Part shown: positions 1-64,000 of the stretch, piece by piece
Layout of the letters: each line of letters starts with the position of its first letter
Position numbering within the stretch: the stretch's first letter is position 1
Assembly (NCBI GenBank): GCA_963774955.1
Contig: CAVZGV010000004.1
Location: 3,522-67,521 of the forward strand
Reading direction: 5' to 3'
DNA from: Candidatus Falkowbacteria bacterium
GTDB lineage: Bacteria; Patescibacteriota; Patescibacteriia; CAIXNZ01
DNA length: 64,000 bases
Notes under the pieces: model-generated
The model's database searches: none
What the model was told of the DNA's origin: nothing
What the model saw: only the letters and a program-made list of their open reading frames with translations
Program-made: the position numbers and the translations under genes

Positions 1-14
1 AGAAGGAGACTCTT

Positions 15-626
15 ATGAACATTGATACACAAGTCCACGAGCTATTTGACTTTGCACTTTCCCGCCGCAACATGGTTCGCGGCAGCGTGGTCGCAGGTTC
101 AGTTGCCATGGCAACAACTGCTGGGCTGAGCAAAGCATTTGCACAGGATCTCACCGATGTTGACATTCTGCAATTTGCCTTGACACTCGAACATCTTGAA
201 GCACGCATGTACAAAGAGATGTTGGCAAAGAACATTCTCACCGGCAAGGATCTGATGTACATGACAAGTTTTGGAGGTCACGAAGCCGCCCATGTCAAAG
301 CCATCAGTGACACACTCATCTCCTTAGGCGCAACGCCAGTTGCACCCAAAGACAACTACAACTTCCCCGAGTTCAATACACGCGAAGCGATTCTCCAGTT
401 CGCCAAGGTTGCCGAAGACACTGGCGTAGGAGCCTATCAAGGCGCAGCCGCTGCCATCAGCAACAAGGCAATTCTGGCAGCCGCAGGCAGCATTGTCCAG
501 GTCGAAGCCCGCCATGCAGCCATCATCAACATACTCTTGGGAATCGACCCCGTTCCAACCGCAGTAACCAATAGCTTAACCATTGATCAGGTGAATGCTA
601 TTGTTGGACCGATTCTTGGCGCATAA
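15..626 (+). CDS. Ferritin-like domain protein with twin-arginine (Tat) signal peptide
   Basis: RBS aaggagac 6 nt upstream. N-terminal SRRNMVRGSVVAGSVAMATTAG is Tat-like. DVDILQFALTLEHLEARMY and EARHAAII motifs are typical of the ferritin-like (Ferritin_2) family. A paralog lies at 4941..5615. Confidence 0.7.
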   Translation: MNIDTQVHELFDFALSRRNMVRGSVVAGSVAMATTAGLSKAFAQDLTDVDILQFALTLEHLEARMYKEMLAKNILTGKDLMYMTSFGGHEAAHVKAISDTLISLGATPVAPKDNYNFPEFNTREAILQFAKVAEDTGVGAYQGAAAAISNKAILAAAGSIVQVEARHAAIINILLGIDPVPTAVTNSLTIDQVNAIVGPILGA

Positions 627-672
627 AGCAAAGAGCGGAATCCACACAAGATCGACCTGATTCAAGAGGAGA

Positions 673-1986
673 TTGATTATGAAACAACTATCCAGACGCG
701 CAACGATGATCGTTAGCTCAAGCCTGGCGATTTCAATACTTGCAGCAGCCTGTACCATTAGCTTTAAACCTGCCGAAATAACGATTGATGTTCAACCAAC
801 GGCTGTAGCAGAAATGGCAACACCTGCTACCGAAGCCATGTCAGCCGAAGCCCCGGCCATGCATCATGAAATGGTGATGAGTGCAGCCATGTTACGAGCC
901 ACACTCGACACACTCTTTGGCGAACATGTGCTGCTGGCAGCCGACGCCACCGATGCCGCATTGCACGGTCGTGAAGCAGAATTCACAGCCGCCGCCGATG
1001 CACTCGACCACAATTCGCAGGATATCGCAGCAGCCATCGAACTGGTCTATGGCAAGGATGCAGGCGACGCCTTTTTACCCTTATGGCGCAAGCACATCAG
1101 CTTTTTTGTAAACTATACGATTGCTGTTTCTGCCAAAGATGAAACCGGCCGCCAAAAAGCATTGGATGATTTGACAGGCTATGCCGAAGATTTTGGGGCT
1201 TTTCTGGCTTCTGCCAACCCGAATCTGACGGTCGAAGCAGTCAAGGGCTTGCTCGGACCGCATGTTGGCACGCTGACCGCGGTCATAGATGCCCAGGCAA
1301 TCGACGACTATCCAACTGCTTTCATGCACCAACGCGAAGCTTACATGCACATGGATATGATTGCCAAAGCGCTTGCCGGTGCCATTGGGCAACAATTCCC
1401 CGATGGATTCACTGGTGCAGCCGATTCAATGGGCGCAAATCTGCGTTCGACACTGAATCTGCTGTTGGCAGAGCATGTGAGTCTGGCGGCAACGACCACC
1501 AGCGCCGCCATCAACGGTCGCAGTGACGAGATGACAGCCGCCGCCGATGCGCTGGATAACAACAGTGTTGACCTCTCACTATCAATCGGAGCCGTCTATG
1601 GCAAAGATGCTGGCGACGCCTTCCTGCCACTGTGGCGCAAGCACATCGGTTTCTTTGTGGATTACACTACAGCAGTTGCCACCAAAGATGAGGCAGCCCG
1701 CATGAAGGCAGTGGATGACCTCACAGGCTATGCCGAAGATTTCGGTGCTTTCCTGGCTTCTGCCAACCCGAATCTGACAGTTGAAGCCGTGAAGGGCTTG
1801 CTTGGACCCCATGTTGGCACACTGACCGCAGTCATTGATGCACAAGGTGCTGACAACCACGAAATGATCTATACGCATCTTCGTGAAGCCTATGCGCACA
1901 TGAGCATGATCGCCAACCCACTCAGCGATGCTATCATCGCTCAGTTCCCCGATATCTTCGGCGATGAAGAAGCCATGATGCGGTGA
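673..1986 (+). CDS. Secreted tandem-repeat protein with two copies of a roughly 185-aa His/Met-rich domain (uncharacterised)
   Basis: Signal-peptide-like N-terminus. Two internal copies of GEHVLLAA...FLPLWRKHIGFFVDYT...YAEDFGAFLASANPNLTVEAVKGLLGPHVGTLTAVIDAQ...HM.MIA, each preceded by a Met-rich stretch. Confidence 0.6.
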   Translation: MIMKQLSRRATMIVSSSLAISILAAACTISFKPAEITIDVQPTAVAEMATPATEAMSAEAPAMHHEMVMSAAMLRATLDTLFGEHVLLAADATDAALHGREAEFTAAADALDHNSQDIAAAIELVYGKDAGDAFLPLWRKHISFFVNYTIAVSAKDETGRQKALDDLTGYAEDFGAFLASANPNLTVEAVKGLLGPHVGTLTAVIDAQAIDDYPTAFMHQREAYMHMDMIAKALAGAIGQQFPDGFTGAADSMGANLRSTLNLLLAEHVSLAATTTSAAINGRSDEMTAAADALDNNSVDLSLSIGAVYGKDAGDAFLPLWRKHIGFFVDYTTAVATKDEAARMKAVDDLTGYAEDFGAFLASANPNLTVEAVKGLLGPHVGTLTAVIDAQGADNHEMIYTHLREAYAHMSMIANPLSDAIIAQFPDIFGDEEAMMR

Positions 1987-1987
1987 G

Positions 1988-3500
1988 ATGGATCACAGCA
2001 TGGAAATGACCGGCACGATGGAAATGACTGATACCATGGAAATGACTGACACAGAAGAAATGTCAGGCGCGATGGAAATGGAAGAAGCACGAAGTGTCGC
2101 AGTGATGAGTGCAGGTCAGCTCCGTTCGACACTCGATGGGCTCTTTGGCGAACACGTACTGCTTGCAGCCAATGCCACCGACGCTGCTTTGCACGGTCGC
2201 AGGATGAGTTCGCAGCCGCAGCCGCAGCGCTTGACCACAATTCCGAAGACATTGCTGGCGCTATCACATTGGTCTACGGTGCAGAAGCAGGCGATGCCTT
2301 CCTGCCATTGTGGCGCAAGCACATCGGTTTCTTTGTGGATTACACCAATGCAGTCGCTACCAAAGATGAAGCAGCCCGCAGCAAGGCAACGGATGATCTC
2401 ACAGCCTATGCCGAAGATTTCGGTGCTTTCCTGGCTTCTGCCAACCCGAATCTGACAGTTGAAGCAGTCAAAAGCTTGCTCGGACCCATGTTGGCACACT
2501 GACAGTAGTCATCGATGCCCAGGCAATCGACGATTACCCAGCCGCATTTATGCACCTACGTGAAGCATATATGCACATGGACATGATCGCAGCCGGTCTG
2601 GCAGGTGCAATTGCTCAACAGTTTCCCGAAACATTCCCTGGCATGGCAGATTCTTCTGCGGCAGGGTTACGCTCCGCACTCAATCAGCTTCTGGCCGAGC
2701 ATGTTGCGTTGGCAGCCAATGCCACCAACGCCGCTTTGGGTGGACGCAACGATGAATTCGCGCCGCAGCCGACGCACTCGACGCCAACAGCGTTGACCTG
2801 TCGAAAGCTATTGCTTCGGTCTATGGTGCAGAAGCAGAGCAATGCCCTTCCTGCCCTTGTGGCGCAAGCACATCGGTTTCTTTGTCGATTACACCAATGC
2901 AGTCGCTACCAAAGATGAAGCAGCCCGCACCAAGGCAACGGATGATCTCACAGGTTATGCCGAAGATTTCGGTGCTTTCCTGGCTTCTGCTAACCCGAAT
3001 CTGACAGTTGAAGCAGTGAAGGGCTTGCTTGGACCCCATGTTGGCACATTGACCGCAGTCATCGATGCACAAGGTGCCAGCAACCCCGAAATGGCATACA
3101 TGCACTTCGTGAAGCCTATGCACACATGAGCATGATCGCCAATCCGCTCAGCGACGCCATTATCGCTCAGTTTCCCGACATCTTTGGCACTGAAGACGCA
3201 GCCATGATGCAGGATATGGGTCAGATGGACGAGATGAGTGATATGGGCGAGATGCACGAAGACGTAGTCATGTCGGCTGCAATGTTGCGCTCCACACTCG
3301 ACCTCTTGTTGGGTGAACACGTAGCCCTGGCAGCCAGCGCAACCGACGCCGCCTTTACACGGTCGGGGTGACGAGTTTGCAGCCGCAGCCAATGCACTGG
3401 ATGGCAACTCGGTTGACATTGCAGGTGCCATTGGACTGGTCTACGGTACAGACGCAGGCGATGCCTTTCTGCCACTGTGGCGCAAGCACATCGGTTTCTT
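1988..3500 (+). pseudogene. Frameshifted copies of the His/Met-rich repeat domain (a disrupted gene or sequencing/assembly errors in a repeat)
   Basis: ORF fragments 1988..2455, 2269..2502, 2550..2918, 2842..3129 and 3126..3371 all encode pieces of the same domain in different frames. Confidence 0.5.
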
Positions 3501-3501
3501 T

Positions 3502-4551
3502 GTGGATTACACAAACGCAGTTGCCCAAGGGGACGAAGCTGCTCGCCAGAAAGCATTGAATGATCTTGATGCCTATGCCGAAGACTTTGGTGCCTTTATC
3601 GAATCTGCCAATCCAAATCTGCCCAAAGCCGCAGTTGCCGAACTTCTCCGCCAACATGTCGCCACCTTGACCACGGTCATTGATGCACAGGGCGTAAAGA
3701 CAGCTCAGGAATCAGGCGACCAGATGAATGCCTATCCAACATTGCGCACAGCCTTTGCGCACATGGATATGGAAGCGAGCGCACTGGCAAGTGGTATTGC
3801 CACCCAGTTCCCGGATCGTTTCCCGGGTATGGTTGACACCCCAGCAGCCGGGTTACGTTCGGCACTGACACAATTGCTCTCGGAGCATGCACTACTCCTG
3901 ATCAAGACCATCGATGCCGCAACTCATTCCCGCACCATCGAGTACGAAGCAGCCTTTGCTGCACTCGACGCCAATAGCATTGATCTTTCGAAAGCGGTTG
4001 GCTCGGTCTATGGCGACGACGCAGGAACAGCCTTCCTGGGTTTGTGGCGTAAGCATATCGGTTTCTTTGTCGACTATGCGCTTGCACTGATTGACAACAA
4101 CGATGTAGCCAAGGAAAAAGCCGCCAACGAACTGACTGGATATGCACAGGACTTTGCAGCCTTCCTTAATTCTGCAAACCCTGACCTACCAGCCGATGTT
4201 GTGGCAGGATCGGTGACCGAACATGCCAAGACCACACTGGCAGCAATCGATGCCACGGTCATGGATGACCCAGCAGCGTATTATGCAGCATTGCGCACCG
4301 CCTACAGCCACATGAGCATGATCGCCAACGGACTTAGCGATGCCATCATCGCTCAATTTCCCGACATCTTTGGTGTTGAAGAGCCAGTCGCAATGGCAGG
4401 TCATGACATGGCAGAAATGACAGCCAGTGAAGAAATGACTGACACCATGGAAATGACCGGTACGATGGAAATGTCAGGCACGATGGAAATGACCGATACC
4501 ATGGCAATGACTGACACGATGACTGACACGATGAGTGACAGAGATGACTGA
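3502..4551 (+). CDS. His/Met-rich repeat-domain protein copy with C-terminal Met-rich tail (MEMTDTMEMTGTMEMSGTM...)
   Basis: 349-aa ORF homologous to the units in 673..1986. The MxM/MEMT tail resembles Cu(I)-binding Met motifs. Confidence 0.55.
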   Translation: MDYTNAVAQGDEAARQKALNDLDAYAEDFGAFIESANPNLPKAAVAELLRQHVATLTTVIDAQGVKTAQESGDQMNAYPTLRTAFAHMDMEASALASGIATQFPDRFPGMVDTPAAGLRSALTQLLSEHALLLIKTIDAATHSRTIEYEAAFAALDANSIDLSKAVGSVYGDDAGTAFLGLWRKHIGFFVDYALALIDNNDVAKEKAANELTGYAQDFAAFLNSANPDLPADVVAGSVTEHAKTTLAAIDATVMDDPAAYYAALRTAYSHMSMIANGLSDAIIAQFPDIFGVEEPVAMAGHDMAEMTASEEMTDTMEMTGTMEMSGTMEMTDTMAMTDTMTDTMSDRDD

Positions 4552-4822
4552 AGAGATGACAGTCGAAGTAGCCATCTCGACCTTCAACTTCAAGCCAGGT
4601 CGAATTGAAGTGCCAGTCGGCACCACCGTTGTTTGGACCAACAATGATGCCATCAATCATACAGTAACCTCGGGTGAACCGGGCGCACCAGATGGCATCT
4701 TTGATTCCGGCAACTTTAATCAGGGCGAACAGTTCTCGGTTACCTTTACAGAAGCGGGTGAATATCCATACTTCTGTAACCGCCACAATGGCATGCGCGG
4801 CGTAATCGTTGTCACACAGTAA
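4535..4822 (+). CDS. Cupredoxin (plastocyanin/amicyanin-like type-1 copper) domain, possibly the C-terminal domain of the upstream repeat protein
   Basis: HTVTSGE ... YPYFCNRHNGMRG gives His...Cys-x2-His-x2-Met type-1 Cu ligands. The Met-rich linker MTEMTEEMT continues across the frame change from ORF 3502..4551, suggesting a frameshifted fusion. Confidence 0.75.
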   Translation: MTEMTEEMTVEVAISTFNFKPGRIEVPVGTTVVWTNNDAINHTVTSGEPGAPDGIFDSGNFNQGEQFSVTFTEAGEYPYFCNRHNGMRGVIVVTQ

Positions 4823-4834
4823 TTACTATCCAGA

Positions 4835-4865
4835 CATCGGTAGGGTTGTGAAAACCCTACCGATG
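4835..4865 (+). terminator. Perfect 12-bp stem hairpin (catcggtagggtt/aaccctaccgatg) downstream of the cupredoxin gene
   Basis: Inverted repeat seen directly. No strong U-tract follows, so this is a stem-loop and possible terminator. Confidence 0.45.
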
Positions 4866-4940
4866 CAAATAACAAACTCATTTTTCAATCATCAACAATA
4901 TCATTCATCCAGAATGCCCAGTTTGGGCAAGGAGAATCTA

Positions 4941-5615
4941 ATGAAAAACACACTTCAAACTTCTGAACTCAGCCGACGCAACTTTCTCAAGACCAGCGCA
5001 GCCGCACTTTTTGCAGCGACCATGATCGGAACCCGGGTCATGTCTACCCCCGCCTTTGCCCAAAACAGCGTAACCGATCTCGACATTCTCAACTATGCGC
5101 TGACACTCGAACATCTGGAATCACGAGCCTATAAGGATGTCAACAATCTCGGTTTGCTCACAGGCAAAGCCAAGGAATACTTTGTAGAGATTGGCAATCA
5201 CGAAGCAGCCCACGTAGTGGCACTGACCGGAACCATCACCAAACTTGGCGGCACACCGGTTCGAGCCCAGGAAAAGTACAACTTCCCGACCTTCAAGACA
5301 GAGAAAGAAGTACTTGAATATTTCCAGACTTTGGAAGAGTTGGGTGCGGCAGCCTATTTGGGCCAGGCAGGAAACATTCAGGATAAAGATCTGTTGACCG
5401 CAGCCGTAAGCATTCACAATGTTGAAGGTCAACACGCAGCCGTGTTGGCAGACCTGACCGGCAGAGAACCATCCCCCGCCTTTGCCCAGCCCAAGACAAT
5501 GGACCAGGTGTTGGTCGTGGTAAAGCCGCTCTTGAGCAGTGCGCCCGCTGCCATGCCCCGCACCGGGCGTGGTGAAAACAGAATTTCGCCCGCATTCCGC
5601 AGCGCAGGCTGGTAA
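4941..5615 (+). CDS. Ferritin-like domain protein with Tat signal (paralog of 15..626)
   Basis: RBS aaggagaa upstream of MKNTLQTSELSRRNFLKTSAAALFAAT (RR motif). DLDILNYALTLEHLESRAY and EGQHAAV motifs. Confidence 0.7.
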   Translation: MKNTLQTSELSRRNFLKTSAAALFAATMIGTRVMSTPAFAQNSVTDLDILNYALTLEHLESRAYKDVNNLGLLTGKAKEYFVEIGNHEAAHVVALTGTITKLGGTPVRAQEKYNFPTFKTEKEVLEYFQTLEELGAAAYLGQAGNIQDKDLLTAAVSIHNVEGQHAAVLADLTGREPSPAFAQPKTMDQVLVVVKPLLSSAPAAMPRTGRGENRISPAFRSAGW

Positions 5616-5752
5616 TCACCTTGCCGTTACCTTTAAGTCACGCTTTCTGCTCTGTAAAAAGTGTGACTCGATACAGCGCATCAGCATCATAAAGAGTCCG
5701 GGCAACGTTGCCTGGACTCATTTCTTCTCAATTCGCCCACTTTACAATCACA

Positions 5753-6556
5753 ATGAAAACCAGACACGCACTTATCACATTTCTATTTTTAATGATTGCC
5801 ATGGGTAGCACAATCGGCGCCAATAGTGTTGGTGGTCATGCCGCAACGGTGACGCCGACTGCCACAGCAACCCGAATCCGCCATGTCACAATCAAGCCAC
5901 GTGCGACAGCCACACCCGCTTTCACTGCCACGGCAACTGTAACGGCTACTACAACTGTAATAGTGCCCTCGGCGACAGCCACGCCAGTTTCTGGCTTGGG
6001 TGGTTCTATTGAAGCCACGGTTCAAGCCTATATCGACCAAACCCGAACCGTAACGGGCAGCCAGTCGCTCTCCGCCGCTGTGGTGGCAACCAATGCACAG
6101 CCGATTCGCCTGGTCATTCCATCCTTAAAGGTGGACACGCTGATTGAAACTGTAGGGCGCGATAAAGATGGTGCGATGGACATTCCGAGCAAGGTGGAAG
6201 ATGTGGCATGGTATGGATTGGGAACGGCACCGGGCGAAGTCGGCAACGCAGTGATCGCCGGCCATCTCGACCTGGTGGATGGCTCGCCTGCCGTCTTCTG
6301 GAATATCGGCAAGTTGAAAGTCGGCGATGAAGTGATTGTCTATGATGCCGACAACGTGGCGTATCATTTTCAAGTCACGGGCAATCAACGCTACCAATTT
6401 GATGGCGCACCGGTCGAGGATATCTTTGGCTTTGCGTTGAAGAGTCAGCTCAATTTGATCACCTGCGCCGGGACGTCGAATCGCAACAGTCGCAACTATT
6501 CGAATCGGCTGGTCGTTTACACTGAATTGGTAAAGACAGTTCAACCGAAAGAGTAA
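5753..6556 (+). CDS. Sortase-family transpeptidase
   Basis: N-terminal TM, Thr/Ala-rich linker, conserved sortase His (AGHLD), LITCAG catalytic Cys motif and a downstream Arg. Confidence 0.8.
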   Translation: MKTRHALITFLFLMIAMGSTIGANSVGGHAATVTPTATATRIRHVTIKPRATATPAFTATATVTATTTVIVPSATATPVSGLGGSIEATVQAYIDQTRTVTGSQSLSAAVVATNAQPIRLVIPSLKVDTLIETVGRDKDGAMDIPSKVEDVAWYGLGTAPGEVGNAVIAGHLDLVDGSPAVFWNIGKLKVGDEVIVYDADNVAYHFQVTGNQRYQFDGAPVEDIFGFALKSQLNLITCAGTSNRNSRNYSNRLVVYTELVKTVQPKE

Positions 6557-6657
6557 TTTCTTTGCCTATGTATCCTTTAGGCAGGGAGAAAGCGTCAATG
6601 ATAGCGATGAAGGGATGACAGGATGATATCTCCGCATCCCTTCATCCCTTCATTCTT

Positions 6658-9600
6658 TCATCGCTGAACCATCGGCAAGAAAACAAACTTCAGCGGCATA
6701 AGAATTTGCCCGTTGGATGCACTGGCGTTGGGGTTTACAACCTGCACCAACCCACCTTTTTGTAAATCGGCATAGCTGACCGCAGCCGTCGCCACATAGG
6801 CGTTGACAACTGTAGTGGTACGGACAACGCCATTTATGCGAATCTGCGCTCCGTTGACAAAGTCGCTGCCGCTGACCACCAACTGCAACGCACCACTCGA
6901 ATCCACATAAAGACTGCTCACCTGCGCAATTGCATTCTGTCCAGCCGCAAGAATCGTAAAATTCTTTGGGGCAGAATCGTCCACACCTGGCGTTTGAATC
7001 GTCACCTGGGGCTTGCCCGCAGATGTTACATCCGCCGCACGGAGGTGGATCAACAATGTATTGTCATCTTGCACCACGGTTTCGCGTGGCTCGCCATTCC
7101 AGGTTGCCAGCGAAGACGCATCTGCCAACGTGGAGAAGCTGAATCCCTTCACCGTAATCCACTGTTCACCGCTGCCTGCCGCAATCGAAGCTGGCTGGAA
7201 ACCGCTGATGGTTGGCTGTGCGGGCGAATTGGCAGCGGCTACGTTAAACTTGACCGGCTTCGACGCTTGGCTGGCCTTTATGTCGGCAGCCACAACATCC
7301 ACAACATCCGCCACAACTGCACTATTGACAACTGAGATGACCAATGGACCAGGTTCACCAACATCGCTTGCTGCCAACTCTGCCAGCAACATCACGCTAT
7401 TGACATAGGTCGTTTTAACGGGGGAAGCCATCGAGCAACGCCTGACTTTGTGCTGTAAAACCAGCCCCGTTGATGATCACATTGAGTGGTTCACCGCCGT
7501 AGTTGGCAGCGGCCGGACTGAGACTTTCCACCGACGGGATCGGCGCGGCATTGGGCGCAGTGATCGCCAATGCTTGCGCAACGGAATCGCCGCCGCCGGG
7601 AGCGGCTGTGCGCACCAGTACATTCGCCGAACCTGCGTTGACAATCAGCGCAGCCGGCACGGTTGCCTTCAGTTGATGATCACTGACAAAGGTGGTCGCC
7701 AAGCCTGTACCATTCCAAACGACAGTGGAATTATTGTAAAAGCCTGCGCCATTGACAGTCAACGTAAAGTTTGCAGCGCCGGCTTCGACCGAAGCTGGCG
7801 AGATATTTTGTAGCAGAGGTGCACGACGCTGACTGCGTAATTGCTGTATCGCTTTGCCTTCAAAAAGACCGGTATAAACATTCTGGTCATCCTGGTTGGC
7901 AACCAGATAGCCGCACCGTCCATTGCCAAATCCGCTTGATTGGGGATTGCCGAGAGCTTGCCGTTGAGCAGATTGCGGGCATAAGCTTTGACGCCGTCCC
8001 CCGTCCACAGCGCCACCAACAAACGGCTGCCTTCGGCGTCGTGGCTGATCGAAACGTGATACGGCCCATCGCCCACCGCCATCGCTTCCACGGGTGTGAG
8101 ATAGCCATCAGTGGGATTGCGTTCGAAGATCTGCACTGCATCGGAGTTTAAGCTTGCCACATAAAGTTTCCATCCGGGCTGACAGCAATTTCGATGGCTC
8201 CATCCGGACCAGAAATCCCATTTTCGCCGTTGCGGTAATGGGTGAGATAGCGCAGCGTGCCATTGCTGTTGCGGCTAAAGACGACCAACGCATCATCGTC
8301 ACGCGCTGCCACGTAGACATTTTTCCCGTCCTTGCTTGCCAATACCCAAAGGCACCGCCCAACAGGTCAATGCCTTCAATGGTGCGGGTAAATTTCTGTG
8401 AATAATAGAGCGTGCCGTTGTCAGCGTTGCGTTGCAGCACGGTCAGGGTAGCATCGCTATTGCCCGTGACATAAAGATTCTGGTCATCCGGGCTGATGTC
8501 GAGCGCCGGGCAGAATTCATGGCGTCAATTGGGCAGAACTTGAGAATCGGAAAGTTGCCATTGAAGGAGATGCCACAAACATAGGTTGTGCCAGTGGTAA
8601 TCACCTGTGTCGCCGAGAGCGTACCATTCGATTCGACCGTGGCAACGCCAACCCCTGCACCACCGGAGCTGGAATAGTATACATTTTTGCCGTCCGATGA
8701 ATAGCGAATACCAGTGATCGTGTTCATATTGGGCTGGCTAAACTTATCTGTCAGACTGGCAATACCCGTTGTAGGATCAGAGACCGTATGGACAGCAATT
8801 TCATTATTTTCCCAATGTCCTGCCAACAGTTGCTTGCCATCCGGGCTAAAAGCCATCCCCATGATCTGGCGTTGCGGCAGTTCGGCGTACTTGTTGCTCA
8901 TTGCCAGCGGCTCGGGAAAAGCTGGCGGCACAGACTCGCAGGAAATATCATATTCCAGCAGCGGGTCGGTTGGATCGTTGGTAGTAATGACCAGCGTGTT
9001 GTAGAAAAGTCCCGCTTCGCTCGGCGTGCAGCTAATCTCAATCTTCATCTCGCCACCGGGAGGAATGGTGACATTGGCTGCTGTGCCGGCTGCATTCACC
9101 CCGCACCTACAATTAACAACAAACTTGATGGTTTGCGCCGGGCATCCTTGAGATTGACCGTGGCTGCCATCGGGTTTGCGCCTTGATTGCTGATGGCAAG
9201 CTGAGTTTTAGCGGTGCCACTGGGTGGCGTCGAGCCTGTGCTGATGGGTCCCGGTGGCTGGCTGCGCATAATAATATTCGGGATTGCTGATCATTTTGCA
9301 CGAGATCGGATAGCGAATTTCCGGCTTGTCGGGCAGGTCGGTTTTTAATCAGGATCATGCCCTCCTGCCAGCCCAGCGAAGTTGGCGTACAACTGAAAGT
9401 CAGCTCCTGCGATTGATTGCGCCCCAAACCACCACTGGTAGGGCCACTTTCCAATGTGTAGGTGCCACCGGCATCATTTTCAATCACCATTGACCAGGCG
9501 ATGGAGCCGCCGCCTTTGTTTTTGAGTACCAATTTCTGGCTGCTGCTCCATACCTTGCCAAAGACTGTCAAAGGAAACTGAAAGCCTGCGCCTTCGGGCT

Positions 9601-11437
9601 AATGGAGAAAAATTCTGGCGGTAGCGAACCCACCTCCAGTGCCCCCGCATCACACTTGGGTCCCTGCGGTCGTTGGCCTTGAATTTGGTCTTTGTTGGCA
9701 AGAAATAAGGGTTGCAGTACAGGGTCAATGCAATAATCATCCTCACCGAGATCGAGCGCAGGGCTGCCATTGCTCACCTTGATCGAGAGAAATTCGGCTT
9801 CGGGCATTTCGGTACGCCGTTGTTGGCAAGTCCTTCGAGCTTAACTTCGCCGATTTTTCACCAGCACATCTTTCAGGGTTAAATCGACGCCGTTATCAGC
9901 CAAAGCGCCGGGCAAGGTTCTTTGAAAATGTTGCCACCCCATGAACCAAGCCAGCCATAGCAGGGTGTATCCATGATGGAGTTTGCCATATAGACTGAGC
10001 CATTGCCGTTGTTGCTGACGCTTGAGCCGGGGTTATTGGCATTGGCACGCACGACGGTCGAATGCCAGATGTTGATCTCACCGCCCTGGTTGATGGCAGC
10101 ACTACCATTCATGACAAAGTTGTGACCATTTTCGACGCCGCCACCCGTAATTGCCAGATTTTCCGCCACTGTGCTGTTGACCAACCACAGCTTGCCACCC
10201 GTGCGATTCATAATTGCGCCGCCAAACTTCGCTTCGTTATCATGAAGTAGAAATATGACGAATAATCAGTGTGCTGTCGTTGAGAATGGCACCACCCAGG
10301 CGTGCCTGGTACGGGGCCATCAGTACGCGCCTTGTTGTCGCTGATCGCCACATCCAGCAGGCGCAGATCGCCCTGGTTGTAGATGGCACCACCGCCTTTG
10401 GAACGTTGGGTATAATTCTTGAAAATTTCGGTGCGTTCCAACTCCATGTAGCCGCTATTGTAGATGGCACCGCCACCGCTGCTATCATCGTTGAATTGAT
10501 ATTGTCCGGGCAGCTTGGCAGGAACAGTGGTTTGATAGACCCAGTTGTCGTGAAATTTACTGTCACGAATAACGGAATGGTCAGCTCGCTGCCTCCATGA
10601 CCGGCGTGTACGGCACCGCCATTGAGTTCGGCATGATTGTTGAAAAACTCGCAGCGATCCAGCAACACCTGCACACCGCCGCTGGAAATGGCGCCACCCG
10701 ATTGGCGGGCAGTATTCTCTTGAAATTTACTTTTGACACAGATAAACGAACCGACATCGATGCGCCACTGCACCGCCATCGCCATTGCCGGAGCCATTAT
10801 CCGCAATGTTTTGGAAAAATTCGACTTCGGTCACGCGTACAGAACCGCTGCCTTTGATCCAAATGGCACCGCCAAATGGGCGTCGTCCATGTTGCAGCTT
10901 CAACTTTTGCAGGATCAGTTCACCGCCGCCCACAATAAAAATACCCTCGGCACGATTATTCTTGCCATTTCCGTCAATTGTCAGCGCGCCATTGCCGTTG
11001 ATTGAAATCTTCTTGGTAATATTGGGCAATTGATCAGGGTTGCTGAGCAGATAGGTGCCAGGCAGCATGTTGATGGTGTATTCGCTGAAATTAGCAACAG
11101 AGACAGCCCCACAGCCTTGATTGCCTTGGGGATTGCCAGAGACAGTGGCTTGTAGTGCCTCTCGCAGCGAACATTTCGAGGATGCCTTGTATTGGTATGC
11201 CGTGCTCCACTCATCGACCAGCGTGTTCACGTTAATGGTAAATGAAGCATCCACCGCAGCAGCTTGCAGATCGCCAGCACCTTGCGCATCCGCCACGGGC
11301 TGCACGGCGATTGGTGCATCGACGAATGGGGTGTTCACTTCGTCCTGGGCGAAAGCTGGCATAATTGTGCCGGGAAAAATCAAAGAAAATAATAAAAGTG
11401 CGTTGACCATTCGTGACCACAAAAATCTCTTCCTCAT
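6658..11437 (-). pseudogene. Large (roughly 1600 aa) secreted adhesin-like protein with signal peptide, parallel beta-helix (GGAI repeats), 7-bladed beta-propeller-like and Ig/IPT-like domains, broken by many frameshifts
   Basis: Minus-strand ORF fragments from 10727..11437 (signal peptide MRKRFLWSRMVNALLLFSLIFPGTIMPAFA) down to 6658..7431 are collinear in different frames with domain-consistent content. Confidence 0.6.
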
Positions 11438-11855
11438 AAATCCATCCTTTCAAAAAGTTGCAATTCGGGACTGCTCAATCCTACGCTTCTTTGCCAAATG
11501 CCTTAATTGTGCGCATCACCATGTAACTGTGATGCACTGCACAAACATGAAATTGGCGTCATTTATGATCGCAGTGTAGCAAGCAAGACGCTATTGTTCA
11601 TCCATCGAAAGATGTATTGTGAGGTTTATCAACGTGGTTGGGGTAACGCAGGATTGCTTTCCTGCGCTTCGAATGAAGAAAGACCATTATGACAATAGCA
11701 CATTTAAAAGCAGAACCCGTAGGTCACATCTCTGGTGTGACTTTGTTGGTCTGCGACAAGTGTTCGTCAATCCACTATCGGTCAGACTGACTGCGTTACA
11801 AGACAATCAATGTCACGCCAGAGGCGATGACCTACGGATTTAGCTTTTTGTTGAA

Positions 11856-12702
11856 CTACACGTGGGTATGCACCAAGCGCTGTTGGGCATTTTTGCGAAG
11901 CGAGGTAATTGCCGGTCCAATCGAAAAGATCAGTGCTTGCAGGAGCACAATGCTGGCGCCAGAGGCAATATCGGCAAAGTAGCTAATATACATGCCAACA
12001 AGCCCGCTCAGCACGCCGAGTGTTACAGAATAGATGACCATCCGATTAAAACTATCGGTCAGCAGGCGCGCCGTAATGGCAGGCACCACCAACGCAGCCG
12101 CAATCAAGGTGACGCCAAGGATCTGCATCGAAGCAATCAATGCAGCCGCCAACACCAACGCAAAGAGTGTATCCATCCACTCAGTTTGCACACCATAGAC
12201 ATTGGCAACTTCGGCATCAAAGGTTGTAAAGAGAAGCTGTTTGTAGAAGATGAAAATCAAGATGGCCACCAACAATGCCACAACCGCAACCACCATGACA
12301 TCCTGCTTGGTGACGCCCAAAATGTTACCAAAGAGTGCCGCATCAAACGAACGGGTAAAACGCCGATACCGGCTGATCGTACGCCACGCCCATTGCAAAG
12401 CTGGCAGTGGTGATTACGCCGATAGCAGCATCGGCACCGATACGGGTACGGCGCACGGTTTGGTTGATAAGCACAGCGGAGACAAATCCCCACAAGCCAG
12501 CGCCAATGTAAAAATTCCATTCCATTACAAAGGAAACCACCGCACCCCCAAAGATGGCGTGTGACAGTCCATGTCCAATGTAGCTCATCCCGCGCAGCAC
12601 GATGTAGACGCCAAGTAAGCCGCAAAGGGCACCGCATAGAACAGCAGCAATAGTGCCATTGCGAAAAAATTCAAAAGCAAAAGGTTCAAGAAGATTGGGC
12701 AT
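11856..12702 (-). pseudogene. ABC-3 family metal (Zn/Mn) ABC transporter permease, frameshifted
   Basis: Two overlapping minus-strand ORFs (12343..12702 and 11856..12398) encode consecutive TM segments typical of ZnuB/MntB-type permeases. Confidence 0.6.
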
Positions 12703-12962
12703 AGGTTGAATGATGAGTTAAGAATTGCGAATTGCAATTGCGAGTTGAGAATTGAAATAATATCGACAGGGCGGTTGATTCACGTTGCGCAAGAACACCC
12801 AAACATATCTCTATCTCTCCCCTCCTGTAAGTATCAGGAGGAGGATCGTTACGGGACAGTGGAGGTCAACTTCATCTGTCCTGTGATGGCTCCCTCCCTG
12901 TTTTGGGGAGGGCTGGGGTGGGGTGTTTTTACGTAACATGATTTACTGATTCACTTACCCAC

Positions 12963-13623
12963 TCACTCCTTCAAGCCCACACGGGAATAGCCAAAGTCAC
13001 CCTCTTCAATTTCGTCCAAATGACCCAGGATGGGATTGGGCATAATATCGCGATAGCCATGATTATGGGGACGCTGCTGCACAAATATCATCTCATTTTG
13101 GCGGATCACAAGCATGTCACTTTGATAGGTCTCGTTGAGCGTTTCCTCTTCAAAAACCTGCTCTGGCGTGCCCTGCGCAATGACGCGTTTGTTGAGGCAG
13201 ATGACCCAGGGCAAATGATTGGCAGCAGCGTTGAGATCGTGCGTCGTCAGCAGAATCGTCATGCCCTGTTGGTTCAGGTCTGCCAGCAGGTGAAGAATAC
13301 TTTCGGCGGTACGCATATCAACACCCGAAGTTGGCTCATCCAGCACCAGCAGATCGGGGTCTCCGATGAGTGCCCGCGCCAGAAAGACACGCTGTTGCTG
13401 TCCACCCGAAAGATTGCGAATGTGACGCTGCGCCAGATCACCGATATCCAGCCGTTCGAGGATGCCAGCGACCAATGCTCGTTCTGCCCGTGTCGGGCCA
13501 GGGCAAGAACGTAGACTGGCGGATACGTCCCATCAGCACAACTTGCTCCACAGTTACTGGGAAGTTCCAATCGACAGTTTCCAATTGGGGGACATAGCCA
13601 ATATAGGGCTTCTTTCGTCCCAA
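12963..13623 (-). pseudogene. Metal ABC transporter ATP-binding protein (ZnuC/MntA-like), frameshifted and 5'-truncated (Walker A missing)
   Basis: LSGGQQQRVFLARAL signature, LLVLDEPTSGVD Walker B and H-loop in 12963..13475. IGYVPQ segment is in another frame (13438..13623). The ORF stops abruptly where base composition changes. Confidence 0.6.
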
Positions 13624-13631
13624 TTTTTGGC

Positions 13632-13925
13632 TTGTGTCCTGAGGGCAATTTCACTATCGACCTGATCGACTTTACTATTGCCGATGAATCTTTCCCTGGT
13701 GATCCAAAAAAAAACTTTCACCAAAAAACCCTAGCCTACTTCTTTTATCATGAAAGGTATCCTGAGAAATACAAAGAAGAAGGGCTGATTCTGGAAGCAC
13801 AAGACTGCGGGGACTGGGGCTGGTCTCTGACCATGTCGCCCGGAAAGATCATTGACATGGAGGTAAAATATGATCCGCAGGATCTTAGCCAGGTGAAAAA
13901 AATAATTGCAAACCTGATCAACTAA
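13632..13925 (+). CDS. Hypothetical protein
   Basis: 97-aa ORF followed by an intrinsic terminator, in intermediate-GC sequence. Confidence 0.4.
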   Translation: MCPEGNFTIDLIDFTIADESFPGDPKKNFHQKTLAYFFYHERYPEKYKEEGLILEAQDCGDWGWSLTMSPGKIIDMEVKYDPQDLSQVKKIIANLIN

Positions 13926-13939
13926 TCATTCCAGCAAGA

Positions 13940-13966
13940 GAGCCAGGACACCCCTGGCTCTTTTTT
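13940..13966 (+). terminator. Rho-independent terminator
   Basis: gagccagg-acacc-cctggctc followed by tttttt. Confidence 0.7.
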
Positions 13967-14044
13967 AAATAAAAAGAAAACCGCCTTTGCAGACGGTTTA
14001 TAACTTGAAAGTGTTATTGTTACCATTTACCTAAAAAGGATAAA

Positions 14045-14135
14045 TGGCGGAAGGGGTGGGATTCGAACCCACGCGCCATTGCTGGCCTAACGACTTAGCA
14101 AGCCGCCCTCTTAAGCCTAACTTGAGTACCCTTCC
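14045..14135 (-). tRNA. tRNA-Ser (anticodon GCT), with CCA encoded
   Basis: Reverse complement folds as a tRNA with long variable arm, anticodon loop TTGCTAA, T-loop GGTTCGAATCC. Confidence 0.85.
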
Positions 14136-14148
14136 TTAAAAAGAACAA

Positions 14149-14270
14149 TGGCGGAGAGGGAGGGATTTGTCCGCCAAAGGCGGATCCGCCCTTGGGGGAA
14201 ACCCCCGACCCCTTTTACAGGACTCCTGTTTTCAAGACAGGCGCCTTAAGCCGCTCGGCCACCTCTCCGC
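14149..14270 (-). tRNA. tRNA-Ser(TGA)-like gene of aberrant length (about 122 nt) with extra palindromic sequence between variable arm and T arm
   Basis: Acceptor GCGGAGA/TCTCCGC, D-arm TGGCCGAGCGG, anticodon stem-loop CCTGT-CTTGAAA-ACAGG. It lacks a canonical GTTCGAATC T-loop and contains GGCGGATCCGCC and GGGGGTTTCCCCC palindromes. Confidence 0.5.
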
Positions 14271-14287
14271 AAAAATATTTTATTTAA

Positions 14288-14363
14288 TGGTGGAGCGGAC
14301 GGGGATCGAACCCGCAACAACTGGCTTGCAGGGCCAGTGCTCTCCCAATTGAGCTACCACCCC
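14288..14363 (-). tRNA. tRNA-Ala (anticodon TGC)
   Basis: Anticodon arm CTGGC-CCTGCAA-GCCAG, G3:U70 pair, T-loop GGGTTCGATCCCC, CCA encoded. Confidence 0.85.
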
Positions 14364-14381
14364 ACCGGAAAAAATAAGTGT

Positions 14382-14457
14382 GGACGCACGGAAGGGATTT
14401 GAACCCCTGATCATGGATTTGCAATCCACAGCCTTACCACTTGGCTACCGTGCGCCA
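14382..14457 (-). tRNA. tRNA-Cys (anticodon GCA)
   Basis: Anticodon stem-loop GTGGA-TTGCAAA-TCCAT, T-loop GGTTCAAATCC. Confidence 0.8.
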
Positions 14458-14803
14458 TAGTACCTGACAATTTAGCATATTTAAACATAATTGTCAATAA
14501 TTATTGTAAATAAAACCGCCACTTGCGTAGCGGTTGATTTTTTGGCGGGGCGGGAAAGCGCGAAGCTCTCAGCCAGTTGGCTGGACTGACCAATGGCATG
14601 ACCGCCCCAAACTTAATTTACTTTGTTCGTCTGATTAGACTTTTCTTTTTCCTTTTTTATTTTATAACTCCTGCAAGTAGTAAAATCACCCTTGCAGATT
14701 TCAACCTGAGTAGCTTTAACCACTAAGGGCAAAGATAATTCAGTTGCCATACATGAAACTACCTGAGTTACGATTGCATATGGGCAAGCCATAAATCACC
14801 CAC

Positions 14804-15115
14804 CTAGCCGTAAAGGATCTTATTAGGCACTTCAGAATGATAAAGGACTGTCACACTGGCTGAATTCGGCCTTTTTTCGTTTTCCTTAACAGCAGCTGCA
14901 TCAGCTTCACGCTTAGTGTCATAACAAGCATTGCCACCGATGGTCACAACGACATGCTGCCGAAGAAAAGCCTTTCCCCGAGGATTCTTTTCCTTAATCT
15001 GCTTTTCCAGCTCTTTGGCCTGCGCCAGAGTGTCCAGATCCTGAAAAGTCCAACCTCCAGGAACCTCGGCAGCTTGATAAATTAACCGATATTCTCCTGC
15101 TTTCTCATTTGACAT
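14804..15115 (-). CDS. Hypothetical protein
   Basis: 103-aa ORF with AGGAG-like RBS. Confidence 0.4.
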   Translation of the reverse strand: MSNEKAGEYRLIYQAAEVPGGWTFQDLDTLAQAKELEKQIKEKNPRGKAFLRQHVVVTIGGNACYDTKREADAAAVKENEKRPNSASVTVLYHSEVPNKILYG

Positions 15116-15343
15116 TAAATCCTCCTTTTGGCTTGAACAGACTCAAGTCTTTTATCTATTCGATTATCTCATTTTACCTAATTTTGAAATAAAGTCAAGC
15201 CCCTTGGCATTTGGAAAAATTCAGCGGATATTATATAATATATAAAGGGAGTAACTCCTTATTTTTATTGTTACAAATCTACAAATTGGCTACGGATCAA
15301 CAAATATTTATCCAGACACCAATTAGTAGATTAGTAAACATCT

Positions 15344-18031
15344 ATGTTTTTAGAGAAACTCGAAATCCAAGGTTTCAAGTCTTTTGCGCAAAAGACTGTT
15401 TTAGAATTTCCCAACCGGGTCAATAGCCACATGGGTATTACCTGTGTGGTCGGGCCTAATGGTTCAGGCAAATCCAACGTGGCTGACGCCATTCGCTGGG
15501 TTTTGGGCGAACAATCAATTAAAACCCTGCGCGGCAAAAAAAGCCAGGATGTGATTTTTTCCGGTTCGGATAAGAAATCTCGTTTAGGGTTTGCTGAAGT
15601 TACCATGTATTTGAATAATGAGGATAAATCAGCTGACATTGACTATACTGAATTAGCCATTACTCGACGCGTCTACCAAACTGGCGAAGGTGAATATTTT
15701 ATCAATAAGAACAAAGCTCGTTTAACCGATATTCAGCTACTTTTAGCTAAAGGCGGGTTTGGCCAAAGAACCTATTCAATCATTGGACAGGGCATGGCTG
15801 ATTCTGTTTTGTCCGCGTCTTTAGCAGAACGAAAAGAACTTTTTGACGAAGCAGTCGGGGTTAAACAATTTCAGATAAAACGAGAGCAAGCCCTGAATAA
15901 ATTCAAAGCAACCATGGAAAACCTGGCCCAGACAGAATTAACTTTACAGGAATTGGAACCGCGCTTAAAATCATTAACCAGGCAGGTGAAAAAATTGGAA
16001 AAACGAGAAGAAGTCGAAAAGGACTTAAAAGTCCTGCAATTTGACTATTTTTCCCAAAACTTACAGACATTTAATAGGAACATTGCCAGCGTTACCAGTC
16101 AAAAATCAGAGCTGGAAAAAGTATATGCCAATCTGACCAAAGAAATAAGGGAAATTCAGGATAAAATCAATGAATTTTCAGGGGAAAGTTCCCGCCAAAA
16201 TATTTTTGAAAAATTACAGGCTGATTATAATACCTTAATTCAGAAAAAAAACAGTTTGTTACGCGACCAGACCCTGATTAAAGCAAAACTGGATGTGCAC
16301 ATGGAAAAGCAAGGTCAAACTAATATTGTCTGGCTGACGAAAAAGCTTGAAGAAATTAATAGCCAGCAATCAGGGCTAAAACAACAAATTTCCGACACCC
16401 AGGATTTACTCAACAAGGAAAAGATAACCTTACAATCAAAGAACAATACCTTAGCTGCTTTAAACCAAAGAATCGAACGGGTCAAAGAAGAACTCAACCA
16501 AATACAAAAGACTGCTCAAGTTCCGTTTCAGGCTGAAAAAGAGTTAGAAATAATTTTCAACCAACAGCAAGAGCTGGTAAAAAAACTTTTAGCCGTTGAA
16601 AAGCTCGAAGATCTGGCTGCGATAAAAACTCTGGCCAGAGAAATTTCCCAAAAGCTTTCTATCTATCTGGAAAAATCCAAGGACAACAAACAACAAGGGA
16701 CAGACAATCTGCTTAGTTTACAAGCTCAGTTAGAATCATTGGTTACTCAAAAAAATGAGTTGAACCAGGAAATTTCGCAGACAAATGTTAACATCCAGCT
16801 GAAAAATGAGAAATTGCATAGCCTAGAAGCTGAGATAACAAAATTCAAAAATGAGCAAACTAAAATCAGCCAGGAAATCAGCCTAACCCAGCTTAGCCCG
16901 GATGATAAAAAGTTTACCGAACAGGTCATGGCTGAAATAAAAAATATTCAGGATCAAATCGACACTTTGGATCTAAGCGTTAAAGATAGTGAATTAAAAA
17001 TCAGCCAATTTAATTTGGAAGAACAAAATAAAAAAGAACATTTGATTGCCTTACAAAAAGACTCACAAGAAAAACAAGCGCAAAGCAACCAATTCAATCA
17101 GAAAATCAATGATCTTAATATTGACCTGGCCAAATATTCCACCAAAAAAGAAGACCTGGAAACGGAAATCAGACAGGAAAATTTAGATCTGACTGAAATT
17201 CAAAAATTTCAGTCAAGCACCGAACTCGGAGCTGATACTTATCAGCGCATTCAGCAATTAAAACGTCAGCTGGAAATTATCGGCAGTATGGATGAAGAAA
17301 CTCAAAAAGAATATGATGAAATCAATGAGCGTTATAATTTCTTAAAGGAACAATCAGACGATCTAAGAAACGCCATTACTTCCCTGCAAACTGTAATTGA
17401 AGAATTGGATAAAACTATTCGGGAACAATTTGATCATGCTTTCAAAGAAATCAATAAGGAATTCCAAAAATATTTCAAAGTCTTATTTAATGGCGGACAA
17501 TCAGAACTGGTTAAGGTAAGTTCCGAAGAGATTAAAAAAGATGAGAAAGAAGAAAAAGAAGGGCAAGAAGGGAAAGAAGGGCTTGAACTAGAAGAAGAGA
17601 CCGGTGTTTTGGCCCAGGCGGAAAAATTTGCCAAGGCCATGAAACAGAGGGAGAAAGAAAGCTATGCCGGTATTGAAATCAGGGCTGTACCTCCGGGCAA
17701 AAAAATCAAAACGATCAGCATGCTTTCCGGCGGTGAAAGAGCTTTAACTTCCATTGCTTTGATCTGCGCCATTATTTCCAATAACCCTTCCCCGTTTATT
17801 GTTCTGGATGAAGTTGACGCTCCGCTGGATGAAGCCAATTCTGAAAGATTTGACGCTATTTTAACGGAACTGGCCAACAAAACCCAATTTATAGTCATTA
17901 CTCATAACCGCGTCACTATGCATTATGCTGATGTCTTATACGGTGTAACCATGGGTGACGACGGTATTTCCAAATTACTCTCAGTCAAACTGGCTGATGC
18001 AGAAGATATGGTTGGTAGAGCAAGAGGCTAA
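15344..18031 (+). CDS. smc: SMC-family chromosome segregation ATPase (short form, 895 aa)
   Basis: N-terminal MFLEKLEIQGFKSF...GPNGSGKSN (Walker A), long coiled-coil, C-terminal LSGGERALTSIALICAI signature and FIVLDEVDAPLD Walker B. Confidence 0.8.
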   Translation: MFLEKLEIQGFKSFAQKTVLEFPNRVNSHMGITCVVGPNGSGKSNVADAIRWVLGEQSIKTLRGKKSQDVIFSGSDKKSRLGFAEVTMYLNNEDKSADIDYTELAITRRVYQTGEGEYFINKNKARLTDIQLLLAKGGFGQRTYSIIGQGMADSVLSASLAERKELFDEAVGVKQFQIKREQALNKFKATMENLAQTELTLQELEPRLKSLTRQVKKLEKREEVEKDLKVLQFDYFSQNLQTFNRNIASVTSQKSELEKVYANLTKEIREIQDKINEFSGESSRQNIFEKLQADYNTLIQKKNSLLRDQTLIKAKLDVHMEKQGQTNIVWLTKKLEEINSQQSGLKQQISDTQDLLNKEKITLQSKNNTLAALNQRIERVKEELNQIQKTAQVPFQAEKELEIIFNQQQELVKKLLAVEKLEDLAAIKTLAREISQKLSIYLEKSKDNKQQGTDNLLSLQAQLESLVTQKNELNQEISQTNVNIQLKNEKLHSLEAEITKFKNEQTKISQEISLTQLSPDDKKFTEQVMAEIKNIQDQIDTLDLSVKDSELKISQFNLEEQNKKEHLIALQKDSQEKQAQSNQFNQKINDLNIDLAKYSTKKEDLETEIRQENLDLTEIQKFQSSTELGADTYQRIQQLKRQLEIIGSMDEETQKEYDEINERYNFLKEQSDDLRNAITSLQTVIEELDKTIREQFDHAFKEINKEFQKYFKVLFNGGQSELVKVSSEEIKKDEKEEKEGQEGKEGLELEEETGVLAQAEKFAKAMKQREKESYAGIEIRAVPPGKKIKTISMLSGGERALTSIALICAIISNNPSPFIVLDEVDAPLDEANSERFDAILTELANKTQFIVITHNRVTMHYADVLYGVTMGDDGISKLLSVKLADAEDMVGRARG

Positions 18032-18141
18032 ACATATATGAATAATCAAAAAGGCCCTGCAACCCAGGGTCTTTTTGATATTGACAAAAATTATATAAAC
18101 TGATATTATATAATATCGTCTAAACTGATGCGGAGGTAAAA

Positions 18142-18699
18142 ATGTCAGCCAAGAAAAAAGATGATCCTAGTAATGATCCGCAATATGAAATCCTTTTGGA
18201 TTTGGCGGATGGGGTCAAACTAAAAATCCATCTGTTTAACCGTTTTGAACAGCGCTGGATTTTCACTTTCAATTATCTCAAAAAGCTCGAGGGAGAAAGA
18301 CAGCCGCAGGTAGTCAATGAACTGCGCCTGGTGATAGATTATAACCACGGCGTAGCCACGGTCTGTTCGCTGTCCATGAACATCATTATTCCGAAAAGAT
18401 TAGGCCAACATTTTCTTTACGGCATGGATGTCTCACCGGGCGCCAAAACCTTTCTGCAGTTTATCTATGAAAAAGTGGAGGCTGCTGATCAGCAATATTT
18501 TCAGCTGGTCGCGATTGAAAAAGGGGCGACGCAAAAAATCGACCTTAAAACCCTGGCTCCCGGCCTGATGAAGCCCATTGAATTTCCCTTCCCAATCCTA
18601 GATAGAATCATGCTGCGGGGAAATATTTTCCAGGTGCCTTTCCTGGGTTACAATGACCAGGATAATGATTTCGAGTTTCCAAATGCGATCACCAAATAG
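18142..18699 (+). CDS. Hypothetical protein
   Basis: 185-aa ORF, RBS ggaggt upstream. Confidence 0.4.
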   Translation: MSAKKKDDPSNDPQYEILLDLADGVKLKIHLFNRFEQRWIFTFNYLKKLEGERQPQVVNELRLVIDYNHGVATVCSLSMNIIIPKRLGQHFLYGMDVSPGAKTFLQFIYEKVEAADQQYFQLVAIEKGATQKIDLKTLAPGLMKPIEFPFPILDRIMLRGNIFQVPFLGYNDQDNDFEFPNAITK

Positions 18700-18712
18700 C
18701 AAAGGAGAAAAA

Positions 18713-18907
18713 ATGGCCAGGAAAAAAATGACCCCGGGACAGGCTGCGGCTGCCGCAGCTAAAATGGAACAGACCACCGACAAGCTGCTCAATGGACCTT
18801 GTCCTGAGTGCAAAGGCACAGGCAAAACCCGCGGCAGCAAATGCAAACTCTGCGGTGGCTCGGGCAAGAAACAGACCATCAAGGTCCACCCGATCAAACC
18901 CCGTTGA
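18713..18907 (+). CDS. Small zinc-ribbon protein (CPEC...CKLC)
   Basis: RBS aaaggagaaaaa. Two CxxC pairs. Terminator follows. Confidence 0.4.
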   Translation: MARKKMTPGQAAAAAAKMEQTTDKLLNGPCPECKGTGKTRGSKCKLCGGSGKKQTIKVHPIKPR

Positions 18908-18920
18908 AAAAACCTGAACA

Positions 18921-18955
18921 ATCCGTCCCGTACGCGGGACGGATTTTATTTTTAT
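18921..18955 (+). terminator. Rho-independent terminator
   Basis: atccgtcccg-tacg-cgggacggat followed by ttttattttt. Confidence 0.8.
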
Positions 18956-19019
18956 ACAAAATTAATAATGCGTTTGTCTTGACATAAAGTTCGAATTTTG
19001 ATAGCGTTGGAAATATCAA

Positions 19020-19640
19020 TGAGGACGAACTTCCGGATGTCTTTATAGACGAAAATCGGCTTGTCCTCAAAATTTTTGGCGAGACGACATTGGGACTGTT
19101 TAGCTAACGTGCAGATGTGTGTCTCGCCCCTTTTTCTTTGCCGCTGGCTTTGAGCTTAGGGCTCTGGGCTAAGAGCTTCAGAGCAAAGGGGACGACGAGG
19201 TTGTTGATTTATTAAATTTAATAATGACCTGTCCCCTAAAAATTTTGCAGACGAGCAGTCAGTTGTTGTTTGAAAACAACGAGAAGAAGGTTGTCCGCAA
19301 AATTGGGTGAGACGCTAGAAATGGTGCTATATCATAGCGTCGTAGAAGTTGTCTCACCCTACTTTAAAATTTAGTGATTGGTGAATTGGTTAAGAAGTTA
19401 GTTTAGTGAAATGTGTTTGGTGAAAGTTAATACACTCAACACCATGGCCCAAACTAACCTCCTTACCTTTCCACTATTCACAAAAGCAATATTTTGCGGA
19501 CGAAGAAGTTCCTGTCTTAATTAAGACGTTTTGGGGCTTGTCCGTAAAAAAAACAGGGTAAGACGAGTGCGGCTCTGTTTCTAAACTTACAAAGACATGT
19601 CTTACCCAAAAAAAACCCCACGCAAAAGCGAGGGGATTTT
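19020..19640 (-). repeat. Inverted-orientation copy (about 2.5 units) of the A/B/C/D hairpin-box array family
   Basis: Reverse complements of boxes are readable in order: tgtcctcaaaatttttggcgagacga (A), tgtctcgcccctttttctttg (D), caaaggggacgacga (C), tgtcccctaaaaattttgcagacga (B), plus the long variant sub-element. Confidence 0.8.
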
Positions 19641-19655
19641 TATTTGCTGAAAATT

Positions 19656-20051
19656 TTATTGAACCTGATGACCAAACTCTTCATCTTCCTTATCCTTATC
19701 AGCCTGTTTTTTGGTTTTATGAATTCTAGCGTCAATGTGGTTTGGCGGGCAGTAAACAGTCCAGACCTTCAAAGCGCCTTTGCCGGTATTGATTACATTG
19801 TGTTTAGTTCCCGGGGTAACAATCAATATATCGCCTTTAGTCGCCACTGATTCCACTCCATCCAAAACAACCTTAGCCTCGCCTTTTTGGAAAAAGAAAA
19901 TTTGTTCCACACTGTTATGCACCTCTTCTCCGATTTCACCATTTTTTTTAATACTCATAACAACCAACTGGCTTTTAGCACCGGTAAAAAGCACCTGGCG
20001 GAAAAATTTATTTTCCTTGGTTGACTTGGTAATGTTTGATTGATAGGCCAT
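19656..20051 (-). CDS. Cupin-domain protein
   Basis: 131 aa with a cupin-like G-x5-H-x-H...E...G...H pattern (GEEVHNSVEQIFFFQKGEAKV...GTKHNVINTG). Confidence 0.6.
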   Translation of the reverse strand: MAYQSNITKSTKENKFFRQVLFTGAKSQLVVMSIKKNGEIGEEVHNSVEQIFFFQKGEAKVVLDGVESVATKGDILIVTPGTKHNVINTGKGALKVWTVYCPPNHIDARIHKTKKQADKDKEDEEFGHQVQ

Positions 20052-20102
20052 ACTTTTATTTTATAAATTAATAAGCTACAGCAATTATACCATTTTGACT
20101 TT

Positions 20103-20135
20103 AAAAAGAAAACCGTCCCGCAGTACGGGACGGTT
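20103..20135 (-). terminator. Rho-independent terminator for the HD-domain gene
   Basis: On the minus strand: aaccgtcccgtactgcgggacggtt followed by ttctttttaa. Confidence 0.7.
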
Positions 20136-20140
20136 GATTA

Positions 20141-20776
20141 TCAGGAGCTTTTAACTCTTTCCCTGATCGCTTTGTCACGAATTATCTTTTTGCCGAAAAC
20201 CTGTTCCACCAGCCGCATATAGGTTCCAAACATAGCTGGCAGTTCTTCTGGAGGAACATTGGCAAACAGAGCTTTGATTATTTGGTGATTATACCATTTC
20301 TGGTTAGCATAACCGCCGGTAAAACTCTGCCAGACTTTGGCCTGACTGCAGTCCCGTCCGGTCCGGAAGCCTTCAGCCTTAACCGCATCGGCAAAGCTTT
20401 GCAAGTTATCAAGCTTGTCTGCGCATTTGATCATCTTTACTTTCAGTGGTGCAGTTGTAATGCGCTTGATCATTTCTTCTTTACGATCCTGCCACGGCAA
20501 CCCTTTGGTTTCCGTCAGCATGATCACCATTTCCAATACATTTGAGCCAAACTGCCATCTTAACAGTTCGGGGCTCAAATCAGTATCTTCAAGAATATCA
20601 TGAAAGATCCCCGCCAGAATTGTATCTTCATCTGCCCTGGATAACGCCAGGAGCATGCTAACGCCCCACAAATGGGCATTATAAGGAACATTTGCCTCCT
20701 TACGTCTCTGGCCGGCATGCCAGTTTGACGCAATAATAATGGCATCTCTAATCCTTTGTGTCCAATATCCTTGCAT
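20141..20776 (-). CDS. HD-domain hydrolase, RelA/SpoT-like (p)ppGpp hydrolase fold
   Basis: HAGQRRK...YNAHLWGV...AGIFHDILEDT motifs match the Rel/Spo HD domain. Confidence 0.65.
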   Translation of the reverse strand: MQGYWTQRIRDAIIIASNWHAGQRRKEANVPYNAHLWGVSMLLALSRADEDTILAGIFHDILEDTDLSPELLRWQFGSNVLEMVIMLTETKGLPWQDRKEEMIKRITTAPLKVKMIKCADKLDNLQSFADAVKAEGFRTGRDCSQAKVWQSFTGGYANQKWYNHQIIKALFANVPPEELPAMFGTYMRLVEQVFGKKIIRDKAIRERVKSS

Positions 20777-20903
20777 GGCTTGCCTCCCTTTTTAGTTGAT
20801 TTCTAAATATATCATTTTATTTTGCTTTTGTCAACCAAGTCGTTATATAAAAAATCACCCCGTTTTTTCGTTGCCACGAAGATAACGGGGTGATAATTGA
20901 AGC

Positions 20904-21368
20904 TTAAGTTACTTCAAAAAAAACTGATTTGCGGCCATGAGCCTTAAGATACTGTTTAATCTGGTGATGAATTAAAGCCCAGGCCAGACAGCCGACCAAG
21001 ATTATCCCGATCAGGCCGGCACCGGCGGCATTGGGACTGTTGTCCAAAAAGGCATCCAGGCTGGTGTTGAACGAAGCAGATAATCTGCACATCAGGCTGA
21101 TGAGGCCAAAGGGCAGTAAAGAAACTATGATGCCGAAGACCAGCATTTCTCCCAGATAGGCAATGATGGTAATGGGTTTTTCAAGTCCTTTGGAAAAATC
21201 AGCCCTGGATTCCTGTTGTCTGATTTTTTTTGCATTGGCCTGAAATTTCCCAGCCGTTGCTTCTGCGTCCCCCAGCGAAGTAAATTTTAAGACCTGTGCT
21301 TGCTGTTGCGCATTCAGCTTACGCTGTTTCTTGCGCAGTTTCTTATCCCGATTCTTTTTCTTGCTCAT
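20904..21368 (-). CDS. Hypothetical membrane protein with Lys-rich N-terminus
   Basis: Start MSKKKNRDKK preceded by an AGGAGGGG RBS. Two C-terminal TM segments. Confidence 0.4.
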   Translation of the reverse strand: MSKKKNRDKKLRKKQRKLNAQQQAQVLKFTSLGDAEATAGKFQANAKKIRQQESRADFSKGLEKPITIIAYLGEMLVFGIIVSLLPFGLISLMCRLSASFNTSLDAFLDNSPNAAGAGLIGIILVGCLAWALIHHQIKQYLKAHGRKSVFFEVT

Positions 21369-21489
21369 TACTCCCCTCCTTATTTTTCTTGACCTGACGA
21401 TACAAAGCAAACTTAAACTCATCTTATTATCCAAATCTATATTTGTCAAATATATTTAAAAGACGCCCCTGCTAAAGGCGCCTTTCAAT

Positions 21490-22182
21490 TTAAGCTAATA
21501 ATTTCTCTAAATATTCTTTGGCTTTTAATTGTTCTTTGAGCGGATTAAATAGCTCCAAGGAAACATATTCAGGCAAATATTTTTTAAATTGAACCAGATA
21601 ACCCAATTCATCAAGGGTGCGAAAATCATGAGGAGCGTGGGAAGTGTACGTTTCATCCGGAGCCTGCACGAGTATTCCCTGTGGTGAAAAAGCTGAGACA
21701 TGAGAACAACCAATTTTATTTTTATTAACTATTTCTTCAAATTTATCATAACCTGGGCGATTGAATAATTTCCCAACAGCCCAATGACTAAAGTCTATGC
21801 ACAAACCAAAGCATTGTGGTAAAAATTCAATAAATTCCTGATCAATCCTGCCACCATTTTCTACATAAATTTTACCGGCGTGTTTTTTATTTTCAGCCAA
21901 TAATTTCAGGAATTCTGGTTTAGCGTGAATATTAAATAATCCTGTCTTATAATTATCAACCAACCAATCCAACTCCCAGGGCTGCATATCATCGCGCAGA
22001 TGAACATGAGTAATTTTTTGCAGCTTGGTCTGGATAAGAAGCTTATATAATCTTTCTCTATCCTGGCCGGAAATTGCCGTCAAAAATAAAGCTATTTCTT
22101 TAATACCAAGATCATCTAGCTGACGAATACGAGCTGGCCAATCTGGAGTTAAATATGTTGTGATGCTTGGAAGTATTTTCAT
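21490..22182 (-). CDS. Hypothetical protein (possible TIM-barrel sugar-phosphate isomerase/epimerase-like)
   Basis: 230-aa intact ORF. No diagnostic motif recognised. Confidence 0.35.
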   Translation of the reverse strand: MKILPSITTYLTPDWPARIRQLDDLGIKEIALFLTAISGQDRERLYKLLIQTKLQKITHVHLRDDMQPWELDWLVDNYKTGLFNIHAKPEFLKLLAENKKHAGKIYVENGGRIDQEFIEFLPQCFGLCIDFSHWAVGKLFNRPGYDKFEEIVNKNKIGCSHVSAFSPQGILVQAPDETYTSHAPHDFRTLDELGYLVQFKKYLPEYVSLELFNPLKEQLKAKEYLEKLLA

Positions 22183-22278
22183 TTTTATGCAATAGTCGCT
22201 CTAATATTTACACAAAATTTGCAAAATGGAAACGTGCAAAAGCGCTTCGCAGAGCGGAGCGCTTTTTTATAAACAATC

Positions 22279-22515
22279 TTATTCTTTTTCGACATGTAAC
22301 CCTCCAAATCCTGCCTTCTTTGTTGAAACTTTCATAATTTCTTCATTGCCAATTGAAATTTCAATCTCTCCCTTATCATATTCAAGGCCATTTCTTTTCA
22401 TGGCCTCTTCTCGTTTTTCAATGTCATCATTTACAAAAATGGTTGCAAAATCTTCTCTGGACAAATTTACTCTTTTACCCTCTTTTTGCTCAGACCCTAA
22501 AATTTCTCGATTCAT
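22279..22515 (-). CDS. Hypothetical small protein
   Basis: 78-aa ORF. Confidence 0.3.
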   Translation of the reverse strand: MNREILGSEQKEGKRVNLSREDFATIFVNDDIEKREEAMKRNGLEYDKGEIEISIGNEEIMKVSTKKAGFGGLHVEKE

Positions 22516-22534
22516 AAATTTTTAGGTTAATTAA

Positions 22535-24524
22535 TTATAGTAACAATCCTACGATTAGTAATGCCACAATATTTAGAATTTTAATCATAGGGTTAATCGC
22601 CGGACCAGCAGTATCTTTATAAGGATCGCCAACTGTATCACCGGTCACAGCAGCCTGATGAGCAAAAGAACCTTTGCCACCGTAATTACCTTCTTCAATA
22701 TATTTCTTGGCATTGTCCCAAGCACCACCGCCGGAAGTCATTGAAATAGCAACGAATAAACCAGTAATGATTGAACCAACCAATAAACCGCCTAAAGCGT
22801 AAACACCCAAAGTAAAACCAACAATAATTGGAACTAAAACCGGAATCAAAGCCGGAATAATCATTTCTTTAATTGCCACTTTGGTTACAATATCAACTGT
22901 TTTGCCATAATCAGGTTTTTCAGTACCCTGCATAATGCCAGGCTTTTCTTTAAACTGTCGTCTGAACTTCTTCCACTACTGAACCAGCAGCCTTACCCAC
23001 TGCTTGCATGGCCATGGCGCCAAAATAATATGGTAATAAACCACCAATAAATAAACCGACTAAAACTCTGGGATCATTAATGGCAAAAACATATCCGGTG
23101 CCTAAAGCATGAGTAAAATCAGCAAATAAAACTAAAGCGGCTAAAGCGGCTGAGGCAATGGCATAACCTTTGGTTACTGCTTTGGTAGTATTACCAACAG
23201 CATCCAAAGGATCAGTAATATCTCGAACTTCCTTAGGCATATCCGCCATTTCCGCAATGCCACCGGCATTATCAGTAATTGGGCCGTAGGAATCAATGGT
23301 TACAATAATACCTGCCATTGAAAGCATGGACATAGCAGCAATAGCAATACCATAAATATCAGCTAACCAGTAAGCAGCTAAAATTGCCGCACAAATAACA
23401 ATAATCGGCCAAGCAGTTGATTTCATGGAAACGGCCAAACCGGCAATAATATTGGTGCCATGACCTGTTTGAGAAGCAGCAGCAATATCTTTAACCGGTT
23501 TATATTGTTTAGCAGTATAATATTCAGTAATTATAACCATGGCCGCCGGTGACAACCAAACCGATTAAAGAGGCTAAATATAAATTTAATGACATTAAAT
23601 TGATCGTTAGTGCCCATTAACCAAATAGTTACAGGATAAAAAGCAATAGCAGCTACAATGCCAGAAGCAATTAAACCTTTATATAAAGCAGCCATAATAT
23701 TTTTCTTAGCACCTAAACGGATAAAAAAGCTGCCAATGATGGAAGCAATAATAGAAACACCGCCCAAAACCAAAGGATATATAATGGCATTTTCCCAACC
23801 ACCAAATAATAATGAGCCTAAAAGCATGGTCGCAACAGCTGTCACAGCATAAGTTTCAAATAAATCAGCAGCCATACCAGCGCAATCACCGACATTATCA
23901 CCGACATTATCAGCAATTACTGCAGGATTGCGAGGATCATCTTCAGGAATACCAGCTTCAACTTTACCGACTAAATCAGCACCTACATCAGCGGCTTTAG
24001 TAAAAATACCACCGCCTAAACGGGCAAAAATTGAAATTAATGATCCGCCAAAACCTAAACCGATCAAAGCCTGAACATCTTTAAAAATTAACCAAAATAA
24101 TGAAACACCCAGTAAAGCCAAACCAACAACTAAAAATCCGGTCACTGAACCGCCTTTAACAGCTACGTCTAAAGCTGCTTTTAAGCCGCTTTTAGCTGCC
24201 TCGGCTGTCCGGACATTAGCACGAACAGAAACATTCATACCGATATAACCGGTAGCCGCAGATAAAATCGCGCCGACTAAAAAGCCCAGCCCGGTTTTCC
24301 AGTTTAATACCGACCGTTATTAAAACAAATAAAACAACCGCCACAATAGCAATTGTTTTATACTGACGATTTAAATAAGCGCTGGCACCTTCCTGAATGG
24401 CTTTGGCAATAGCCTGCATTTTCTCATTGCCGGCCGGCATTTTTAAAACAATTTTTATCAGGATTAACCCATAAATTACAGCCAATAAGGCTGCAATTAA
24501 AGCAAAAATAAGTCCCGTAGGCAT
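22535..24524 (-). pseudogene. hppA: Membrane-bound proton-translocating pyrophosphatase (H+-PPase), split by at least 3 frameshifts
   Basis: Four collinear minus-strand ORFs. N-terminal IAKAIQEGASAYLNRQY, middle [16 protein letters not shown]...[24 protein letters not shown]-terminal [21 protein letters not shown] are hallmark H+-PPase motifs. Confidence 0.75.
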
Positions 24525-25070
24525 AAAATTAAAATTAGTAATAAGTAATTAGTAGCAGGAAATAAGGATTATGGAATTTAAATTTATCCTTATTGCCTAT
24601 TACCTATTACCTATTTCGCCTGCCTGCCGGCAGGCAGGTAAAACAAAAAAAGCTGACAACTGCCAATTTCCTATCACTTATCATTTTATCTATTTGGCCC
24701 AAAAGTGTCAACTTTATTTTTAGTAATAATTGTTTATAAACCGGACTAAAAATACAGATATTTTTTATTTAATGTGAGCCAAAAACACCGAATTTCCTTT
24801 GACTCGAATCCTAAATTTTGCTATTATATATCATATAATTCATTTTGCTTTTCAAGGTGTTTTTGTTTTCTAAACTCGATAATATTTGGCTAAAATAAGC
24901 CTTAAAATACCTGGCAATTTGAAAAAAGGATTAAATATATTAGTCAGTCAATTAAAAGCTTTATTATCAGGTTACTGATTATTAGCTTCAAAGGCTTTAG
25001 CAATTTAATAAAGTCCTTTTTTTATTTACTTTTAAAGGGCCTGAAATATCCGATAAAAGCCTGCGTTATC

Positions 25071-26273
25071 TTGTTTCGCTTTATTTTTATTCTGCTCTAT
25101 AAGCTTTTTTATAGGTTTAGAAAATATAAACGCCTAATTTTTCCTACAGAAAAAATTAGGCCTGTCTATATTTTTATAAACCGTTATATTGCTCAAATCG
25201 TCATAGTTACCCTGGTTATCTTAATAAGCTTTGGCAATCTTTTTACCAGCGAAACCAAGGCGGAAAACTTTGGGGATCAAAGTTTATTATTTACCTTAGC
25301 CAGTGGCAGTGAATATGCTGGCTCATATATCGAAGAAGGCTTAATTTCGGCAGAGCCACAAATTAATAGTTATTTATCTAGCGAACAGGCAACTGTTTCT
25401 CCTGATAATGCGGTTCAGCCCGAAGAAAATAATTCATTAGCTTTTACCAGTGATAGCAGTGCTTTAGTTAAGCCTGAGATTCCATCACTAGAAGCAGTGA
25501 TGCCGACTCGGACTAATATTGTCGAGTATACAGTTAAAGCCGGTGATACTATTGGTACGATCGCCCAAAAATTCGGTCTTGGCCAAAATACGCTTTTATG
25601 GGAAAACAACTTAACAGCCAGAAGTTATATCCAACCGGGACAAATATTGAAAATTTTGCCGACAAACGGAATTTCTTATGCTGTTGTAAAGGGAGATAAC
25701 CTCGGAAAAATTGCCCAGAAATTCAATTCTGAAACAGGAAAAATCATTGCTTATAATCGGCTCAGCGATGAATCAGATATTCAAATTGGTCAAATTCTGA
25801 TTATTCCCGAAGGTAAACCTTATGCGCCACCACCGGTGGTCACCCCCAAACTAGCTTCAATTAAACAAATATTTAATCAGCCAGTATCTGCAGAACCTGA
25901 TGATCCTGGTACTGGTAAAATGTATTGGCCAAATGGCTGTTATACTCTTACCCAATATTTTAACTGGCGGCATGTCGGTTTGGATATCGCTTGTCCCAAG
26001 GGGACACCTATACGAGCAGCTGAAGACGGCGTGGTTTATAAAGTTGCCTATCTTAATACAGGCTATGGACATCATGTTTTTATAGATCATGGTAATGGTA
26101 AAACCACCAGATATGGTCACATGACAACTATTTTTGTCAAAGAAGGTGAAACAGTCAAACGAGGCCAAGAAATTGGACTCGAAGGCTCGACTGGCATGTC
26201 TACCGGCCCGCATTTGCATTTTGAAGTTAGAATTAATAACAAACCCTACAATCCATTAAACTATCTAAGGTAA
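25071..26273 (+). CDS. LysM-domain / M23 family metallopeptidase (cell-wall hydrolase)
   Basis: N-terminal TM. Two LysM repeats (YTVKAGDTIGTIAQKFG, YAVVKGDNLGKIAQKFN). C-terminal M23 motifs HVGLDIA...GYGHHVFIDHGNG...GSTGMSTGPHLHFEV. Confidence 0.85.
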   Translation: MFRFIFILLYKLFYRFRKYKRLIFPTEKIRPVYIFINRYIAQIVIVTLVILISFGNLFTSETKAENFGDQSLLFTLASGSEYAGSYIEEGLISAEPQINSYLSSEQATVSPDNAVQPEENNSLAFTSDSSALVKPEIPSLEAVMPTRTNIVEYTVKAGDTIGTIAQKFGLGQNTLLWENNLTARSYIQPGQILKILPTNGISYAVVKGDNLGKIAQKFNSETGKIIAYNRLSDESDIQIGQILIIPEGKPYAPPPVVTPKLASIKQIFNQPVSAEPDDPGTGKMYWPNGCYTLTQYFNWRHVGLDIACPKGTPIRAAEDGVVYKVAYLNTGYGHHVFIDHGNGKTTRYGHMTTIFVKEGETVKRGQEIGLEGSTGMSTGPHLHFEVRINNKPYNPLNYLR

Positions 26274-26278
26274 AAAAA

Positions 26279-26310
26279 ATTCCCCCAATTACGGGGGAAT
26301 TTTTTATTTG
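26279..26310 (+). terminator. Rho-independent terminator, probably bidirectional
   Basis: attcccccaattacgggggaat flanked by A-run and T-run. Confidence 0.8.
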
Positions 26311-26317
26311 TCTGTAT

Positions 26318-26860
26318 TTAATATTTTTCTTTATATTCTGCAAATGATCTGACGCTGAGTTGCTCCTGACGTGTTTGCTGATTAAAAAGCCCGGTAAATC
26401 TGGAGTTGAATATTTGTCTTAAAAATAGAAGGTCGTCAGTGCCAAGAAAATTATCAAAATTTTTAGTCTTAATTTCTTCAGCTAACACTTCTAATTTTTT
26501 AATCAAGGCCTGTTTGTGGTCTAATTCCATAATTACATTTTCAGCCAAATCCAATTCTCTGGCCAATGCCATCTTAATGTTAGAAACAATATTATTTTTC
26601 TCTTTGGCTATATCTTCTGGTTTAACTTCTGCCCATAACTGATTTTTTTGTTCCTCGGGTAGAAAAAAATAATCAATATTATCCAAAGCCGGGGCAAAAA
26701 TATTAATATCAATTTCTCTTTGTTTTGATGATTTTTCTAATCTGGATAATTCCTGTTTTTCCTCATCAGACAAGGGGACTAAATTTTGTTTTTCAAACCT
26801 TTGTGACTTCTCAAACTTATCTACCTCAGAAGGTAGAAAATCTTCAATTTGCTCAAACAT
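26318..26860 (-). CDS. Hypothetical protein
   Basis: 180-aa ORF. Confidence 0.4.
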   Translation of the reverse strand: MFEQIEDFLPSEVDKFEKSQRFEKQNLVPLSDEEKQELSRLEKSSKQREIDINIFAPALDNIDYFFLPEEQKNQLWAEVKPEDIAKEKNNIVSNIKMALARELDLAENVIMELDHKQALIKKLEVLAEEIKTKNFDNFLGTDDLLFLRQIFNSRFTGLFNQQTRQEQLSVRSFAEYKEKY

Positions 26861-26877
26861 AATTACAAAATTAAAAA

Positions 26878-28392
26878 TTAGCGATTTAACCTATATTGTA
26901 AAGCCTCAGCCAAATGATTTATTTTAATCTTAGCACTTTGGTCCAGATCCGCAATGGTTCTGGCTAATTTCAAGATGCGGTGATAGGCCCGGCCCGAAAG
27001 ATGAAACTGATTAACCGCGGACTTTAAAAGCTCACTGCTTTCAGTATCTATCTGACAAAACTCTTTAATTTCCTGCGGTCTCATTTCACCATTATATAAA
27101 ATCTGCAAATCTTTAAACCGTTGTTGCTGCATTGTTCTGGCAGCCTCAACCCGTTCGCGTATGGACACGGAATTTTCCGCGACTTTAGCCGTGGTTAATT
27201 GTTCATACTTTAAGCGTGGTACTTCAATTTGCATATCAATGCGGTCAATAATCGGCCCGGAAATTTTTTGCTGGTATTTAATAATCTGGCCCGGCGAACA
27301 GGTGCATTGCCTGTCAGGATCATTATTAAAACCGCAAGGACAAGGATTTTGGGCGGCCATTAAAATAAATCTGGCCGGATAAGTCAGGGTTCCCATAACT
27401 CTGGAAATATTAATTATCCCGTCTTCCAGTGGCTGGCGCAGATTTTCCATGACCTGGCGCGGAAACTCGGGAAATTCATCCAAAAATAAAACCCCGCGAT
27501 GAGCCAGGCTGATTTCACCCGGCTTAGGTATACGACCTCCGCCGATTAAGGAAATAGCCGAAGCAGAATGATGAGGCGAACGAAACGGCCTTTGGGTAAT
27601 TAACGGATAATTATGGGGCAAGAGCCCGGCTACGCTATAAATTTTAGTTACCTCCAAAATTTCTTCATATAAAAGTTTAGGTAAAATTGAGGACATAGCT
27701 TTGGCCAATAAAGTCTTGCCCGAACCAGGCGGGCCAGACATAAGCACATTGTGTCCGCCTGAAGCCGCGATTTCCAAAGCGCGCTTAGCCAGCTCTTGTC
27801 CGGCAATATAAGCCATATCAACTTCAAAATCCTGTTCCTTATAATCAAAATCGCCTGTCTTTTGGTAGGGTTCGATCAGATTTTTCCCTGTAAGATGCTC
27901 AAATATTTCCCTTAAATTCCGAACCGGATAAATTTCCACGCCGTCAATCAAACTGGCTTCCTGAGCATTTATCCACGGCAGATAAACTTTTTTTAGCCCC
28001 TGTTCTTTGGCAAAAATTACGGCCGGTAAAATACCGTTAGTATGGCGCAGATTACCTTCTAAGGAAAGTTCCCCTATAAACAAACTGTCTTCAAGCTTTA
28101 GTCTTAATTCCAGAGTATCCAAAATAATACCCAAAGCCATGGCCAGGTCATAAGCCGGACCCTCTTTTTTCAAATCAGCCGGCGCCAGATTAACAACAAT
28201 TTTTCTGGAATACGGATAATCAAAGTTACAATTTTTAATGGCCAGCTTGACCCTCAGTCTGGCTTCCTGAATAGCCGTGTCTCCCAAACCCACAATATGA
28301 AATTTCGGTTCTCCGTTGCCAACATCAACCTCGGCCTCCACCAGCTGGGGCTTAAGTCCGATGACTGCGACTGAATTAAGTTTGGTTAGCAT
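26878..28392 (-). CDS. comM: YifB/ComM-family Mg-chelatase-like AAA+ ATPase
   Basis: Lon-like N domain. Walker A GPPGSGKT, Walker B FLDEFPEF. C-terminal ChlI-like region. About 504 aa, typical for the family. Confidence 0.9.
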   Translation of the reverse strand: MLTKLNSVAVIGLKPQLVEAEVDVGNGEPKFHIVGLGDTAIQEARLRVKLAIKNCNFDYPYSRKIVVNLAPADLKKEGPAYDLAMALGIILDTLELRLKLEDSLFIGELSLEGNLRHTNGILPAVIFAKEQGLKKVYLPWINAQEASLIDGVEIYPVRNLREIFEHLTGKNLIEPYQKTGDFDYKEQDFEVDMAYIAGQELAKRALEIAASGGHNVLMSGPPGSGKTLLAKAMSSILPKLLYEEILEVTKIYSVAGLLPHNYPLITQRPFRSPHHSASAISLIGGGRIPKPGEISLAHRGVLFLDEFPEFPRQVMENLRQPLEDGIINISRVMGTLTYPARFILMAAQNPCPCGFNNDPDRQCTCSPGQIIKYQQKISGPIIDRIDMQIEVPRLKYEQLTTAKVAENSVSIRERVEAARTMQQQRFKDLQILYNGEMRPQEIKEFCQIDTESSELLKSAVNQFHLSGRAYHRILKLARTIADLDQSAKIKINHLAEALQYRLNR

Positions 28393-28393
28393 C

Positions 28394-29470
28394 TTAATAT
28401 CTTAATAGTCTTTTTTTCTTTTGGCCAATTACTAAGCCTTCCCCAAGGTTCAATGCCCTGGATATCATAAAAAAAATATTTTCATTGGTGTTTATTGATT
28501 CAATCTTAATGTCCGGATGGTAATTTTGCCATACCCGGAAAATTTCATCGGCAAACGCCTGTCCGACTGTTTTAACTTTTGCAAAATCTAAAATAATAAT
28601 TTTAAATTTGTCTAAACCAGTCAGAATGCGCCTGGCCTGCGAACGTGACAAATATATTTCTCCCATTTTATATAATTTTACGGCAACTTTAGTTCTGTCA
28701 AATTCAAAAGATTCGCCTGAAAATCGGTTAAAAATTTGCCTAAGCGATTTTTTAGATTTTAGTAAAATGGAAAAAAATATCCTCGTTCCCGCCTTGGGTC
28801 TGATATCATGGATGAAAAAATCATCCACTAAATTATTAAAAAATAATTTTTTATCCGATCCTTCAATCGCTAGATTGTCGGCTGCCTTAGAAGTAAAAAA
28901 AATCCCCTCGCCTGAATGTCTTTCGGGATTGGTTGTCTGTTTGCCTTTTAATAAATCCTGAATTGCTTCCAGCGCGTTTTTTAGCTTCCTTTTTCTCATA
29001 ATATTATTAAAAATACCCACCCCATAATCTAAAACTTCAAAGCTCAAAATGTCCGCAGATCTACTCATTTTAATTTTTATTATTTTTGACTGCGAATGTT
29101 CAATGGCATTATTAAGCATTTCAGTAAACGCGTAACTTACGATATTATTGATATTTTCAGGCAAGTTGAAAAAGATGCCGCTTTCTTTCTTAATCTGATC
29201 CAAAATAACGTCTTCTGCCAAATTAATATTTTTTAGAGTCCTATTTACGCTTAATAATACACCCTTGGCCCTTATAACATCGACTTTATCCGCTAACACG
29301 TAGAATGATTGCCGAGCCTTGCCAATTAAGACAATTTTACCCTCATTGCGCAATTCTTGTAAAAATCTGTTGATATATGCACGACTAAACCTAGTCACCT
29401 TAATCACATCAGCAACCTTTACCTGGTTTTTTTCTTTAATTGTATCTAATATTAGCGCTTTAATATCCAT
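28394..29470 (-). CDS. HTH-domain plus GHKL/HATPase-like domain regulator (anti-sigma-factor-kinase-like)
   Basis: N-terminal winged-HTH-like segment. NAIEHSQ...LDYGVGIF resembles an ATP-binding Bergerat-fold N/G boxes. Confidence 0.45.
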   Translation of the reverse strand: MDIKALILDTIKEKNQVKVADVIKVTRFSRAYINRFLQELRNEGKIVLIGKARQSFYVLADKVDVIRAKGVLLSVNRTLKNINLAEDVILDQIKKESGIFFNLPENINNIVSYAFTEMLNNAIEHSQSKIIKIKMSRSADILSFEVLDYGVGIFNNIMRKRKLKNALEAIQDLLKGKQTTNPERHSGEGIFFTSKAADNLAIEGSDKKLFFNNLVDDFFIHDIRPKAGTRIFFSILLKSKKSLRQIFNRFSGESFEFDRTKVAVKLYKMGEIYLSRSQARRILTGLDKFKIIILDFAKVKTVGQAFADEIFRVWQNYHPDIKIESINTNENIFFMISRALNLGEGLVIGQKKKRLLRY

Positions 29471-29478
29471 ATGTTTAG

Positions 29479-29533
29479 TTTACGATTAGTTGACGATTAG
29501 TTGACGATTAGTTGACGATTAGTTGACGATTTC
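29479..29533. repeat. Five tandem copies of the 11-mer TTGACGATTAG immediately upstream of the regulator gene start
   Basis: tttacgattag ttgacgattag x3 ttgacgatttc, followed by an inverted partial copy atcgtcaac at about 29555. Confidence 0.8.
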
Positions 29534-29639
29534 ATTATATCATATATTATAAATATCGTCAACCCAGCCTTTAAAAATAAAACCTGCCATTCGAAAACAG
29601 CAGGTTTTGAGCGAAACAATGCTCTGCTCGTCAATTCAG

Positions 29640-39295: not shown

Positions 39296-40219
39296 ATGGA
39301 GACAAAATCTTTGAAAGAAGAAAAGGAGAAGAAAATGAACAAGTATGAACCGGAAACGTTTAAAGACCGGCAATGTTGGGGAGCAGTCGAAGAAGCTCTC
39401 TTTGCCCAAAAAAAACAGCCGAGCGAACTTGGCTGTAATGTCTTAAAACTGCTGGCCTTAAATCCGGCAGATGCCCGCGGCTCTCGTTTTGAACTGACGG
39501 AAGAAACGCTTATACGACTCAAAATTGAATTTTTGCGTTCCGGCAGAGACGTAACAGAAATTGCCAATGCCATTCTGGCAGTTTCAATCTTTGACCCCTT
39601 GTCCTGCATCAGGTGGCTGAAATGCCTGGCCCAGGGCATTGATATCGGAGCCAAGGAAGAAGAAGAGGTGAAAGACGCGATTCTAAAAAGTACAGCACTC
39701 AGAAACTACGGTTCCGGAGACTTTTACCCCGGCTTTATCATGGGCATCTGGCAAGTTGCACAATGGCTTTATATTGACATAGAGCATCCGGGCACCGATT
39801 ATGAGAGGACCTGCAACAACAATAAGCAAAAGATCAGACCCTGTTTTAAAAAGTATTTTCCTGCGCTGGTCAGGGATACTATCTGTTGCGAACATGGGGT
39901 TGCAGAATGGGCCAATCGAATTTTTTGCCAAGGGCAATACGACAGCTCGCTAAGCGCAACCGGACAAAAATTTGAGGGGCAAATCAGCAGCCTGCTCAGA
40001 GGCTTTGTCAAAGACGATAAAGAAGGAGAACTGACAAGGCAAAGGCTAATTGAAGCCTGCATCCTGGCTCTGCCTGATGATCCTGAAAACAAAAACATAA
40101 TCTACTGGCCGGGAGAAATTCTGCTTAACCAATTGCTTTACACGGCTTTTAAAGGCTTGGGCCTAAATAACAGGCATCTGGCATTACATTCCTTCCTTTC
40201 AAAACAGATGGCAGAGTGA
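39296..40219 (+). CDS. Hypothetical protein
   Basis: 307-aa ORF, RBS-like sequence upstream. Confidence 0.45.
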   Translation: METKSLKEEKEKKMNKYEPETFKDRQCWGAVEEALFAQKKQPSELGCNVLKLLALNPADARGSRFELTEETLIRLKIEFLRSGRDVTEIANAILAVSIFDPLSCIRWLKCLAQGIDIGAKEEEEVKDAILKSTALRNYGSGDFYPGFIMGIWQVAQWLYIDIEHPGTDYERTCNNNKQKIRPCFKKYFPALVRDTICCEHGVAEWANRIFCQGQYDSSLSATGQKFEGQISSLLRGFVKDDKEGELTRQRLIEACILALPDDPENKNIIYWPGEILLNQLLYTAFKGLGLNNRHLALHSFLSKQMAE

Positions 40220-40237
40220 TAATCTGTCACCTTCCAG

Positions 40238-40266
40238 AGGCGGTCACCTGACCGCCTCTTTTTTAT
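40238..40266 (+). terminator. Rho-independent terminator (copy 2, identical to 39205..39233)
   Basis: gaggcggtcacctgaccgcctcttttttatttgac. Confidence 0.8.
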
Positions 40267-40324
40267 TTGACTTATAACTGCATTTAAGTTAACTTAAAAT
40301 CATCTTTTTATTAAGGAGGATAAA

Positions 40325-40531
40325 ATGCCCTGGTATCTGGAATATGATTTTCAACCGTTTGGCATTGGCGCGGTTCAAAGATCAGTGACAGAGCTGGACT
40401 GTCCTGATGATATTGGCGCCAGAGAAAAAGCCGTCAAAAAAGCGCATGAAACTATAGCCAGCTTAAAGCTAAAAAATCCCCAGTTGGTCTGGAAGGAAAA
40501 AGTTTTTAAAACCAAAAGACGCCCCGCGTAG
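40325..40531 (+). CDS. Hypothetical small protein
   Basis: RBS aaggagga upstream. 68 aa. Confidence 0.35.
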   Translation: MPWYLEYDFQPFGIGAVQRSVTELDCPDDIGAREKAVKKAHETIASLKLKNPQLVWKEKVFKTKRRPA

Positions 40532-40554
40532 CAGGGCGCCTTTTTATATTTTAT

Positions 40555-42789
40555 TTATCTGTCGTCTCTGCGCTTAAAAAATCTTTTTCTGTCACCACCG
40601 CCAAAGTCGCGTCGTCCGCGACTGCTGTCGTCACTGTCAGAACTGCTGGAACTGCCAGGAATAAAGGTTTTACCGCCTTCAACAAGTGTCAAATTAATTC
40701 TACCCTGACTGTCTATTTCATTAACTTTTACTGTTACTTCCATGCCTTCATCTACAATATCAGTTACTTTATTAACTCGACCAGGAGCCAACTTGGAAAT
40801 ATGAACCATGCCGTCTTTACCCGGTAAAATTTCCACAAAGGCGCCAAAGTCCATGATACGGACAACTTTGCCCTTGTAAATTTCACCCGGTTCCGGCACT
40901 TTAACAATATTTTTAATAGTAGCCACAGCTTTAGCTGACATTTCAGCGTTATTAGAAGTAACCATAACCAAACCGGTATCATCAATATCAATGGAAACTC
41001 CGGTTTCGGCAATAATTTTATTAATAATTTTACCGCCGGGTCCAATGACGTCTTTAATTTTTGCCGTATCAATAGTAAAGGAGGTAATCCGAGGAGCATA
41101 AGGTGACATTTCTTTTGGCTCAGAAATGACCTTAGACATTTCAGCTAAAATTTGATCTAAAGCTTCACGACCCTGAGTCAAGGTTTCTTCCACCATTTTA
41201 ATGGTCAAACCGTCAGTCTTAGTATCCATCTGAATTGCAGTCAGACCAGTTTTAGTGCCGGTAATTTTGAAATCCATACCGCCGGGTCCGTCTTCCAGGT
41301 CCTGCAAATCAGTTATAATTTTATATTTGCCCTTGCCGTCAGTGGCTAAACCCATAGCAATACCCACGACCGGAGTTTTTAAAGGCACACCGGCATCAAG
41401 CAAGGCCAAAGTGGAACCGCAGGTTGAAGCCATAGAGCTGGAACCATTTGAACCTAAAGTTTCAGAAACTACTCTAATAGTATAAGGGAAGTCTTCCTTT
41501 GACGGTAAGACAGGCTCCAAGGCTTTTTCAGCCAAAGCCCCATGACCGATATCACGACGTCCAACGCCTCTTAACATTTTAACTTCACCAACAGAAAACG
41601 GCGCAAAGGTGTAATGATGCATATATCTTTTTTCACCCACTTCTTCCATGCTGTCCAGAGTCTGGGCATCACCAGGACCGCCTAATGTAACTACGGATAA
41701 AACCTGAGTCTCACCGCGCTGAAATAAACCGCTGCCGTGCAGTCGTTTAAACAACCCGACTTCAAATGAAAGCGGCCTGATCTGATTTAATTTACGACCG
41801 TCAACTCTGGATTCACGTTCCAAAATCGCGGCAGAAACTTTCTGATCAATTATTTTATAAGTTTTGTCTAAAGCATAATGAACCAAATCCTCATCAAAGC
41901 CCTTTTCTAAAAGGTCTTTATGCAATTCAACCATTAATTCATGCATGCCGTGTTTACGCAAAGCCTTAGTCGGTTTAACCTCATTTAATAGATAGGGGTT
42001 TACTTTCTCTGCAATAAATTCATCGGCAACTTTAATAATCTCTATTTTTTTAGCCAGCACTTCTTCAGTGTCCTGAGGCACTAATTCAGTCATGGTTGCT
42101 TTAGTCTTACCGACTTTTTTTACTGCCTCATTAATTAAATCCACAATTTCACCCAAAGCTTTCTGACCAAATTTAAAGGCTTCTAAGACACTCTGTTCTG
42201 GAACTTCTTTGCCCTCAGCCTCAATCATGACAAATTTTTCCTTGGTTCCGGCTAATGTCAATTCCAAATCACCTTCATTTAATTCTGCAACCGTCGGATT
42301 CAAAATAAATTTGCCGTCTTTCAAACCGACATTAAGTCCGGCAATCGGGCCATTCCAGGGAATATTGGAAATAGCCAAGGCAGCAGAGGCGGCAATTAAA
42401 GCCACAATCTTTGAAGGATTTTCACCATCAGCTGATAAAACAGTTAAAATAACCTGAACTTCATTTCTGATTTCTTCAGAAAATAAAGGCCTGATCGCTC
42501 GATCAATCATGCGACCGTTTAAAACCGCTTCATCACCGGGTCTGGTATCACGCTTGATAAAGCGAGAACCTTTAATTCTGCCGACAGCATAAAGCCTTTC
42601 TTCAAATTCCACGGTTAAAGGGAAAAAATCAATGCCCTTTCTGGTTTCCGGCGAAATAACTGCAGTAGCCAAAACAACAGTATCTCCATAAGATACTGTG
42701 ACGCTGCCATGGGCCTGAGTGGCTAATTTCCCGGTCTCAATTGTGAGTTTTCGGCCAGCGATTTCTTTCTCAAACTTAAAACTTTCCAT
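40555..42789 (-). CDS. pnp: Polyribonucleotide nucleotidyltransferase (PNPase) with C-terminal RGG/SS-rich tail
   Basis: Two RNase PH domains (GSSSMASTCGSTLALLDAGVPL), KH and S1 domains. Located downstream of rpsO. Confidence 0.95.
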   Translation of the reverse strand: MESFKFEKEIAGRKLTIETGKLATQAHGSVTVSYGDTVVLATAVISPETRKGIDFFPLTVEFEERLYAVGRIKGSRFIKRDTRPGDEAVLNGRMIDRAIRPLFSEEIRNEVQVILTVLSADGENPSKIVALIAASAALAISNIPWNGPIAGLNVGLKDGKFILNPTVAELNEGDLELTLAGTKEKFVMIEAEGKEVPEQSVLEAFKFGQKALGEIVDLINEAVKKVGKTKATMTELVPQDTEEVLAKKIEIIKVADEFIAEKVNPYLLNEVKPTKALRKHGMHELMVELHKDLLEKGFDEDLVHYALDKTYKIIDQKVSAAILERESRVDGRKLNQIRPLSFEVGLFKRLHGSGLFQRGETQVLSVVTLGGPGDAQTLDSMEEVGEKRYMHHYTFAPFSVGEVKMLRGVGRRDIGHGALAEKALEPVLPSKEDFPYTIRVVSETLGSNGSSSMASTCGSTLALLDAGVPLKTPVVGIAMGLATDGKGKYKIITDLQDLEDGPGGMDFKITGTKTGLTAIQMDTKTDGLTIKMVEETLTQGREALDQILAEMSKVISEPKEMSPYAPRITSFTIDTAKIKDVIGPGGKIINKIIAETGVSIDIDDTGLVMVTSNNAEMSAKAVATIKNIVKVPEPGEIYKGKVVRIMDFGAFVEILPGKDGMVHISKLAPGRVNKVTDIVDEGMEVTVKVNEIDSQGRINLTLVEGGKTFIPGSSSSSDSDDSSRGRRDFGGGDRKRFFKRRDDR

Positions 42790-43008
42790 AAAAAGTTTTC
42801 CTTTCTTGTCCTCCGAAGCCCCGAAGGGGACGTAGGAGGGCTGCTGACCAACAAACTCCTGGACTTGTTATAAAACAAGCATCAGTATGTTTGCCGATCA
42901 ACCTTATTAAATTAATAACCAAATATCAAGCCTCAAATAGCAAATTCTAAATATCCAAAATTTGTGATTTGAAATTTGAATATTAAAATTTATTTGGTGC
43001 TTTTCAAT

Positions 43009-43530
43009 CTATCTTCTTATTTTCCTCTGCCCCTTAAGCAAATACTTAGCCGGCTCCGCACCCAAATCAATATAGTCATCTACTTCTTCCAGCATTTTGG
43101 ATGAAGTTGAGCGTTCAAAAGAAATCAATTCAACTAGACAGCCTTTATTTTCCTGTAAGTAATGGATCAGGGGAATAAAATCGCCGTCGCCGGTAACTAA
43201 AACAACCACATCTAATTTATCGGCCAGTTTAATGGCATCAACTGCCATGCCCACATCCCAGTCGGCTTTTTTGGCGCCGCCGTGAAAAATCTGCAGATCT
43301 TTAACTTTGACTTCAAAACCCTGTTTGCCCAGAATTTCCAAAAATTTCTTTTCCTCGCCAGCCGGTGAAACAATACCATAAGCCACGGCACGGATCAATT
43401 TGCGTCCGGAAATTGCAGTTTTTAATATTTCCTGAAAATTAACATTGGCGCTATATAAATGTTTAGCGGAATGATACATGTTTTGGACGTCTACGAAGAC
43501 GCCGACTCTTTGATCTTTGTGTTTAATCAT
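43009..43530 (-). CDS. NYN-domain (LabA/YacP-like) protein
   Basis: VGVFVDVQNMYHS ... LVTGDGDFIPL motifs of the NYN/PIN-like family. Confidence 0.75.
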   Translation of the reverse strand: MIKHKDQRVGVFVDVQNMYHSAKHLYSANVNFQEILKTAISGRKLIRAVAYGIVSPAGEEKKFLEILGKQGFEVKVKDLQIFHGGAKKADWDVGMAVDAIKLADKLDVVVLVTGDGDFIPLIHYLQENKGCLVELISFERSTSSKMLEEVDDYIDLGAEPAKYLLKGQRKIRR

Positions 43531-43621
43531 AGTAGTGACTAATTATCACGAATTTTCACAAATTAGTCTAAAATTCGTGTTAATCCGTAAAATCAAAACC
43601 CCGCTTAACACGGGGAATTAA

Positions 43622-43918
43622 TTATTCTTTATTGGCTTCTCTTTGAGCTGCAATTTTTAATTTTAATTCCTTAGCAATCTTGAGCAGGCTTTCCGCATTT
43701 TCACGCTTTAAATAATCCATTAGTTTTTTTCTTTCCTGAACCTTCTTAATCAGACCTAAACGGCTGGAAAAATCGTGCTTATGTTCCTTCATGTGACCGG
43801 TTAATTGCTTGATTTCTTCAGTCAAAATAGCAATCTGCACTTCGGCAGAACCAGTGTCAGTGTCATGGACTCGGTATTTTTTGATAATCCGATCCTTTTG
43901 TTCTTTACTTAGTGGCAT
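43622..43918 (-). CDS. rpsO: 30S ribosomal protein S15
   Basis: HKHDFSSRLGLIKKVQERKKLMDYLK matches the conserved S15 core. Confidence 0.9.
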   Translation of the reverse strand: MPLSKEQKDRIIKKYRVHDTDTGSAEVQIAILTEEIKQLTGHMKEHKHDFSSRLGLIKKVQERKKLMDYLKRENAESLLKIAKELKLKIAAQREANKE

Positions 43919-44177
43919 AGTTTTTTCTTTCTTTAGCGCTTATCCGAGCTAACTCTTGCCGAGGGTTAGCCAAGTATAACGCCTTACTTTATTAGATTTA
44001 AGATATACGATTTAAGATTTAAGAATGTTTAGATCTTAAATCTTATACCCTATATCTTATTGAAAATCTTACCATTTTATTTAATAAACGTCAAGGCCAA
44101 GTTGACAAATCTCTTTTTTGGGCCTAAACTAATATAACGTTCTTTAAAACTATTTCCAAACTGCCAAGGGGGGGAAA

Positions 44178-45032
44178 ATGGAAATTTATGATAATGGCAT
44201 TATTCAGTCAGCGCTTTTAGCTGACCAGGGTGTAATTCACGGTATTTCAACCAAAGCCCTGGGCAATATGTCCTTTCTCCGTTCCCAGCACGGACGGGCA
44301 CCTAATAATTTCCAAAAATTGCTGCTGCAGCTTGGCATTAAGGCTGAAAAATCCGTTATCTGCATGTTGCCCACCAAAAATACAGCTGTTATGGCCAGAG
44401 TCAAAAAAGCCAAAGACCGTGGCCGAATTATGCTAACCCCTGACAGAGAAAAGACCGGCCAGGAAATAACCCAATGGAGCTGCGGTGATCTGTCCTTCAG
44501 ACATCTTTTACCGGACTATGATGAAGGTACTGATGCTGCTGTCAGTAAATCACCAGGTTTGTATCTGGGGATGTACCCGGCAGACTGCGCGCCTGTTTTT
44601 CTTTACGATCCGCAGACCCACTATTTTGGTCTTGTTCATGCCGGTATTATCGGCGCCTTGACTGACATTGTGCCAGCTACGATTAGATACCTTCAGGCTC
44701 ATTGCCGGATTAATCCTGCGACTTTGCTGGCCTATATCGGCCCCAGTATCTGCTCCAAATGCTATCAGCCGGATAAGTCGCGCCACTGGCAGCACTTTAA
44801 AGACAGACTTAACTTACTTCAAAACTGCTTTGATCTGAAAGATTATATCTTTAACCAACTCTTAGTTTCCGGACTACAGACGGCCAACATAGAAATCAGC
44901 CAGTATTGCACAGCTTGTTCCTCGGATTTATTTTATTCCAATCACCGGGCAATTGATATTGCCAAGGAAGGACGTCAGCTTGCCATAATTGGCATTAAAA
45001 CAAGGGGTGGTCATGGCGTTAACAAAGTATAA
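44178..45032 (+). CDS. pgeF: YfiH/PgeF-family (DUF152, laccase-domain) purine-nucleoside/peptidoglycan-editing enzyme
   Basis: HGISTKALGNMS, YPADCAPVFLYD, HAGIIG motifs. Confidence 0.75.
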   Translation: MEIYDNGIIQSALLADQGVIHGISTKALGNMSFLRSQHGRAPNNFQKLLLQLGIKAEKSVICMLPTKNTAVMARVKKAKDRGRIMLTPDREKTGQEITQWSCGDLSFRHLLPDYDEGTDAAVSKSPGLYLGMYPADCAPVFLYDPQTHYFGLVHAGIIGALTDIVPATIRYLQAHCRINPATLLAYIGPSICSKCYQPDKSRHWQHFKDRLNLLQNCFDLKDYIFNQLLVSGLQTANIEISQYCTACSSDLFYSNHRAIDIAKEGRQLAIIGIKTRGGHGVNKV

Positions 45033-45222
45033 GTGCAAAGGTTGCAACGGAATCACGGATTGCCATATGGTCTGTGAACTAGATCAAAGGCCGAAGACGA
45101 TCACACTTCATTGCCCTAACTGCGGCCCGCGCAAGCATGAACTGCAAAATGAATCCGGCCAGACAGAACAGCTTCAACAAACAATTCCTGGCGGACAAAA
45201 ATCCAATGTAGTCGCAGTCTAA
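45013..45222 (+). CDS. Small zinc-ribbon protein (CKGC...CPNC)
   Basis: Overlaps the 3' end of pgeF. Two CxxC pairs. Confidence 0.35.
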   Translation: MALTKYKCKGCNGITDCHMVCELDQRPKTITLHCPNCGPRKHELQNESGQTEQLQQTIPGGQKSNVVAV

Positions 45223-45442
45223 AAGCGACCCAACACTCGGGAGAGGACCAACACTCTCCCTTTTTATTTACAAAAAAGTTAAAGTGTCGTAAAATATGGA
45301 CATAAGAGGAGCTAAAGGTAGAATATGAAATATAAGATAATAGGATTAAAGGACTTAAAATTCCTTCTATCATCTATTCCTTTAATCATTTACTCATCTA
45401 ATCCTCTTCTTCCTATTCTTCCTCTCAATCCTATTAAAAAAC

Positions 45443-46393
45443 ATGCCTATCAATAATACACAATTAACCAATCTCATCCGCCAATTCCTCGAATACCTCG
45501 AGATCGAAAAAGGCCGTTTACCCAACACTATTCAGAATTACAGTTTTTATCTGAACCGCTTTTTGAAATGGTCAAATTATACTGAACCAAACCAAATTAC
45601 CCAGGATGGTGTGCGTAATTACCGTTTATGGTTAAACCGCCAAACAGATACTAATGGTTCTCCCCTGAAAAAAAATACCCAAAATTATCATCTGATCGCT
45701 TTACGCGCCTTTTTAAAATATTTAGCCAAGCAGGATATCAAAACCATGGCGCCAGAGAAAATTGAACTGGCTAAAATGCCTGACCGCCAGATTGAATTTA
45801 TGGAAGGGTCTGATTTAGAGAACTTTTTGGAAGCGCCGTTTAAGATTGATCAGCCGGAGATAGTGCAGTTGAGAGATAAAGCGATTTTGGAGATTTTATT
45901 TTCGACCGGGCTTCGTGTTTCTGAATTAGCCGGCTTAAAAAAGGAAACGATTAATTTTAACAAAGATGAATTTACGGTGCGCGGCAAAGGTTCCAAACTA
46001 AGGGTTGTCTTTTTATCCAACCAGGCTAAGCACTGGCTTAAAAAATATCTGGAAAGCCGTAAAGACATGTCAGCCTATTTATTCACCAATCATGACAAAG
46101 CCGGAACAAAAAGAAATAAAACCAAGGAAGATAAAGGTCTGACTCCGCGCTCAATTCAAAGAACAGTCCACCGCTGCGCCAAGATCGCCGGCATTACTAA
46201 GAAAATTACACCTCATGTTTTACGTCATTCTTATGCCACTGACCTGCTCCAAAACGGCGCTGATATCCGTTCAGTCCAAACTTTACTGGGACATTCAAGC
46301 ATTACTACTACCCAAATTTACACCCATATCACCGATAAGCAATTACGGGAAGTATACAAGAATTTCCACGGCCGGAAGAGAAATAATCCTTGA
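45443..46393 (+). CDS. Tyrosine recombinase, XerC/XerD family
   Basis: N-terminal SAM-like domain. C-terminal R...HxxR...Y motifs (HVLRHSYATDLLQNGADIRSVQTLLGHSSITTTQIYTH). Confidence 0.9.
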   Translation: MPINNTQLTNLIRQFLEYLEIEKGRLPNTIQNYSFYLNRFLKWSNYTEPNQITQDGVRNYRLWLNRQTDTNGSPLKKNTQNYHLIALRAFLKYLAKQDIKTMAPEKIELAKMPDRQIEFMEGSDLENFLEAPFKIDQPEIVQLRDKAILEILFSTGLRVSELAGLKKETINFNKDEFTVRGKGSKLRVVFLSNQAKHWLKKYLESRKDMSAYLFTNHDKAGTKRNKTKEDKGLTPRSIQRTVHRCAKIAGITKKITPHVLRHSYATDLLQNGADIRSVQTLLGHSSITTTQIYTHITDKQLREVYKNFHGRKRNNP

Positions 46394-46522
46394 TAATACT
46401 TTTTAAATAATTTAAATTTAATCATAATTGTTCCTTACAAAGCTTAATTTTGGGAAATATAGGCAAAGTTTATAACCGGAAATATTTTTATATGAACAGC
46501 GCTCTGTACAAGGAGGAAAACC

Positions 46523-46888
46523 ATGAGCACTTGGGAACATTACGATCATGGAAACGAAGCCACTGTTATTCCTGAGCCTACTAGGGAAATGTTGCAACCA
46601 AGCCTTGATAGATTACCAACACCAAACATCGACCTGGAACAGGTTAACCCCACGAAACAATCCTGGCAACCGCCAAGGAAACGCAAAAAGATAAGGAATT
46701 TAAGTTGGCTTTCTGGGTTAGTGTCTTTTGCACTTTTCATCATCCTGTTTCAAACTACCGCTGCTTTTACAACCTGCGCAACAAGTCCTACGTTTTCAAG
46801 AATAACGTTTTCCTTAATCTTTTCTTTCGTTATCGGGCTAACTACTAATTTTTTTCTGGTACAATATTTCAGAAAAAAATTAACTTAA
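46523..46888 (+). CDS. Hypothetical membrane protein
   Basis: 121 aa with 2 TM segments. Confidence 0.4.
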   Translation: MSTWEHYDHGNEATVIPEPTREMLQPSLDRLPTPNIDLEQVNPTKQSWQPPRKRKKIRNLSWLSGLVSFALFIILFQTTAAFTTCATSPTFSRITFSLIFSFVIGLTTNFFLVQYFRKKLT

Positions 46889-47154
46889 CATTTTGCACGA
46901 CTTTTAGGCAGGCATCCCCTGCCTTTTATAATTGACAGTTTTAGAGTTTTCTGCTAAAATACAAATAAGCTCTGGGCTCGATTCATGAGCCTGGGGCTTT
47001 TTAATTAACACCAAAGCTATTAGTTAAAAGTTAATAGTTATTTGTTAATTAAGGACCCTGTCCAGATAAAAGCTTAGGTGTTAGCATATTCAACCTTTTA
47101 TATGCTTCGAACAAGTTAAAAAGGTTATAGTAATAAATACATAAGCTTATATCT

Positions 47155-47226
47155 GGACCCCGTAGTTTAATGGATAGAACACTAGCCTTCTAAGCTGGAT
47201 ATCGAGGTTCGATTCCTCGCGGGGTC
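47155..47226 (+). tRNA. tRNA-Arg (anticodon TCT)
   Basis: Acceptor GACCCCG/CGGGGTC, anticodon loop CTTCTAA, T-loop GGTTCGATTCC. No CCA encoded. Confidence 0.85.
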
Positions 47227-47329
47227 AAAAGTCAGTTTGGAATTGTGAGCAAGAGCAACAGTAGCCTAATCTTGCCAAATACTCTTGCTCTAGCTAACAA
47301 GAGAAACGGTATTATTAATTTGTAACAAA

Positions 47330-47677
47330 ATGTTTGACTTTGAAAATTTAGAGGTTTATAAAAAAACAAAACAATTCAATATTAAAATTTATGATTTTTT
47401 AAAGTTAAATGGGACAATCAGTAGTTATCTTTATGACCAATTAAGAAGAGCTGGACTTAGTATAAGCTTGAACATTGCTGAAGGGAGTGGCAGAATGTCA
47501 AAACGAGACAAACGAAATTTTTTCGTTATTGCTCGAGGCTCAACCTTTGAATGTGTTGCAATTTTAGAAATATTATTGGCAGAAAAACAAATTACTTTAG
47601 AAAATTATAATAAATTTTATAATCAGCTGGAAGAAATATCCAAAATGCTTTATGCTTTAAGCAAAAGCCTTGAATAG
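47330..47677 (+). CDS. Four-helix-bundle protein of the 23S-rRNA-intervening-sequence (IVS) protein family
   Basis: FENLEVYKK...YDFLK...QLRRAGLSISLNIAEGSGR.SKRDKRNFF.IARGSTFEC is the hallmark of this family. Confidence 0.8.
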   Translation: MFDFENLEVYKKTKQFNIKIYDFLKLNGTISSYLYDQLRRAGLSISLNIAEGSGRMSKRDKRNFFVIARGSTFECVAILEILLAEKQITLENYNKFYNQLEEISKMLYALSKSLE

Positions 47678-47701
47678 CTCTTGCTCTTGCACAAATCTCT
47701 T

Positions 47702-47773
47702 GCTGATTTCATGGCGGCTATAGTTCAATGGTAGAACACCAGTTTGTGGCACTGGTTACGAGGGTTCAATTCC
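47702..47773 (+). tRNA. tRNA-His (anticodon GTG) with the extra G-1
   Basis: G-1 plus acceptor GCGGCTA/TAGTCGC, anticodon loop TTGTGGC, T-loop GGGTTCAATTCCC. Confidence 0.85.
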
Positions 47774-47874
47774 CTCTAGTCGCCCCTGACAATTCGCTTT
47801 GGCGCGAAAAAAGTTAGTCGAGTTTTCGCCTAAGGCACAAAGTTTTGCAGTTTAATTTACTCACCAAAAAAACT

Positions 47875-48075
47875 ATGAACGGAAAAATAAAGAGACTGAC
47901 CGACAAAGGTTTTGGCTTTATCGGTTCAGAAGAAACCGGCGGCAAAGATGTTTTCTTTCATTCCTCTGCTTTAGTTGACATGACTTTCAGTGATCTGAGA
48001 GAAGGCGACGATGTTACCTTTGATATGGAAGATTCTGACAAAGGTCCTCGCGCTGTCAATGTAAAGAAAGCGTAA
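47875..48075 (+). CDS. Cold-shock protein (CspA family)
   Basis: GKIKRLTDKGFGFI ... DVFFHSSAL ... GPRAVNV cold-shock domain. Strong terminator follows. Confidence 0.9.
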   Translation: MNGKIKRLTDKGFGFIGSEETGGKDVFFHSSALVDMTFSDLREGDDVTFDMEDSDKGPRAVNVKKA

Positions 48076-48093
48076 GAAAGTTTAACAAAAAAA

Positions 48094-48123
48094 ATCTCCC
48101 CGCGAGGCGGGGAGATTTTTTTA
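48094..48123 (+). terminator. Rho-independent terminator
   Basis: atctccccgc-gag-gcggggagat followed by ttttttt. Confidence 0.85.
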
Positions 48124-48209
48124 TTGACTCGACAAACATATTATGATAAGGTAATTTATCTTCACGTTCTTTTTTTTCAAAACAGGTCAAGGTAATAGGA
48201 GGCAAAATC

Positions 48210-48920
48210 ATGACGGAAAAATTGCTTAAATTAGGATTTTCTCACGGTGTGCTTTTTCGGCTGATGGAAGTTTATTCGGCCCAAGCCATCCAAATTTACA
48301 AAGATTTAAGCTCAAGCGCCATTGAAATCTGCTGCAATAAGGCCGAGGATGTCGATAAGCTGGAGACATTGATTCCTTTAGTACAGGACTTCAAGCATCG
48401 ATCGATCCACCTGCCCTGCCATAACCGCTATGCGAATAACGCCCAAACCAGAGAACTGCTGGACAAGCTGGGCGACTTTTACTTTGCCGTCAAGGCGCGA
48501 TTGGCGCTGGTGCATCCTGATCTGGTGGATGACTGGGAAGTCTTCAAAGATTTTCCGCTCAATTGGGCCGTAGAAAACATGGACAACCGCAAAAATGTTT
48601 TCAAGGTTCCGGCTGATTTCATCAGTTTTTTTGACAGCCATCCTGACTGGCAATTTGTCCTGGATCTGAATCATGTTTTTTCCAATGATCCAACTATGCA
48701 GTTGGCCCGGGATTTTATTGCTGTACTGAAACACAGGATTGTGGAACTGCACCTCAGCGGTTACCAAGGTTATCACGAACCGCTTTTCCAGACGCAGCAG
48801 ACTGAAATCCTGAAACACTGCCAGGGCTTTGATGTCCCTATAATCATTGAAAGCGCTTTTGACCGGGTTACTGATACAGGACTTGAATATCAGTATATCC
48901 TGAACAATGGCCTCTTCTAA
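48210..48920 (+). CDS. Hypothetical protein (possible TIM-barrel), distantly similar to 21490..22182
   Basis: 236-aa ORF, RBS aggagg upstream. Confidence 0.4.
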   Translation: MTEKLLKLGFSHGVLFRLMEVYSAQAIQIYKDLSSSAIEICCNKAEDVDKLETLIPLVQDFKHRSIHLPCHNRYANNAQTRELLDKLGDFYFAVKARLALVHPDLVDDWEVFKDFPLNWAVENMDNRKNVFKVPADFISFFDSHPDWQFVLDLNHVFSNDPTMQLARDFIAVLKHRIVELHLSGYQGYHEPLFQTQQTEILKHCQGFDVPIIIESAFDRVTDTGLEYQYILNNGLF

Positions 48921-49048
48921 AATTAAAAAAGGGACGGTATCACAACCGTCCTTTTATAATTGACTTATTTGACTTGGCGTGATAAAAATTAAACAAAGAC
49001 TCGGTACTTTTACATTAATTTTATTGAGAACAAAAGGAGGATTTAGTC

Positions 49049-50245
49049 ATGGTGGAAGCAAATAATCATAGAATAGAGCTTAAGCCGATATTGGAAGCTG
49101 CTGCCAAAGCAGGCGCTTCTGATATCCATCTTCGGCCCGGTTTGCCGGTCATTTTCAGGGTAAACGGAGCTCTTGGACCTTATAACAAAGACGAGAAACT
49201 TTCTCCTGACCAGATGGAACAGATTATTAATACCATGCTGGACAAAAAGCAAAGGGAGAAATTTGAACGCAAAAGCGAAATCGACCTGGCTTACAGCGTC
49301 CCGGGACTGGGACGTTTTCGGGTCAATGTTTTCATGCAGCGCAGCACAAAGGCAATTGTTCTGCGGCGAATTCCCCATGAGATTCTGACCCTTGATCAGT
49401 TAAATCTGCCGCCAATCATCGGAAAAATTTCTCAGGAGCATCACGGACTAATTTTGGTGACAGGGACAACAGGTTCCGGTAAAACCACCACCTTGGCAGC
49501 CATGATTGACTTAATCAATGCTAACCGCAGCTGCCATATTGTCACCATTGAAGACCCGATCGAAATTCTGCATCGCAGTAAAAAAAGCATCGTAGATCAA
49601 CGGGAAGTCGGCATTGACACTGATTCTTTCGGCGAAGCCCTGAGATCAGCCCTGCGCCAGGATCCCAATGTCATTCTGGTTGGAGAAATGCGTGATTTGG
49701 TTACCATTGAAACCGCCTTAAGGGCAGCTGATACCGGACACTTGGTTTTAAGCACGCTGCATACTCTGGATGCAACTGAAACTATTTCCCGGATTATCAG
49801 CGAATTCCCGGCCAACCAGCAAAAACAGATCCGAATGCTTTTAAGCACCATCATTAAGGCTGTCATTTCCCAGCGCCTGGTTCCAACCATTGATGGCCAG
49901 GGCCGAGTCGTAGCTGCGGAAATCATGATCAGCAATGAAAGGCTCCGCAGCTACATCAGGGATGAGACTAAAACCAACAATCTCCGAGAAGTCATCGGTG
50001 AAGGCAAAGAGCATTACAAAATGCAGACCTTTGATCAGGCCCTGATGGAACTATATAAAAAGAAAATCATCAGCCTGGAAACAGCACTCAAAGAATGCAC
50101 CAATGCTGACAACTTCAAGCTTAAAATATCCGGTATCGACAGCTCGGAAGACTCGCGTTCCTGGGGTACTACAGAAAACGACAATGATCCAGAGGATGGG
50201 AGCGGTTCTCCAGGCAGTGAAGACCTGGAAATCGAACGGTTCTGA
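49049..50245 (+). CDS. pilT: Type IV pilus retraction ATPase PilT with acidic C-terminal tail
   Basis: Walker A GTTGSGKTTT, Asp box, Walker B ILVGEMRD, His box. About 350-aa core plus DNDPEDGSGSPGSEDLEIERF tail. Confidence 0.9.
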   Translation: MVEANNHRIELKPILEAAAKAGASDIHLRPGLPVIFRVNGALGPYNKDEKLSPDQMEQIINTMLDKKQREKFERKSEIDLAYSVPGLGRFRVNVFMQRSTKAIVLRRIPHEILTLDQLNLPPIIGKISQEHHGLILVTGTTGSGKTTTLAAMIDLINANRSCHIVTIEDPIEILHRSKKSIVDQREVGIDTDSFGEALRSALRQDPNVILVGEMRDLVTIETALRAADTGHLVLSTLHTLDATETISRIISEFPANQQKQIRMLLSTIIKAVISQRLVPTIDGQGRVVAAEIMISNERLRSYIRDETKTNNLREVIGEGKEHYKMQTFDQALMELYKKKIISLETALKECTNADNFKLKISGIDSSEDSRSWGTTENDNDPEDGSGSPGSEDLEIERF

Positions 50246-50258
50246 CAATCAACTTAAA

Positions 50259-50286
50259 GCGGTTCCGCAACGCGGAACCGCTTTTT
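50259..50286 (+). terminator. Rho-independent terminator
   Basis: gcggttccgc-aa-cgcggaaccgc followed by ttttt. Confidence 0.85.
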
Positions 50287-50504
50287 CTATTATTCAAAAA
50301 GTGTCAATCGGCATTGACACTCTGCATTGACCGAAATCTAAATATTTGCTATAATGGAGGACACAAATATAAAGAAATAGGAAAATTCACTTTTTAAGCA
50401 CGAAATTGGAACCTTAGCCAAATTCCTAAAAACCCAATAAAATCAAGGCTTTTACAGCTACACCAATAAAATATTTATTATATTATTAATTAAGCCCCAA
50501 AAAT

Positions 50505-50822
50505 ATGTTATCCTTTTTCTTTATCGGTTTTGTTGAAATGATTATCTGCACTATCTGGACCAAAGTAGTTAATAAAAGTCAGGTCTGGGCCAGTGGCGCA
50601 GTTACTTTGATTGAAATTGTGGTCTGGTACTTTGTGATTGAAGCTATCATTTCTGACATCAACAACTGGAGCATTATTTTGGCCTATGCCTTAGGCTGCG
50701 CTTTGGGGACAATGTGTTCTACCTATTATTTCCAGATCATGGAAAAAGTAGAACGCCGGCTGAAACGCTATAAAAGAAAGCCCAGCTGGAAAAAAATCAT
50801 TCTTAATGTCTTCTCTTGGTAA
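50505..50822 (+). CDS. Hypothetical membrane protein
   Basis: 105 aa, 3 TM segments. Terminator at 50925. Confidence 0.4.
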   Translation: MLSFFFIGFVEMIICTIWTKVVNKSQVWASGAVTLIEIVVWYFVIEAIISDINNWSIILAYALGCALGTMCSTYYFQIMEKVERRLKRYKRKPSWKKIILNVFSW

Positions 50823-50924
50823 AAATAGACTTAATTTTCTTAATTTTAATGGCCTGCGAAATTCTGCGGCTCCAGGCCAAAGGACTCTGGTTTAGACTGC
50901 ATCTACCTGTCTAATTTCATAAAA

Positions 50925-50952
50925 ACACCCCGCGATGCGGGGTGTTTTTATT
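50925..50952 (+). terminator. Rho-independent terminator
   Basis: acaccccgc-gat-gcggggtgt followed by ttttatttttgg. Confidence 0.85.
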
Positions 50953-50998
50953 TTTGGTAAAATAATATATAATATATAATATTAATTAAAATTAATTT

Positions 50999-51226
50999 AT
51001 GACATATTTAATTATTTTAAATGTTTTCGGATTTACTCTCGATGTAATCGGAAAAATAATCGTGGCTTATACTGCCTTGGCTGTGCATCATCGTTTTCGC
51101 CATGAGCATAAAGTTGACACAGCTGTTTTTAGAGCCATGAAAAAAGAGAATTACTACGCTATTTTAGGTATTGTCCTAATAATTTTAGGTTATATCCTGC
51201 AAATACCCCACAAATTAGTTATTTAA
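50999..51226 (+). CDS. Hypothetical small membrane protein
   Basis: 75 aa, 2 TM segments. Confidence 0.35.
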   Translation: MTYLIILNVFGFTLDVIGKIIVAYTALAVHHRFRHEHKVDTAVFRAMKKENYYAILGIVLIILGYILQIPHKLVI

Positions 51227-51290
51227 TTTTTTGCATCATAATTTAAAAAGAGCGAACCGTGAAGTTCGCTCTTTATGATTGGAATTGTTC

Positions 51291-52463
51291 TTACTTTTCA
51301 GGCTTAAACACAATGGTTTTGCCTGAACCGAATCTTGACTCCAGCACAACCCGCGGCGGATGATGACCAGTCACAATCCTTCCGCACCGCTGAGCATAAA
51401 GATTAAAGCGTTCTGCTTCTGCTTCAAATCTCGGCTGATCTTCAAGATCAATAACTGCCAGCATGCCCTGGCCGCCATTCCAGGTTTTATAGCATTCTTC
51501 CTCTGACATATCTCTCCACTGAGCGCATTTGGCCATGATTTGAGGCGGTTCAAACAGGCTGTCCAAAACTGCGGAAAAACCCCGCGGGAAAAGAATGTCC
51601 TTGGCCAGTTTGGATTCAATGGCTCCTCCTGATAAATGCACCAGCAAGTGCACTTTTATAACCGGCTTAAAACCCGGGGGATTAGACCAGCCATTGAGAT
51701 AAGTTAAAAACCGGTCATACAAAATTGAGGGGACCGCACAGGCCATAATGTCCAACTCTGCCAAAGGATTAGCCCACCAGGCATCGCCATATTTAAGCTT
51801 CAGAGCTTTACGCACTGAACTGATGCCATTAGCCCGGAATCCATGTTCCTGCAAGGCCATGATGATCTGACCGGGCTCCAAAGTCTTTCCCAGAATCATT
51901 TTTTGACGATGATAAAGTCCGGTCATCACCCCTGCCCAGTTGAATTTAAATCTGGCCTCAGGATTTTCAGAGCCGACACATACACCCAGCTCAGCTGTTT
52001 CACCCGTTATAATCACCACCTGTGATTCAGCGGCAGCCTGACGAGCGCTCATTATAACTTCCCTGGCGGCCTTATTTGTAGGTGAACCTTTTTCACCCAA
52101 AGTACTGGTGTCCAGCACACTGGCAAACACCAGCGGAATACCGCCCCAACGGGAAATGTCGCTGGCCGTCATGGCAAAAACTTCATGAGCGGCATGATGA
52201 TAAGCGCGGGCCGCATCAATTAAAACAACTTTAGTACCTGGGCCGTCAGCAGCTTTTGTTTCCATGCAACCATTGGGAACCTTTTTAAAAGTGTATCCCC
52301 GCGGGCCGCGAAAATTACCGGCTGACATGTCCAAAACTTTCACCTGAGGAGAAAATTTATAAGTCTGCCTGCAAATTTCTCCTGCAAAAGCTGAAAAATC
52401 ATCACCTTCTTCAATATTGACCCCATCCTGTCTGTACTTGTCTTCCTTTCGCCCCTTAACCAT
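51291..52463 (-). CDS. AIR-synthase-related (PurM-like) protein
   Basis: PurM-family N- and C-domain-like segments (DGPGTKVVL ... VIITGETAELG). Start moved to MVKGRKED (52463), which has a gaaaggag RBS. The longer ORF would overlap the conserved promoter/operator. Confidence 0.55.
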   Translation of the reverse strand: MVKGRKEDKYRQDGVNIEEGDDFSAFAGEICRQTYKFSPQVKVLDMSAGNFRGPRGYTFKKVPNGCMETKAADGPGTKVVLIDAARAYHHAAHEVFAMTASDISRWGGIPLVFASVLDTSTLGEKGSPTNKAAREVIMSARQAAAESQVVIITGETAELGVCVGSENPEARFKFNWAGVMTGLYHRQKMILGKTLEPGQIIMALQEHGFRANGISSVRKALKLKYGDAWWANPLAELDIMACAVPSILYDRFLTYLNGWSNPPGFKPVIKVHLLVHLSGGAIESKLAKDILFPRGFSAVLDSLFEPPQIMAKCAQWRDMSEEECYKTWNGGQGMLAVIDLEDQPRFEAEAERFNLYAQRCGRIVTGHHPPRVVLESRFGSGKTIVFKPEK

Positions 52464-52534
52464 CTTTCTTTTCTCCTTTCTTATTTTGAAATGTACAATC
52501 TTGTTTTTTCTGATTTTCTTTACCTTATTAAATT

Positions 52535-52552
52535 GGTTGATGTTTGTCAACC
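52535..52552. promoter_or_regulatory. Palindromic operator-like site GGTTGA-N6-TCAACC within a 44-bp block conserved upstream of two minus-strand genes
   Basis: ctttaccttattaaattggttgatgtttgtcaaccgatattta at 52521-52564 is repeated nearly identically at 53521-53563. Contains TTGACA on the minus strand. Confidence 0.5.
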
Positions 52553-52559
52553 GATATTT

Positions 52560-52730
52560 ACTGATTCCGACTTTATTTTATGTGAAAGGTGTAACGGTAA
52601 AGATGTTAGTTAAGTGAATAGTGATAAGTGTAAGGTAATTATAAAAACTTAACACATAATACTTAATCCTAAACTTACATCCTAACCTTTTGACTATTCA
52701 CTAAAAAGAAAAACCCCGCATCTTACGACA
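52560..52730. repeat. Copy of the roughly 110-nt long variant sub-element (ggtgtaacggtaaagatg...cctaacc...ctattcac) of the hairpin-box family
   Basis: Shares ggtaaagatg, taagtgt and cctaacc blocks and an outer gtgaatag/ctattcac-type stem with copies at 31530, 31770, 34140, 34935, 53590 and 19380 (reversed). Confidence 0.7.
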
Positions 52731-52742
52731 CGGAGTTTGTTA

Positions 52743-53477
52743 TCAACGTGAACATTCCCTTAGAATATTCACCCTGACATTGAATTTATTAAGATACTGA
52801 CTTAACCGCTGCAGATTAACCTCAGTGGCAAAGAGTATCTGAAATCCAATTTTCTCCGGATCATCGGGTTTGGCATTGGGCAGGACAGCAATAATTTCAC
52901 CGTACTTTTTCAGCCAATCCGTAACCTTTTTATACCCGCTGTCAAAATTATTCATGTTGAACAAAACTCCGACGATTACCAGGCTGATATCTTTGGCCTG
53001 CAGATTTTCTTCCAAACGATGTTCTTCATACTCCCCCAAAGTCTTGCGAATATCCGGCGGAATAATATCTTTGACCGCGTTATCAGCGACCTCAACCACC
53101 TCAGCTCTACCATCAGCAAGATTATTCAGGTTAAGAATAATCTTGTCCGGAGAAACTTCATTGGGGGAATCGGAGTGGATCATTGCCTCAAGATTTTCAA
53201 TAGCTTCAAAAAGAGCATCCAGGATGTTTTGAGCGATGGGAAGCTGACCCAACCGCATTCTGGACAGAAGATTTTCCATAGCATGCGCCAGCTTGCTCAT
53301 GCCCTGAAAACCAAAAACGCCACAAGAACCCTTGAGTGTATGAGCAGCGCGGAAAATACCGTTAAGTATATCCGGATCAACTTTTCCTTTGGCTTTTAAA
53401 GAATTTTCATACTTCAAAAGCCCCTGGCTCATTGCGTCTATGAGTTCTTCCGCCTCGCCGGCAAAATCTTTATCCAT
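52743..53477 (-). CDS. HPt (histidine phosphotransfer) domain protein
   Basis: N-terminal four-helix HPt signature AAHTLKGSCGVFG. RBS ggaggaggt upstream of MDKDF. Confidence 0.55.
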   Translation of the reverse strand: MDKDFAGEAEELIDAMSQGLLKYENSLKAKGKVDPDILNGIFRAAHTLKGSCGVFGFQGMSKLAHAMENLLSRMRLGQLPIAQNILDALFEAIENLEAMIHSDSPNEVSPDKIILNLNNLADGRAEVVEVADNAVKDIIPPDIRKTLGEYEEHRLEENLQAKDISLVIVGVLFNMNNFDSGYKKVTDWLKKYGEIIAVLPNAKPDDPEKIGFQILFATEVNLQRLSQYLNKFNVRVNILRECSR

Positions 53478-53537
53478 GACTACCTCCTCCCTTTTTAATG
53501 TACAGATTATATGGATTTTTCTTTACCTTATTAAATT

Positions 53538-53555
53538 GGTTGGTGTTTGTCAACC
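53538..53555. promoter_or_regulatory. Second copy of the palindromic operator-like site (GGTTGG-N6-TCAACC)
   Basis: Within the conserved block upstream of the HPt gene. Confidence 0.5.
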
Positions 53556-53559
53556 GATA

Positions 53560-53710
53560 TTTAAAAATTTCGACTTTATTATAAGTTAAAGGTGTAAAGG
53601 TAAAGATGTTAGTTAAGTAAATAGTGTTAAGTGTTAGCTAATATAAAACACTTTTCACTTATAACCTAAGACCAGACTCACATCCTAACCTTTTCACTCT
53701 TCACCAAAGA
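53560..53710. repeat. Copy of the long variant sub-element of the hairpin-box family
   Basis: aaaggtgtaaaggtaaagatgttagttaagtaaatagtgttaagtgt...catcctaacc. Confidence 0.7.
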
Positions 53711-53741
53711 AAAACCCCCTGCACCGTACGGTACAGGGGGC
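53707..53741 (-). terminator. Rho-independent terminator of purL
   Basis: On the minus strand: ccccctgtaccgtacggtgcaggggg followed by tttttctttgg. Confidence 0.8.
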
Positions 53742-53785
53742 TGGTTGCGAAATTTTACTTGTGTTCCATTTTATCCGCCAAAGCT

Positions 53786-56700
53786 TTATGCGGAGGCGGA
53801 ACACCACTGATAGGCGTTTTGGAACAATTTGAGCCAGGGTGAGGCCAGCAGTATCTGCCAGTCTTCCGGCAAATACGGCCACTGCCACAAATGGAAACAT
53901 CTTTCAGGGTGAGGCATCATAGCCAGGTGACGGCCAGTCGGATCGCACAAGGCAGTTATTCCAAGAGGCGAACCATTGGGATTGAACGGATAAATATCCG
54001 TCATCAATCCCTGGTCGTCAACGAAACGGATCGGTGCCAGTTCCTTTTGCAGAATCTGATCCATCACCTTACTGTCAGGTGAATGGAACCGACCTTCACC
54101 GTGAGCCACCCAGATCCCTAAAGTTGATCCGGACATGCCCTGCAACATAATTGCCGGACTCTCCAGAATGGTTACGGTTGAGAACCTGGATTCAAACCGC
54201 CCCGAAGTGTTGCGGATGAATCTCGGTTGGATCTTATCAGCCAGGTTATCAAACGGCACCCAGCCAAGCAAGGCCATGAGCTGACAGCCGTTGCAGATGC
54301 CGAGGCTGAAAGTATCCTTGCGGTTCTTGAACTTTTTGAACTGGTTGCGCACCCGCTTATTGAAGCGAATCACGCCAGCCCACCCCTTGCCGGCATCGAG
54401 CACGTCAGCGTAAGAAAATCCGCCGACAAAGACAATGCCGACAAACTCGTCCAGAGTAACCCGACCGCTGATCAAGTCAGACATGATCACGTCATGGACT
54501 TCAAAGCCCGCGAGATGAAACGCGGCTCTCATTTCCGCATCGCCATTGGATCCTTCGGAACGAAGAATGGCGACTTTGGGTTTTCTTTGGGCTTCCAAAA
54601 TTTTGGCCGAAGTCGGCTTGGGCATGAAGCTGAGGTTATACTGCGGACCTTGGCGGTCAAAATTAACCTCGCGCTCCTGTTCCACGCACTCCGGATTGGC
54701 CTGCAAACGATCGATCTGGTAACTGGTTTCTTCCCAGACATCGCGCAGGGTAGGCATTGCTGACCAGAAAACTTCCTGACCATGATTGGTCAATTTGATT
54801 TCCTGTTCTTGGCTGGTCCAGCCAAGAACGTGGCAGCAGTCCGTCAATCCGTGACACCGCAAGATGCCGCGGATTTTCTTTTCGTCTTCCGGCAGGTACT
54901 CGATCACCAGACCCAATTCTTCATTGAAGAAATAATTGAGCCAGTTTATTTTTTTGCCCTGCTGTAAATCGAGGTCCAAACCGCAATTTCCGGCAAAGGC
55001 CATTTCCAGTAAACAAGTGATCAAGCCGCCGTCTGACCGGTCATGTCCGGACAGTGTCAGACCTTCTCTGATTAATTGCTGCATGGCTTTGAAAGCCTGC
55101 TTGAGCAGTTGAGGATCTTCCACGTCTGGAACTTCATTACCGACCTGTTCATAAACCTGAGCCAAAGCAGAACCGCCTAAGCGCTGTTTGCCCTCGGCCA
55201 AATCAATAAGCATGAGTTTGCTTTGACCGGGTTTTTTGAGATCAGGAGTGACTTTCAGCCTGATATCAGGCATGGCCGCATAAGCAGACATGACCAGCGT
55301 ACCTGGTGCCTTGACTGTTTCGCTGAAACCATCAGGATGATTGACTTTGGCTGCCATGCTCAGACTGTCTTTGCCACCGTCAATAGCCGGACCGTCCAGA
55401 TCTTCCAGGAATTTTCCCAAGGCCAGGACTGCTTCATAGAGCCTTGCGCCTTCATCATCGACTTTGGCCGCCCACATCCAGTTGGCTGAGAACCTGACAT
55501 GCTCAAACTGGGTAATGACTGCCCAGCAGAGATTGGTAAAGGCTTCAGCTGCTGACATGCGCGCCATGGCCGCGTTATTGACCAGGCCGATGATGGGCCG
55601 TTCGCCAATAGAAGTGGCAGCGCCAGTGAATTGAAAGTGGCTATTGGCTACTGCCGCATAGTCTGACAAAGTCAGCTGTAAAGGACCGACGCATTGCTGC
55701 TGGGCAATCAAGCCCGTAACACTACGATCGACCTTGCTGGTGAGAAAACGTTTGGACCCGACAGACAAAAGCCGCAGCACTTTTTCCAGTGCTTGGCCGA
55801 TGGTCATGTCTTCAGGCAGTATCAAAGGCAGAAGTCTGTCTTTGACGCGCGTGAACTCAAATTTCTTCTGGGGCACTTTGCCGAAAATCTGTTCCAGAGA
55901 AAGATTTACCGGCTTGGCGCCCTTTTTGTCTTTGACCACGATCATGCCGTCACCGGTAATTTTACCGATGATCGCATAAGGGCATTCTTCGCGCTCGCAG
56001 ATGGAAATGAACTGTTTCAAGCGCGACTTCTTGATGACGATAAAGTAGCGTTCCTGAGATTCATTGCCCCAGATTTCCATCTTGGACAGAGTCGGATCGC
56101 CCAGTGGCAGTTTGGCCATGTTGATGAGAGCGCCATACGGATTGACGCCTTCGGGAATGGCATTGCAATTGCCGCCTGCACCCAGGTCGTGGATGATCAG
56201 AATCGGAGATTGGTCGCCCATGGCAATGCAGGCATTGATGACACGGGCTGTTTTCTGTTCCATTTCCGCGTCGCCGCGCTGCACCGCATTGAAATCGAGC
56301 TTGGCCGTGCTGGCGCCCTGAATCATGCTGGATGCCGCGCCGCCGCCCATGCCGATGCGATAATTGGGACCGCCCAGAATGATAACGATATCACCCTTTT
56401 GCGGTTCCAGTTTTTTGACGTGACGGCTGTCCATCTGGCCAATTCCGCCGGTGAACATGATGGGCTTGAACCAGGAACGACGTTGACCCGCCACCATAAA
56501 TTCGTTGGAGCGGGAAAAGCCGAGAATCACTGGCTCACCGATTTCATTGCCGTAGCGTGATGCGCCGTTAGACGCTTCAATGAGAATTTCCAGCGGTGTG
56601 GCCAGGTTATCTACCAACGGCCAATCAGGATGTTCCCATTCCAGGTCATAGCCGGGAATACGCAAACCGCCGACGCAGTATGCAGCCGTGCCCGCAATCA

Positions 56701-57688
56701 TCATACCGCCGATACCAACCGCATACACGTCACGAATGCGACCGCCAGTGCCTGTTTCTGCTCCGGGGAATGGAGCAACTCCGCTGGGGAAATTGTGCGT
56801 TTCCGCCGTAAACAGAATGTGGTAATGCAGTCTCTGTCCTTCCCACTTGCAGGACTGGCCAGCCAAAGTGGGCAAGATGGTCCAGACATCCCAGCCTTCA
56901 ATCGTGGAGGAATTGTCATGGAAAGCAATGATGCTGTTGCCTGGTTTTTTCTTCCAGGCAGCCGTAACAATTTCCCACAAGGTGAGCGGCATGGATTTAC
57001 CGTCAATGTACATCTTGCCTTTCCAGAAATGATGGCGGCAATGTTCCGAGCCGGCTTGCGCCAACTGGAACAGTTCCACATCAGTAGGATTCCGTTTTAA
57101 AACGTCGCAGAACAAATGAAGGTAGTAATCAAAGTCCTGCGAATCCATGGCCAAGCCCAGTTCTTTGTTGGCTTTTTCCAAGGCCGCCCTGCCCTGTTCC
57201 AGAAGCGGGATGATTTTCATGGGCGCAGGCTTAAGGCCGGTGGAAAAAGTTGTCAGAGGCTTGGCATAGGGCATTTCGGTCATACGGTCATAAACCGACT
57301 CAATGAATCGAGCCGGAACTTCCTGTCCATTCAGGAAATACCGCCGGGAAACTTCCAGGCGGGTAACCTTGGTCAGGCCACAGGCGTGGCAAATAGCGAC
57401 AGCGTTGGTGGACTGAGGCGTGGTCCGATTCATGGTCGGACCGACTTCAATCACGTTCGTGCCAAGGAAACTTTTAGGCCTGGTTTTTTCAGGTTCAAAT
57501 GTTTCCGCCAGCAACCAGCGCAGCTTTTTCAGCTCGGCCGGTGTCATGGGCGAACTGGTCTCCACATTGAAACACAGTTCAGTTTTCAGACCCTGCAAAC
57601 CAAACTGGGCCTGCAAAGCACTGACTTTGTCCTCGGTTACACCCGGTTGCCGGTAAAAATGTAACACCTTACCCTCTTGTGCTTTCAT
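53786..57688 (-). CDS. purL: Phosphoribosylformylglycinamidine synthase, single-chain large form
   Basis: 1300-aa intact ORF with N-terminal PurS-like region, central AIRS domains and C-terminal glutamine amidotransferase (GICNGCQ catalytic Cys). Confidence 0.95.
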   Translation of the reverse strand: MKAQEGKVLHFYRQPGVTEDKVSALQAQFGLQGLKTELCFNVETSSPMTPAELKKLRWLLAETFEPEKTRPKSFLGTNVIEVGPTMNRTTPQSTNAVAICHACGLTKVTRLEVSRRYFLNGQEVPARFIESVYDRMTEMPYAKPLTTFSTGLKPAPMKIIPLLEQGRAALEKANKELGLAMDSQDFDYYLHLFCDVLKRNPTDVELFQLAQAGSEHCRHHFWKGKMYIDGKSMPLTLWEIVTAAWKKKPGNSIIAFHDNSSTIEGWDVWTILPTLAGQSCKWEGQRLHYHILFTAETHNFPSGVAPFPGAETGTGGRIRDVYAVGIGGMMIAGTAAYCVGGLRIPGYDLEWEHPDWPLVDNLATPLEILIEASNGASRYGNEIGEPVILGFSRSNEFMVAGQRRSWFKPIMFTGGIGQMDSRHVKKLEPQKGDIVIILGGPNYRIGMGGGAASSMIQGASTAKLDFNAVQRGDAEMEQKTARVINACIAMGDQSPILIIHDLGAGGNCNAIPEGVNPYGALINMAKLPLGDPTLSKMEIWGNESQERYFIVIKKSRLKQFISICEREECPYAIIGKITGDGMIVVKDKKGAKPVNLSLEQIFGKVPQKKFEFTRVKDRLLPLILPEDMTIGQALEKVLRLLSVGSKRFLTSKVDRSVTGLIAQQQCVGPLQLTLSDYAAVANSHFQFTGAATSIGERPIIGLVNNAAMARMSAAEAFTNLCWAVITQFEHVRFSANWMWAAKVDDEGARLYEAVLALGKFLEDLDGPAIDGGKDSLSMAAKVNHPDGFSETVKAPGTLVMSAYAAMPDIRLKVTPDLKKPGQSKLMLIDLAEGKQRLGGSALAQVYEQVGNEVPDVEDPQLLKQAFKAMQQLIREGLTLSGHDRSDGGLITCLLEMAFAGNCGLDLDLQQGKKINWLNYFFNEELGLVIEYLPEDEKKIRGILRCHGLTDCCHVLGWTSQEQEIKLTNHGQEVFWSAMPTLRDVWEETSYQIDRLQANPECVEQEREVNFDRQGPQYNLSFMPKPTSAKILEAQRKPKVAILRSEGSNGDAEMRAAFHLAGFEVHDVIMSDLISGRVTLDEFVGIVFVGGFSYADVLDAGKGWAGVIRFNKRVRNQFKKFKNRKDTFSLGICNGCQLMALLGWVPFDNLADKIQPRFIRNTSGRFESRFSTVTILESPAIMLQGMSGSTLGIWVAHGEGRFHSPDSKVMDQILQKELAPIRFVDDQGLMTDIYPFNPNGSPLGITALCDPTGRHLAMMPHPERCFHLWQWPYLPEDWQILLASPWLKLFQNAYQWCSASA

Positions 57689-57990
57689 CTTAGCCTCCTT
57701 TTACCCCCCGAAGCTTTAACTCAGGAGGGCATTGTTTTGTGATTTTGTTTTTATCCTTAAAACCCTAATTTTCAAAGTTCAAATATATAAAAAATAAAAA
57801 ATTGTCCCCCTTGAACAATTTTCTTATTTGCCTTAAATTTAGCATTTTGGCGATATTTGTCAAACGGTTTTCGCTATCGACAAACGTAACGTTTACCGAG
57901 ACAGAGAAACGTAAAATAAAATAATTCCCATGGGTACTTCAAAAATATCTCAATATTTGCTAAGATTATAATATAATTAATTCTCAATTT

Positions 57991-59835
57991 ATGCTTTATT
58001 ACTTCTTTGCCATCGCCTACATCCTTGATGCCTTTTTACTGGCGTTATTGGTTGTTTTTATTATTTTAATTGTAAAACTACTAAAATCGCTTGGTCAGGA
58101 CTTTACTTTGCTGGAAAAAATGAGGTTAATTCCGATTTTTTTGACTAAACACTCCCATCAGGCTTTTTTACATCATGCCCTAAAAAATAAAAAAGGTACT
58201 TATCAGGCTCATTATCATAAACATGCGCAAACCAATAAAATCCTAAAGCATTTGATGCATGGGGCTCTGGGCTTTTTAATGCTAAAAGTACTTATTACCG
58301 GATTAATATTCTGGTATATTCCCAAACCGACCGTAGCTCAGCCGATTAAATACTCCTTTACAAACCAAGGTTTTACCAGTTTTAGTAATGGGATCTATAA
58401 TTTGACTCAGTTTGAAAACAACGCCATATTTATCGCGCCAGGTTCTTTATCCGGTAATTACATTTCCCAACCAATTGGCACTGGCAAAATTGCCTATAAC
58501 TGGCAAAGTCTGGCCTGGGAGACTGACCAGGTCTATAACAAGAGGCCAGAATATCCGTCAACAAAAATTGCTGTCTGGTCTATGGATTCATTAGAATATT
58601 GTGCTGACGATCTTTCCCATAATTATAACTGCAAAATCAAAAATATCTCTTTAACCAACGGACTTTATCAAACCAAAGCCTATTATTTTGACGGCGAAAA
58701 TTCCAAAGCCAAAATAGAAGCTAATTTATCTATTAAAGATTCTTTTACTATAGGCACCTGGGTAAAATTTGACCAGGATATTTTCTTTGGCAGTGAAGAA
58801 CAAGATTATATCTTCTTAAGCAAGGGCTATGGCAACTATTATATTCCCAAAAACCCGTATCAACTGAAATATAATTATTATTTCGGCATCCTCAATGGCG
58901 CCCTGACTTTTAAATATTGGGTCGATGACAACCAAATGCACTGGGGTCAGGTAAAAAACACCAATACAAATTTTAGTGCTAATCGCTGGTATCATTTGGC
59001 GGTTAGTTATGACAGTAAAAGCAAAGCTTTCAAATTATATATCGACGGTATAGAATATCCGGCAGAGATAACAGACTATGATGATGGCGCTCTCAACCAT
59101 TTTCCCAATACCAGCCCGAATTTGCCGACTTGGATAGGTGGAATCGGTTATCTGTGGATGGATAATGAGGAAAAAATGGTTGATGTGCTGAAAGGCGCTC
59201 TGGAAGAACTTTTTATAACTAATACAGCCATGAATGTCTTGGATTTGAGAAAAATTATTAACCAAACAGGAGAAGTTTATTTTCAGGTCAGGACCTCAAA
59301 TTCACTGCCGATTACCGGAAATTTCTGGGGACCAGGCAACCGGCTTGATACTTATTTTACCCAAAACCAAGCCGATAATCTGAAATTTATTACGCCCAGC
59401 AAATATTTGCAGTATATCGCTTATTTATCCCGACCGATTATGAATTTCAATCCTAAGTTATTTAATGTAACGGTTGAATATAGTGATGGCAAAATCGAGC
59501 CGACTCAAAACCTAAAAATTTCTTTACCTACAACCTCAAACGGTAATAAAAATTCTGATACTTCTAGAGATGTGGTCAAAGAAAAAGAAGCCCTTAATCT
59601 TTTCATTTCTTTATTCAAAACCATGCCCACTAGTGATCAGGACTGGCAATTTATTAATCTAGTGGCATATGATAAAAATTATCAGCGGGATTTAATCCAG
59701 GAGCAAAAAGCTATTACTGCCTTCAGTAAATTTTATAATAAATTGCCCAGCAATAATTTTGATTGGGGCATTATTCACGCGCTGGCCTATTCAGTCAAGG
59801 GCCAGACTTTGATGACTAGCTGGTTAAAAAAATAA
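57991..59835 (+). CDS. Secreted/membrane-anchored protein with LamG (concanavalin-A-like lectin) jelly-roll domain
   Basis: N-terminal TM. DSFTIGTWVKFD ... YIFLSKGYG ... WYHLAVSYD pattern typical of LamG-type laminin-G domains. Confidence 0.5.
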   Translation: MLYYFFAIAYILDAFLLALLVVFIILIVKLLKSLGQDFTLLEKMRLIPIFLTKHSHQAFLHHALKNKKGTYQAHYHKHAQTNKILKHLMHGALGFLMLKVLITGLIFWYIPKPTVAQPIKYSFTNQGFTSFSNGIYNLTQFENNAIFIAPGSLSGNYISQPIGTGKIAYNWQSLAWETDQVYNKRPEYPSTKIAVWSMDSLEYCADDLSHNYNCKIKNISLTNGLYQTKAYYFDGENSKAKIEANLSIKDSFTIGTWVKFDQDIFFGSEEQDYIFLSKGYGNYYIPKNPYQLKYNYYFGILNGALTFKYWVDDNQMHWGQVKNTNTNFSANRWYHLAVSYDSKSKAFKLYIDGIEYPAEITDYDDGALNHFPNTSPNLPTWIGGIGYLWMDNEEKMVDVLKGALEELFITNTAMNVLDLRKIINQTGEVYFQVRTSNSLPITGNFWGPGNRLDTYFTQNQADNLKFITPSKYLQYIAYLSRPIMNFNPKLFNVTVEYSDGKIEPTQNLKISLPTTSNGNKNSDTSRDVVKEKEALNLFISLFKTMPTSDQDWQFINLVAYDKNYQRDLIQEQKAITAFSKFYNKLPSNNFDWGIIHALAYSVKGQTLMTSWLKK

Positions 59836-59852
59836 TTATTAATCTTAATACT

Positions 59853-61274
59853 ATGTTGAAAAAAATTCTTTTTGGCGGACTGATCGCTCTTTGGCTATTA
59901 ACCATGCTGCCGCTCGCAGCCAAAGCCACCAACACCGGCTTACAACCGGGAACTCTGATTAAAGCTGCAAACGCCAGTGTTTATTATTTCGGTGCTGACG
60001 GTAAACGTTATGTTTTTCCCAATGAAAAAACCTTTAAAACCTGGTTTGTCTCCTTTGATGTTATTATTTCCATCAGCAATGAACTCTTATCGGAAATTCC
60101 GATCGGAGGCAATGTTACCTATAAACCAGGGACCAGATTAATTAAAATTACAACTGATCCTAAAGTGTACTACGTTGATTATAACGGCACCTTAAGGCAT
60201 ATAGACAATGAATCTATTGCCAAACAGCTTTGGGGTAATACCTGGTATACTCTGGTTGACGATCTGCCTGATTCTTATTTCGTTAACTATAAAATGGGTC
60301 AACCTTTATCAAGTCCAGCCATACAACCGGCCTCTGCCACCTATTCAATCAACCAGGATAAAGCCTTATCTGATCAGGCTGATCCCACTGAAAATTTAAT
60401 CGGTAAAATCAATTTAACCGGTAAAATTGACGGCAATGTAGCTTTCTTGGACTGGACAACCGAAAGCCTGGAATCTCCCAGCGGCTTTAAGGTTGTTATG
60501 TCTAATGATCCCAATCCTGTTTATCCGGGCAATGACTTTCACTATTTATCATCAGCCGGAACCAGAAGTGATGCCTGGTATGAATTAAATTCCTCAGCCA
60601 CTTATTATTTTCGTGTCTGCCAATATCTGGACGGCAAATGCGGAATTTATAGCAACAACTTAAACCTGACAGTGGCTGGCAGTTCTACTACACCGACCGT
60701 CAGCAATAAATCGATTACCCTCAAACTGACTGCTTCTTCAGCTAACTCTGCCAACTTTGAATGGGTAACTAATTTTAATTCACCTTATGGATACAAAGTT
60801 GTTAAATCAACAGAACCAAATCCGGTTTATCCCGGCAATGATTATCACTATATTGATAATGCCAATGTTAAAGTGGATTCCTGGACTCTGGGCAGCGGCA
60901 CCTGGCATTTCCGAGTCTGCGAATATTTGAACGGAACTTGCGGAGTATACTCCAATGACTTAACTGTAAAAATTGGAACTACTACAACTACAACCAGCGG
61001 TACAATTTCCCTGACCGGCAGTGTCAGCGGTAAAAATGTGTCTCTCAAATGGACTTTAAACAACATGACCTCGCCTTTAGGCTTTAAAATTGTCAAAGCT
61101 GAACATATAAATCCTGTTTATCCCGGGGATGTCTACCATTATTATACTGATTCTGGTTTAAGATCAGATGCCTGGGAAGGCTTGAGTTCAGGCACATACC
61201 ATTTCCGGGTCTGCGAATACCTGGGCGGTACTTGCGGCAAATATTCCAATGATCTGATGTTTACCGTACAATAA
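59853..61274 (+). CDS. Secreted protein with three roughly 110-aa tandem repeats, each carrying a conserved Cys pair (FRVC.YL.G.CG.YSN.L)
   Basis: Signal peptide MLKKILFGGLIALWLLTMLPLAAKA. Three repeats with PNPVYPGNDxHY ... FRVCxYLxGxCGxYSNxL. Confidence 0.5.
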   Translation: MLKKILFGGLIALWLLTMLPLAAKATNTGLQPGTLIKAANASVYYFGADGKRYVFPNEKTFKTWFVSFDVIISISNELLSEIPIGGNVTYKPGTRLIKITTDPKVYYVDYNGTLRHIDNESIAKQLWGNTWYTLVDDLPDSYFVNYKMGQPLSSPAIQPASATYSINQDKALSDQADPTENLIGKINLTGKIDGNVAFLDWTTESLESPSGFKVVMSNDPNPVYPGNDFHYLSSAGTRSDAWYELNSSATYYFRVCQYLDGKCGIYSNNLNLTVAGSSTTPTVSNKSITLKLTASSANSANFEWVTNFNSPYGYKVVKSTEPNPVYPGNDYHYIDNANVKVDSWTLGSGTWHFRVCEYLNGTCGVYSNDLTVKIGTTTTTTSGTISLTGSVSGKNVSLKWTLNNMTSPLGFKIVKAEHINPVYPGDVYHYYTDSGLRSDAWEGLSSGTYHFRVCEYLGGTCGKYSNDLMFTVQ

Positions 61275-61470
61275 TAGAAGGACGTATTATTATTAGCTAA
61301 GGTGTTCCCTAATGCGGAGCACCTTAGTTTTTTTGTATTGACTTTAATTAAAATTGATTATAAAATGATCATATTAATTAAAAATAATTAACCACGGGAA
61401 AAAACTCACAAAAATCTACGGAAAACATAATTCGTGTAATTAGTGAGCCAAAATTTCGTGATTCAGTCAT

Positions 61471-63288
61471 ATGTCCAAAATTATCCTCAAAAATTTTTTA
61501 ATTTTCCTGTTTATTTTTTTGGTCATTGCCGCCTTATTTTCCACTTACAATGCTACAACGGAAAAGCCGGAACAAGTCGGAATTGACCAGCTTATTACCC
61601 AGATTCAAAATGAAGAAGTTTCTCAGATTATTGTTCGTGATGGCAAACTGGACATTACTTTAAACAACGGCAAAAAAGAAGTGTCCAAGAAAGAAATTTC
61701 TGATTCTTTGAGCACGCTTTTAAAAAATTACAATATTGACCCGGTAAAAATGCTTAAGGTCAAAATTGAAGTCAAGGAAAATGAAGGCTTTGGCTTTTGG
61801 GCCATAACCTTACTGCCGTTCCTTATTCCTCTGGTTTTAATCGGCGCTTTTATCTATATCATGATGCGCCAGGTCCAGGGTGCCAATTCCAAAGCCATGT
61901 CCTTTGGCCAAAGCGGTGCTCGTGAGCTTCATCAGAAGGGTAAATCAAAAATAACTTTTAAAGATGTGGCCGGCTGCAAAGAATCAAAGGAAGAATTATC
62001 AGAAGTCGTTGAATTTTTAAGAAGTCCCAAGAAATTTTTACAACTTGGCGCCAAAATCCCCAAAGGCGTACTTTTAATGGGCGCACCCGGAACCGGCAAA
62101 ACATTACTGGCCAAAGCAGTCGCCGGCGAAGCCAATGTGCCTTTCTTTTCAATTTCAGGTTCTGAATTCGTGGAAATGTTTGTCGGTGTGGGTGCTTCCA
62201 GAGTTCGTGACTTATTTAAAAAAGCTAAAAAATCTTCTCCTTGTATTATATTTATTGATGAAATCGACGCTGTCGGCCGCCAGCGCGGAGCCGGGCTGGG
62301 CGGTTCTCATGATGAACGTGAACAAACTTTAAATCAAATCCTGGTGGAAATGGACGGTATGGAAACCAAAATTAATGTCATTGTTATGGCGGCAACAAAC
62401 AGGCCTGATATCTTGGATCCTGCGCTCTTACGACCTGGACGATTTGATCGTCGCGTAGTGCTGGATATGCCCGACATCAATGATCGCGAAGAGATTCTAA
62501 AAGTTCATGCTGAAAATAAACCTTTTAGCGCTGACGTTGATTTGAGAAAAATAGCCGAACGCACACCGGGTTTTTCAGGCGCTGACATAGCTAATGTCTT
62601 AAATGAAGGAGCGATTTTAGCTGCCAGACGCAATAAAAAATCAATTGACCAAATTGACATTTTTGAAAGCATTGAGAAAGTCCTCCTCGGTCCGGAAAGA
62701 AAAAGTCATATTTTATCAGATAAGGAAAAGAAAATTACCGCATACCATGAAGCCGGACATGCTTTAGTTGCCCATGAACTGCCCAATAGTGATCCGGTTC
62801 ATAAAGTTTCCATTATTTCCCGGGGCCATGCTGCCGGCTATACTTTAAAATTACCTCTTGAGGACAAACATTTGCATGCCCGCTCAGAATTTATTGATGA
62901 ATTGGCTGTATTTTTGGGTGGCTGGGTAGCGGAAAAAGAAACTTTTGGGGAAGTTACCACCGGCGCCTCCAACGACTTGCAGCAAGCTACAAAGCTGGCC
63001 AAAAATTTAATTACTCGTTATGGCATGGATGAAGACTTGGGACCGCGGACATTTGGCGAACGTGAAGAACTTATCTTTTTAGGCAAGGAAATTCATGAAC
63101 AGCGCGATTATAGCGATAAAACAGCAGAAATGATAGATCAATCAATCACCAATTTAATCTCTCAGGCTCAAAAAACCGCCAAAAACATTCTAACAAAACA
63201 CAAAGATCAGCTGGACAAAATTGTTGAAGCCCTGATAAAAAAAGAAACCCTGGAGCGAGGCGACTTTGAGGCTTTATTTAAAAAATAA
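61471..63288 (+). CDS. ftsH: ATP-dependent zinc metalloprotease FtsH
   Basis: Two N-terminal TM segments. AAA module [26 protein letters not shown] zinc-binding motif. Confidence 0.95.
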
Positions 63289-63303
63289 AAATTAGATTTA
63301 AAA

Positions 63304-63335
63304 GGTCTGGACTGAATGGTCCGGACCTTTTGTTT
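63304..63335 (+). terminator. Rho-independent terminator of ftsH
   Basis: ggtctggac-tgaatg-gtccggacc followed by ttttgttttcc. Confidence 0.75.
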
Positions 63336-63456
63336 TCCTTGAAATTATTGTATAATAAATACAGTTTTAACTTAGATTTAAACTCTCCTATGCTTCCACC
63401 TTCGCTAAAGCTTCGGTGGATAAAAAAGCTATGGGGGGGGTCAAGGGGTAATAAAT

Positions 63457-64000
63457 ATGTACATTTCATACAAAGACATTTTTAAGAATGCTTGGCAAAT
63501 TACCGCCCAAAACCGCGCTTTGTGGATTTTTGGCATTTTTGCCTCGTTTATTTCACTGGAAAATGTCTATGAAATTATTTTTTCTCAGTTTAATGAATTT
63601 AATAATGCCGGCAGTTTCTTTACTCAGGTTTTGAATCTTTATCATACCCAGCTACAAGTCATTGACAACCAGCTTTTAAATCTCAGCCTTTTCACTCAAA
63701 ATTTAAGCGCCTATTTTTCGTTTATGATTTTTGGCGCTCTGATGATTTTAATTATTTGGCTGGCGTTTACTTCCCAAATTCTGGTAATTAAAAGCACTGC
63801 CTTGATCTATCATGGAAAAAAAATAAATCTTTTTTCTATCTTTCACACAAGTGACGCAAAATTCTGGCCGGTCTTTATAATTAATCTGCTGGTAAAATTA
63901 ATATTATATGCCGGCTATTTGGCGCTTAGTTTTCCTCTGCTCTATATGTTATTAATCAGCAGTGTTAACGGTATTTTCCTGGCCAACTTGTTTTTCTTTT
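63457..64000 (+). CDS. Hypothetical membrane protein (3' partial, runs off the window)
   Basis: ORF starting MYISYKDIFKNAWQITAQNRALWIFGIFASF with multiple hydrophobic segments and no stop before position 64000. Confidence 0.35.
   Translation, partial: MYISYKDIFKNAWQITAQNRALWIFGIFASFISLENVYEIIFSQFNEFNNAGSFFTQVLNLYHTQLQVIDNQLLNLSLFTQNLSAYFSFMIFGALMILIIWLAFTSQILVIKSTALIYHGKKINLFSIFHTSDAKFWPVFIINLLVKLILYAGYLALSFPLLYMLLISSVNGIFLANLFFF

Follow-up and report, generated by a model that had tools for sequence, protein, structure and literature searches.

A probable chimeric join between Chloroflexota and Parcubacteria DNA in a public contig filed with a CPR genome

Long-read metagenome assemblies have been documented to contain contigs that join different phyla, as well as indels without read support, and such chimeras are identified by GC content, coverage and gene taxonomy changing together (bioRxiv 10.1101/2025.04.22.649783). 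The locus described here resembles these published cases in several respects. GC content and gene taxonomy shift at a single point, frame-disrupting indels are present, and the join lies between distinct phyla. It differs from them in the type of data behind it, as the published chimeras are defined by read clipping and a coverage step, whereas the window (the whole 64,000-nucleotide stretch of DNA that was analysed) is known from its sequence alone.

A second group of described systems comprises tRNA-associated genomic islands and integrative elements. In common with these, the window contains a block of foreign composition that ends less than 1 kb from tRNA genes. In contrast to them, the boundary is not located at a tRNA 3' end, and neither an integrase in the block nor a flanking direct repeat in the window was found. 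Furthermore, the cargo consists of ordinary genes cut mid-operon, and the native neighbouring gene is truncated instead of being preserved.

At the gene level, the closest described systems are the metal ABC importers of the ZnuABC/MntABC type. The ATPase fragment and the adjoining permease in the window match the znuC-znuB pair of a Chloroflexota-like genome (L006, GCA_964269725.1) at 85-96% amino-acid identity, and the ABC signature and Walker B are kept in the ATPase. Unlike complete importers of this type, the window lacks Walker A, the first 64 residues of the ATPase and znuA, and both of its genes carry a frame break. The reading preferred here, with a probability of roughly 75%, is that a Chloroflexota fragment and a Parcubacteria (CPR) genome were falsely joined within the window, and that the contig is chimeric and does not carry a genomic island.

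Position of the junction and the genes cut by it

The window is composed of two blocks, with 52.4% GC in positions 1-13,636 and 40.8% GC in positions 13,637-64,000. Across the boundary, the tetranucleotide correlation with the profile of the left block drops from ~0.91 to 0.26, while that with the low-GC profile increases from 0.36 to 0.93. The log-odds track of a third-order Markov model changes its sign at ~13,550-13,600. The change in composition at ~13,636 is abrupt and lies well past chance expectation. An analysis based on GC content only had placed the change-point at 14,456. This position was corrected by the Markov and homology analyses, and it had been misplaced because the GC-rich tRNAs hide the true boundary.

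A sharp switch in composition had been described in the original prediction, which also proposed comparing the tetranucleotide signature of the left block with that of the rest. This comparison shows a sharp change of profile at the site, and the tetranucleotide, Markov and homology analyses agree on the switch, with the breakpoint at 13,633-13,638. The predicted GC contents of 58-60% and about 35% were right in direction, being high on the left and low on the right, but too extreme in size. Values of 58-60% are restricted to the final ~400 bp ahead of the break, and the low-GC side has a mean of ~41%, with 1-kb segments ranging from 28 to 47% outside two embedded high-GC genes.

The features around the junction are as follows:

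11,856-12,705, minus strand: znuB-type ABC-3 permease (85-96% amino-acid identity to znuB of L006; DNA alignment)
12,963-13,635, minus strand: znuC-type ABC ATPase fragment (Pfam ABC_tran; tblastn with P0002; DNA alignment)
13,633-13,638: breakpoint, at which homology ends from both sides
13,638-13,925, plus strand: 3' part of a CPR gene, codons 58-154 of 154 (similarity to P0001; L005 DNA)
13,941-13,995: two back-to-back terminator-like hairpins (read from the sequence; similarity to L005 stops in the second, at 13,985)
14,045-14,135, minus strand: tRNA-Ser (GCU), CCA encoded (ARAGORN; Rfam, 50.4 bits)
14,152-14,268, minus strand: tRNA-Ser (UGA) with a 30-nt hairpin insertion in the T-loop (Rfam only, 42.5 bits)
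14,288-14,363, minus strand: tRNA-Ala (UGC) (ARAGORN; Rfam)
14,381-14,454, minus strand: tRNA-Cys (GCA) (ARAGORN; Rfam)
14,613-18,031: first undisputed Parcubacteria genes, namely a 59-aa ORF (minus strand), a 103-aa ORF (minus strand, 14,804-15,115) and SMC (plus strand, 15,344-18,031)

The znuC fragment corresponds to residues 65-286 of 286-aa homologues, with an identity of 86-87%. According to the translation and the Pfam ABC_tran match, it contains the LSGGQ signature and Walker B (LLVLDEP). As only residues 65-286 are covered, the fragment has no Walker A (GPSGAGKT, residues ~37-44), nor was this motif found elsewhere in the window. The truncation of the ABC ATPase had been anticipated correctly, and comparison with the 286-aa homologues specifies it as the loss of residues 1-64 including Walker A. 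The znuC-znuB pair is syntenic with its counterpart in L006, at ~85% nucleotide identity. There, the genes are arranged in the order znuA-znuC-znuB, while the window lacks znuA and the start of znuC. Relative to L006, znuC and znuB each contain one 1-nt insertion (+1 at ~13,495 and at ~12,380, respectively), and conservation is otherwise good.

On the other side of the break lies a CPR gene that has lost its start. The 154-aa protein P0001, which is encoded on sequence L005 from an independent metagenome, is 95% identical to the window's product over its final 97 residues only. The DNA of L005 aligns to window positions 13,638-13,985 with 97.4% identity and is unrelated on both flanks. In the window, this gene has neither a promoter nor codons 1-57, the start included, whereas L005 keeps all 154 codons. 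No relatives of the 154-aa protein were detected in JGI metagenome contigs.

Homology to znuC stops at 13,633-13,635, and homology to the CPR gene begins at 13,638, or possibly at 13,632. The sequence common to the two sides at the breakpoint amounts to ~3 nt at most. Composition and gene-level taxonomy change together at a single point, with the switch in phylum taking place within 6 nt. At this one breakpoint, two unrelated and divergent genes of different phyla meet, each without its 5' end. The missing gene halves, i.e., residues 1-64 of znuC and the first 57 residues of P0001, were not detected elsewhere in the window by tblastn. By eye, no adapter-like sequence was seen at the junction.

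Frame breaks in the left block

The sequence to the left of the junction contains the following features, in addition to znuC and znuB:

1-13,636: Chloroflexota-like block (52.4% GC; continues leftward beyond the window; at least 22 frame breaks)
15-626, plus strand: ferritin-like protein, intact (Pfam Ferritin_2, E = 1e-38)
673-1,986, plus strand: LPXTG cell-wall-anchored protein, intact (homologues are Chloroflexota LPXTG proteins of 410-445 aa, 55-63% identity)
1,988-4,551, plus strand: putative gene or genes in five successive frames, with ~4 frame breaks (ORF map)
4,941-5,615, plus strand: ferritin-like protein with a TAT signal, intact (Pfam; start codon confirmed by exact look-up)
5,708-6,556, plus strand: sortase, intact, start codon uncertain (Pfam Sortase, E = 4e-20)
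6,661-11,437, minus strand: surface-protein gene of ~1,590 codons with CSLREA, PMP repeats, beta-propeller and IPT/TIG (orthologues of 1,534-1,613 aa)

The best named homologues of the left-block genes, among them those for the LPXTG protein, the sortase, ZnuB, ZnuC and the surface protein, belong to Anaerolineae, Herpetosiphonaceae, Caldilineaceae and Roseiflexaceae, all of which are Chloroflexota. The ORFs in 1,988-4,551 gave no match in Pfam or NCBIfam, and scans with both collections revealed no integrase, transposase or other mobile-element gene among the left-block ORFs. Given these homologues and the match of znuC-znuB to the znuA-znuC-znuB operon of L006, the block is ordinary Chloroflexota chromosome that was cut mid-operon.

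The 13.6 kb of the left block contain at least 22 frame breaks, a count that includes ~4 in 1,988-4,551 inferred from the ORF pattern alone, compared with three in the 50.4 kb on the right. This corresponds to a ~20-fold step in density. The surface-protein gene at 6,661-11,437 accounts for 16 frameshifts of ±1, consisting of seven insertions and nine deletions. These were located by frameshift-aware alignment against three orthologues, and the three alignments agreed independently on all 16 sites. Once corrected, the reading aligns with the orthologues from the first to the last residue at 53% identity and contains no stops and no large deletions. An apparent nonsense codon at 10,727 was rejected, as the frameshift-aware alignment shows that two compensating shifts enclose it and that the reading between them is out of frame. 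All 16 shifts are located within 7,424-10,762, while the other 1.4 kb of the gene are clean. If the shifts were distributed uniformly along the gene, the chance of such clustering would be (3.34/4.78)^16 = ~0.003. Three of the 16 sit on the block's only three copies of the 9-mer GCGCCGGGC, and at 8,505 the homologues imply GCGCCCGGGC as the true sequence.

Neutral decay is expected to add nonsense mutations and deletions to frameshifts. The frameshifts of the left block are indel-only, clustered and partly motif-specific, and they look technical rather than the result of decay. Such a pattern is what an under-supported long-read consensus produces, although the source of error could also be sequence context or methylation instead of depth. 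Thus, the left block is rich in frameshifted genes, as originally predicted, with regard to their number but not to their supposed nature. The proposal of a decaying island is not supported, as one gene aligns end to end with 16 shifts of ±1 and no stop, and three of the shifts lie at one 9-mer.

An error model involving homopolymers only was also considered and rejected, as a run of at least 4 lies near only 3 of the 16 shift sites, against a background of 23%. Homopolymer runs of at least 5 are 3.6 times commoner on the right, clean side, and two genes of high GC content on that side, purL and a Tas-like gene (1.55 kb, 54% GC), are intact. For these reasons, neither homopolymers nor GC content accounts for the difference in frame breaks between left and right.

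The gene purL (53,786-57,688; 3.9 kb, 52% GC) provides a comparison with genuine foreign composition. It is similar to the left block in its GC content of ~52% against a background of ~40%. It differs from the block in being complete and free of frame breaks, with native genes on both sides. A second relative of the right side, L008, shares the purL/FtsH neighbourhood with the window, and purL and its flanks are conserved there at 85% nucleotide identity with the same GC contrast. This is one anciently acquired high-GC gene that is held by the genome.

The quality of the sequence is not uniform within either block, and this counts against the proposed chimera. About 6 kb of the left block are free of frameshifts, and the errors are therefore patchy. 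On the right, all three frameshifts fall, at 22.9-24.3 kb, in an H+-pyrophosphatase gene (22,535-24,548) that is otherwise well conserved. They may stem from a locally poor consensus or from a genuine pseudogene of recent origin, and poor consensus or real pseudogenes are therefore not confined to the left block.

Origin of the join

Both sides of the junction are recorded on one 455,071-bp contig in NCBI/ENA. The join therefore belongs to the record itself and does not stem from the excision of the window. The exact ferritin-like protein encoded at 15-626 is on record solely on this contig.

In the proposed origin of the chimera, bases 1-13,636 would be derived from a low-abundance Chloroflexota genome, and bases 13,637 onward from an abundant Parcubacteria genome. 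The join would most likely have been made by a chimeric long read or by a false long-read overlap. With the left side backed by few reads, the two sides would have differed in read depth. For two sides of a single molecule from one population, equal depth and similar consensus quality would be expected. The poor consensus quality of the left side thus suggests lower read support there. On the simplest reading, far fewer reads stand behind the left block, a coverage step that is inferred from consensus quality alone.

Exact copies in other public runs were found for two of the three CPR proteins tested and for none of the four left-block proteins, a difference with a Fisher p of ~0.14 that lends this origin weak support, given the small numbers. 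The identical CPR proteins are located on short Logan contigs from two other public runs (ERR12035938 and ERR15459710, in which the identical CPR strain is present), and one of these contigs ends at approximately window position 14,605. JGI metagenome contigs do not contain the 33-mer that spans the junction, while the same-strain Logan contig stops short of the junction at ~14,605.

Alternatively, the junction could be real. A Parcubacteria cell would then have taken up at least 13.6 kb of chromosomal DNA from a member of the Chloroflexota, perhaps its host or a neighbour, and integrated it into its chromosome by illegitimate recombination, and the 5' end of the 154-codon gene beside the tRNA operon would have been destroyed. 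This is considered unlikely. It is consistent with the presence of both sides on one public contig, and a microhomology of at most 3 nt is the form expected of illegitimate recombination. Furthermore, the locus varies between close relatives, as L005 differs from the window on both flanks, including beyond 13,985. The differences on the right flank make a real rearrangement at this locus conceivable. The right side encodes ComM and a PilT-like ATPase, both of which are related to DNA uptake, and purL shows that the lineage can retain genes of foreign composition. The island may be carried by a minority strain only, which would explain the poor consensus, as such an island would likewise give low depth and many consensus errors.

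Several observations argue against a real junction. Genes for mobility or integration are lacking in the block, and the cargo is ordinary chromosomal DNA cut mid-operon, with znuA and the start of znuC missing in comparison with L006. The frame breaks are indel-only, with 16 shifts and no stop in a gene verified by homologues, and some of them are motif-specific, which is not the pattern of neutral decay. No independent sequence with the junction was found, as there was no match in the JGI metagenomes, and no left-block protein was present in the runs that hold identical CPR proteins. A more specific version, in which over 13 kb of Chloroflexota chromosomal DNA became integrated beside the tRNA operon of a CPR cell independently of homology, maybe recently, in a minority strain and with host-derived DNA taken up via the competence machinery, is doubtful and slightly less probable than a real junction as such.

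If the contig is chimeric, the main value of the finding lies in quality control. In that case, at least 13.6 kb of indel-laden Chloroflexota DNA would be present in a 455-kb contig that is publicly filed under a CPR genome. The apparent CPR repertoire would be inflated by a sortase, LPXTG proteins and metal transport, and comparative CPR studies would pick up false signals of horizontal transfer and pseudogenes. The comparison of indel-only, motif-linked breaks with composition-matched controls on the same contig also offers a reusable test, which does not require reads, for distinguishing consensus error from decay. A real junction would document a rare event, namely the large-scale integration of DNA across phyla in an ultra-small symbiont. 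If the DNA were in addition host-derived, the junction would show in direct physical form that DNA had passed in bulk from a host to an epibiotic CPR bacterium, and it would indicate the host lineage.

The right flank and the tRNA operon

The right side of the window encodes SMC, ComM, PNPase, FtsH, XerC/D-like and PilT-like proteins, among others. Its sole tyrosine recombinase is located at 45,443-46,393, far to the right of the junction. SMC (895 aa) is 81% identical to its counterpart in a Candidatus Parcubacteria MAG (L001), and the downstream gene order is conserved. Upstream of SMC, the gene order is not kept in L001 and tRNAs are lacking; hence, this MAG is uninformative on the native sequence to the left of the tRNA operon.

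The four tRNA genes foreseen next to the break are present. All of them are encoded on the minus strand, 410-820 bp past the break, with three detected by ARAGORN and the fourth by Rfam. The terminator-like hairpins at 13,941-13,995 separate the truncated CPR ORF from the convergent tRNA operon. Repeats of the tRNA cluster of at least 16 nt are not present in the window, and the far boundary of the block falls outside it. The idea of a decaying island linked to these tRNAs is not sustained, given that the break lies inside two protein genes and that the block has no integrase and the window no tRNA repeat.

Short-read assembly graphs are well known to collapse at conserved tRNAs. With tRNA genes close by, a graph-based error might have joined the two blocks at a stretch common to both genomes, for example a conserved tRNA. 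Such an origin is highly improbable, as the homology switches at 13,633-13,638, within coding sequence on either side and 410 bp short of the nearest tRNA. L005 and L006, which serve as proxies of the parental sequences, have no k-mers in common at the junction. The tRNA operon is separated from the break by ~350 bp of CPR-like sequence (97% to L005), and the join is therefore not located at a tRNA. In addition, the density of indels points to long-read data and not to a short-read graph. An arbitrary join point with at most ~3 nt shared fits a chimeric or false long-read join, but not a graph collapse at a repeat. Of the two origins proposed initially, the metagenomic mis-join is the better supported, but the join does not lie at a conserved tRNA as suggested, with the break 410 bp away in coding sequence.

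The tRNA operon itself has two further features. A putative promoter-like TTGACA...TAAATT, read by eye, is located at ~14,465-14,500, just upstream of tRNA-Cys. The T-loop of tRNA-Ser (UGA) contains 35 nt where the Rfam model has 5. This tRNA was missed by ARAGORN because of the 30-nt insertion in its T-loop, and a canonical 90-nt tRNA-Ser(tga) is called only once these 30 nt are removed.

Frame breaks and repeats on the two sides of the junction

The motif GCGCCGGGC occurs only three times in the Chloroflexota-like left block, at 8,503, 9,135 and 9,905, and at every one of these copies a 1-nt deletion is inferred in the surface-protein gene. The true sequence at these sites is likely GCGCCCGGGC, which contains a CCCGGG site. 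This points to a possible systematic error tied to sequence context or methylation. In the same block, the znuC-znuB spacer (12,706-12,962) is about 170 nt longer than that of the Chloroflexota-like relative L006. It contains short tandem repeats of the AATTGCG/AATTGCA type and a palindromic element of the GGGAGGGCTGGGGTGGGG type.

On the CPR side, three frameshifts break up the gene encoding an H+-translocating pyrophosphatase (22,535-24,548, minus strand), which now reads as four ORFs. One or more of these shifts is a non-homopolymer 1-nt insertion within the EEVRRQF motif. All other long genes on this side are intact. The frameshifts could reflect poor consensus sequence at this locus, or the gene may genuinely have become a pseudogene in recent times.

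tRNA genes and adjacent elements

The T-loop of tRNA-Ser(UGA) (14,152-14,268, minus strand) is interrupted by a 30-nt GC-rich hairpin, TCCCCCAAGGGCGGATCCGCCTTTGGCGGA, and its removal restores a canonical tRNA-Ser of 90 nt. The insert may have disrupted the gene, it may be an intervening sequence that is processed, or it may stem from an error in the assembly. The 3' CCA is encoded in all four tRNAs of the cluster adjoining the junction (14,045-14,454); it is not encoded in the Arg-UCU and His-GUG tRNAs deeper in the CPR part (47,156-47,786). The latter two are separated by an ORF, which by eye resembles a four-helix-bundle "intervening sequence" protein:

47,294-47,677, ORF between tRNA-Arg-UCU and tRNA-His-GUG, 28% GC

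An imperfect hairpin of about 70 nt with 60% GC (GGCGGGGCGG…CCGCCCC; 14,540-14,612) is located between the putative tRNA promoter and the 59-aa ORF. It has no match in Rfam, and the sole independent contig covering this area stops within it, at about 14,605.

A compositionally foreign purL and hairpin arrays around a Tas-like gene

53,786-57,688, minus strand, large single-chain purL, 1,300 aa, intact; counterpart at 10,001-13,918 in L008

The GC content of purL is 52%, compared with about 40% for the genome. Since the related CPR contig L008 (JGI 3300037810) retains both this contrast and the neighbouring genes, the comparison indicates that purL was acquired long ago and has kept its composition since.

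29,600-32,400 and 34,100-35,100, hairpin arrays on either side of the following ORF
32,440-33,990, minus strand, Tas-like protein, 516 aa, 54% GC

The long arrays are free of ORFs and have a repeat unit of about 222-231 nt. Hairpins of three types make up the units; their loops vary and their stems are conserved, the stem pairs being …GCGAGACA/TCGTCTCGC…, …GCGGACA/TCGTCCGC… and …GGGGACA/TCGTCCCC…. The C-terminal part of the 516-aa protein matches the NCBIfam family "TIGR-Tas system RNA-guided endonuclease" with E = 2.8e-20, which falls short of the family cut-off, and shows a weak match to an IS110-family transposase in the PDB. Faure et al. 2025 (PMC12045711) described a TasR clade from CPR bacteria that is accompanied by arrays of stem-loops, and the protein with its bordering hairpin arrays fits this clade.

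Follow-up and report, generated by a model that had tools for sequence, protein, structure and literature searches.

A hairpin-forming element of 105-135 nt, which we named E, is present in seven copies in the 64-kb stretch of DNA analyzed here (the window). It is probable, in our judgment, that E is a lineage-specific palindromic repeat, mainly a linker of TIGR arrays, which has been dispersed to mRNA boundaries beside a duplicated ordinary promoter and which acts as an RNA processing or insulating hairpin. As to its type, E is best read as a palindromic repeat of the REP/ERIC/Correia kind; as to its function, which we infer, it is probably a hairpin for RNA processing or insulation.

The count of seven copies given in the initial annotation holds exactly, since a nhmmer profile, a degenerate pattern and a covariance model all agree on it (for the degenerate pattern, 7 matches in the window vs. 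0.00 expected). Six copies share one orientation and start at approximately 31534, 31776, 34148, 34938, 52582 and 53585, and the reversed copy spans 19368-19488 (Table 1). Six additional copies were found in three related contigs. The orientation relative to local transcription is identical for all E copies, many of which share descent, so that neither the orientations nor the G·U counts given below are independent events. The seven copies are located at four loci in the 64 kb, two of which are outside TIGR arrays, and one more non-array copy was found in L016, a 78%-identical relative. The searches covered 64 kb of this genome and about 60 kb of related contigs, so that E is called dispersed on the basis of three non-array copies, which come from two loci. 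An exact-pattern scan of GTDB genomes returned one match, which fails the E profile, and the same scan of JGI metagenomes returned seven, none of which fits the profile; lacking a profile match, all of them are taken as chance. The true L016 copy is itself missed by this pattern, which is thus too strict for the GTDB and JGI negatives to say much. No E was found in viral contigs under an even stricter pattern. In Rfam 15, E, the 44-bp block described below and the arrays are unmatched at both gathering and permissive thresholds, and only tRNAs reach the gathering score; the permissive search likens E to a plant miRNA-precursor hairpin at chance level (20 bits vs. a gathering score of 75). A search of the literature on palindromic repeats in Patescibacteria found nothing relevant.

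Table 1. Features of the window that bear on element E (promoters and terminators are predicted; CM, covariance model; fold energies in kcal/mol)
Feature	Position	Strand	Remarks
Mini TIGR array	18975..19645	+	6 units + E; predicted promoter TTGACA-17-TAGCGT 18979-19007
E copy	19368..19488	+	in separate mini TIGR array, reversed like the entire mini array; nhmmer + CM; fold sense -26.0 vs. antisense -36.1
TIGR array downstream of tasR	29590..32380	-	units stem..GAC-GA-N9-U-G-hairpin-C-GA-N9-U-GUC..stem, with non-guide linker hairpins between
E copy	31527..31645	-	within array downstream of tasR; nhmmer + CM; fold sense -33.6 vs. antisense -22.4
E copy	31769..31912	-	within downstream array; additional GC-rich mini-hairpin insertion; nhmmer + CM; on array segment absent from 98%-identical strain L009
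tasR (TIGR-associated RuvC/Nop protein, CPR clade)	32440..33932	-	predicted promoter TTGACA-17-TAAGGT 34043..34015
TIGR array upstream of tasR	34050..35190	-	predicted leader promoter TTGACA-17-TAAGGT 35225..35197; predicted terminator 34085..34060
E copy	34141..34258	-	near 3' end of upstream array, about 100 nt upstream of tasR promoter; nhmmer + CM; fold sense -42.1 vs. antisense -22.0; ortholog in L010 at 897-1019
E copy	34931..35048	-	after first unit of upstream array; nhmmer + CM
PurM-like (AIR-synthase-related) gene	51291..52469	-	predicted to be driven by P2; Pfam AIRS, AIRS_C; TIGR00878 below cut-off
44-bp block P2	52514..52557	-	predicted sigma-70-type PurM-like promoter: -35 TTGACA 52550..52545, 17-nt spacer, -10 TAAGGT 52527..52522
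E copy E2	52575..52714	-	between HPt terminator and PurM-like promoter; nhmmer E-value 9e-29; CM 92 bits, minus strand; fold -27.5, z -3.0; orthologous copy in L016 at 1509-1644
HPt intrinsic terminator	52711..52738	-	predicted; GNRA-loop hairpin + U tract, directly upstream of E2
HPt-domain protein gene, 244 aa	52743..53477	-	predicted to be driven by P1; Pfam Hpt, E-value 8e-19
44-bp block P1	53517..53560	-	predicted HPt promoter: -35 53553..53548, -10 53530..53525
E copy E1	53578..53717	-	between purL terminator and HPt promoter; nhmmer E-value 6e-28; CM 94 bits; fold -35.3, z -3.5
purL intrinsic terminator	53713..53742	-	predicted; directly upstream of E1

The repeat family in which most E copies are embedded was not recognized as a TIGR-Tas locus in the initial annotation. 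Judged from its sequence, it is a stem-loop TIGR array system, the three arrays of which surround a CPR-type tasR and comprise about 45 dual-spacer units. About 45 units parse, on the tasR strand, in the box C/D-like form shown in Table 1, and when the hairpins were anchored on stem motifs alone, GA opens 39 of 67 loops, and 48-49 of the 67 have U-G after spacer A. Nearly all spacers are unique. Composite 18-nt targets made from all of the about 45 spacer pairs have 71 matches at up to four mismatches in the window, compared with 49-74 for shuffled spacers, and none at two or fewer; the array has no target in the window, and the pur promoters are no exception. The tasR gene carries three 1-nt indels (frameshifts, near 33907, 33084 and 32953) relative to an intact, 98%-identical homologue, which may reflect a pseudogene or an assembly error, and because of these frameshifts its ORF in the window (33990..32440) scores 73 bits against NF052498 (NCBIfam TIGR_Tas_endo), below the cut-off of 100. 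Intact TasR homologues of 98% and 81% identity score 113 and 121 bits against the same cut-off and match PDB 9MTY, the structure of TaTasR. The relatives belong to Parcubacteria/Patescibacteria. Five of the seven E copies are non-guide hairpin linkers in these arrays, where E takes the place of the H3 and H4 hairpins, between H2 and H1 guide units.

Every E copy folds into a hairpin that is long and imperfect; compared with shuffles, its z-scores range from -1.5 to -6.2 and vary with the copy and the strand. Among 12 copies, the 28 pairs of the consensus hairpin are 91% paired, compared with 31-53% in slid registers, and column shuffles of the alignment also reach 91%. Compensatory changes were nearly absent from these 12 copies, both sides of a pair being altered in 1 of 336 cells, and the covariation score is 0.088 vs. 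a shuffled mean of 0.111. A covariance model of the seven copies had been proposed as a check, and the test on 12 copies gave no covariation support. The inner stems reported to change sequence while staying complementary do exist (TTTGGTGT/ACACCAAA and AGTTAAGT/ACTTAACA), but they lie in non-homologous alignment columns and are paired otherwise in the minimum-energy folds. The sense strand has 35 G·U cells vs. 10 A·C cells, five pair columns are dominated by G·U and none by A·C, and one pair is U-A, U·G and C-G in different copies. In 7 of 10 E copies the sense strand gives the more stable fold, and two copies have no strand difference; the mini-array copy breaks the asymmetry (Table 1), and the two pur-locus copies show no G·U bias. 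The G·U excess, an alternation of G·U with A-U that is biased to one strand, weakly favors an RNA hairpin on the transcribed strand.

Other identities of E were rejected. E is AT-rich (28-40% GC) and is not followed by a U tract, and the real terminators are immediately upstream of it; E does not have the form of an intrinsic terminator. Of the earlier proposal that E is a terminator, insulator or cis-RNA, a terminator-adjacent insulator or cis-RNA role is plausible. E is not a coding element either: GGTAAAGATG can be read as a Shine-Dalgarno sequence followed by a plus-strand ATG, but the frames stop within 4-29 codons and are unconserved. As an outward promoter, TTTACC-18-TAATAT near the 3' end of E has 9 of 12 consensus matches, which is not above background.

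At the pur locus, a 214-nt direct repeat (52514-52727 and 53517-53730, 82% identical) holds both E copies together with the 44-bp block, and the arrangement first described, in which two E copies lie beside this block ahead of the PurM-like and HPt genes on the minus strand, is confirmed. The purL gene upstream of this cluster is real (1300 aa). Here E lies just after the predicted intrinsic terminators of purL and HPt, that is, at no fewer than two mRNA boundaries (at least two, as far as dispersed copies go); these terminators work on the minus strand only, and the G·U pairs of the HPt terminator likewise form on that strand only. The 44-bp block contains TTGACA-17-TAAGGT 46-53 nt before the start codons of HPt and PurM-like. 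The general form TTGACA-N16-18-TANNNT has 16 sites in the window vs. 1.9 expected, an eight-fold enrichment, and TTGACA is predicted to be the general -35 box of the organism. The TAAGGT version has four sites vs. 0.03 expected, namely the array leader, tasR, HPt and PurM-like promoters. In L016, the HPt promoter is retained as TTGACA-17-TAAGCT together with its 5'UTR and without the palindrome. The block is described here as a predicted ordinary sigma-70-type HPt promoter, not an operator. P2 is a paralogue of P1; the HPt promoter and the adjacent E appear to have been duplicated as the 214-nt cassette, the copy of which is now predicted to drive PurM-like. The initial annotation was right to see a duplicated promoter module with an attached hairpin element, and right about the block and its TTGACA in both places, but the palindrome is perfect in one block only: GGTTGA-N6-TCAACC overlaps the -35 box in P2, and P1 has the imperfect GGTTGG-N6-TCAACC. 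No candidate plus-strand promoter that would make an antisense RNA of E was found in the block.

It had been proposed that E and the palindrome together make a promoter/operator module which responds to purines and defines a regulon; we consider this very improbable. The cassette does precede two genes of the purL, HPt and PurM-like cluster, the palindrome lies over the -35 box as in the classic repressor position, and HPt orthologues adjoin pur genes in two other relatives (L017 and L018). Yet HPt itself is not a purine enzyme. Within the window, GGTTG-N8-CAACC is confined to the two duplicated blocks, a tolerance of one mismatch gives 4 matches vs. 2.1 expected, and there is no match in 18 related loci, so that the motif search suggested for a regulon gave no recurrence beyond chance in the window and these loci. 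A palindrome that is unconserved in the orthologous promoter and unrepeated elsewhere offers no evidence for a binding site. The block resembles a canonical sigma-70 promoter with an overlapping repressor operator in its perfect TTGACA, 17-nt spacer, TAnnnT and palindrome over the -35 box, and differs from one in these two respects. The link to purine regulation is weakened further by L016, which has kept E behind the HPt terminator; there E faces a convergent gene, no promoter follows it, and PurM-like is missing at the syntenic site. Moreover, E is mainly a TIGR-array component. The purL gene has a promoter and a conserved leader different from the P1/P2 block. This leader contains a conserved hairpin (57818..57786) common to the pur genes of a distant relative, and it is a better candidate for a pur-specific cis signal than E or the palindrome. 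TIGR arrays of L014 and L015 hold a different AT-rich long-hairpin repeat, and in L018 a similar sequence lies at pur genes, between their terminators and promoters; both being AT-rich, this similarity is weak evidence.

An action of E at the DNA level, either as a MITE near hairpins and terminators or as a protein-binding platform or upstream element modulating TAAGGT-type promoters, is quite unlikely in our view. E has terminal inverted repeats (GTGAATAG / CTATTCAC) and a MITE-like size, is made of reiterated GTGAAWAG-like motifs, and contains GGTAAAGATG, which resembles the -10 context TAAGGTAAAG. Relatives differ in whether they have a given copy (L016 lacks E1 upstream of HPt, and its flank differs there too), the divergence of orthologous copies is close to the synonymous rate, and E is 25-105 nt upstream of three of the four TAAGGT promoters, which could point to a DNA-level role. 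However, no direct repeats that would represent target-site duplications flank any E copy in the window, no transposase linked to E was identified, four copies have no downstream promoter, the HPt promoter of L016, though conserved, lacks E, and a palindrome acting purely as DNA would not be expected to have a G·U excess on one strand. That E is an accessory RNA module dedicated to the stem-loop TIGR system, serving as a cis-acting scaffold or cleavage site needed for pre-tigRNA maturation, with the pur-locus copies being stray or decaying and functionless, is somewhat unlikely. This reading would agree with the prevalence of E in the arrays, with its conserved positions flanking tasR in L009 (98%) and L010 (81%), with a sense-strand stability that is strongest in the array copies and the lack of G·U bias in the pur copies, and with flanking sequence, which is reported to improve processing. 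It fits less well with the L016 copy, which is kept at the orthologous site after the HPt terminator as a near-perfect hairpin of -51.7 kcal/mol, with the apparent disruption of tasR itself in this genome, and with the covariance model, which found no divergent E copies in the short sequences flanking the TasR relatives of 71%, 67% and 52%. It is hardly credible that E is a guide (tigRNA) unit of the array with an unusual length. E does fill a slot like that of a unit, between H2 and H1 stems, and its apical hairpin stands between two internal loops of about 10 nt, but the loop sequences are conserved rather than variable between copies, the C-GA...U-G pattern of guide units is lacking, and the sole parse of E as a unit is a low-scoring artefact; this identity was rejected.

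If E is a palindromic repeat that works as an RNA, it would be transcribed on the sense strand within the pre-tigRNA or by read-through of terminators, which the pur-locus copies would need for their transcription. The RNA would fold into a duplex rich in G·U pairs and roughly 30-45 base pairs long, which may serve as a site for a double-strand-specific RNase or as a barrier to 3' exonucleases, and such a hairpin would separate neighboring transcription units. E would have spread by duplication or recombination together with its flanks rather than through a purine-specific role. One extension of this account, which we regard as unlikely, is that E, the H4 hairpin and a CCAGAAC hairpin together make up a cis processing and insulation module of CPR TIGR arrays that was co-opted after mRNA terminators. 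The module would recruit a host double-strand-specific RNase that cuts the precursor into sub-arrays or units, and after the purL and HPt terminators it would insulate the downstream promoters. If true, it would supply the missing maturation mechanism of stem-loop tigRNAs. Conserved long duplex modules in the precursor are concrete candidates for a role in that maturation.

What is useful in these results is the context: this CPR-type bacterium has, on its chromosome, a large stem-loop TIGR-Tas locus, whose arrays are modular and carry conserved non-guide hairpins. A purine operator with a covarying riboregulator should not be pursued as such, given a standard promoter and a palindromic repeat; the pur locus instead shows clearly how a promoter can be copied together with a repeat element, the copy here being predicted to drive a neighboring gene, PurM-like.

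ERIC/IRU, REP/BIME and Correia (NEMIS) elements are dispersed intergenic palindromic repeats of proteobacteria, and Correia elements supply promoters and are cut by RNase III within transcripts. E is similar to ERIC, REP and Correia in size (about 100-150 nt) and imperfect inverted-repeat ends, in having several non-coding copies next to terminators and promoters that would form a long hairpin if transcribed, and in copies that spread with flanking promoter sequence. It differs from them in having no sequence relationship, another host phylum and no target-site duplication or transposase found, and in that most known copies, as counted in the 64 kb and the related contigs, are in guide-RNA arrays; the promoter is beside E, not inside it. 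RNase III processing hairpins also separate cistrons in the phage T7 early region and in rRNA operons, and by pure analogy E might be compared with them as a long imperfect duplex between transcription units.

Stem-loop TIGR arrays with CPR-clade TasR have been described (Faure et al. 2025, PMC12045711; Xu et al. 2026, bioRxiv 10.64898/2026.09.09.750476). Like those arrays, the arrays studied here have palindromic stems enclosing two 9-nt variable spacers, C-GA before and U-G after each spacer, resembling boxes C and D, an inner hairpin between the spacers, a CPR host, and arrays on both sides of tasR. Stems are reported as largely variable, whereas the stems here belong to three conserved classes (H1, H2 and H3), and in the text of these papers covered here the linkers are described by length only, not as long conserved hairpin modules like E. 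E itself is distinguished from the guide units of TIGR arrays by having neither variable spacers nor box motifs, and by being present also outside the arrays, at mRNA boundaries.

The hairpin repeat E (105-135 nt) reads best as a palindromic repeat specific to this lineage, which serves as a hairpin module. It occurs in exactly seven copies in the window, as the initial annotation had counted: a profile built from the seven recovers those alone (E-values 1e-28 to 1e-35), a degenerate pattern gives 7 matches against 0.00 expected, and a covariance model finds no extra copies in the window. Six more copies are found in related contigs, three in L009 (98% identical in TasR, the RuvC/Nop protein of TIGR-Tas systems), two in L010 (Candidatus Parcubacteria GCA_026395755.1, TasR 81% identical) and one in L016 (HPt 78% identical). 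All copies fold into a single long imperfect hairpin (-22 to -52 kcal/mol), and E matches no Rfam family at gathering or permissive thresholds.

Among 12 copies, the 28 pairs of the consensus hairpin are 91% paired, versus 31-53% in slid registers. Column shuffles also reach 91%, because the paired columns of E are conserved, and only 1 of 336 cells shows a two-sided change. The covariation proposed for the inner stem is not borne out. The stems offered as examples are present in the sequence, but their alignment columns are not homologous, and they compete with alternative pairings from GTGAAWAG-like reiterations inside E. On the strand of tasR and the guide units, 35 cells are G·U versus 10 A·C, five pair columns are dominated by G·U and none by A·C, and one pair passes through U-A, U·G and C-G among copies. 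The RNA fold is stabler on this strand in 7 of 10 copies, two show no difference and the mini-array copy shows the opposite. Since the copies are related by descent, this strand bias is suggestive of an RNA-level hairpin, short of proof.

The repeat family around E is a large chromosomal stem-loop TIGR-Tas locus. Its tasR ORF, which breaks up an ORF-free repeat region (29590-35190), has no Pfam match and matches NCBIfam TIGR_Tas_endo and the TaTasR structure 9MTY; intact homologues exceed the NCBIfam cut-off. TasR relatives are nearly all Patescibacteria/Parcubacteria proteins, often annotated as IS110-like transposases. Frame analysis and comparison with the intact, 98%-identical L009 gene place three 1-nt indels in the window tasR: either the gene is now a pseudogene whose arrays survive, or the assembly has local errors; the nearby 3.9-kb purL, in contrast, is intact. 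On the tasR strand each guide unit reads stem, GAC-GA-N9-U-G, inner hairpin, C-GA-N9-U-GUC, stem, with C-GA before and U-G after each of its two variable 9-nt spacers. About 39 units lie in the two tasR-flanking arrays, making ~45 over three arrays with the mini array, and their conserved stems are of three classes, H1 (GGGCGAGAC), H2 (UUUUGCGGAC) and H3 (GGGGAC). Published CPR TasR systems have a dual-spacer, box C/D-like, stem-loop architecture (PMC12045711; bioRxiv 10.64898/2026.09.09.750476). The window arrays have the same design and belong to this stem-loop TIGR class.

The arrays evolve through recombination between their stems, and multi-unit insertions and deletions distinguish them from those of L009. 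In a perfect 71-nt duplication, a guide unit is repeated unchanged, both spacers included. No spacer-pair targets were found anywhere in the window. At the array edge, an iteron-like tandem (4 x TTAGTTGACGA) lies directly 5′ of a 358-aa HATPase/DUF4325 ORF. Elsewhere in the window there is a cluster of four tRNA matches; one of them (42.5 bits) extends over 117 nt where the model has 71 positions, a length that points to an insertion or intron in this tRNA gene. Extensive in-frame internal repeats (periods ~549-678 nt) and 18-nt tandems of GAAATGAC(N) fit a large, repetitive coding sequence; they are unconnected to the E/TIGR family.

Coordinates of features (window positions unless a locus is named)
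Feature	Position	Strand	Remark
TIGR locus	29590-35225, plus 18975-19645		CPR-clade tasR flanked by arrays
Mini array	18975-19645		separate, 6 units, opposite orientation to tasR-flanking arrays
tasR ORF	33990..32440	minus	
tasR indels	about 33907, 33084 and 32953	minus	vs L009
CCAGAAY...RTTCTGG hairpins	31975-32002, 34320-34345, 34815-34870		non-guide linker, also in L014
H4 hairpins (CCCCUUUUCUYUG...CAGRGAAAAGGGG)	e.g. 30895-30955 and 32115-32175		loops are GGCWWATGGC repeats
71-nt duplication	30102-30172 and 31454-31524		
AT-rich long hairpin (~130 nt)	L014 8760-8905 and 9232-9375		within TIGR arrays
Resembling sequence	L018 4428-4494 and 6027-6114		
purL	57688..53786	minus	FGAR amidotransferase, 1300 aa
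purL leader	57863..57689; L018 3488-3606, 4520-4649, 6128-6235	minus (window)	
HPt-domain protein	53477..52743	minus	244 aa
HPt beside pur genes	52743-53477; L017 4001-4723; L018 3606-4337		conserved
PurM-like	52469..51291	minus	AIR-synthase-related, 392 aa
Terminator, purL/HPt gap	53742..53713	minus	intrinsic, of upstream gene
Terminator, HPt/PurM-like gap	52738..52711	minus	intrinsic, of upstream gene
Cassettes	52514-52727 and 53517-53730		
Iteron-like tandem	29478-29525		
HATPase/DUF4325 ORF	29470..28394		
tRNA match	14152-14268	minus	
In-frame repeats	870-4540		

Both intergenic gaps of the purL, HPt and PurM-like cluster have the same minus-strand order: an intrinsic terminator, E, a short AT-rich stretch, a 44-bp block and a short 5′UTR with a Shine-Dalgarno sequence. 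The two cassettes form a 214-nt direct repeat of 82% identity. The 44-bp block reads TTGACA-17 nt-TAAGGT on the minus strand and is a promoter. TTGACA-N16-18-TANNNT, the organism's general promoter, has 16 sites in the window versus 1.9 expected, mostly 5′ of genes; the TAAGGT variant has four (0.03 expected), at the array leader, tasR, HPt and PurM-like, and is also found 5′ of tasR at the distant L014. In L016 the order is terminator, promoter, HPt, terminator and E, then a convergent DUF5698 gene. PurM-like, a second promoter and an E 5′ of the HPt promoter are all missing from that locus, so that the HPt promoter and the E downstream of HPt are ancestral. In the window lineage, duplication or conversion of an E-plus-promoter unit gave the two cassettes, and the copy now drives PurM-like. 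PurM-like (51291-52469) and its promoter cassette are missing at the L016 syntenic site (1473-1698), and the gene is either a recent gain here or a loss there. Between the window and L016 the orthologous E copies share 65% identity, close to the 64% of HPt third-codon positions. In L016 the copy nevertheless forms a near-perfect hairpin, which points to either compensatory maintenance or replacement by other copies.

The initial annotation had suggested that the GGTTGA-N6-TCAACC palindrome in the block is part of a promoter/operator module, which would tie the repeats to purine regulation. The orthologous HPt promoter in L016 retains the -35, the spacing, the -10 (TAAGCT) and the 5′UTR, with both palindrome half-sites altered. 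The palindrome is at chance level elsewhere in the window and absent from the related loci. Its operator role is not upheld, and it is very improbable that E and the palindrome together act as a purine operator, as their shared position before HPt and PurM-like might invite one to think. The link of E to purine regulation is unsupported, and a conserved leader hairpin 5′ of purL is a better candidate for such a role than the E cassette. This leader, a candidate pur leader of Patescibacteria of attenuator or riboswitch-like type, recurs in the distant relative L018, 5′ of three pur-cluster genes (HPt, purD and purN-like), and has no Rfam match. It runs from a promoter through a hairpin (GAAAAUUGUUCAAGGGGGACAAUUUUUU) with a U tract to CUUUGAAAAUU and UUAAGGA. 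The 244-aa HPt-domain protein (CheA-P1-like) adjoins purine-biosynthesis genes (purL, PurM-like, purN, purD) in several relatives, where this association is conserved.

Within the arrays E is one of the conserved non-guide hairpins, with H4 and the CCAGAAC hairpin, and takes the place of the H3+H4 segment between an H2 unit and an H1 unit. E as a tigRNA was rejected, and that it is a guide unit, for all its place among them, is scarcely conceivable. It is unlikely that E is a TIGR-specific processing module. A more remote locus, L014 (52% TasR identity), shares the box architecture and the linker hairpins, with a different AT-rich 130-nt long hairpin where E would be. In L018 the terminators and promoters of pur genes have a sequence resembling this hairpin between them; the parallel with E is a weak one because the sequences are AT-rich. 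It is improbable that E acts at the DNA level as a MITE or promoter-upstream element: it does lie upstream of promoters in both gaps, and it is retained in L016 with no promoter downstream. E as a terminator was also rejected, since true terminators precede it at genes. Its orientation is constant relative to transcription, and it directly follows hairpin-plus-U-tract structures, the preceding H1 unit in the arrays ending in GCCCCCUUUU. Because of this orientation and position, the sense-strand G·U bias and the persistence in L016, we infer that E is probably an RNA processing or insulating hairpin that would keep adjacent transcription units apart. Overall, the duplication of a repeat with an adjacent promoter is genuine yet unremarkable, and it lies in an interesting, already described kind of locus. 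Although E departs from the ERIC, REP and Correia class in the mobility criteria tested here, it would seem by analogy to behave most like these elements.
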